DNA from: Geosiphon pyriformis uo1
Lineage: Eukaryota; Fungi; Glomeromycota
Length of the DNA: 64,000 bases
Assembly (NCBI GenBank): GCA_016748015.1
Contig: JAAOMT010000602.1
Coordinates: forward strand, 1,191,696 to 1,255,695
Direction: 5' to 3'
Under the pieces are notes generated by a model. That model saw only the letters and a list, made by a program, of their open reading frames with translations, did not search any database and was not told where the DNA came from. The position numbers and the translations under genes are program-made. Shown piece after piece: positions 1 to 64,000 of the stretch (the stretch's first letter is position 1; every line of letters starts with the position of its first letter).

Positions 1-1301
<1,301 letters not shown>

Positions 1302-1659
1302 TTTTTTAAACCAACTTGTTTACAGAAAGAGATTTGTAGCAAAGAGTGGTTCCTCGTTTTAAAGGATAATTTAGGCCGGAAGAGTGATCGTTTTACATAT
1401 AAAATAACATGATGGAAAAATGACATAATTAACTGCGTAAAAGATTCTTGTGAAAGGTCTTCTGATGTGGCGTGATATAAATAATTTCTTAAAATGACGG
1501 TTGCTTATGTCATTAAGAACCAAGCAAATCAATTTAAATATGTCATCTTAGATCAACAGACAATAGTACACAGATAAAAACAATCGTTTTAAATAATAGG
1601 ATGTAACAAATAATTATTATATGATTTAAAACAAAAACTTTTAATATTGTTTTCTAAAA

Positions 1660-2560
1660 TTATTAAATGAATAATTTAGTATTATTAACATTTTAATATT
1701 TTATTGTATTTTAGAATATATTATAAAAACTATTACAAATAATATAAAATTACAACTTTTTTTTTGTATTTTTATGACCATATTCAGAACAAAAAGTAAA
1801 AAAAAGCAATCTTTCTTTCTTTTATTGTTTTTGTTAATTTTATATTTAAAAAGCTTTTTTAAAAGTAAAACAGCTAAACAATGTTTTTTTCTTAAATATT
1901 AAAAACACAAAACAATTTTTAATTGTTAATATAATATTTTTTTAGCTTTGAATAAAAGTTTTTTTTTATTTAAAATTTTTTCAAATGACTAATTAAAACC
2001 AGTTTTAATATAATTATATTTTTATTTAATAAATGAATAATTATTATTAAAACAAAAAACTAAGATTTTTAATAATTAATTAATAATTTATTTTTTATTA
2101 TTATTATTGCTTAAATAATCAAAAATCCAATTTTTTTTTAAATTATTGTTATTCATTTTTTTAAATTACAGTTTTTTTTGGTGATTTTAAAATAATACAT
2201 TTATTTTAAAGTCTGTTTTTTTATAAAAAATAAGATATTGACTTTACTTACTTTTTTAATATTTATACTAATTTTTGTTATATTTATATTAGTTATAATA
2301 TTTAATTATAAACAATAATTTATTTTTAATTTAAATAATAACAATAATAACATATTTATTAAACTTAATTTTGATTTATATATAGCTAAATTATTTAATA
2401 TATTAAATTTTAATTAATTATTATTGATTTTAAAAATAAAAATTATGTTTTTATACATAAATTTTACTGATTAATTTTAAAAATTATTTAATTTTAAAAA
2501 TTTAAGTAGATTAATTAAAACTAAAAAAAAATTTTGTTTTTAAAAAATATAATTAATTTT
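1660..2560. repeat. Very AT-rich left arm of a degenerate long inverted repeat (partner about 37790-38460)
   Basis: Several collinear blocks match the reverse complement of the right arm, e.g. TTTTTCAAATGACTAATTAAAACCAGTTTTAATATAATT (about 1977-2015) vs the reverse complement of about 38207-38247. Confidence 0.65.
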
Positions 2561-2661
2561 TTATTATGCTTTAATAAAATCTAACTTAATTATTAACTAT
2601 AACATAAAATTCAATAATCTTATAAATAATTATAATTTATATGTTTTTTATATAATTAGCT

Positions 2662-2824
2662 ATTTTTTTTTTTTTTTTTTAACGAGTGCAGTCCAATCAC
2701 TATCTAGTATACAGAATCAAAACTATGGACTCTAGCTAAATATGATTCATGTATTTACTATATATGACTAGTTATTTAGACTAATCTAGACAATACTATG
2801 CACTTATATGAACAAATATCATAT
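2662..2824 (-). mobile_element. LINE 3'-end stub with poly(A) tail, cut by the LTR at 2825
   Basis: Reverse complement reads CTAGATAGTGATTGGACTGCACTCGTTAA(A)n, the same 3' motif as the LINE ends at 25793, 27658, 37406 and 37683. Confidence 0.75.
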
Positions 2825-3455
2825 TGTTATAGTTGAAACTTATACTTCTTATTAATTATTACATATATTAGCCACTGATGTCATATAAATTAGCCACTTT
2901 ATTTTTAGAAAGTGATCATTAATCACTTTTGATAGCTATATAAGTAATGAATCTCTTAGCTGTAAAAAAGCATGTAGAAATCAAAAAAATTAAATAAATA
3001 AAATAACAACTTTCATCTCAATCATTTTCTTATCACTAATTTCTCTTTTCTTACTTTTAAGTATCCAAACATTTTGAGATAAAAGATCACTTGTTGGTTA
3101 TTTCCTATCCTTTTCCTAAAACATATAATTGCAGCATTTGAAGATTATTGAATAAAACGTGACTAAAAAGTAAATCTAATACTTAATATTGAATTCTAAG
3201 AGTGCTAATATAAGGCATAGAATTATATCAGGCATGATTATTTGTTGACAGTATAGACTATCCCTCTACCTTTAGATTTTCCAGTTATCTTTTGAAAAGT
3301 ATAGCAACTGAGATATTTTATAAGACTAATCTTGCACATTGAATCCATACTTATTCAATTTGCTCTTTAAAGTTGAATTCCCTTTGATTATTTTCATCAC
3401 CCTACAATTCTGTTCTTTCTTGTTATCCATTAGTTTGTTACTCCAACCTGTAACA
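2825..3455 (+). repeat. 5' LTR of element 1 (type A)
   Basis: TGTTA...TGTAACA termini, TATA-like CTATATAAG at about 2936, followed by a PBS-like TGG tract. Confidence 0.7.
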
Positions 3456-3461
3456 TAAAAG

Positions 3462-3480
3462 TGGTACTCTTTATGAGATT
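3462..3480 (+). promoter_or_regulatory. Primer binding site of element 1
   Basis: TGGTACTCTTTATGAGATT 6 nt after the LTR end, similar to the PBS at 12061. Confidence 0.65.
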
Positions 3481-3507
3481 GTCAAAATCCACTTTGTTTT
3501 CTATTGT

Positions 3508-6130
3508 ATGGGTGATTATTCATATCTGCCACAACAATCAGAAGAATACTTTAAAGCACACAATAAAAACGATCTAGACTTTATTGAATTCAATCCTTTG
3601 CCCTCCTGCTTGATTTGCTTCTCCATTGAAGAACAATCTAGCAGACAATTCCAAGACTTTTGGAATTGGTTCTTAAACAAGCATTCAGCTGAAATCTACA
3701 CAGCCTATACAACCTATTACTTTGACCAAGCTTATCTTAAAGACAACTTTGAAGAAAAAAACAACAGCATTAATCAACTTTTATACTCAACAACCTTTGA
3801 ACAACAGCCCCCTGATTTTGAATATCTGAATCATCAAATCCACATTTAGATTGCTGCTCATCAATCAACTGAAACTTCTCTTGAAACAGAAGAAGAAAGC
3901 TATCAAACTACTCCCGTTTTTGATCTTTTTTCAAGTAAATCAAAACATTTCACACAAATAGTTACACCTGAACCAATGACTCAAAACCCTCTACAACAAA
4001 ACATTCTGATTGCCCTTCAAGGTATACAGACTGCTTTAGGGCAAAGAAACAACACCCCATTACTATTATTCAGAGGTGATGCCCAAGATCTAATTGAATA
4101 GCTAAATAATTTTAAGAGAGCTGCTACAGCAAATCAATATAATAATAAATACAAGTTCCAAATCATTGGTGGCTACCTTCAAGGCTCTCTTGCTACTTGG
4201 TTTTCACAAAAAACCAATGCCAATACTCAACAAAGAATCATTAGATGGATACCAGCAAATACTGAAGAAAATAACACTTTTTTCACTACCCGGTTTGAAA
4301 CAAAATTTAGAACTCCTATCTTAATATCCAAATAGTACATAGAATTGGAAAAAAAAACCCAAGGCCCAGAAAAAATAGTAACTGAATATGCTAAAGCCAT
4401 TAGAAAACTAATTAAACATGTAGACTCTAATAGAAATTAGACAGAAGAGCAAAAGATTCATTCCTTCACAAAAAGATTAAGAACTAATCTCTCATATGCT
4501 CTTTGGTCTCTCCTGGCCCTGAAAGATAATCTCACAATAGATATGGTCATTGAATTTGCCCAGAGAATAGAAAACAACCAAAAAATGCACTTAGAATCTA
4601 CTCTTTCAGTTTTTGCTTCTGCTTCTGTCATGGTTCCAGCTCCACAAATGGCTGCTACTTTTTTTGCCACTCATACTCAAGATTCCAATGAACAATTAAT
4701 AGACAGACTTACTGCTAACCTTGTTTGGCTATTAGAACCATTAGCCCAAGCAGTCAGAGACAACCAGCAATTCCAAAAACCCAGATTTGAACCTCGTTTT
4801 AATCAGCCCCAACAACCACTATATTAAAGACAACAAAATCATGATTCACCTGTGTGTTATCATTGTGGATTAACTGGACACTTTTCCAGAGACTGTAACA
4901 ATCTTCCATTGCTCCCTCCAGCTTCTAAAAATAATGACACCCAGAATAACAGACTTAACAATAATAATGTTCTCAATCAAAGACTCAATCATGCCAACAT
5001 TAATTTCTTTAAAGAGGATCCCTTAATTGAAGCTATTGTTTATTAGTCTTTAAACTAATAGGCACACTTCCAAAAGATGAGAGTGCAAGCCAACCAGAAG
5101 AAAATCTCTTTTATGTTTTTAATCTAACTGATAATAACCATGATATGGATAAACTAGCAATTAACACCTTTGAATTAACAAGAAAGAAGAAAAAAGCCAA
5201 AGTTAATTTTGTTCTGGACCCAAATAAAGCATCCAAATCAACTGCTAATAACAATGAGCCACCAAAAGCCAAAGTTTTTAAAAAGCTTCCAAAGTTGGAA
5301 CTCTCAGAAATTGTACAAAAATCTGGACCCTATTTTGTTGTTAAAGATTTCATAGAAACTTCAGCTCACATTACATTTGGCCAACTAATAACCCATCCAC
5401 AGTTCAGAAAAGATCTTCGCAAATTCTTAATACTAAAGAAGAAGACATCAAAAACCAACAAACACCCTCGCCAAGCTGGACTTGCTGATAACAACAACAT
5501 CACTCTTCTGATTTGTAAAGCCCAAGTGGCTGGATACTTTATTGATCTGATCTTAAACAGTGGATCATCTGTTAGTGTAATTGCCAAATACTTTCTTGAA
5601 GCAATTGGCAGAAAGATTGATGAGTCTTTTACAAGACCAATGACCAACGTACATAGTAACAAGAAAAAAGGTCTGGGCATAGCCAAAGCTATTTCTGTTC
5701 ACATTAATGGTATTAGCATTGAAACAGATATGGAAGTATTTGAAGCAAAAGAGTATACCATCATTGTTAGTAATGAGTGGCTTAAGAAAGCCAAAGCACT
5801 ACTTGACTATGAACTTTGCGAACTAACTATCAGATATAGTGAAAAACCCATTGTGATTAAATGCTGTCATTGGACAACTTCTCCAGCAACCAAAAAGAAC
5901 CAAGAAAAAGAACAATCAGATGAATCAGATGATGATGAAAGTAACAATGAAAATCAAGAAGAACCAGAAGAAACTGCTAAACTCATCTATATCATCTTTA
6001 CCAGCAATGGCAAGCCATTGGACAATGTTAAAGCTGACAAAAAAAGAATTATGATAAATAGCAAGCTAATCTGCTGGCCTTACTATGATATCCTTAGAAG
6101 AACCTTTGACAAAAAACCTGGCAAGAAAGC
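3508..6130 (+). pseudogene. gag and aspartic protease of element 1
   Basis: Zinc knuckle CYHCGLTGHFSRDC at about 4855. Protease ILNSGSSVSVI (decayed DSG) and IIVSNEWL. Premature stops present. Confidence 0.85.
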
Positions 6131-6800
6131 CAAGTTTTTGGAACATGTAGTGAGCAAAGATGGAATTAAAACAAATCCAGACAAGATTGAAGTAGTTAAG
6201 AACTTTTCAGTACCAACCAACTTGACAGAACTAAGAGCATTTTTAAGTTTTGCAGGCTATTATTGCCATTTTATCAAAGACTTTTCAAAACTGGCTCAGC
6301 CACTTCACCATCTACAGACTAAGAATGTGAAGTATAAATAGACCGAAACTCAACAAGAAGTGTTTAACACATTAAGAAGAAAGCTTATTCAAGCTCCAGT
6401 ATTGATGTATTTAGATCACAGCAAACCATTCATAATTACCACTGATGCATTAGGTCAAGCATTGGGAGCAGTACTATCACAGAAAAAATCAGATGGAAGA
6501 GAACATTCAATAGCTTATGCCAGTAGAAGCTTAAGTCCAGCTGAGAAAAACTATGGAACTCCAGCACTAGAACACTTAGCTATCTATTGGGCTGTCATTA
6601 AATAAAAAGAATACTTGAGTCAAAAGTTTGAAGTATACACTGATCACAAAGGATTGACTTCAATCCAGAAACAAAAATTTGCAGACAATTACTATATCAG
6701 ATGGAAAATAGAACTTTCACCATTTAATTATACAGTATATTATAAAAAGGGAAAAGACAATAAAAATGCTGACAAATTGTCACAAATGAGACAAATTTAA
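6131..6800 (+). pseudogene. RT thumb/connection and RNase H of element 1; RT catalytic core absent
   Basis: KFLEHVVSKDGIKTNPDK, ITTDA, IAYASRSL, VYTDHKGL, NADKLS. Closely similar to 17613-18282. Confidence 0.9.
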
Positions 6801-6829
6801 AACCATTTCAACCAAAAATATAACAAAAA

Positions 6830-8206
6830 ATGAATATACAAAAATACCAACAACTTCAATATTATATAAATACTCAATTGTTTAAGAAGAAATTATCTCA
6901 AAAAGAACAAAGAAACATAAAACAACAATCAAAAAATTTTATCAACCATCAAAATATACTTTACTGAAAAAACAGAAGAAATCCAGATCAACCAATTAGA
7001 GTAATCACAGAACCAGAAAAAGAGACAATATTATTCAACATGCACTCAGACCCAACAGCAGGACATTTTCATAAAGAAGCAACCATGGAAAGAATCAGAA
7101 AGAAATATTATTGGCCATCAATGTATCCAAATATCATCTAATATGTTCAGAATTGTGATGCTTGTCAGAGAAGAGGTAGAACAAGACCAAGTGAACCATT
7201 AAGACCAATCAAAGTAGGACAACCATTCAATCGCATTGGAATTGACTTAGTCGGACCATTAACAATCACCAGCAGAGGCAACAGATATATCACAGTAGCC
7301 ATGAACTATCTCACAAAATGGCCAGAAGCAAAAGCCATTCAAAGAGCAAATGCAGAATCTGTTGCCAAATTCATTCATCAAAATTTGATATGTCAACACG
7401 GATGTTTAAAAGAACTACTATCAGATCAAGGAATTTATTTTGTGAATAAAAAATTAACAGAATTAAGTCAAAGATTTGAGATAAAAAGACCATTATTATC
7501 ACTATATTATCCACAAACAAATGGACTAGTTGAAAGGTTTAACAGAACACTGTGTAAAGCAATCACCAAAATTAGTCAATAAAACTAAGATGAATGAGAT
7601 TTGTTTATACCATCAGTATTATTTGCTTATTGAACAATGAGACAAGATACTACACAAGCAACACCATTTGAATTGGTATATGGTAGGATAGCAACATTAT
7701 CAGTTGAAAGAAAGGTCAGCACATATCCAACAGAACCAATAACAGAAGCTAATTTCCAAGAAATATTGTTGAGAAAAACATATAACCTAATGAAAACACT
7801 AGAAAACAGATAACGAAAAGCAGCTGATAACATTCAAAAGTCTCAAAAAAAGAAAAAAGAATGACACGATAACCAATTACCAGATAAACCAGTTAAATTC
7901 AAGATTGGAGACAAAGTATTTCTACATCATACCAAAGCAGAAAAACAATGGAATGGAAAATTTGATCCCAAATGGAATGGACCATTTCACATAAAAGAAA
8001 TTCTTGAAAATAAAGCTTATAAACTAAGATAGGACAACAAAATCTTAGCCAAAGCAGCACATGGTGATTGACTGAAACCATATCACCAAATAGCATCATT
8101 ATCTACCAATAACATTCCACAATTAGGAGTACAATGAATACTGGTTCAACCAAATGAGATTCTACGAGATCTGGAACCAATCATAATCATTGGATCAAAC
8201 ATGTAA
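6830..8206 (+). pseudogene. Integrase ORF of element 1 (separate frame)
   Basis: Own ATG 29 nt after the RNase H stop. HHCC (MHSDPTAGH...CDAC), IGIDLVGP, LLSDQG, PQTNGLVERFN, WNGPFHI. Confidence 0.9.
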
Positions 8207-8266
8207 AATCAAACAATAAAAGAATATATAAAGACACAGTATATGTGACAAAGACAATCAAGAAAA

Positions 8267-8902
8267 ATAGAAATACCAGATCATATTTACATCATAGCTC
8301 AACAATTATTCCAGGCCTTAAGTCAACAATCTTTAGACATGGAAATTATTGTTAACAACCAAACAATTTGCTATTGAAACACCAAAAGAAAAACAAAGAA
8401 TACATCATATTAGCGGTTACTAAAAAATGATAAAAACTGGTCAAATAACATAATAGAAAAAGTAAAAAACACTTTTGAGAAAATACCTATTATGGCACCA
8501 ACAGAAGAGCTTACAAAAGAGAATTGAAAGCAATAAACAGAACAACTTTTAATATTATACTGTTACTACCAGTTAGGTTGAAAGTTAAATATTCAGGAGT
8601 TGTATATAGACAAATCCAAGAGAATATTCAACCAAGACATAATACAACAAATTGAAGAATTTATTGGAAAGAAAACAAATTCAATACTACATGTTAAAAC
8701 AATATACTGACTACACAACATATTTCAGAACTATCCAGAAATACTGTTATATTCTGAAATAGAAACCATAACCATTAACCAATGGAGAAGAATAAACAAT
8801 ACACAAGTAAAAGACGTGAAAAACAGAGTCAAACAAACAATACTTGAAAAAAAAGTATTAGAATTAATTCAAAACAAAAATTTCAATGGAGCTCAATATT
8901 AA
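8267..8902 (+). pseudogene. Extra 211-aa ORF of unknown function between IN and PPT (element 1)
   Basis: 636 nt in one frame, EIPDHIYIIAQQLFQAL...FNGAQY-stop, interrupted only by point stops. Start codon reads ATA here and ATG in the homolog at 19753. Confidence 0.7.
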
Positions 8903-8915
8903 AAGGAGAAGATAA

Positions 8916-9791
8916 TATTACTCATAAAAAGAAAAACAGATATAGAAAATAGTAGACCAATAAGAAAATAGTATCTAGCATGTGAGCATATTGCTCAGCA
9001 ATGTGGAGCAATATCAGAAATTATGGCACATTGCTCAGCAATATGGAGCAATGTCAGAAAGCATAGTACATTGCTCAAAAATATGGAGCAATGTTAGAAA
9101 ATTAGGGCACATTGTTCAGCAATGTAAGCATTGCTCAAGAAATCATAGCACATTGTTCAAAAATGTGAGCAATCTTGTAGAACATCAATTATGTATATAT
9201 AACAGTAGCATTAGAAGTAAAAAGAGCAGAATCTCTAGTTAGAAATCTTCTATCTACAAATATTAAATAAATAAATTATCTACTATTCAAATCCATTCTT
9301 CACTATCAACACTTCATGTTGATAGTAATTAATACTTAACTATACTGGAACAATAGCTCTTGATCATGGCTATTGACAAGATACTAACTTGTGTATCGCC
9401 TTGGCTCATTTCTTTATTTTCTTTTATTTATTTCTTTTTTTGATTTTTCTTGTTGAATATTAACCAATTAAGAATTAAAGCGCTGAGTAATTAACATCAC
9501 GGATAGCCTGGTAAAAGACCCAGAAATAAGGGTAAAATTAGATATATATTAACAGATAGCTTACCAGAAGGGCATGAATGTCAGAATAAACTGGCCACCA
9601 AGTTGAAGACAGAAATTGGGAACACAACTCACCAACCAACTACATTGTTATTAAATCTCTGTTCATTATACAAAAGACTCCACTTTAAAAACCTTCAAAT
9701 ACAACCAACATGCCAATAACATCAGTATTGTCAAGATATTGAGCACCAAGTTACAGATTTGATTTGAGACCCCAAATAATCATCTGTAACA
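8916..9791 (+). repeat. 3' LTR of element 1 (type B), preceded by PPT AAAAGGAGAAGA
   Basis: T(G>A)TTACTCATA...TGTAACA. About 40-bp tandem U3 repeats at 8983-9172, TATA at about 9195. Homologous to 20394-21139. Confidence 0.85.
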
Positions 9792-10001
9792 CCAGCCATT
9801 ATGCTAAGAAAAAAATTTGATAGAATTGCAATTCTGAAAGGCTATGGAAACAACAATTGAATCTCTGTCTATTATACAAAGATCTCTACAACAAAACCTT
9901 CAGATCAACAAAACTTTCAGATACTAATGCCAAAATATCAATCAAGCACCAAGTTACAGATTTGTTATTTGTTTTGAAACCCCAAATAATCATTTGTAAC
10001 A
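9792..10001 (+). repeat. Second type-B LTR U5 end in tandem (remnant of another LTR)
   Basis: Repeats the CCAGCCA...AAGCACCAAGTTACAGATTTGTTATTTG...TGTAACA U5 terminus. Confidence 0.75.
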
Positions 10002-10179
10002 TTATCCAAAATGTTCAAAAACACATGAACAACAGTAGTATTTTATTGCCATGGACCATTTTTTATTATAGCATGTACTCATTAATGACAATTTTTTGCC
10101 ACAATTAATACAAACTATCTTTGACTGACAATACTGTAAATTAGCATAAGAAATAGTATATAGAATATAAATAGAAATA

Positions 10180-11112
10180 GTTGTTTTAGGTTTTTTTTTG
10201 TTTTTTTTTTCTAGTCTGAAATTGGTGGCAGTTTGTTGTAGTCCTCTTTGGCCCATAATACCTAATACATTTCTTAGGTAGGCTTTTTTTTTTTCTTTAA
10301 ACTTGATTAGTGGTTACTTGTTGATAGTGGTTTTGAAATAATTACAAGTGGCTAGTACTCAAATGTTTTGGCTATTTTGGCTTAGTTGTAATTTCTGGGT
10401 GTTCTAATTAAGCATTATGTTGATTTTAGACAGTCAGTTATTACCAATAAAAGCTTGGTACTAGATGGCTTCTATTACCAATATCTTGATTAGTACCTTA
10501 ATGTTATTGACTTTAAATAAAAAGTTATTGATTTCACTAATTAAAGTTTTTGTTGTTTCATTAGCAGTGATTATTCTTTTGTTGGCAGCTCAATCAACTC
10601 AGTAACTTAATTGGTCCATGAATTATTGTGTGATGATGCTGTCTACTAACTTGCTATCAAAAATAAATTTGATAAGTTGGCTATCAACTTTTATGTTGGT
10701 GTATATTACAGTAATTAGTTTCACTTCCAAAACAGCTCTACTGAATAGAGATGTTTTGACTGTTTCCTTGAGTTCAAAAAAAAAAATGGCAGTAAGTAAT
10801 TTGTTTTTAATGATTGTTGCTAGTGGAATATTGTTGAGAAATAGTTGAAGTTAATTGGGTTTCAATAGATTGGATATGATAATTTCTGAAGATAACAAGA
10901 GACTTAAATAGCATTGGGCATAGTTAATTCTTGAATTTTGCTGTTGAGATCCAAATTACTGGGCTGCTAAACTGAGGATTGATTAGTGTATTACTATTGT
11001 CAATTGCCAATTTTGGTGAATTTAAATAGTTTTCAGTTTTTGGCTTCTATTTTGAGATAAGTTTTACAGCTGACTTTAATTTGATTGGAGCTAATAAATA
11101 ATTTGGGGCTGG
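10180..11112 (-). pseudogene. gag 3' end and protease of a minus-strand Gypsy element (probable continuation of element 3)
   Basis: Reverse complement is homologous to about 14040-14950 (LIFDSKLVDSII, TPI-EI and YQALIGN-like segments). Confidence 0.75.
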
Positions 11113-12058
11113 TATTACTCATAGAATATAGGAATTAAATATTAGTACATAAATTAGCCAATTAGAATAAACATAGTAAAAATGAAATTTCAGGATTCTT
11201 CTTAGAGAAATTGCAGGATTCCAAGAATTTTAGAATTCTCATATAAGGAATTGCAGGATTCCAGAATTCCAGAATTCCTCTTAAAGGAATTGCAGGATTT
11301 CTGAAATTTCAGAATTTCTAGCTAGAGAATTAAAGAATTCAAGGAATTTCATATAATAAAATTTATGTATATATAGTAGTAATATTAGAAGCTAGAAAAA
11401 AAGGCAAGAAGACTTTCAGAGTCAGTAGAACTCTTAGAGTTAATTAGACTTGCAAGTCATAATTATTAGAATTTTTTAGTTAGAGACCTTTTAGTTTAGA
11501 TTTAATTTAAGCGACCTTTTAACTCACAAATATCAATAAATAATTATTTTCTATCTCAAAATTCATTCTCCACTATTAATACTTCATGTTAATAATAATT
11601 GATACTTAACCCTACTGAAACAATAGCTCTTGATCATGGCTATTAATGGGATACTAACTTGCAATTGCTTTTGTTTATTCTTTATTTTCTTTTATTTTTT
11701 TTTATTTTTTTTGTTATTTCTTTGGTTTTACTAAATTGATTAAGGATTAAGCGCTGAGTTACAGACATTATAGGGACTGGTAAAAGACCTGTGAAACAAG
11801 GGTAGAACACTCATAGATTTGAGAATAGCTTACCAGAAGGATTACCAGCCACCACACTGAAAAAGAAATTTGATAAAACTGTGGTTTTGGAAAGCTATGG
11901 ATAAAACCATCAATTAAATTTTTGTCCATTATACAAAAAACTCCACAACAAAATCTTCAGATAAACCATACTTTCAGATATCAACACTAGAATACCAACC
12001 AAGCATTAAGTTACGGATTTGTTATTTGATTTGAGATCCCAAATAATCATCTGTAACA
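11113..12058 (+). repeat. 5' LTR of element 2
   Basis: T(G>A)TTACTCATAG...TGTAACA. U3 built of GAATTGCAGGATTCCAGAATT repeats. R-U5 matches the 3' LTR from about 11490 onward. Confidence 0.88.
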
Positions 12059-12060
12059 TT

Positions 12061-12077
12061 TGGTACTCTCTGTGAGG
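12061..12077 (+). promoter_or_regulatory. Primer binding site of element 2
   Basis: TGGTACTCTCTGTGAGG, 2 nt after the LTR end. A related minus-strand copy reads TGGTGCTCC. Confidence 0.75.
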
Positions 12078-12120
12078 TATAATTCTACAGAGAACTAGCA
12101 CCAACAACAATCATCCAAAA

Positions 12121-15100
12121 ATGGCAGAATCAGAAAACATAAGAACAAACCATTTAGAATTCACAAAATTCTTGTTCCAACAATACAGCCAACAATTAGG
12201 ACTAAACAATAATCACTTCCCAGTAGAATCCGTCTTTAACTTCTACATTAACAATAAAATTACAGACTGCTTAGGAAGAACAGTTAACATTGAATCTGCA
12301 AGGGAAAATTTCTATACAGAATTATTTTAACATACCAGCTTACCAAGAAACTACAGTTTTGTACCAATTATTAGGCAAATAAATCAAACCATTTAAAGGT
12401 ATACACAACAACAATTCCCAATTATCTATGCAGACAAAAGAAAGGGAAGACTATAAACACCAGCAGTGACACCAAAACAAATACAACTACTTATTTGGAA
12501 GAAAACCAGAGTTAAATCACCAACAAATCTATCATACCATTACACCCCAGGAAGTGCCATCAACATCTCATCAATAGGTGTGTCCACATCACATGCAACA
12601 TTGACATTTGGATGACTACTATTTCAAAGTAAACAAAAGAAAGCAGAATTACTAGGAACTTATGGCAATTATTTTGAAGAATTTAAATTATGATTGCCAA
12701 TGCTATTAGAATTCTGATCACTGTTACCTTAACCAGATTTTGGAAACATGAATCCCTGGAAGATAATGGAATCAGAAGAGAGAGAAGAAGAAAAAGAATC
12801 TAAAGATCAAAAATTTACTTACCAAAACCCAATTACTGAAAATCTGGAAGTTGAAACTCTGAATTTTTAAATGCAGCACAATTAGGACAATTGAAACCCT
12901 AAAACAATTAATCAGCAAAACTTACCTCTAATAATTGTTATTGATCAACCACCAATTGAACCAATTATTGAACTGATTCAACAGCAATCACTTCAACCAC
13001 CTTAACAATCACAACAGCCATTTCAACTGCCACAACAACAAATTGTAGCACCAATAGCATATGCTCCTATCGCTAAACTTAAAAAATTTACCGGCAAAGA
13101 GGACAATGCCCAAGTGTGACTAAATGATATGGAAAAAGCCATTACAGCCAACAGTTGAAATGACATCAGAGCCATGCAGGCCATTGCCTATTTTCTTCAG
13201 AATACTGTCAATTTATGGTATCAAAGCTTGGCTAACAAATTCCAGGATTTTAATGCATTCAAGCTTGCATTCCTACAATACTTCAGCAATAATAATAGTA
13301 TTAATCAGCTAACAAACACTTTCACCACTATTAAACAAGGGAAAAATAAAGCAGTTACTACTTATTTAGAACACTTCTATAGAAATTTGCACCAAATTCA
13401 AGCAATCCAGGCTGACTATTTTACAGCACCACAAATTCTGAACTGATTTATTAGAGGTCTGGACAGTAATATCCTCCAACACATATGTCCAATGCATCCA
13501 ACAGACTTTCAAGCCACAGTTACTAATGCCAGAGATTTTGAGGCAGCTGAACTCGAAGCTAACCATGTCCAAGCTGTAAATTTAGTGATAAATAGATCAT
13601 CTAAATTGGATTTCAAATTGAAACAATTCAGTGATTTTATTAACCAGAAGCTTGAAAAGTACTTAGCTAACAATTGCACAATTTATCAATCTCCACAACA
13701 ATGCTATATTCAAGAAAACGCAAATTATTTCCAGAATCAGTCGTGTTCATCCTCCTTAACCAATCAACAGTAGCAGCAGAAAATGTGTGTTTGTCACTAC
13801 TGTGGTAAACAAGAACATTTAAAGATTGACTGTAGGTCAAGAATAGATAACCAATGATTAGGAAATCAATATCAAAATCCTAATCACCAGTTCCCAATTC
13901 CAAGTTACCAACACAACCCAGCACTATATCAACTGACTTATCTGCCAATAACGTAACAACTAATATATCAACCATCTATATATCAACCTCCAATTTATCA
14001 ATGGCAAACACTAATAATATATCAACCATTGTAGCCACAAATAATTTATCAGACACCTATAGTTCAAATACTGCCATCAAATCCAGCTCAAATAACATCA
14101 GAAAACCCTAGATTAAAAATCACCCAAAACTGAAGATCAGCAATAGTTGTTTACCAACTGATTCCCAGTTTATCCAACCAGCCATCCAGATTATGACAGC
14201 GGAGTTCAGAAACTGGGTATACTCAAAACCCAAGTTCCCAGAACTATTTAAGTCTCCTGGTTACTCCAGAAAATGCCCAAACCAATAATCCAAAAACCAA
14301 TTAACAAGCAATACTTACCAGCAATATTCCACCAGCTACTATTAATGAGAACAAATCACTGGATGCTATTTTTCCATTTGAACTTGAAGAACTTTCAGCC
14401 ACGCCATTATTTAGTAAAGCCACTCTTAAAGAAAAACCTATTACTATTATGTACACTGATGCCAAAGTTAATGGCCACTTAATCAAACTAATCTTAGACA
14501 GTAGATCAGTGGGCAGCATCATTACAAGACAACTCATGGCCCAATTAGATTGCCAAGTTGATCAAACTGCCAGCACATGAATCATCACAGCTGATGGAGC
14601 AACCAAAACTCCAATTGGTGAGATTGATAACTTCCCTATAGAAGTCAATGGCATCATTATGCCAATCAAAGTATTAATTATGGAAGCCATTCAATATCAA
14701 GCACTTATTGGCAATGACTGGCTGTCCAAAACCAACATGACACTTGATTAAAACACGCAAGAGCTCCAACTCAGCCAGAATGGTTAACACACACAGATAC
14801 CAGCCATGTGTGGCCATTTTAAAACCACCAACATGCCAGTACCTCTTATCAAGTTTGAGAAAGAAGAGAAGAAACCTACCTAAGAAGCCTATCAAGTGTT
14901 TTGGGCTGATGAAGACCACAATGAGTTGCTGCCAATACTCTCTTAGAACAACAACAATAAAAAAAAGCAGAAAAAAGAACTTACCTGAAATCCCGATTAA
15001 GCCTGGAAAACTAACAACGACCAGAAAAAACTAATAAATTGGGAGTAGAAAGAAAATAAAAAAGAAAAAGGAAAAAGAAAGAAAGAAGAACCAAAACCTG

Positions 15101-18100
15101 ACAGCACCACCACTTATAATTTCTATACTACACCCCAACAATTCACTTATTGCTGCCCAAAACTGGTATGCGTCGATTGTGGCAAAAAATTGTCATCAAT
15201 GGGCACTTGTTGTGGTGACAATTAGGAATATATTTCGGCAACCAAATTCTATTGCCATCCATATGTTATTGAACATTTTGGAAGACCAAAACAAGTTGAA
15301 AAATGGGACAATGAACCATGCTTAACTTGTAGAGAAACTTTCCTAAATGAAAGAATGTGGAATGACATTCCTGGACAAGGAGGAACATGCGATGAAATAT
15401 GCCAGTATACAATCCTAATCAACAACTGAGTATGCAAGAGCACACCAATCAATGATGCTTGGAAATGAGCATTGTGACAATTGGAAAGATATCTCCACAA
15501 CAAACATGAACTTTGGAGAATAAGGTATGCAAAAGCAGAAGGCATGACAACCAGCAAACTCCTAAAAATCAAAAACAATTCTCTATCTCTTCCTGAACCT
15601 AAATATGTTCAAACCTTTGATGTCTTTGGCAATATTGAAGATAACCCAAAAAAATTTCATGAATATTATCAGCATTTAGCACCCATTAGAGAAGAACAGA
15701 AGTAGTGTTTAGAGCAGTTGAACACTCAATTATATCAATATTGCTTAATCCTATGCAATTTTCAATATTGTAATGAGTGTGATTTTATTTACAATCCACC
15801 ACCACACATGATCTACATGATTCCAGAAGAAGATGAACCAATCAGCAGCTGTGCATCAGAATCAGAATCAACTTTCAATCCCAATTTAAACTCTGACAAT
15901 AACGATGATGAAAACAATGATTCCAGCTCCACTCAGTATGACAATGAAACTAACAATGATTTAAACTTCGATTCAAACCCCAAAACATATATTGCACTTT
16001 CTAACTTCACCAAAAAACAGAAACTTAAATGGTTCAGCAATAATAGTAAAGGTATCATGCCAGAATGCACACATAATACTGATACAGAGTTTGATCTGAG
16101 ATATCCGAGAAAAGATTTCATCAAATTGGAACTACATTTGCACACTTGCATTGATCTGAAAATAGCACTGGAAATTCCAGCAACAATAATGATTCAACTA
16201 GCATCCAAGAGTAGTTTAATAAAAAAGGGGATCAACATTAGAGGAAAAATAATTGATGCAAAATACATAGGAAATATCATTGCTATGCTACAAAATAATT
16301 CAGAAAAAACATATATCATAGATTTAAATGAAAAGATAGCACAGACAATATTCCTACCTCTGGTGAAAATAGCTCAGTTAGTGTCAGTGGGAAACAGAGA
16401 AGAATTAGGGATCACAGCTAGAGGAATACAAGAATTTAAATCAACAGGTAGAATAGATATACCAGTTAATATGACAGAAGAAAAAGTTATTGACAAAAGA
16501 GAAATTATCTCAAACTGTCAATCAATTTCTATTCCATCATATGACCAGTATATGTTACCCATAAAAAAAAAAGTAAAAAATCAAGCTCAGTTGTTTGAAG
16601 CAGAAGCAACCATTTGCGAATCAGGAGAGATTGGACTCATTAATCTCTTCATATCAGCCAAAAGCCCCAAAAACATCAAAATTCTCATATACAACACAAT
16701 GGAAAGTGTCATTGAAATACCAAAGTGAACTATCATTGGATATTTAACTACTGAAGTTGAGGATCAACCACCAAATCACATTCCAGATTTTCCACAGCTT
16801 TGTGGATATGTGGACATTACATCACAAATCATCTATGAACGAAATAAATGTTATTTGCTACAACCAGATTAATTGGAACAGATAAACATGAGAAATTTAG
16901 ACCCACTCTAACAGATGCAACTAAAGATATTACTCAGCAATTTCAATGACATCTTTGCTAATGAAAATGAATTTGGCCGCACCAACATCATCCAGCATCA
17001 AATCAAGACTAAAGATGCAATGCCAATTAAACAAAGAGCATACAGAGTACCACCAGCTAGCCATGAGATCATTTGTCAAGAAATTAACTGAATGCTTGAC
17101 AATGGGCTAATTCAGCCATCAATGAGTCTATGGTCATTACCAGTGGTACTGGTCTGTAAGAAAAATGGGAAAATCCGTTTTTATGTAGACTACTAAAAAC
17201 TGAATAGAGTAACAAAAAGTGATAGCTATCCAACTCCAAAAATCCAAGAACTATTCAATGCTTTTGGAGGAAATAAATAGTTTTCAACACTAGATTTAGA
17301 TAGTGATTACTGGCAAGTAGCCATGAATCCAGCTGACAAAGAAAAAACAGTGTTTACCACAAAAGAAGGAAATTTTGAGTTTGAAGTCATGCCATTTGGC
17401 TTGATAAATGCTCCAGCAACATTTTAATGGCTCATGGAAATTGTCTATACTGGATTATTATGGAAATCAGTAGTCGTATACTTGGATAATACCAATGTGT
17501 TCTCAAAAACATTTGATGATCATCTGCATCATTTTTAATAAGTGTTCAAAAGATTAAGAAGAGCAGAATTAAAACTAAATGCAACTAAATATTTCTTTGG
17601 AAAAACTGAATTCAAGTTTTTGGGACATGTAGTGAGCAAAGATGGAATCAAAACAAATCCAGACAAGATTGAAGTAGTTAAGAACTTTTCAATACCAACC
17701 AACTTGACAGAACTAAGAGCATTTTTAGGTTTTGCAGGCTATTATTGCCATTTTATCAAAGACTTTTCAAAACTGGCTCAGCCACTTCACCATTTACAGA
17801 CCAAAAATGTGAAGTATAAATGAACCAAAGCTCAACAAGAAGCATTTGACACATTAAGAAGAAAGCTTATCCAAGCTCCAGTATTGATGTATTCAGATCA
17901 CAGCAAACCATTTATAATCACTACTGATGCATCAGATTAAGTATTGGGAGCAGTACTATTACAGAAAAAATCAGATAGAAGAGAACATCCAGTAGCTTAT
18001 GCCAGTAAAAGCTTAAGTCCAGCTAAGAAAAACTATGAAACTTCAGCACTAGAACACTTAGCTATCTATTGGGCTGTCATCAAATAGAAGGAATACTTGG

Positions 18101-18282
18101 GTCAAAAGTTTGAAGTATACACTGATCACAAAGGATTGACTTCAATCCAGAAACAAAAATTTGCAGACAATCGCCATGTCAGATAGAAAATAGAACTTTC
18201 ACTATTTAATTATACAATATATTATAAAAAGGGAAAAGACAATAAAAATGCTGACGAACTGTCACAAATAAGACAAATCTAA
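12121..18282 (+). pseudogene. gag-pol single frame: Gag, CCHC, protease, Cys-rich domain, dUTPase, RT, RNase H
   Basis: ORF pieces at 12121, 13174, 13492, 15481, 15718 and 17542 share one frame. CHYCGKQEHLKIDC at about 13790, LILDS at about 14490, [11 protein letters not shown] and YLDN (decayed YLDD, about 17480), RH ITTDAS...NADELS. Confidence 0.92.
16030..16449 (+). pseudogene. dUTPase domain inside pol
   Basis: All five trimeric dUTPase motifs, decayed but in order: TEFDL, SKSSL, KIIDAKYIG, EKIAQ, ARGIQEFKSTG. Confidence 0.9.
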
Positions 18283-18311
18283 AACCATTTCAACCAAAAA
18301 TATAACAAAAG

Positions 18312-19694
18312 ATGAATATACAAAAATACCAACAACTTTAATATTATATAAATACTCAATTGTTTAAGGAGAAATTATCTCTAAAAGAACAAAGGAACAT
18401 AAAACAACAATCAAAAAATTTTATCAACCATCAAAATATACTTTACCGGAAGAACAGAAGAAATTCAGATCAACCAACTAGAGTAATCACAGAACCAGAG
18501 AAAGAGACAATATTATTCAACATGCACTCAGACCCAACAGCAAGACATTTTCATAAAGAAGTGACCATAGAAAAAATCAGAAAGAGATATTATTGGCTAT
18601 CAATATATCCAGATATTATCTAATATATTTAAAATTGTGATGCTTATCAAAGAAGAAGAGGAACAAAACCCAGTGAATCATTAAGACCAATCAAAGTGAA
18701 ACAACTATTCGATTGTATTGGAATTGACTTAGTCAGACCATTAATAATCACCAGCAGAGACAACAGATATATTGTAGTAGCCATGGACTATCTCACTAAA
18801 TGGCCAGAAACAAAAGCCATTCAAAGAGCAGATGCAGAATCCATTGCCAAATTTGTTCATCAAAATCTGATCTGTCAACATGGATGTCCAAAAAAATTAT
18901 TATCAGATCAAAGAACTCACTTTGTGAATAGAACATTAGCAGAATTAAGCCAAAGATTTGGAATAAAAAGACCACTACTATTACCATACCATCCACAAAC
19001 AAATGGGTTAGTTGAAAGATTCAACAGAACACTGTGTAAAGTAATAGCCAAAATTAGCCAAAAAAACCAGGATAAATGGAATTTGTTTATACCATTAGTA
19101 TAATTTGCTTATCGAACAATAAAGCAAGATACCACACAAGCAACACCATTTGAATTGGTATATAGTAGAACAGCAACATTACCAGTTGAGATAGAGGTCA
19201 ATACATATTTAACTAAACCAATAACAGAAGATAATTTCCAAGAAACATTGTTGAGAAGAACATATAACTTAATAGAAACACTAGAAAACAGATGACAAAA
19301 AGCAGCTGATAACATCCAAAAGTCACAAGAAAAGCAAAAAAAATGACACAATAACCAACTACCAAATAAACCAGTTGAATTCAAGATTGGAGACAAAATA
19401 CTATTACATCATACCAAAGTGGAAAAACAATGGAGTGAAAAATTCAACTCTAAATAAGACGGACCATTTCACATAGAAGAAATTCTTGGAAATGGAGCTT
19501 ATAAATTAAGATGGAACAACAAAATCTTAGCCAAAGCAGCACATAAGAATTGACTGAAACCATATTACCAGATAGCATTATCATCCACTAATAACATTTT
19601 ACAACTGGGAGTACAAAGAATACTAGTTCAACCAAATAAGATTCCACAAGATCTGGAACCAATCATAGTTATTGAACCAAGCACGTCAAATTAA
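18312..19694 (+). pseudogene. Integrase ORF of element 2 (separate frame, no recognisable chromodomain)
   Basis: ATG 29 nt after the RH stop. MHSDPTARH, IGIDLV, LLSDQ, YHPQTNGLVERFN, DGPFHI. Confidence 0.9.
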
Positions 19695-19752
19695 ACAACT
19701 AAAAGAGTATATAAAAACACAGTACATGTGACAAAAGCAACCAAGAAAAAAA

Positions 19753-20378
19753 ATGGAAATACCAGATTATATTCACACTATAGCTCAACAATTGTTTTAG
19801 GCCTTAAGTGAACAACAGTTAGACAGAAAAATTGTTATTAACAACCAAATAATTTGCTATTAAAACACCCAAAGAAAGACAAAGAATACACTATACCAGC
19901 AGCCACCAAAGAATGATAAAAACTGAACAGAGAACTTAATAGAAAAAGTGTTGGGAAAATACTTATTATGGCACCAACAGAAGAGCTTACAAAAGAAAAT
20001 TGGAAGCAATGAACAGAACAACTTCTAATATCATATTGTTACTACTGGTTAGGTCAAAAGTTGAATATTTAGGAATTGTATATTAACAAATCTAAGAGAA
20101 TATTCAACCAAAACATAATACAACAAATTGAAGAATTTATTGAAAAGAAAACAAATTTAACACTACATGTTAAAACAATGTACCAACTATACAACATATT
20201 TCAGAACTATCCAAAAATATTGTTACACACTGACATGGAAATTATAACTATTAACCAATAGGGAAAAATAAACAAAACACAAGTAGAAGACATAAGAAAC
20301 AGAGTTGAACAAACAATACTTAAAAAAGAAGTATTAAAATTAATTCAAAACAAAGATTTCGATGGAGCTCAATATTAA
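19753..20378 (+). pseudogene. Extra ORF of element 2 (10-nt deletion relative to 8267-8902)
   Basis: MEIPDYIHTIAQQLF...FDGAQY-stop, abutting the PPT. TATATAAA at about 19708. Confidence 0.7.
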
Positions 20379-20393
20379 AAAAGGAGGAAATAA

Positions 20394-21139
20394 TGCTACT
20401 TATAAAAAAAAAAACAGATATAGAAAAATAGTAGACCAATAGGAGAGTAGTAGTTAGCATGTGAGCACATTGCTTGAGAAATTATAGCACATTGCTCAAA
20501 AATGTAAGCAATCTCATAAAACCCAAATTATGTATATATAGTAGGAGCATTAGAAGTAGAAAAAACAGACCTCTTAGTTTAGATTTGATTTAAGCAACCT
20601 TCCAATTCACAAATATCAATAAATAATTATTCACTATCTCAATCCACTTCTCACTATAAACATTTTATGTTGATAATAATTGATACTTAACCATGCTGAA
20701 ACAATAGCTCTTGATTATGGCTATTGATGGGATACTAACTTGTAATTGCTTTTATTTATTCTTTATTTTTTTTTATTTTTTTTTATTTCTTTTGTTATTT
20801 CTTTGGTTTTACTAAATTGATTAAGGATTAAGTGCTAAGTTACAGACATCATAAGGACTGGTAAAAGACCCATGAAACAAGAGTAGAACACTCATAGATT
20901 TGAGGATAACTTACCAGGAGGATTACCGGCCATCACGCTGAGAAAGAAATTTGATGAAACTGTGGTTTTGAGAAGCTACAGATAAAACCATCAATTAAAT
21001 CTCTGTCCATTATACAAAAAACTCCACAACAAAATCTTCAAATAAACCACACCTTTAGATATCAACACCAGAATACCAACCAAGCACCAAATTATGGATT
21101 TGTTATTTGATTTAAGACCCCAAATAATTATCTGTAACA
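20394..21139 (+). repeat. 3' LTR of element 2
   Basis: TGCTACTT...TGTAACA after the PPT. U3 is of the GCACATTGCT type. Confidence 0.9.
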
Positions 21140-23399
21140 ATGCTACTGTATAAACAACAGATAAACTGGTTTAAAATCTGTGGCACTATAAAGTAATTTG
21201 TATCAATTGCTTGTATTTGGTGCAGATTTCTATAGAAACATTCTAGATACATGATAATGACTTCAGTTTTTTCTTGTTTGATGGTAGTGAAAACAGTTGT
21301 AAGACAATTAATGCTGTTATTATTACTAAAGTATCTCAAAAATTCAGTTTTGAAATTATTAAAATTTTGAGGCTTTTGGATCAAGCTTTAATATTATGAG
21401 TTGATAGTATCCTAAAGAAAATATAAGATGGTTTGGAGAGCTTTAGTATTATCTTAATTATTGGTGGTAATAATTTTTGCAACATTATTTAACCAAATTT
21501 GAGTGTTGTTTTCTTTACCATTGAATTTTTCTAATTTGGTAATTAGTGCATATGCCATTGGTAACAGTTGTTGTGATGGTTGTAGTTGAAGTAATTGTTG
21601 TGACTGTTGTTGTTGTTCAGCAATCAGAACAACTGGTAATAGATTAATTATGATTATTGGAGATAAGTTTTGAAGAACAATAGGAGCTGGATTTGAATTA
21701 TTTGGGTTTTGCTGAGTTAAAACAATCAGAGTTTAAATTCCTGGGTTTTTTAAGATCAGATTTTGATAATTAAATTCTTGATTTTTGTTTTTCTTTTTCT
21801 CAGAGTTGGTTATTTTTTAAAGACTAGTGGTTCTGAAATTGAGTTAAGATGACAATAATCGAAATCTTGATAATGTTAGTAATTACAATTTAAATTTTTT
21901 GAAGTAATTATCATAAGTTCTTAATAAGTCAGCTTTTTTTTGTTGGCTTTGAAATATGATTCTTGCTAATGGTGTTTTTGCAGTTAATATGGATACACCT
22001 GCTAATATTATGTTAATAATATTTTCTTGTATATGATTATATGATGAGTAAATAAATAAAACTATTTTTGATTTTTTCTAAGTAAGTAGTTATATGTTTT
22101 TTGGTATTCCTGCTGGTATTTGTAATTTTTTTTTGTTGTTGTTTGCAAAGATAATAGGAAATTTCTGTTTGGTGTGTTTCTTAATTTTTCTATTAATTTC
22201 TATAATTATTGGAGTGAACAATTAATTTTGTAAAAGCATGATGTTCTGAAGTAATTTACTATAAAAATTGGTGAGTGCTGCTTCTGGATCTTTTTGGTCT
22301 TCTAGATAAAATTTAATCTTTTTATTAATGTAGAAGTTAAAAGTTGATTTTGCTGGCAAATAGTTATTTGTTAATCCTAAGTAAGTTTGATAGTATCAGA
22401 ATAAAGCTTTCACAAATCCCAAGTAGTTTGTCTCTAATTTTTCTGATTTTGCCATTGTTTTAAATAGTTGTTGTTGGTACTGGTTTTTTGCTGAATTATA
22501 TCTCACAAGAAACATCAAATATTACAGGTGATTATTTAGGATGTTAATACAAATAACAAACCTGTAACTTGGTACTTAATAAATAATATGGTTGGTAATA
22601 TCTAAAGATTTTGGTTGAATCTTTTGTATAATAGACAGAGATTTAATATTAATATCCTGTTGTAATGTTTTTAGTTTTTTTCTTGACTTTTAAGTTGGTA
22701 TGTATTATTATCCATAGCTTTTTGGAATATTTTATTTTATCAATTTTTTTTTTAACTTAATGGCCTGTTTTCTGATAAGCTATTTCTTAATTCTAAGTGT
22801 CTGTTTTTATTCCTGGGTTTTTAATCAGTTTTTTCCTTAATGTTAGTATTTTGCACTTTAATCTTTTTAATCAGTTAGTAAATCAATAAAACAAAATAAA
22901 AATAAAAAATAAAAAAAAATAAAAAAATAAAAAAAAAGAAGAAATTAGTATCTTGTCAATAACTATAATCAAGAGCTATTGTTTTAGTATGATTAAGTGT
23001 TAAATCTTATTAACATAAAGTGTTAATAAAACAGAGATAATTAATATTTTTTAATCAAACAATAATAACATAGATTTAAGTAATAATTAATAATTTATTA
23101 ATATGTTATATAGATGTTGAACTGCTTTTAATTGTGTTTTTTTTAACCAGAAATTCTAGCTGTGTGTTTTTTTTTTCTGTTTCTAATACTCTTGCTATAT
23201 ATACATAATTGATGTTTTATAAAATCTTATATATTCATGAGCAATATGCTATAATTTTTTAAGCAATGCTTATATTGCTAAGCAATATGCCATAATTTAC
23301 TAGCAATGTACTTATATACTCAATATTATTCTTTTATTAGTCTATTTTTCTTATTTGTTTTTTCTACTATTTCTCTTATACTTTTTTCTATAAGTAACA
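21140..23399 (-). mobile_element. Element 3: type-B LTR (23399-22520), PBS and 5' gag, interrupted by element 2
   Basis: Reverse complement TGTTACTTATAG...TGTAATA then TTTGATGTTTCTTGTGAG. gag MAKSEKLETNYLGFVK and FLRYFSNNNSIN. Confidence 0.85.
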
Positions 23400-25167
23400 A
23401 CAGTTTACTGAAATTGGTAGCTAATTAATTTCAAAAATATTAGTTGAGTTTTGGGAATTTTAAGTATAATAATTAAAGATTTGGGTTTTTGAATATTTAA
23501 TTTTTATTTAATTTTGTAAAGACATATAAGAAATAATTGATTTTAGTTAATATATCTAAGGTAAAATAAGATACATTTTCTTAAAAAGAGAAGTTCTTCT
23601 TTTATACAACTTGTTATAGTATTAGTTTATAAATTTGAACTTTTTTTTTTGCTATGATTTTAATAAATTAAAGATACATTTTAGCAAACTACAAGTTATT
23701 TTAATAAACTATTAACTATTTTGGTGAATTTATTTATTATTTTAACAAATTTTTACAAATTTCAGCAAATTCTTAAATATTAAGTGGTTTAGAGTATTAT
23801 GTAATTTGATTATCTTAATTTCTATGATATAAATCAAGTTATTAATTAAATAGTAATATTTAATAATTTGATTAAATAATAAGTAGTAATTTGAAACAAT
23901 ATTAATATATGTTAATTAATAATAGGAATTATAAGAGTAGTTTTATGCTAATTAATAGTTAAAATTTTACTAGTAACAGTGACTTTTAAATTTTCTTAAT
24001 TTCCCAAGTGGAATTTAATTTTTTTGTTGATATAGAAATTAAAAGCTGATTCTGCTGGCCAATAATTACTTGTTAGTCTAAGATAAATTTATTAGTATTA
24101 AAATAAAAATTTTGCAAATCTTAAATAATTTTCTTCTATAATTTTTTGATCTGCCACTTTTCCAAATAATTGATGTTGGTACTGGTTTTTTGTTGAATTA
24201 TATTTTATAAGGAGCACCAAATATTATAAATAATTATTTAGAGTATTAAAACAAATAACAAATTTGTAACTTAGTGCTAAAGAGTTAATAATGTTAATAA
24301 TATCTGAAGATTTTAGAGTCTAAAGATTTTGAAGTTTGAAGGTTTTGGAGTCTAAAGGTTTTGGTTAAGTTTTTTGTATAATGGATAAAGATTTAATTGA
24401 TGGTTTCTTCTATGAATTTTTTTCTTCAATATAATGGCTGGTTTATTCTAATAGTTGTGCTTTTTTAGTAAGCTATTCTTAAATTTCTATCCTTATTTCT
24501 GGGTCTTTTACCAGATTATTCTTGACATCAAATATTTAGTACTTAATTTTTTTAATTAATTAGTAAACAACAAGAAAACAAACAAAAGAAAATAAAAAAA
24601 TAAAAAAAAATAAAAAATTAGTACTCTATTAATAAACATAATCAAAAGCTATTGGTTTAATGTAATTAAATATTAAATTCTATTTACATGAAATATTAAT
24701 AAAGTGAAAGTGATTAATATTTTTAATTAAGTAATAATAATATAGATTCAAGTAATAATTAATATTTTATTGATATGTGATTTAATTTTACTTCAAGTTA
24801 TAGAAAACTACTTTTTAAAAAGAGAGATATTGAGTAATTAATAGGTTCTAACTAATTGTTGGTATCAATTCTGTTTTTTTTGTTTTTAATGTTTTCACTA
24901 TATATATATTTTTTTTATTATATAAGATCTCTCATTTTCTTGAATAATGTGTCTTATTTTCTCTAACAATATGCTCATTGTTAAGCAGTATGTTATAATT
25001 TTCTAACAATGTGCTTATTACTAAACAGTATGCTATAATTTATTAACAATATACATATTGTTAAGCAATATGTCATAATTTACTAATATTATGCTTATTT
25101 GTTAAGTACTATTCTTTTATTGGTCTATTTTTTTTACTTTTTTTTTTGTACTTTTCTATAAGTAACA
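23400..25167 (-). mobile_element. Element 4: more decayed type-B LTR (25167-24222), PBS and gag start, interrupted by element 3
   Basis: Reverse complement TGTTACTTATAG start, PBS TGGTGCTCC, gag-like PAESAFNFYIN at about 24025-24060. Confidence 0.8.
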
Positions 25168-25199
25168 TTATACATTTAAATATCTTTATAACAATAATG

Positions 25200-25807
25200 C
25201 TTACAATAGAATTTTGTTCAAGTTTGGAATATATTAAGTATTATTATCAAATATTGTTGCTTTTTTTTCTGTAATCTTTCAGGATTTGTTTTTTTGTATA
25301 CAGAATATCAACTTATATTCTACTCTAACAAAAGACTTTATGTCTAAAAGTTGGTGTAATAAGGCTTTAAATATGTTTGGCAATTCTGGGTTAGTAGATT
25401 TATAGATAATAATATTTGTAAAAGACTTAGCTTTGACTTATAGATTTGAAATATAGTATTATAAAGCTTAATACAAAGCTAATATGAAAAAAAAAATGTA
25501 ATAATTGTCAATAATAGTGTAATTTCTTATGACTTTAGCAGTATAAGCAAATTGAATAACAGATTAGTTATATTGCTTAATATAGAAAAAAATAGAGATA
25601 TATACTTTAGTATATAATTTAAATGTTTATTTTTTTTGGGTTTGAAAGATAATATAATAGTGGTGGCTAGTTTGTAGTATAGTCTTAATTTGTTTAAATG
25701 GCTAGTTACATATAGCAAGTATCTAAATTGTATTTAGTTTATAATATGTATATATTATATGTTCCTAAATAATGATTGGACTATACTCATTAAATCTAAT
25801 AAAAAAT
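25200..25807 (+). mobile_element. Decayed LINE 3' fragment
   Basis: Ends in the family 3' motif GATTGGACTATACTCATTAA plus an A-rich tail. LTKDFMSKSW resembles the ORF2 C-terminal region of the large LINE. Confidence 0.6.
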
Positions 25808-25819
25808 AATAATTTTTTT

Positions 25820-26024
25820 AATAGTCAAACTTGAACATGTTTATAAACTTCAAACTAAATTTAAACCAAACTTGTTATATGTGTTTAGATTCAGTTTAAG
25901 TTTAGTAATTTTAAGTCTAATTTAAGTTTGAGTTTGAAATTTTGCCAAATCTTTTGTTTGAGTTTAGTTTGATTTAATAGTTTGATTAAATTTAAACCAA
26001 ACTGAACTGAACATTAGAACTCTA
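25820..26024. mobile_element. Terminal region of a hAT/MITE-like DNA transposon
   Basis: Clustered AAACCAAACTGAAC and GTTTGAGTTT subterminal motifs (CpG-decayed CCGAA repeats) ending in TTAGAACTCTA (reverse complement TAGAG...). Confidence 0.4.
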
Positions 26025-26059
26025 GATTTTACAACCAATTTTAAAAAATCAACAGAAAT

Positions 26060-26930
26060 TTTTTTAATAATTACCTTCTAATCTGTACAGTTATTTACTT
26101 TTCTAATATTATCATAGACTAAAATTTTCTTACTAATAGCCATTTTTTTAGTTTTTTTTAAACTTAATTCTGATGTAAAAGATAATTTAATTATTTTTGG
26201 AAATTTTGAGAAAGTGGAAGCTCTTCTAAAATCATTAATACAATAAAAAAAATTTTTATTGCAATTAATTTATTATTATTAGTTTTGTCAAAAACAGCAG
26301 ATAGCTCAATATTTAGTACAAAAAATTTAACTGGCTTAAAATTCTTTTTTTTTAAGACATATAACTCAATAATTGACAAATATTTGGTGCCAGAAAACTT
26401 AAAATCTGATAGTATTAAAAATATTGTCATTATTATTACTTAAGTTATTAAAGAAAATTTTTTTTAACTGGTTGTTTAAAACATATATTTTGGTACATAT
26501 TTTTCTAAGTATAATATTATTCATTATATTGTTAATCTCTAAAGCATTTAAATTAGTATAGTTGGTTTTTTTTACAACTATGTTTTTTATATTTTCAAGT
26601 TTGAAATTCTGCTAATACTGCTTGTCTTACTGTTTACTTTATTGTTCTAAGATTTTATAGACTTAATACTATTAGTTTTTAAATTTGTAAAACTTAAAAA
26701 GTTAATAAATAATTTAACTATATTGTTAACAATAACAAAATTTTTTGGTTTTTATAGAATACTCTATATAAGTGTGTACTTTTCAAATACTTATTTTTAA
26801 TGCCAGACTGGGTCTCTAATTCAGCTAAACCAGATACCAATTCATTAGCAAAAAAGTTTATTAATTCTATAGTCATAAACAAAAGTGTATTAAAAAAAAT
26901 AGCTACAAAACTAAAAGAAAAACAGAGTAG
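26060..26930 (-). pseudogene. LINE ORF1 5' fragment
   Basis: KFFVLNIELSAVFDKTNNNKLIAIK is homologous to KFFALNIDL...DKLYFVRK in ORF1 at about 35650-35780. Confidence 0.65.
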
Positions 26931-27657
26931 AGAAAATAATTTTTTTGGTATATATTAGCTCTTGTTATAACCAGAAAATTAACAAGAAAAAAGTTTTTTG
27001 TATATATTAAATTATAATTAAATTACATTTTATTAAAATATTTTTATTAAAAATTAGTTATAAATATTTAATTATTAAAAACTTTATACAAAATTATAAT
27101 TTAATTTATTATATAATTAATATTTTATAAATTAAATTTTACTCTTTTTTTTTCTAAAAATTTAAATTATTAAAATTAAAAAAACTAAAATTTTAAGTTA
27201 TAAAAATATTAAACTTTTTTTAATATTAATATTTTGCTAATATATCTAAAATTATAGCAAAAAAACTATAATTAACCAGAAAAAATTTTCGAATATAAGT
27301 ATTTTAATTCAAAAATAGCAACAAAAAAATTTAAAAATAAAGTTAAAATTATATTTATTATTTATATATAATTAATTATTTAAGTCAGTTAAAATTAAAT
27401 TATATTAAATTTATAAAAAAACTCTATTTTAAAAAATATTATATATATAAATAATTAATATACAATTATTTTTAATAAATTTATTTATTAATTTAGTAAT
27501 ATTATTTGTTTTTAATTTAATATTAAAAGTTTAATATTTTTAAAAAGCTATTATTTAAACAAATATTTTTTATTAATTTTATTATTTAAAATACTTATAT
27601 TTTTATTATTTTTAGTTTTATATTTTAAAATTTATTAATTTTTTTATTATTATATTT

Positions 27658-30600
27658 TACAAGTGAAGTCCAAATACTGCCTAGTAAAATACATAATATA
27701 AGTAATCTAAATTAGGTGTGAATCATACAATATTTACACATAATCAGCCATTCAAGCTAATCAGAACAACATTAAGCATCTATATATACCAAAACAGTGT
27801 CCTTAATGTTCAAAACAAACAAACAAGACTTATATAATCTAAAACCAATACCAAATATCTTAGTACCAAGCAATTTAACTATATCAGCAAAAAGTGCTGA
27901 AGACATTTCAAAAACCAAAACAGATACTAAACTATTTAGTGGTATTAGACCATTCTTTTTTATAAAGACATAGTATATAGTACAAATTAACCAAATCTTA
28001 TCTCTAAAAGCAAGACAAAAATCACACACAAAGTTCATAATCTTCAAACTTGCAACTTTGAAATCTCTAAAAATAGACACAGTCTTCTAAAGCCAATCAC
28101 TAAAAACAAAACCCTTGCAAAGAGCTATATATATTGCAACATTCGAAGCACAGAAAAATAACAACTGAATTATACAAGAAAAAAAACAAAAAAAACCAGA
28201 CAGTACACTCTAAGCAGTCACAAAAGTGTTCAACAGTTAACAGTAAACAGAATTGTTAAATATACAAAAAAAAACATAGTTTAAAACCTTAATATTGTCA
28301 CAAAACATACACAATATGCTAGGATAGTGCTTGTTATATTGACATTTTTAAATAGCCATAGGTAGCCAATAGTGCAAAGTCTTCATAAAATAAGTATGAA
28401 TATCAGCAGTCAGTTTACTAATAAAATCAGCAAACATGTGAGAATCAGAGTGCCACACCAAAAATGAACTTAGCCAATTAACATTTAAGACCAAACTATC
28501 TGTCAAGATCTTAGAGCCAAAGCCAATCTTCTAATGTATACAATATATAGACCAAAAGATATTACAAATAAAATATCTAGAATTATCAGAAACAACATTA
28601 TTACCAGTCTTATAAAATATTCCTTCAAATAAGAGAAAAAATGCCAATTAGAAAAAGATACAACATTAGCAAGTACATCAATGCATTTATTATTCAGAAC
28701 CTCCAAGTAATCTTTTACTTTATGCCAACTAACATTCAAATTCTTGTTTTGAATAATATTTATAATGTGCTGACATTCAACCCAGCATTTATTTCGAAAA
28801 TCTAAACACACTAAACTCAACTTTAATTTGTACACATTTAAAGTGGCTTGACTATCCATAAAAAATTAAACTGAGCTATAAGAAAGAACACACTTAAGAG
28901 CCAATACAATAGCATACAACTTCATAAAAGTTGAAAACATTAGACCAGAAACTCCAACATCCAAACCCAAGCCAACATTTTCAAAAAAAACTGCAGCTTC
29001 AGTCTTTATGCCAGATGTCCTCATGTTTTTCAGAAATCCATTCATGTAAACAAATAGACTATCAGCATCAATATTTAACAAACAACTTTGAACTAATCCA
29101 AACTTATAAAATTCAAGAATATTTGAAAACTCAAAACCACTCAACATAAGAAACAAGCAGAAAAAGACATCACACCACTAAAAAACTTAATAGAAAGCTC
29201 AAACCATTTAAAAATAAGGCCACAAAGATCCAATTTTTTCTATTGCTTAAAGGTCTTCTAATTAAAAATAGTACTATTATGACCACAAAGTTGTTTTACA
29301 AAAGCAATGCTATATTGCCAAAGTGAAAAAAAAAATTTAAAAAACTTAGAATTACCAAGAATAAAAGACATAAAAGTTCCACTTAAAAAATGGAAAGAAT
29401 TGTTTAAGGGATTACCTAAAGATAAATCATATTCAAAGAAAAAACAAACTACATCTGTCAAAAAATTATTAAAAAAACTGATCTTAATACAAGTTAGAAA
29501 GCTCAAAAAATAAAATAGACACCAACACAGAACTTGCAAATTGTAAGACCTGTGTAAAAAAAGATAATCCAAAACATCAACAGAGTTTGTAAAACACACA
29601 ATGAAAGCCAGTTTGTTTTTAATCTGAATTTGTTTAAAAGTCTTTAAATCATACAAAGAAAAGTGGTGAATTACATTACTAAGAAAGTCAAAAAATAGAC
29701 CAAATTTTGATTTCAAGTCCTTACAAATCAAAACATCCCACTTCTTATATACACTAATCAGAATAAAGCTGAATTGCATTCTATAGTTAACAATAGAATG
29801 AAGAATTACTGACACCAAATATGAAAACTACTTATTTGAGATGGCTTTTTTCAGAACTAGATTAGAAAAAAACTGAATATTAAAATGTGCTTTAGCCAAG
29901 TTAGGTTTTGACAACTCTTTAGTAGATAAAAAGATATCCAAATAATAATAAGATTCTCTTTTTTTGGTGATAAAAATAGACAAACCACTAATAAACAAAA
30001 AAAGACTTCTCACTTTGCAATTGATAGAAATGGTTACCATTTTGTTATTATTAATGAAGATATTATTAATCTGAAAAAACTTGCTAGCAATATCTAAAAT
30101 GTGTTAGATAATAGTTTGACTGCTACCAACTCAAATTGTATTATTAATAAAAGCCTTAGCAGCAAAAAAAATTAACAAACCAGTTCAAAATTCTACACAA
30201 CCAGATTTGGTGACAAAATAAAAAATCAATTTATACTTATACACACTTTTTTGTCTCTTGATTTTACACAAAAAAAGATCATAAAATATGCACTATAAGA
30301 GAAATAAGAACACTTTTCTCTGGTCCAAACCATTATGCACTTAATAATCACCAGAAAATCCAAAGTTGGTCATAATCCTGTTAACACAGCCATTGTAAAT
30401 ACCACCAAAAAATCTAATGAATTTGCTACACATTTTTATTTTAATTAAATTTTTTTAAGATGCTTTTATTCAACTAAGTTATAAGTCTTTTGCATGTGCT
30501 GCAAAACCAATCAAAGTTTACAGTTCTTTTCCAAAGCATCCTCAATTACTAAATCAATGGCAAAAATAGAAAATTGTGTTGTCATACTCTTCAAAACTGA

Positions 30601-33600
30601 AAAATTATTCTCACAGAGAACATCAAAAGTGCTACAAGCCAAAAAAATTCTGTTAGAAAAAATCTTGGAAAGAATTTTACAAACAGTTTTAATTAAAACA
30701 ATGGATTAAGTATTTGTAAAAATGCCTTTCTACTTATATGGTTTGAAGATCATCAAAATTCAAGCTTCCTTCCAGAAACTAAGTACCAATTTACAAGTTA
30801 AGCATAAATTTAAAAACACCAAAAATGCATTCAAAATAAATCTGTCATAATGTTTTCAGAGCTTATTGAAGATACTAAAAAGACTGGCAGCTTTGCTATT
30901 AGATAAACCAAAAATTACATTAAACAATTCACCAAAACTAATTAGACACATCATATTTAAGAAGGCATCATCAAAAACATACTCCATTATATTTCTTAGT
31001 CTATCCTTTCATAATCACATCTACTTTGGACTTAACCAAATCAGATTTCAAAATCAGTTTGTTATTAACAATCAGATGGTCTAAAACCACTTTGCAAAAA
31101 AAATATTCCAACACACTTCTAATAATATGACTCTTGTTTATCTCAAAACTATTTATTCTGTTGTTAATTACTAACCTAATTCAAGATTTTTCAGTATGTT
31201 TCAATTATAATATCTTAAAAAAACAGTATGATTTTCTAATTTTAACCAAAGCAGATCTAATAGTATCAAAATATAAACCCAAAAGAAAAAGAAACTTTAC
31301 TATAGAAGCATTTACAGTAATAAATTTGTCTCATGTATTAAGCAACAAAGTAAACTTATTGTTAAAAACCAGACAAAAAGCCTTAACTAGCTTTGATGTC
31401 AAAAGTTTCAACTTGTGAAAATAAGAAGATTTCTTAGTAAAAACACTATTATAACTTTTGAACCAAGACTTTGAAAAAACTTTATTGGCCAAAAGACAAA
31501 CAACTTTATGAACAACACTCTACATGCTATTTAGGTCCAAAAAGCAAATAAAATTAAAAAACTTATCAATGAATAAGGTTCTATTATTACAAATTAAAAT
31601 CCTAAACTGTTTTTATTTAATGCTATCTGAATTTTTGAAGTTGAACTTCTACCTATTCTTATTGGTCTGAACATAAGTGGTCCTTAGAATTGGATTCAAG
31701 ATATCCTCAAGACCAATTGTGATCTAAACAGTACTGTAATTAGTGTTAAAAAATTTCTTTATGCTTACTATCTTCTCACTTATCAGTGTATTTGCCAAAC
31801 TATGTGAAATAAAAATATAATTAATGGTTTTTTTCACATTTTTTGAATTCTTCCAAGTGGGAGTCTTTACATATAAACTTCCAACCAGAGAATTAACTAA
31901 ACCCAAATCCATATACTTTCTAAAACTAGCACTTTACTNNNNNNNNNNNNNNNNNNNNTTTGGTGATAAAAATAGACAAACCACTAATAAACAAAAAAAG
32001 ACTTCTCACTTTGCAATTGATAGAAATGGTTACCATTTTGTTATTATTAATGAAGATATTATTAATCTGAAAAAACTTGCTAGCAATATCTAAAATGTGT
32101 TAGATAATAGTTTGACTGCTACCAACTCAAATTGTATTATTAATAAAAGCCTTAGCAGCAAAAAAAATTAACAAACCAGTTCAAAATTCTACACAACCAG
32201 ATTTGGTGACAAAATAAAAAATCAATTTATACTTATACACACTTTTTTGTCTCTTGATTTTACACAAAAAAAGATCATAAAATATGCACTATAAGAGAAA
32301 TAAGAACACTTTTCTCTGGTCCAAACCATTATGCACTTAATAATCACCAGAAAATCCAAAGTTGGTCATAATCCTGTTAACACAGCCATTGTAAATACCA
32401 CCAAAAAATCTAATGAATTTGCTACACATTTTTATTTTAATTAAATTTTTTTAAGATGCTTTTATTCAACTAAGTTATAAGTCTTTTGCATGTGCTGCAA
32501 AACCAATCAAAGTTTACAGTTCTTTTCCAAAGCATCCTCAATTACTAAATCAATGGCAAAAATAGAAAATTGTGTTGTCATACTCTTCAAAACTGAAAAA
32601 TTATTCTCACAGAGAACATCAAAAGTGCTACAAGCCAAAAAAATTCTGTTAGAAAAAATCTTGGAAAGAATTTTACAAACAGTTTTAATTAAAACAATGG
32701 ATTAAGTATTTGTAAAAATGCCTTTCTACTTATATGGTTTGAAGATCATCAAAATTCAAGCTTCCTTCCAGAAACTAAGTACCAATTTACAAGTTAAGCA
32801 TAAATTTAAAAACACCAAAAATGCATTCAAAATAAATCTGTCATAATGTTTTCAGAGCTTATTGAAGATACTAAAAAGACTGGCAGCTTTGCTATTAGAT
32901 AAACCAAAAATTACATTAAACAATTCACCAAAACTAATTAGACACATCATATTTAAGAAGGCATCATCAAAAACATACTCCATTATATTTCTTAGTCTAT
33001 CCTTTCATAATCACATCTACTTTGGACTTAACCAAATCAGATTTCAAAATCAGTTTGTTATTAACAATCAGATGGTCTAAAACCACTTTGCAAAAAAAAT
33101 ATTCCAACACACTTCTAATAATATGACTCTTGTTTATCTCAAAACTATTTATTCTGTTGTTAATTACTAACCTAATTCAAGATTTTTCAGTATGTTTCAA
33201 TTATAATATCTTAAAAAAACAGTATGATTTTCTAATTTTAACCAAAGCAGATCTAATAGTATCAAAATATAAACCCAAAAGAAAAAGAAACTTTACTATA
33301 GAAGCATTTACAGTAATAAATTTGTCTCATGTATTAAGCAACAAAGTAAACTTATTGTTAAAAACCAGACAAAAAGCCTTAACTAGCTTTGATGTCAAAA
33401 GTTTCAACTTGTGAAAATAAGAAGATTTCTTAGTAAAAACACTATTATAACTTTTGAACCAAGACTTTGAAAAAACTTTATTGGCCAAAAGACAAACAAC
33501 TTTATGAACAACACTCTACATGCTATTTAGGTCCAAAAAGCAAATAAAATTAAAAAACTTATCAATGAATAAGGTTCTATTATTACAAATTAAAATCCTA

Positions 33601-36350
33601 AACTGTTTTTATTTAATGCTATCTGAATTTTTGAAGTTGAACTTCTACCTATTCTTATTGGTCTGAACATAAGTGGTCCTTAGAATTGGATTCAAGATAT
33701 CCTCAAGACCAATTGTGATCTAAACAGTACTGTAATTAGTGTTAAAAAATTTCTTTATGCTTACTATCTTCTCACTTATCAGTGTATTTGCCAAACTATG
33801 TGAAATAAAAATATAATTAATGGTTTTTTTCACATTTTTTGAATTCTTCCAAGTGGGAGTCTTTACATATAAACTTCCAACCAGAGAATTAACTAAACCC
33901 AAATCCATATACTTTCTAAAACTAGCACTTTACTTAGTACTATTTTCATTAAAATTACTCCTTAATATAACAAAAGTGTTTTCATTGCAAACTCTGACAA
34001 TAAAAAAATTAATAATATTAGCCTAACTCAAGTGTCTATCTGAAAAGACCTCAATATACAAACCCAATACAACAACTAATTGTTTGTTTTTAAACAATAA
34101 ATAAATTGACAACAACCTATCCAGAATCTCAAAAACTTTCAAAACATGCTTTATCAAATAAACACTTATGATTACAACAACACTAGCACCCAAGAATCCA
34201 GAATTTAAACCTGAAGTAAACATTTTAACACTAGAAAATTTATTTGTAATCTAAAACCTAATGCTAGAATAAAGCTTAGTTTCAATAACAATTGAAATAT
34301 CATTCTTAAAATCCAAATACCAATAGACAATATCTTTCTACTTTGCAATATTGTTTATCTTTTTGACATTACATGTAGTAATTTTCCATACCAGACTACT
34401 CATTGAAAAGAAGTTTAGAAAAATGCACTATCAGCCAAAACCAAACTGTCAAAACAGACTGACAAACTCAGTACTAAGGCAGAAAGTCTCTTCAACATAT
34501 TCTTTAATTTAACCACATTAGGAGAAGTGGATAAATCCAAAACTGCAGCAGTTTTGCCACTAGTGGCTTTATCCAAGCTCTTTTTTATCACTATATTACT
34601 CATCTAATTATGTAATAGAAATGTTATTAGCAGTTAACATTCAGAGTTAGGCTGAAAAACTGCCAGCATAAGTGATTTTAATCTCTTAGCCAATTCACCA
34701 ATTTGTTTTGCAAAACTGGTAAGACTGCTTTTAATGTTGACCAAACATAATTTCAAATCATTCATAACAAACAGAAAAGATTTATTATTATTAACAGAAC
34801 CAAGATATAGTTTATCCTTATAATGTACATACATAAAAGAAGCACCAACCACTGATGTCCAAGTTTTCTTACCAAAAGCCAAAGGACAAGAGATGAGTGC
34901 AGACTTTTTTTCATAAATCTTTGCCAATCTGAATTGATTATGGGCTAAAAGAGGAGACTTCCTGCTTTTCAGAGCCAATAATACCTTTACAGACTTACAA
35001 ATAAGAGATATATGACCAGAAATCTTACAAACAAAACACAAAACAAGAGACAGATATAACCAATAAAAACCAACTTTTTTTATAATCAGAGTTACAATTA
35101 TTGTATTAGTTATATCCAACTTAGAGCCAAAGCACACAATAACACAACAAATATAGGTATAATTAACAGAATTATGATTAATGATGCAAGTTTTTTTACC
35201 AACTGAACCAATGAATTTCCAAATATCATGAGCAGTTATTTTTATGAAAAGTGTATAAAACAAAGCCCTAAACTCATCTTTGAAATCTCATGTTTATTTA
35301 TTAAGATCAGCTCTAGCTACTTAAACAGGATCTTTTTTAATAAAAATAGACCACTCAGAAGCCAAAAAATTGGTCTAATTCTGATCTTCCAATTTGATGA
35401 TTGCTTTTTGCTACAAATTTACCAATTGTATCTTGATTGACTTAATAACATCAAAATTAAATACAGCAGTACACACAGCTTTAACAGATGTTTTCACAGA
35501 AATTTCTTTCAACATAATTGTCTAATTCATGTGATTGTTGACAGGATGCTTAAAATTGGTGTTTATTACAATACCTCAACCATTTATCATTTTAGCTACA
35601 GTCATTATTGCTTTTTCAGATGTAAAAAAGGCCTGAATAATTTTACCAAATTTTGAGAGAATAAAAATTCTCTTAAAACCATTTACACTAGAGAAGAGTT
35701 TTCTGACAAAATACAATTTATCCTAAGCAGATTTGCCAGCCATTACCATAAGATCAATATTTAAAGCAAAAAACTTCCTAATTAAAACTTAAACTATAAG
35801 TTTAAGAGAGAGAAAAGGGAAAAGCAAAAGCAATTCATCCAAAACATTACTATTATTATTACTGTCCATACCAAATTCAATTGTACCCAGAGGCTTTCTA
35901 AGCACATGTTTTATAACTATTCTCTTTGGATCTTTGGATGTTATATTAGCATTATTACTATCAGATTTCCTTCTACTTTCCTGTTAGAAACTTGTCTCTT
36001 CTACCAAATACTTCTCCTCCATATTTATACTCTTCAACTTGGTAGTGTTTCCACTTACATGCTTAATTAAAATATCAGCAGCTCTTTTCATAGAAACACC
36101 AACTACAATAACAGATTCTTTTAACAAACCACTTTTGTGTTTTTTCTTAGCAGAGAAGTCAACAATAGCAAAACCAGAAAGTGACTTTTTCTTCGATTTT
36201 TTTATAATAAAATTACTATCATTATTACTACCAGCTTTATACTTGAACAGAAAAGATTTGGAAGTATTTAACTAAATAGCAAAATAGAAATAAGACAACA
36301 AAAACTTTTTTTAAAATTTGGACTTTTTCAAAAATTTAAGACACAGAAAA
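27658..36350 (-). mobile_element. Near-full-length decayed LINE: ORF1 with Zn knuckle, ORF2 APE-RT-RNase H
   Basis: ORF1 CFVCKISGHISLIC, stop at 34415. ORF2 ATG at 34403 (MSSLVWKITTCNV). RNase H segments VYMNGFLK..AAVFF, DSQA, WHKVK..N..VD. C-terminal CMFC. Family 3' motif at 27658. 5' boundary approximate. Confidence 0.88.
29963..33934. repeat. 1976-bp tandem duplication (29963-31938 and 31959-33934) around a 20-N gap; probable assembly artefact
   Basis: Identical ORF translations at a constant 1996-nt offset, with the junction exactly at the N run. Confidence 0.85.
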
Positions 36351-37021
36351 AAAAGAAATTTTTCCAATGTTTATTATTTATTAATCTTTTTATATAATTT
36401 ATTTTTAATATTGGTAATTTTTTTTAAACTTTAAAATGTTTTTTATTTAATTTATTATATAAGATAACCAATTTTATTATTAAAAAAACCAAAATATTTA
36501 TAAATCTAACAATAAACTTAACCAATAAAATCAACTTAATCAAATTAAATTTTAAAAAAACCAATTTAAAATTAACTAGTAACAATAATAGCAAAATTTT
36601 ATCATAAAACTTTATATTAATAAAACAAGATTTAAAAATCTTAAAATTAAAAACAATTATGTATTTTAATTATTAAAAAATTTAAAAACTTAAAAATAAA
36701 ATAAATATTATTATAAACTTAAAATATTAATTTGTTAATCATAAAAACAGTATAATTAAAACAATAATAATTAACTTAGTTTTAAATATAATATAAAAAA
36801 TAATAATTTTTATTAATTAAAAAAGAAAAAAAATTTATATTATTTTTTATTATTAAAATAATTAATTAACAAAAGTTATTTTAATAGTTTTAAAATTTTT
36901 AAAATACATAATAACATATTATTATGGCCAATATAATTTAAATTATTCATAAAAATATTATTAAAAACACTTATTATTTTTTTAATATTATTTACAAAAA
37001 TTTAAAGAAAAATATTATATA

Positions 37022-37423
37022 ATGAATTTCGTCTGTTACTTGGCTGAGAATCATAGGATGAACCTCTGGCTCTTTAGAGCTAAGTTCAGGTTTGACATGG
37101 AGAGAAGTGATTTGATTGGTAATGATGTTGTTGTGGCTAGTGCTTTTAGTGTGGGTGCTCTGTCTCTTTCAGCTGGCATGGTCTGTCTTACTAGTGTGTT
37201 GGATTCTCTTAATGTCAGTTTCAGTTTTAAGAATAGGTTCTTGTTTTTGTCTGGTGCTGTTCATAGAGTTAGTGTTTCTATAAGTGTGTAGTATTGCCTT
37301 GATTGGCTCAAGTGGCTGGTCACATGTAGCAAATGCGTGAACCATGTTTAGTTAGCTACTTTTCTTTGTAACTTATTCTAGACTTTGGTTGGGCTGCATT
37401 CGTTAATAAATAAATAAATAAAA
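37022..37423 (+). mobile_element. 5'-truncated LINE copy (ORF2 C-terminus, 3' UTR, (TAAA)n tail)
   Basis: ORF 37022-37291 is homologous to 27772-28080. Ends GGTTGGGCTGCATTCGTTAA(TAAA)n. Confidence 0.8.
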
Positions 37424-37650
37424 TATATTATATAAAATACAACAAAAACAGAAATAATAATAAATATTACAGAAAATTTAACAATATTTAAAATAATAAA
37501 AAACAGAAATCTAATAAACATAATTTGGTTAACAATATTTAAAAAAGTTTAAATAAGAAATTTTATATAAAACAGCTTAATATTATTTTTAAATTCTAAT
37601 TTTATATTATTAAAATTATATATAAATTAAAAAACAGTTTTAATATAAAC

Positions 37651-37695
37651 CATACTAGATAGCAATTGGGCTGTACTTGTTAAATAAATAAAAAA
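37651..37695 (+). mobile_element. Very short LINE 3' stub
   Basis: CATACTAGATAGCAATTGGGCTGTACTTGTTAA plus an A-rich tail. Confidence 0.6.
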
Positions 37696-37789
37696 TATAA
37701 ATCAATTTGGTTTTAAAAAAACATTAAACATTAAAATAAAAACTATTTGTTTAAAAATTTTTTAATAATTAATAATAATTTTCTAAGTA

Positions 37790-38460
37790 TTAAAAACAAA
37801 ACTATTAAAAACCAGTTTTAATTTTTATTTAATTATTTTATTTCTTAAGATTAAATAATATAATAAATTAATTAATTAAAAACAAATACAAAAATATAAC
37901 TTATTTTGCTTTTAAAATTAAAAATCAATTAAAATTTAACATATTAAGTAATTTAATTATATATTAATTAAAAGTAGTTTAGTAAATATATTGTTACTAC
38001 TATTATCTAAAAAAATTATTGTTTACAAAATTAATATAATTAGTAAAAAAATCAAGTAATATTTTGAAAAATACCAAAAAAAAATTGTTTTTTTGTTTTT
38101 TTGGCTTTTTTAATTATTTAAACTAATATAAACAAAATAATAATAATAAAAATAACTTAATTATTAGCCTATTATTAAAAGTTTTAAAATTTTTTATAAT
38201 AATAATAATTATATTAAAATTAATTTTAATTAGTTATTTAGAAAAAACTTTGTATAAAAAAACTCTTAAAGCCAAAAATAATACTTAAAACCAATAAAAA
38301 ACTGGTTTGCTATTATTTTATTTAAAAAAACAATCATAAATATTTTATTAATAAAAAATACTACTAAGTATTTCAAAAAATTAAAAAAATTGATTGTAAT
38401 TATAAAAATATAAGAAAAAAAAAGTTTTATCTAAAATTATCTAAAATTATTAATTTAATA
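37790..38460. repeat. AT-rich right arm of the degenerate inverted repeat
   Basis: Reverse complement of about 37928-38028 (GTAAACAATAATT...TATTTACTAAACT...AAATTACTTAATATGTTAAATTTTAATT) matches about 2308-2415. Confidence 0.65.
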
Positions 38461-38861
38461 AAAAAAAAAAACAAGAATTGTAAACAAAAATCAACAATAA
38501 CTCATATTAATTAAAATAAGATTTTAACTTTTAAATTCTTTTGTTGCATAATGTTTACCAAAACTCAAAGCAGTAAGTGCATAAATATATAAAAACTTAA
38601 TGTTTTGGGAAAAATATCTTTTCCCACCTTTAAATCATTTTTTAAATATAGCATAAAACTTTCATAATTCTTGAATATGGTTTGATTAGGCAGACAAATT
38701 TTGTATGCCCTTACCTCTAAAGGCAAAAGGACCTGCAATAGCAATGTTCGCAACTCAAATACAATATTAAATGATAGATAAATTCATTTATATCTAAATT
38801 ATTCCAAGGTTCTGAGCTTTGAAAATCTTTGACATTTTAGAACGTTGCTCCTTTGGGCTTA

Positions 38862-41058
38862 TTAAGATTTTACCTCTAAATTACCAAGATCATCACCATC
38901 ATCAATTTTCAAATTGCCTATTTCTTCTACCAGCAAATAACCTGATTTCTCACTTGCTGTATTTGGGGGTATTTGACTTGGGTCTAAAGATTTCAATGGA
39001 GTCACCAAAGACCGAAGTTTTGGTAATGGTGACGTCGAGGGAGAGAGTGATCTATCAATTGCTAGGGATATGGCTGTTGATAAAGGAGTGGATGTTTTTG
39101 TTTTGACTGGGGTTATGTTAGAAGTGGTTTTAAAAGATCGGTCTACAATTGGTGAACGATATTTTGCTGACGATACCCGAGAAGTGTTAGATGACTTTCC
39201 CATAGGTGAATCAGTCGAGGTCGATGACTCAGTGGGAGATGTTGCATTGGCGGCAGCGGCAGCAGCAGAAGAGGAAGAAGAATTATCATCTTTAAGGAAT
39301 AAGTTTATTTTTTCATCGCTTATTTCTGTGTGCTGTTTCTGTTCGGACGTTTCCAAAGCACTCAAACGGATAACATATTCAAGAAAGCTCAACGTATTTA
39401 AAGTATTACGATAGGTCTCAGAATCTTCAAGTTTAGTTAAATAATCCTTTCCAATTGTAGGGATTCCCTCGACGCCTCCGGAAATGGCTTGACTCTCTTG
39501 AATATCTTCTTTAAAATCACCATCATCACTTATTGTATTCTCGCTGGACGATTCGTGGTCGCTTAATGGAAGCCTCTTCAGAGTAAAATCTATATCTTGA
39601 TCGTCAACACTATCTTCATTTCCTACACTGTCTGAGTCATTATCAGCATCTTCCTCATCGAAATAAAATTCAGCATCTTGAAATAATTCTAATCCAAAGC
39701 ATTCAACATGAGGTGTGTCACTTAATTCTAACGCACGCTTATCAGGGGTCACAGCTACTGGGGGAATATATAATTCTTTCATGTTGTGTTCAGCAAATTC
39801 CTCCCTGTTATTAGTGCCATCTTGTGATGGATTTCTCATGAATTCACCCTTGTACGATCCCTTTACAACTTTCAACACAAGGACTGGTGTTCTTGAATCT
39901 TCAATATTTAACATTGATCCGGATGAATTGTAAAAGAGCCTAGAGATTTCGAAAACTGGGATTCGGCGGACTTTTCCAGGTATTTTTTCGCTACTTTCCA
40001 ACTTTGCGCTAGTTTCTCGCTTTTTCTTATCGTCTCCCAGATCAAACTCTTCATGATACCTCCCATCGTTTAAATCCTCTGTCAAAATTAGTTCATAAAC
40101 AAATTGTTTCTTTTCATCGCTATTAGTCTGACGTATTCGAACTATTTCTCCATCGCATTTAGTGAATTCTTCTTTCCATGTAAAATCTCCAACACTTTTT
40201 GGACGGAAATTACCCGCAAATAAATAATATAGTTTAAGTTTGAAAAGAGGACCTACACGAACTCTATGGTGTCTTTCAACGATGAATTTTCGATGAGCTT
40301 CATTGAGAGCCGAAGAGGCTTGGAGCAAAAGTGAGGGGCTCACATGATTTCGTAGAGAAACACCAAGATTTGCACCACTTGTAGTGAGCACCAAATTGAG
40401 ATAAGGTACAAATTCTCTTATTTTTTCATTTAATGCTTTCATATCTTTTAAAACCCTAGCATGATCAATATTTGGTTGAACAGTCGATGGCCCCGACATG
40501 GATTCGCTTAATTCATGAGGCTCAATAGTAAGCATGTGACCAAAAGCATCAATCTCTTTGCGTAACTGAACTGCCTGTGAAACAGCGGGTTCGATAAAGG
40601 TATTTCCACGCGCACTGATAATCTCAATTAAGTCAATAGATGGCTGAACAATTCGTATATTTGCATCAAGGCTCTATGATGTAAGGCAAGATAGAGTTAT
40701 TTAACGACAAAATTTCTTACTACCTGTTCTTATGTCAACGGCAATACCGTTTTCACTCGCTCGAGTTCAGTCGTATCACTTTTACGCGTAGTTGAGTCAT
40801 ACTTGATGTAATTTGTAACTTGTCTCTAAATGAAAAAGGTAGAAATCAGTGTCATGTTAATGTCATAAAAAAGCGAGGGTCCATTTAGAAGAGAGAAAAA
40901 TAGTACCATAGCATAATTCGTGCTATAAGCGAAAGCCGCTTTACCAACCTGAATAGACAAATTGATTGAGAAACTGTTAGCTGACAGGAAATAAAAATTT
41001 GAAAAAAGCGTACGAAAGTCGCGGTGTGAAGAGCAAGTTTTGTTAAGATCTCGTCCAT
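38862..41058 (-). CDS. YRB30: Ran-GTP-binding Yrb30-family protein (4 exons)
   Basis: Spliced N-terminus MDEILTKLALHTATF/VGKAAFAYSTNYAM/RQV.../SLDANIRIVQPSIDLIEIISARGNT. Family-like VPYLNLVLTTSG, SPSLLLQAS, EDLNDGRYH and LSFLEYVIRLSALE. Confidence 0.85.
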
Positions 41059-41268
41059 TACAAAAGTGAATTGAGTCAACAATGGGAGTAAAGGCTGTTA
41101 ATATGTTATGATTAAATCACGTGATTTTGTCAATTTATCAAATTGGTCAGTACAAAAAAGCTTGGGGAACTCGAGAATAAATTCACATAATTTTCTTCTT
41201 GGGTGACCGAATTTTAGCCAGGGACGATAGAGAAAAAAAAACAAGCCCCAAAAAGCAGGAACTTCAGC
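41059..41268. promoter_or_regulatory. Compact bidirectional promoter containing the palindrome AAATCACGTGATTT (41115-41128)
   Basis: 210 bp between divergent ATGs. The CACGTG E-box lies in a 14-bp perfect palindrome. Confidence 0.55.
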
Positions 41269-43710
41269 ATGTCATCTATTTCTTATACATCAAGTAAGTC
41301 CTTTTCTGAAGTTTCTCTTGAGTGAACATCACCATATTAAGATCAAAGATTTTCGAACAGCAAATAAGCTTAGTCGTGAGGACTACCGAAGACAAAAAGA
41401 CCTTGAAGCTGCTCGAAAAGCCGGTACAGCCCCAGCTGAACAAGATGAGGAAGGAAAAGACATTAATCCACACATTCCACAGTACATTGCAAAGGCTCCT
41501 TGTAAGCAACTATCTTTATTATTATTCTTTTTAGCTTCGAATTATATCAGACATAACAACATCGGGTTTGATTACAGGGTATATCGATAGTGGACGCCCA
41601 ACTTTAAAACATCAAAGAGTTCAGGAAAATGAAACCGAGAGAATAGAACCAGAATGGTATGCCCGAGGCCTTCGAGCTGTAAGCGAAAGATTCCGGTATT
41701 TCCTAATTATTATCAAAGAGCAGTTGCTGGATTTGAGTAAATGAAAGTAATTAAAACCCTTAATCCAGGGTGTGGCAGCTACAAAATTTCGCAAAGGAGC
41801 TTGTGAAAATTGTGGTGCAATGACACATAAGGCAAAGGATTGCATGGATCGGCCACGAAAAACCAAAGCTAAATGGTCCGGTCAAGATATAAAGGTATCT
41901 AATGAAATCAAATTTAATGTAAAATAATTCAATTGACAATATTTTTATTGGTGATTTTATCAGCCCGATGAAATTATCCAAGAACTTGAGTTAGATTACG
42001 ATTCGAAGCGAGATCGATGGAATGGTTATGATCCTTCAGAGCACGCCAAAATCTATGAAGGTGTGAGAAATATTCACCCCTTTTCATTTCTCAATATCCC
42101 TGATTACGAATGTTTGAAAGATATCTAATTTTTAGTATTAACATATTGCAAATTTCAAACATAATTTGTTTAGAATATGAAAAAATCGAAGAGGCTCGTC
42201 GTAAATTAAAAGCTAGTGAACTTGATAAACAAAGTACCACTGAGCTTGTCAAAAAGACTGGTGAACGTGGTAACGCAGAATTTTCTAGTGATGAGCAGGA
42301 AGAAGATGAAGACAAGTATGCTGAAACATCCGATATGCCGGGCCAGAAAGTCAACACTAAAACCAGGACAACAATTAGGAATTTGAGGTAGTTCTTGCTA
42401 TATATACACACACATACATACATGCATCACAAATATTTCTTAAACTCACTAGACATCATTAAATTAATTTTATTAGAATCCGAGAAGATACAGCCAAATA
42501 TCTAAGAAATCTAGACGCAAATTCAGCTTATTATGATCCAAAGACACGTTCGATGCGTGACAATCCTAATGTTGGAACAGATGAAGATGTAAGGCTTGGG
42601 GGTCGAATTATTGGAGTTATTTGGCATTTATTAGATTTCATATATTTAGCTTCAACATATTTAGGCCGTGTACGCAGGAGACAATTTTGTTCGTTATACA
42701 GGGGATGCTCCAAAAATGGCAAACCTTCAATTGTTTGCATGGCAGGCCTATGAAAAAGGCAACGATGTCCATCTACAAGCTAATCCAACTCAAGGAGAAC
42801 TATTGCATAGGGAATACCTTCAAAAGAAAGAAAAACTCAAGGATAGTAGCAAGGAGTCGATTTTAGCAACATATGGTGGCGAAGAACATTTAGATGCACC
42901 TCCAAAAGAGCTTCTTTTGGCACAAACCGAGAGTTACGTTGAATATTCGAGAACCGGAAGAGTTATTCAAGGGCAGGAAAGGGCCAAAGCTAAATCCAAA
43001 TACGAAGAGGATGGTATGACTTTTAAACTTAAAATAAATTTCAATGTTTTATTTATTATCGACCTGAAATTTTTTATTCCAGTGTACATAAATAATCATA
43101 CAACAATTTGGGGGTCTTTTTGGGCCGATGGATGTTGGGGATACAAGTGCTGCCGATCTTTTATCAAAAATTCATATTGTACTGGTTTAGTTGGCATTGA
43201 GGCTGCTCAAACTGCCAAATATGGAGCTCTTATATATGATGGAGGCAGTCAAGCTTCTTCAATGTCTAATTCTAATCAGCCCGTTAAGACTTTAGTAGAA
43301 ATGCATGCAGAGAATTTGCTTAAAAAATCGAATATTGATGAGGAAAGCCCTGATGCTAATAAACATTTCAAACGTAAGGGCTTTGGGGAAGGTGACATTC
43401 AATTAAATGAAAAGAGACTTAAGAAAGCTCTTGAGGATGAGCAAAGACGACAGAAGTTGAGACCTGGTGAATTACTGGATGATCGAAAAAGACCCTACAA
43501 TAACGCGTATAATCTTGGTAATGCACGTTCAGTAAACGATACCGAGATTACAGAAGAAGAATTGGAAGCATATCGTCTTAAAAAACTATCGTATGTTTTT
43601 AAAAGCCAATTTGTGAACATTTTTTCTCTATCATGTGCTTACAATAGCTATTTATTATATATTGAAGGCATGAAGATCCAATGGCGAATTATATCGACAA
43701 AGATAAATAA
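41269..43710 (+). CDS. SLU7: Pre-mRNA splicing factor Slu7 (multi-exon)
   Basis: [38 protein letters not shown], Zn knuckle [42 protein letters not shown]...WGYKCC, last exon EDPMANY. GT-AG introns. Confidence 0.96.
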
Positions 43711-44004
43711 TTTCGTTTTTATTGGAAACAATACTATTTAACATTGAGGAATAGCTCCCCGGATTTATTTAGTCACTACTTTCTGAATTTACTTGAAAAA
43801 ATAAAAATACTGTTATGCAACTTGGAAAATCAGCTGATATGTTTCATGGCTTTTGACAACCGCTCCCACATTCTGGGATAAAGACTGGAAATCTACTCTA
43901 TATAAATTTCAGTCTCAATCGCTAACTTTTTGGATCATATATTGGTAGGATTGACACCAGGGTGGTTATTTTACACAACTCTATTAAGAATTAGAATAAT
44001 TTAG

Positions 44005-46419
44005 TTATGAACAATTTATTTTTGTTTGGCCCACCAAGCTGCTATCAGATGATTGCTCATTTAAAACGCACGAATCGTGTTCAGTAATTTGCTGCTGTAT
44101 ATTCGAATTTTCAGGTTCGTAACTTGATGAAATGACCCCTTCCAATAAAGCAACTTGAAGAACACTTTTAGGTGGAGCATCTTGTAGACCGGACTTAATC
44201 AGCAATGCTTCAGCAGGATAAGAAGATACCGATATATCAACTACCATGTTAAATTTGATAAAAATAATTGGTTAGAGAAATCGAATGTTTGTTATTATGA
44301 TCTTGTGAAATAACGTACTTCGTTCTGAAAGGTTTTCCGTATCAACTAAATCAGGAAATGAGGTGGTGCCTTGTTTCTTTAAATGATCGATTGAATTGTT
44401 CAGATTACTAGCGGCTGACATCATATCTGACACAGAAAAAATTGATTTTGTCTCAATTTTTCCGCTTGACGTTAAAACGGGCCCCATATCAGAGTAAAAC
44501 GCAGTCAATTCGTCTTCCACAGAACCTTGATAAAAATTCTATTAGAAAAAATTTTAAGCTTTTAAGATATGAGTAGACAATATTTTCTTCCTACGTACGA
44601 CTTTTTTCAGGTGCATTTGAAATTTGTTTGATTTGATGTTTTTCTGGGAGTGAATCATCAGCCTCTGAAAAATTCGAACTATTTTTGGGAAGTGTTAATT
44701 GTTGGTCACCTTCCGGATTAGATTTTGGCCCAGTATATTCTACAGCATAAGCCTTGTCATCCCAATATGATAGAGCGACCCCTTCATCGCCCCAGAACTT
44801 CCATTCGGTTGTAGAATAAACTGGAATAAAACATCCTGGATTAGCGTAAGATATGGCAACGGCGCGAGAATCAATCATAAAGCCACCCGGAAATGTTTGG
44901 GGATCACCAATTGCTGATAAAACTTTGACAGACGTCTGCAAGAAAATTAACGTGTGATCAATGGATAAACTTCCACGACTTTAGCCCAAAAATAACGTTA
45001 TTTACATACCTGGATATCATAGTATTCTAAGAATGCAAAACCCCATGATATTCTTGAAGCTCGGTCCTTGATCAACAGCACTCTTCTAAGAGTTCCTTCA
45101 GGGCTATAGGAGCATATGGCAGAATATAAACTCTCTTCTGTTGTCAAAGGATCTAGCCCACGAACTAGCAAAACGTTATGGGGATAAGGGCTGCCATCTT
45201 TTGATCCATCATTGAAATTCAAGAAGGAACCTGAGGAGGCCGAATGCAGAGAGCCAGAGACCATTGAATCTGAAATTAAATCGAAGAAAGCAGGTAAGTG
45301 GGGTGCATAGTTTTGAATAAAATTCGAGTTGGAAGCGGTAGATAGATTGTCTCTTGGCGTATATGACCATGCTCAAACCTTTCTTTGAGTTTTGGCATTG
45401 ATGGCAACGATCAAGCCATTTGTAATTGAGATGCCGACACTGTTCATACACAAGCAAGGTTCAGCATTGCTGGGATCTTGAAATTTTTTTCACCGCAATT
45501 GATTTTATATAGAAATTTTGACCGGTTAATATCCTACGTACGCTTTTGCAACCCCAACCTTCATCTTCGACAGACGCGCTGTGACTATATGCGATATTAA
45601 CACGGACTTTATCGACCATTATGTATGGGTGGTTGGCTTCAATAAATTGGCGAGCATGTTCAACGCTAGTGAATTTGACAAATGCGTATCTGCGAGATGC
45701 TCCTTCAAATGCAAAAAGGGGTTCCATGTTTTATAAATATAATTTTGAATCAGCAAAAGTTGTGAAGTCTACATTTGAAACAACGCAAACCTGTCTTATG
45801 GTCTTTTATTAACCGTATATTTTCGATGCTTGCTTGTAGACTCTCTAAAGTTTGTTGTATCTGAGAAATATGAAGGCGATAAGTAGAAATTTCGAAAAAC
45901 AAAATCAGGAGATTTCATAAAAACAAACTTGATGTTCCGTAGCTAAGAAGGGAAGGCCTTGTAAGATTACGTGGTTATTCGGCTCGCCTAGACTGCGTTC
46001 ATGTGAACGATCCTATACTGCCAAAAATCACTGAATGCATCCATAAATTTTTCCCAAATCTTTTTTTTGCGTGTATTACAAGTAACAAAAAAAGCAACCT
46101 CGCCTGAATGATCCAATCTCGAGCTCTTCCATTTGCCACCACCTCGCCGGTCTTCGGGGTAGGCTTTATTGCCCCATGGATGGGAAAAAGCATCGTTTGC
46201 TCTTCCCCTATAATCATATTCGTCTCTTCGATATTGATGACGGGTTTCCCTGCCATCACCCGAGTACCTGTCAACGTATCTGTCAGCAGGACTTCTGGAC
46301 CTTTCTCCCACTCTTCGGCGGCGATGAAATCCATCGTCCCTATACCCTGTTCGGTCACCTCGTTCTCTATTGTAATCCGGACGATAGGATTGTGGACGGT
46401 TGTAACGAGAATCAGACAT
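44005..46419 (-). CDS. RBM5/RBM10-like RNA-binding protein (R/D-rich N-terminus, RRM, RanBP2 zinc finger, RRM); 3' end uncertain
   Basis: Spliced RRM1 (NHVILQGLP...SRRYAFVKF), zinc finger WGCKS/CRHLNYKWLDRCHQC, RRM2 (VLLVRGLDP...SWGFAFLEY), YWD motif. Confidence 0.8.
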
Positions 46420-47412
46420 GAGAAAAGTTTGAAAAAATTGCAAAAATCGCTCCGCTATCTATGAAGTTTTGGTCATCATAGATTAGTTTATTCTACATAA
46501 AACATTTTGACGGTCACATTTTACGACTCCGAGATGGAATGATTAACTTGACTTGGTTAATAAAAATAAATAATAATAATAATAATAATAAAAATAAATT
46601 TTTTTGTTATATATTTATTATTATGATGTATGTTTAAATAATAATTATTTAATAATTAAGTTGAATTATATTTTATTAAATAAACCAAATTAATAAAAAT
46701 TGATTGTAAAAAAAATTGAATATTAAAAAAAATTGAATATTAAAAAAAATTAAAAAATTAATTTAAATTAAATTTATTTTATTTTTCAATATATAATAAA
46801 AGTATATTTTATTAAAATAAATTATTATATAAATAAAAATAAAATAAAAAAAGTATATCTGATTTTTTAACTTAAATATTAAAAATAAAAGTTTTTTTAA
46901 TTTTTTTTATATTTTTATATATAAATTTTCATTTATTAAACCAAAAAAAAAACTATAACCCATTAAATTTTATTATTTTATTATTAATTATTGTATTAGA
47001 TTTAAATTATTTTTAATATTAAAGTTTTTTTTATGATAATTAAAATTTAGTTTATTATATTATAACTATTAATTAAAATAAAAATAAAAATAAAAATAAA
47101 ATAAAATATTTATTATGATTATTATTAATTGTTTTATAATATTTAATTTCAAATTATTATATTTTAAAATAAGATTACAATGAATTACAACCCTTTTTTA
47201 TTATTATTACAATTAGAATTTAAAATTATAAAATTATAAAAATTATCTTTAAACATATTGAATAGTTATTTTTATATAATAATAATATGTATTTGATTAT
47301 ACTATTAATAAGTTTATAATTTTTTTTTAAATAATCAAAGCAAAATATTTTTTAAATCTAAGTTTTTTGTTTATCATATTTAAAAGCTTATGAAATAAAA
47401 TATTAAATTTAC

Positions 47413-47414
<2 letters not shown>

Positions 47415-47492
<78 letters not shown>

Positions 47493-47515
47493 TATAATAA
47501 TAATAATAATAATAA
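47415..47515. repeat. (TAA)n microsatellite at the end of an AT-rich tract (46560-47515)
   Basis: Direct observation. Confidence 0.95.
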
Positions 47516-48696
47516 CGATTATTGGACCCATGTTCAAGGTTGAGCAGTTAAAACATCACAAGCTTGAAAGATTGACCAAAATAAAATACTTTTAAAGGAT
47601 TCATAACTTTTCAATCACCTGATCATAAGCAAATGTATCGGAAAAAATTTGTATTACAATTGTTCTTTGATAGGAAACTAATATTGTGCAGCTATTTGAT
47701 ACAGATAACTGTTAGATTCAAGATAGAGTTACACACAATTTCCCCAAATTAAGCCTTTTGTATCTTCGATTAAGTAACAAAATATTGCGAAAGATTTTAA
47801 ATGAGATTTTTTTTTTAAAAGTTACACGATTTCAGATAAATTTGAATTTGCTTATTTTAAAATCAAATACACTATTTTTTTGACTAAAAATAATATTAAT
47901 TTTGATATCCGTGAGATTTGTCAGTATTTTTATTTAAATTTTATGTTATAATTTTTTAAAATTAAAACTACAAATCAACTCTCTTGTCCTTTGGGAAAAT
48001 CAATATGAAAGTGTTTAAAAATGATCACCTGTTAGAATCGAATTGTTTCAAAAAAAATGAGGGTACTCTTACGCCAATGCTATTGAATTTGTTTCGCAAT
48101 AACTATTTTAATTTATTTCTAAAAAATTTCTCAAGTTATTCGGCAACTTCAATAACACTAAAAATTTTTACCCGAGAACAATTAATATATATTTATCAAT
48201 CTATCCTGTGTTGCCGCATCATCATCAAATATTACCCTTCAATAGTAAATTCGAAGATTATGATTATGTAATTACCTTGCATATTAGAAATCAACTTAAT
48301 AATTACTTTGGGAAGCTGAGAAATCCACAAAAATCTCTAAAATTTTTACATTTTCAATCAAAAATCAAATACATTGCCTTAATTTTACCCGATTCCAAAA
48401 TTCTTTGAGGAAAGTATTTCAATGATTGTCAAAAAAATAAAATTAACCGTTAATATATAATGAAAATTTAGATCTTTGATTAATCACACACTTTTTGATA
48501 TTTGTGATTTGATCATTTTGAAATTCTGATTATTCAATATAACAGGAAAGGCACAAAATTTACTCTAAGCTAGTCTTGTGAAACAGAAATTAATCGGCAT
48601 TTGGAAGCGATATTAGTGTAACCTAGAAATGGAGAAATCTAAAATTCGATTAAAAAGATCAAAATCAACATTGAGATTTTCATTCACACAAAAATA

Positions 48697-48743
<47 letters not shown>

Positions 48744-51700
48744 NNNNNNNNNNNNNNNNNNNNTTTTTTTTTTTTACCTAATTAAAACGCTTGCATATGG
48801 AGATGGGAGAAGATGAACAAAGAGCATCAAACTTTATAATTAATCTCAGATCTAACTCGGGGAAAGTTTTGAATTACATATTCACATGACATTTTATTTT
48901 TCTCTCATAGAAAAATATAAATTAAAAATTTATTTAAAAAAAAAAAAATAATGAATTTTTTTGCTGACATTATTATATGGGATTCTTGAGCGATTATCGT
49001 AATTCGTAATTTTGCACAATGATTCAAAAAATTCACATTTTAACACCTTTCCGATTACTCCTGCAAACTGCAAACCCTAGATCTTCGACATACGAAAATG
49101 TAAAATTATTTAGTATTTTAAAAAAATATAATAATAATAATTTCGTTATGAATGTAACAATAACTTTTTCTCAAACAATAATACAGAGATAAGGTCTTTG
49201 TATCTTCTGGCAGGTGGACTAATCGAAAAAACACGGTTCGAGAAACACATTTGAAAGATTAACCGCATTTCAATCATGATTCATTAATCCATTTGAAAGT
49301 ATAATGTAAAATCATAATTATCAAAAAATTGGACTATTTTTCAAAGGAAAAAAAAAATCTATTGAAAGCTTAAAATCAATTTAATAGAAATTTTTTTGAA
49401 AAATTATAATTTTGAAAACTTAACAAATAAATAAATTTTATTTCAAAATTTTAATTAATAAACTTTAAAGAGCAACCAACTCACAGTTAATTTGGAAAAC
49501 TTTTATTTTCAACCATTCATGACTTTATAAAACTTTCAAATCTTTCAACGATTTGAAAATTTTTTTTTGGGAAAACTTGCTTAATCTATCTATTCATTCT
49601 CTTCTTTAGAAACCTGAATGGGTCTGAGAACCTTGATTATGTTAAATACTTATATTTGATTATTGTTATGTTATTTCGGCTTTTTTGTTTTCCCACTAAA
49701 AGATGGTTTATTCAAAATTTCCTTTTTTCCGATGCAACGCAGATAAATGACAATTGTTCTTGTATTAAGGAACATAATACTTTCCTAAATTAGAGAAGAG
49801 ACTTCTTTGACTTCTTTTATTGATGATAATACTAAACACTGATGAGTATAGTCTATAAATCTTTTGCTGTTAATTTTCAATTTGACTTTCTTTAAAGGAA
49901 GATGGAGATCATTTTGTTCTCGCGACTAACTCTGTGATTGATTGAAGATTTTCTTCTTTCAAATGCATAGCCCAAATTATCAACTAATAATGTGGAGAAA
50001 AAAAATCCGTTTTCAATAAATAATATAATCCCCTTACCAAAATCATCCCACACCCTACCATTTTCAGGGGACTCTTTGTTCTTTAATTATTCGGCACAGA
50101 GATTTTTGTTTTCCATGGTACCAGAAAATAGCCCTTTCCCAAATTGAGGGTTATCTTGTTTTTTGTTTTTTTTTGCCATCAAAGTCTTAGGTGATTTGTC
50201 ATTCTAAAAAAAAAAATTTGATTTCAAGTCGGAAAGAACAAAATGAATATGGGAATTTTCGGATATCCATTTTCCATTGAAAAATATTTATAGTAAGATT
50301 CGGCTTTTATACCAGTAATGTCAACCCATGGTTAAAGGTTAAAAATATAATATCTTTTTCATTGTACATGTGGCGTTCCCGCGGTCCGGTTTAACAAAAC
50401 TGGTATTTGCCGATCAAAGAAAAGAATACTCTCCTTTCAGCCGATCCGCCAAGCAAACGACACTACAAGGCTCCGAACAGGAAAGTTGATCCCTAAGTGG
50501 TAATTCCTTTCCCCCAAAATTATTAAATCAACATGACACCAACTTTTGGTCCCGAGTAAAGCGATTGAATTGTTCGCCAAGTCTTTAAAGCTGAAATTAT
50601 AATGCCGAGAAAACATTGTACTATTCGAATTTGAGGAACAGGTATTTTTGTGAACAGTTCAACAGAGATAATAATAACAAAAGATTATTTATTTTAAAAT
50701 TTAAATTCATCCCAAACTCTTATTTTAGTGGGATGTAATGTTTCTATTTCGGACAAAAATAACTATTTGTCTAACCATGTTTAATTTTACAAACAAACAA
50801 ACAAATAAATAAATTGCGTCATTTTACTTTTTGCGTCACATCTAATATCTGACCGTCATTATATTGTCATTTTATCAGTGGCTTGTATTGTGTCACAATA
50901 TTGCAAAAAAGTCCATTTAAACTTTTATTAGTTGAAAAAAAAAAAACTGCTTTTAGACAAAATTATTTAAAAAAAAGAAAGCCTAATTATATTTCCTTTT
51001 ATGTGAAAATGTGATACATTGTGTATAGGAGTATATTTCTTGGCTATTTTTGTAAAATATTAACTTTTTGAGATTTTATTTGTTTTGACATCATACACGT
51101 TCGAAAATAACCGGATTTTTTGGGATACAATGCATTTTGAAATTCAAATTGAAACGTTTGAAAAATAAAATTAACGTTAATTTTCAAAGTTGGACGAACA
51201 CTTTTGTCAGACCCATCAATAAAATCACCTTTAAGTTTCCTCTCAATCTAGACTGTTCTTTGAAATTCTGGGCATTTAACATTTCTGCCGATAATTCTTG
51301 TGAATATTTTTGATTCTTGAGCTTTAATAAAAATCGAGGTGATACAGTGAAACCAGTCATTGTCAAAAAAATTCAGATTCAAATTTCATCAAAATAATTA
51401 AAGAAGTGAAAAAAAGATAATGTTCTTTCGGAGATTATCACTATCTTTTAAAAATTTCTTACTTCATATGGTTTATTTAGAATTTTTCGATTCAATTTAT
51501 AGCTTAGCGTAATTGACTTTTTACTTCCTGACAAGATGATGAAATATTGAAGGACCTTGCATATGATGTGAAATAATAAAGAATAATAAACCGAGAAACG
51601 CGTAGATTACCTTTTCAGGAAATAATAAATAAGTAAATAAACAAATAAACAAACAAAATAATGAGCATTTGACACAGGACTAAATCAGGAGAATTATACT

Positions 51701-52116
51701 TTAATACATTTTATTCCAGGAAAGCCCAATTGCTTATACCACCGACGATAAAATTCCGCGTTCTTAAGAATCGGTACTCAATATATTGCGTAAAATTAAT
51801 CCGATTTCCCTGAAAAAGGTGAGTGGTGTATTATCATCCTCACTTGACATCAAAATGGTACGTTATTTTCGAATGATCGTTATACTGAAATAACACGCTA
51901 TCTGGACATACAACAGCGATACATGAATAATTTAAAATGAACATGTGGATTTTTGTATTTACGGCAATCATCAAATATCTCATTCACCCTTGACCTATAA
52001 TAGAATTTGATTTGAAATGAACATATGTATTTCTCTAAAGGAAATGAAAAACCTTTTTATTTTAGATACTCGGGAAATAGAGAACTGGTTATCAAAAAGG
52101 GTTGAAAATGCCAATA

Positions 52117-52183
52117 ATAGTAGTAGTAATAGTAGTAATAGTAGTAGTAGTAGTAGTAGTAGTAGTAATAGTAGTAGTAGTAA

Positions 52184-52219
<36 letters not shown>

Positions 52220-52307
52220 GAATAGTAGTAGGAATAGTAAGTATATGTAGTAGTAGTAGTAGGAATAGTAGTAGGAATAGTAAGTATATGTAGTAGTAGT
52301 AGTAGTA
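52117..52307. repeat. (AGT)n compound microsatellite with an internal 42-bp duplication
   Basis: Direct observation. It explains the poly-L, poly-S and poly-V ORFs here. Confidence 0.95.

Positions 52308-64000: not shown

Follow-up and report, generated by a model that had tools for sequence, protein, structure and literature searches.

LTR retroelements usually package integrase (IN) as part of Gag-Pol, in which it is the C-terminal part of Pol. A dUTPase between protease (PR) and reverse transcriptase (RT) has already been described, in the excerpts available from the respective papers, for Postia PosPlaTy3-5, the planarian Burro and rotifer elements. Where reviews name retrotransposons for termination-reinitiation, the sections available list non-LTR elements only. 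LTR elements account for 41.2% of the Geosiphon pyriformis genome (PMC11952901), and a fungal survey used the rve domain as a marker of Ginger transposons (PMC5751038).

Here, a 64,000-nt stretch of the G. pyriformis genome (the window) was analyzed. The element at 11113-21139 is a decayed, dead copy of an abundant fungal Ty3/Gypsy LTR retrotransposon, belonging to a widespread lineage, with a three-gene layout, Gag-PR-Cys-dUTPase-RT-RH / IN / ORF3. A successful clade without a Gag-Pol-linked integrase needs another way to express, dose and package this enzyme.

Structure and decay of the Geosiphon element

The element and the related pieces around it comprise the following features.

11113..12058, +, 5' LTR; initial TG now TA through decay, terminal TGTAACA, tandem repeats of ~39 nt in U3
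12061..12078, +, primer-binding-site-like TGG motif; the same type follows 3455 in copy A
12076..18282, +, Gag-PR-Cys-dUTPase-RT-RH frame; stop TAA at 18280-18282
13063..13542, +, capsid (Ty3_capsid / Retrotrans_gag), domain match
13792..13833, +, CCHC zinc knuckle; weak match (E 0.08), motif visible
14440..14748, +, aspartic protease, domain match
15133..15795, +, Cys-rich insert with several CxxC pairs
16054..16446, +, trimeric-type dUTPase (Pfam E 2e-13); motifs decayed in the window copy
17158..17631, +, reverse transcriptase core; YLDN at the YxDD site
17824..18273, +, Ty3-type RNase H, domain match
18283..18311, +, A-rich spacer of 29 nt from Pol stop to integrase ATG; extra integrase-frame stop at 18303-18305
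18312..19694, +, stand-alone integrase; YPYY-type N-terminus, H2C2, DDE core, GPF/SH3, no chromodomain
19753..20378, +, ORF3, ~210 aa, soluble; frameshifted in the window copy
20377..20390, +, polypurine tract
20394..21139, +, 3' LTR (TG...CA); U3 repeat type unlike that of the 5' LTR
6131..9790, +, copy A, 3' half (RT end, RH, split junction, ATG 6830, IN, ORF3, LTR), 87-89% identical
10005..11112, -, older related element, PR to Cys part; the window copy is nested within it
21140..23308, -, older related element, LTR-gag part

The window element has the LTRs with TG...CA ends (the 5' TG decayed, the U3 halves different), PBS and PPT of Ty3/Gypsy elements, together with the domain order PR-RT-RH-IN and an RVT_1-type RT. 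As the sequence-only reading had proposed, a single frame without frameshift extends from gag to RNase H (12076 to 18280-18282), carrying the capsid, zinc knuckle, protease, RT and RNase H in addition to the Cys-rich insert and the dUTPase. The ATG at 12121 is private to the window copy, with G in about 98% of the aligned depth, and therefore cannot be taken as the Gag start. The two further ORFs noted 3' of Pol are also borne out: the integrase ORF (ATG 18312 to 19694) lies in a different frame from gag-RH, and the accessory ORF is likewise genuine, extending further (19753-20378) than is apparent in the window copy, where indels split it; the second copy keeps it in frame. The 3' end at 20388 continues into 11113 in one contig of run X1. 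No tRNA gene was found in the 64,000-nt window.

The gag-RH frame contains 47 stops in 2068 codons; the two remaining frames have 128 and 177. A residue could be aligned to 39 of the stops, and at 25 of these, sister gene models mostly encode Q, R or W, which matches the prediction of decay through C>T/G>A changes (deamination). The two LTRs are alike over the last ~575 nt only (89.8% identity), their U3 repeats are unrelated, and the flanks (CTGG versus ATGC) offer no matching target-site duplication, so that the window copy probably arose by recombination between two subfamily members. Related pieces number at least four in the window, in agreement with the number of copies or remnants estimated earlier. 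The 3' half of copy A is joined to a different gag-PR at 3455-6130, and ~180-215 codons are absent between the two flanks of the older element. Family-wide evidence was drawn from Geosiphon gene models and the contigs of one run (X1); runs X2 and X3 provided only 4 and 1 aligned contigs.

The dUTPase segment is present in 10 of 13 Geosiphon gene models and the Cys-rich insert is aligned in 8 of 13, so these domains are not private to the window copy, and all five dUTPase motifs are recoverable across sister copies. However, counting the dUTPase as part of a lineage-defining layout did not hold up, since it is absent from all 24 PR-RT linkers of relatives and its PR-RT placement is already published. 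On this comparison, both the dUTPase and the Cys insert are additions at the level of the family and do not define the lineage. A Nudix hydrolase domain occupies the same place in the PR-RT linker of one relative (L013), suggesting that the dUTPase is likely an interchangeable module, which would probably lower uracil incorporation during reverse transcription; its PDB matches include many groups within a few bits. The Cys-rich insert is likely zinc-binding. It had no Pfam match, no match to the Cys-rich tails or inserts of relatives and no Atlas result, and its AlphaFold model was unusable (pLDDT 47).

Integrase is separated from Pol across the lineage

In the window copy, the integrase ORF opens with an ATG of its own, 29 nt past the Pol stop, and a second, invariant stop in the integrase frame precedes this ATG by 9 nt. 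Copy A and the window element (copy B) align without gaps over 2086 nt of the junction region, and positions 18235-18345 carry no indel across 762 contigs of run X1, with both stops and the ATG unchanged at the 5% level. Rather than forming the C-terminal part of Pol, the usual Ty3/Gypsy state, integrase is split off in both window copies and in all 52 metagenome loci that have RNase H upstream, each of which has a stop before the integrase ATG; 28 of 80 metagenome loci had no RNase H upstream and were left out of this count, and the 52 loci form 44, 35 and 25 clusters at 90, 80 and 70%. A private lesion of the window copy is thus rejected as the source of the split, given the unchanged junction in copy A and the 762 contigs and the uniformly split loci. 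LTR repeats were seen in 7 of 14 long loci of these relatives, which also have PBS motifs. No description of split-integrase LTR elements was found in the literature searched.

The split could in principle be only apparent, either a decay lesion or a programmed frameshift or readthrough that yields the usual Pol-IN fusion, given that the window copy is heavily mutated, that relatives recode between PR and RT (TGA-CTA at 8 of the 10 stops inspected; L043 and L048 have AAATTTT heptamers), and that some frame overlap exists in 20 of 54 junctions (the 52 loci and two window copies). This is very improbable: all three frame relations occur among the 54 junctions (0/+1/+2 in 11/18/25), the other 34 have no overlap where a frameshift could link the frames, the second stop is invariant, and both the Met and its Kozak context are conserved. 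The frame survey and the 762-contig invariance largely refute it. Met comes first in 118 of the best 120 integrase matches, and the start lies 49-61 residues from an anchor in 104 of these best 120 (56 in the window). A occupies position -3 in 61 of 73 integrase starts versus 148 of 487 internal ATGs, showing the start context to be under selection.

Probable expression of integrase as a free protein

Short junctions make up 20 of the 52 loci, including 7 ATGA and 2 TAATG overlaps, and 32 have long spacers, a class that includes five loci whose spacer length is inflated by early Pol-tail stops. In the portions available of the pertinent papers, overlaps of the ATGA/TAATG type are reinitiation signatures in fungal victoriviruses and hypoviruses and in SART1, and a gap of 29 nt, as in the window, lies at the upper limit reported for TURBS-type reinitiation. 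The short junctions with such overlaps suggest termination-reinitiation, and an integrase that has its own start codon and is followed by a third gene likely stems from restarted translation rather than from one long protein. We therefore lean towards a model in which ribosomes stop at the Gag-Pol end and restart at the next AUG of the same genomic RNA, producing integrase as a free protein. In short-junction members, including the window family with its 29-nt A-rich spacer, the terminating 40S subunit would reinitiate directly; the window showed neither a structure upstream of the start nor a TURBS-like motif. In long-spacer members, an RNA hairpin likely holds or recruits the ribosome.

This covarying hairpin of ~42 nt lies just 5' of the integrase start codon in 21 of 32 long-spacer junctions and in 0 of 20 short ones. 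Double changes occur in 8 of its 12 pairs and 97.8% of cells are paired; none of 500 shuffles scored as high, and slid controls reached 21-48%. The hairpin model returned 40 matches, every one at an integrase start, with no match in the window or in viral contigs, and Rfam gave no match at the gathering score in 10 loci and none at E 10 on one junction. The hairpin is absent from 11 of the 32 long junctions, three of which have spacers of 206-506 nt. Common descent confounds the link between the hairpin and long spacers. Given its covariation, this small hairpin may represent a new element for translation initiation in eukaryotes.

An unlikely though far from negligible alternative is that integrase, possibly with ORF3, is translated from its own subgenomic mRNA, generated by splicing or by an internal promoter in the AT-rich spacer, with the hairpin as a 5'-UTR or processing element. 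The strong Kozak-like context would suit ordinary scanning initiation, the spacers of 62-506 nt are often AT-rich, and rotifer LTR-element ORF3s are described, in the text available, as products of spliced messages. However, no conserved AG acceptor was found in the 60 nt upstream of 70 integrase starts, in 2 of 31 aligned loci the hairpin has CGG in place of its internal CAG, together with a compensating change, and the exact ATGA/TAATG overlaps at 9 of 52 junctions require no separate transcript. Four AM-fungal gene models that fuse RT/RH or Gag to integrase also favor a separate message, but from their sequences they look more like predicted-intron joins than products of real splicing, each being without part of the integrase N-terminus. 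Under termination-reinitiation, the free integrase would have to reach the particle through non-covalent contacts and not within a polyprotein, and ORF3 may be the likeliest helper for its packaging.

ORF3 is conserved downstream of integrase across the lineage, and its model is all-helical and soluble. The window ORF3 is likely a homologue: a deeper profile gave a modest match to the family (hhalign E 0.0011, probability 21%), whereas two earlier direct tests were non-significant (E 0.55 and E 0.27). No Pfam family occurred in more than one of 23 ORF3 members, and Foldseek against PDB or BFVD yielded no match at E 0.001 (best VIA Z 4.8); this absence does not show that the fold is new or that it differs. 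Matches of ORF3 by Atlas features, with fewer than 150 of 256 features in common, were not used. None of 25 ORF3 proteins reaches a hydropathy of 1.6 over 19 residues, and an env-bearing element was rejected, there being no env or transmembrane ORF and a soluble ORF3. The retrovirus-like complexity first ascribed to the element is therefore overstated: env is lacking, integrase groups with fused Gypsy elements, and neither a degenerate tether nor a second RNase H was found, a single Ty3-type RNase H directly following RT and preceding the stop.

Phylogeny and identity of the lineage

In the IQ-TREE analysis of 40 hand-picked integrase rows, the split integrases, with the window inside, form one clade with Rhizophagus and Cetraspora proteins (support 100/99). 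Six fused Gypsy integrases are the sister of this clade (98/97), and the Ginger1-like proteins fall outside. The plant rows labelled Athila/Tat belong to a group to which the integrase is sister; this label, like Ginger1-like, was assigned according to the host and the domains present. Taken by itself, RT-RH leaves the clade unresolved: FastTree places the window outside, and IQ-TREE (42 hand-picked rows) is unresolved, with the one-clade tree not rejected (p-AU 0.57) and the plant row apart. All trees sample search matches only, and 108 fused matches were thinned to 56 at 52% identity. Most Cordylochernes rows were also thinned. No chromodomain was found in the window integrase or in the precomputed domains of the best 120 integrase matches, and chromovirus assignment was rejected for want of one after integrase. 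Viral contigs held only 3 weak, unrelated integrase loci.

The YPYY-type integrases, including the window lineage, and Ginger1-like proteins form one supported group in the tree, the motif being recognized from its description in PMC2836005 and not from the alignment there. The window lineage has the Ginger1-type YPYY, H2C2, DDE and GPY/F block with its own start codon, and six Ginger1-like animal proteins share its start register and the same 98/89 group. It is nevertheless improbable that the integrase is a captured Ginger1-type DNA transposase that brought its own start codon, or that the lineage is the source of Ginger1, as the split clade is sister to fused Gypsy integrases with Ginger1-like proteins outside, and the fused element P0059 is nearest to it in the concatenated tree. 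Identity with a Ginger element was rejected, the TIRs, lack of RT/RH and C-terminal Ulp1/OTU domain of Ginger1 not being matched.

Collectively, the layout had been suggested to define a poorly described fungal lineage. Judged from sequence comparison, this lineage with its split integrase is real, but its hallmarks are the stand-alone integrase and ORF3, common to Rhizophagus and Cetraspora proteins and soil-metagenome elements. Rhizophagus irregularis has members that look intact. Stand-alone integrases in Rhizophagus are annotated as isolated DDE genes, and the rve-based Ginger survey in fungi may have counted some stand-alone LTR-element integrases. A bolder synthesis, possible but doubtful, would see an unnamed tricistronic clade in mycorrhizal fungi, with a free integrase, a new ~42-nt RNA element delivering ribosomes to the AUG, a new-fold ORF3 loading integrase, and a YPYY gene representing the intermediate type for the origin of Ginger1.

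Comparison with known systems

Ty3 and canonical Metaviridae have the same LTRs, PBS, PPT and order PR-RT-RH-IN as the window element, and the integrase profile finds its closest PDB counterpart in Ty3 Gag-Pol (E 2e-47). In contrast to Ty3, the window lineage encodes integrase outside the polyprotein with its own ATG, followed by a conserved non-env ORF3. In the partial descriptions available, Postia PosPlaTy3-5, Tuber Tmt1, Phanerochaete elements, Burro and the rotifer elements Juno, Vesta and TelKA carry a dUTPase in Pol, as the window element does; those descriptions mention no separate integrase and report no Cys insert.

The YPYY integrases of Bao et al. 2010 (Athila/Tat, Cer1, Gypsy-1-I_RO, DGLT-A1) and Ginger1 share with the window lineage Y-P-F-Y just upstream of H2C2, DDE and GPF (PMC2836005). 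However, Gypsy YPYY members (P0059 and the plant matches) have integrase fused to Pol, unlike the window lineage, and Ginger1 carries TIRs and C-terminal protease domains but lacks RT, whereas the window lineage has RT-RH upstream, LTR repeats and an integrase that ends after SH3. Stop/start overlaps or short spacers with RNA structure near the junction are likewise features, in the accounts available, of victoriviruses (HvV190S), hypovirus CHV1, caliciviruses (TURBS), SART1 and LINE-1 ORF2; compared with these reinitiation systems, the hairpin here, which has no Rfam match, lies between the stop and the start.

Element structure and decay

With stops read as X, translation of 12076-18330 places capsid, protease, dUTPase (E 2e-13), RT and RNase H in a single frame, a Cys-rich stretch separating protease from dUTPase; this agrees with the gag-to-RNase H arrangement described in the sequence-only reading. 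The element and its surroundings comprise the following features:

11113-12058 and 20394-21139: LTRs of the element; PBS-like and PPT motifs are also present
3449-6130: 5' half of copy A (a second family copy); its gag-PR belongs to another family that shares the PBS type, and the junction with the RT end of the element family is at 6131
23984-25171 and 9791-10003: additional LTR/gag fragments from related families
29963-33934: a 1976-nt sequence present in two identical copies with 20 N between them, probably an assembly artefact at the gap
34634-35287 (-): ORF in a low-GC repeat region
156-893, 38862-40673, 42665-43741 and 56326-57171: host genes; a Pfam scan identifies choline kinase, Ran-binding protein and Slu7, and inspection by eye a response-regulator-like ORF

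The element frame contains 47 stops in 2068 codons; the remaining frames have 128 and 177. A residue is aligned at 39 of these stops, and 25 of the 39 fall at positions that are mostly Q, R or W in sister Geosiphon gene models, transitions account for 52 of 55 LTR-core differences, and CpG is depleted in the element (o/e 0.14) relative to host genes (0.90; undepleted in both host-gene regions measured). These patterns indicate that the copy is dead through deamination-type decay. It is probably also a recombinant, since the U3 parts of its LTRs are unrelated, its flanks differ (CTGG vs ATGC), and the older element that it interrupts is short of about 180-215 codons. Both flanks are compatible with a decayed NCGN. 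One contig runs from position 20388, at the ORF3/PPT end, into a U3 of the 11113 type, so both halves belong to one family. Copy A, which is missing most of RT, reads as a chimera or a nested deletion. The Gag frame extends upstream across the PBS and into the LTR (11850-12120), and the ATG at 12121 is specific to this copy; Gag may thus begin within the LTR or use a non-AUG start codon.

A separately encoded integrase

The integrase (H2C2, rve and SH3 domains) begins at its own ATG at 18312, in a frame different from that of Pol. Copy A aligns to the element without gaps over 2086 nt spanning the junction; it keeps the ATG, the Pol stop and the additional stop that lies in frame with the integrase. 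Across 18235-18345, 762 contigs of sequencing run X1 differ by four substitutions at the 5% level, which spare the stops and the ATG, and carry no indel at that level. The split is therefore genuine, as had been proposed from the sequence.

The first integrase protein search was length-limited, and longer proteins were searched apart. The best 120 of 1450 matches in the first search are all stand-alone proteins; 118 start with Met, and 104 start within a few residues of the window's register. Among the best 120 of 915 longer proteins, four models from AM fungi have RT/RH or Gag attached to an integrase of the clade type; each is without part of the integrase N-terminus, and we read them as putative predicted-intron joins. 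DNA context came from 80 metagenome loci retained out of 512, which had been found via core peptides, without bias toward split forms. RNase H lies upstream in 52 of these (25 clusters at 70% identity), and a stop precedes the integrase ATG in all 52. Terminal direct repeats in 7 of 14 long loci and PBS motifs in several identify these relatives as LTR elements. Two of their integrases (L007 and L064) are 84% and 80% identical, respectively, to different Rhizophagus irregularis integrases.

Accessory modules and ORF3

Named close matches among the best 120 include 13 Geosiphon pyriformis gene models, of which 10 have an alignable dUTPase and 8 align to the Cys insert over at least half its length, so these domains are not private to one copy. 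All five dUTPase motifs are readable when copies are taken together. In run X1, 97,616 contigs map to the element, and all 30 of its bins are covered. Judged from these transposon proteins and contigs, the likely host is G. pyriformis or a close relative. The region past the dUTPase (16490-16750) shows conservation among sister copies and a weak match to the linker between PR and RT in the fused relative P0059 (E 0.004); it is possibly a degenerate second dUTPase-like fold.

Among relatives, dUTPase occurs in 0 of 24 PR-RT linkers. Locus L013 (~450-810) instead carries a Nudix hydrolase domain (E 1e-13) in that place, possibly a second solution for nucleotide-pool cleaning, and L043 (6580-8143) and L048 (1240-2817) hold a ~550-aa post-protease insert in which CCHC knuckles recur beside other Cys clusters and which phmmer does not relate to the Cys insert of the window. 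The combined layout, earlier proposed to define a lineage, is thus the form that a modular clade takes in one family, and not the mark of the lineage. A tail of 179-405 aa follows RNase H in 18 loci (L007:4940-5716 and 17 others), ending in 17 with a conserved Cys/His domain without a Pfam match. In the PR-RT region, 8 of 10 stops examined are an in-frame TGA followed by CTA (L005, L033, L039, L062, L067, L068, L073, L074), a readthrough-type context; the L043 and L048 linkers have an AAATTTT heptamer with a frame change and no TGA-CTA.

Of 41 loci whose sequence extends 600 nt past the integrase, 28 have an ORF of at least 100 aa that starts close by; most of these belong to one family, whose confident model (pLDDT 96) is all-helical, with no clear fold match and no transmembrane segment. 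At E 0.001, 50 representatives match the window's ORF3, and several of them start with Met at the 19753 position. Two earlier tests against the lineage family were non-significant; the profile of these representatives matches that family across two conserved motifs (E 0.0011), and the two are likely homologous. As a guess, ORF3 could be a packaging or translation helper.

Junction types and integrase expression

The three integrase-Pol frame relations number 11, 18 and 25 among 54 junctions, and 34 of the 54 have no frameshift window. A at -3 is enriched at integrase starts (61/73 vs 148/487), and for G at +4, Asp/Glu at position 2 acts as a confounder. Short junctions (35 nt or less) make up 20 of 52, including 7 ATGA and 2 TAATG. 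In 21 of 32 longer junctions, a ~42-nt hairpin ends 0-15 nt before the ATG. The hairpin, which has an invariant internal loop of 11-12 nt, occurs at L016:4464-4503 and 39 other loci and is absent from the window's family. Double changes at 8 of 12 pairs in 31 motifs exceed 500/500 shuffles and all slid controls, with the structure derived from the same alignment. The hairpin model finds 40 sites, every one at an integrase start and none in the window, and has no match in Rfam. The hairpin subgroup bears the Cys/His tail after RNase H, and this tail has no match to the Cys insert of the window. Translation of the integrase from a subgenomic mRNA seems less likely, and we lean toward its production from genomic RNA, where reinitiation or hairpin-aided entry would provide the start.

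Phylogenetic placement

IQ-TREE analysis of 40 integrases recovered a split group (100/99) that includes the window integrase and is sister (98/97) to six integrases fused within Pol (three plant rows, P0059, P0306 and P0324), with six Ginger1-like proteins outside this pair; FastTree on 101 rows was concordant. The RT-RH signal is weaker: FastTree grouped 33 split rows with P0059 (0.98) and left the long-branched window element outside; IQ-TREE left the clade without resolution, and a one-clade tree was not rejected (p-AU 0.57). The concatenated tree joins the window element to the split loci at 0.96.

None of the papers listed by our literature searches describes LTR retrotransposons whose integrase is encoded apart from Pol, or how the Gypsy elements of AM fungi are built. 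Sources that may bear on novelty are PMC2864245 (element tables), PMC11952901 (TE library), the Repbase, Dfam and GyDB collections, and subscription papers. The window integrase N-terminus shows a Y-P-F-Y pattern, of the type named YPYY in PMC2836005. Collectively, the comparisons point to a clade of Ty3/Gypsy elements with a free integrase and a conserved ORF3, of which this element represents a dUTPase-bearing family.
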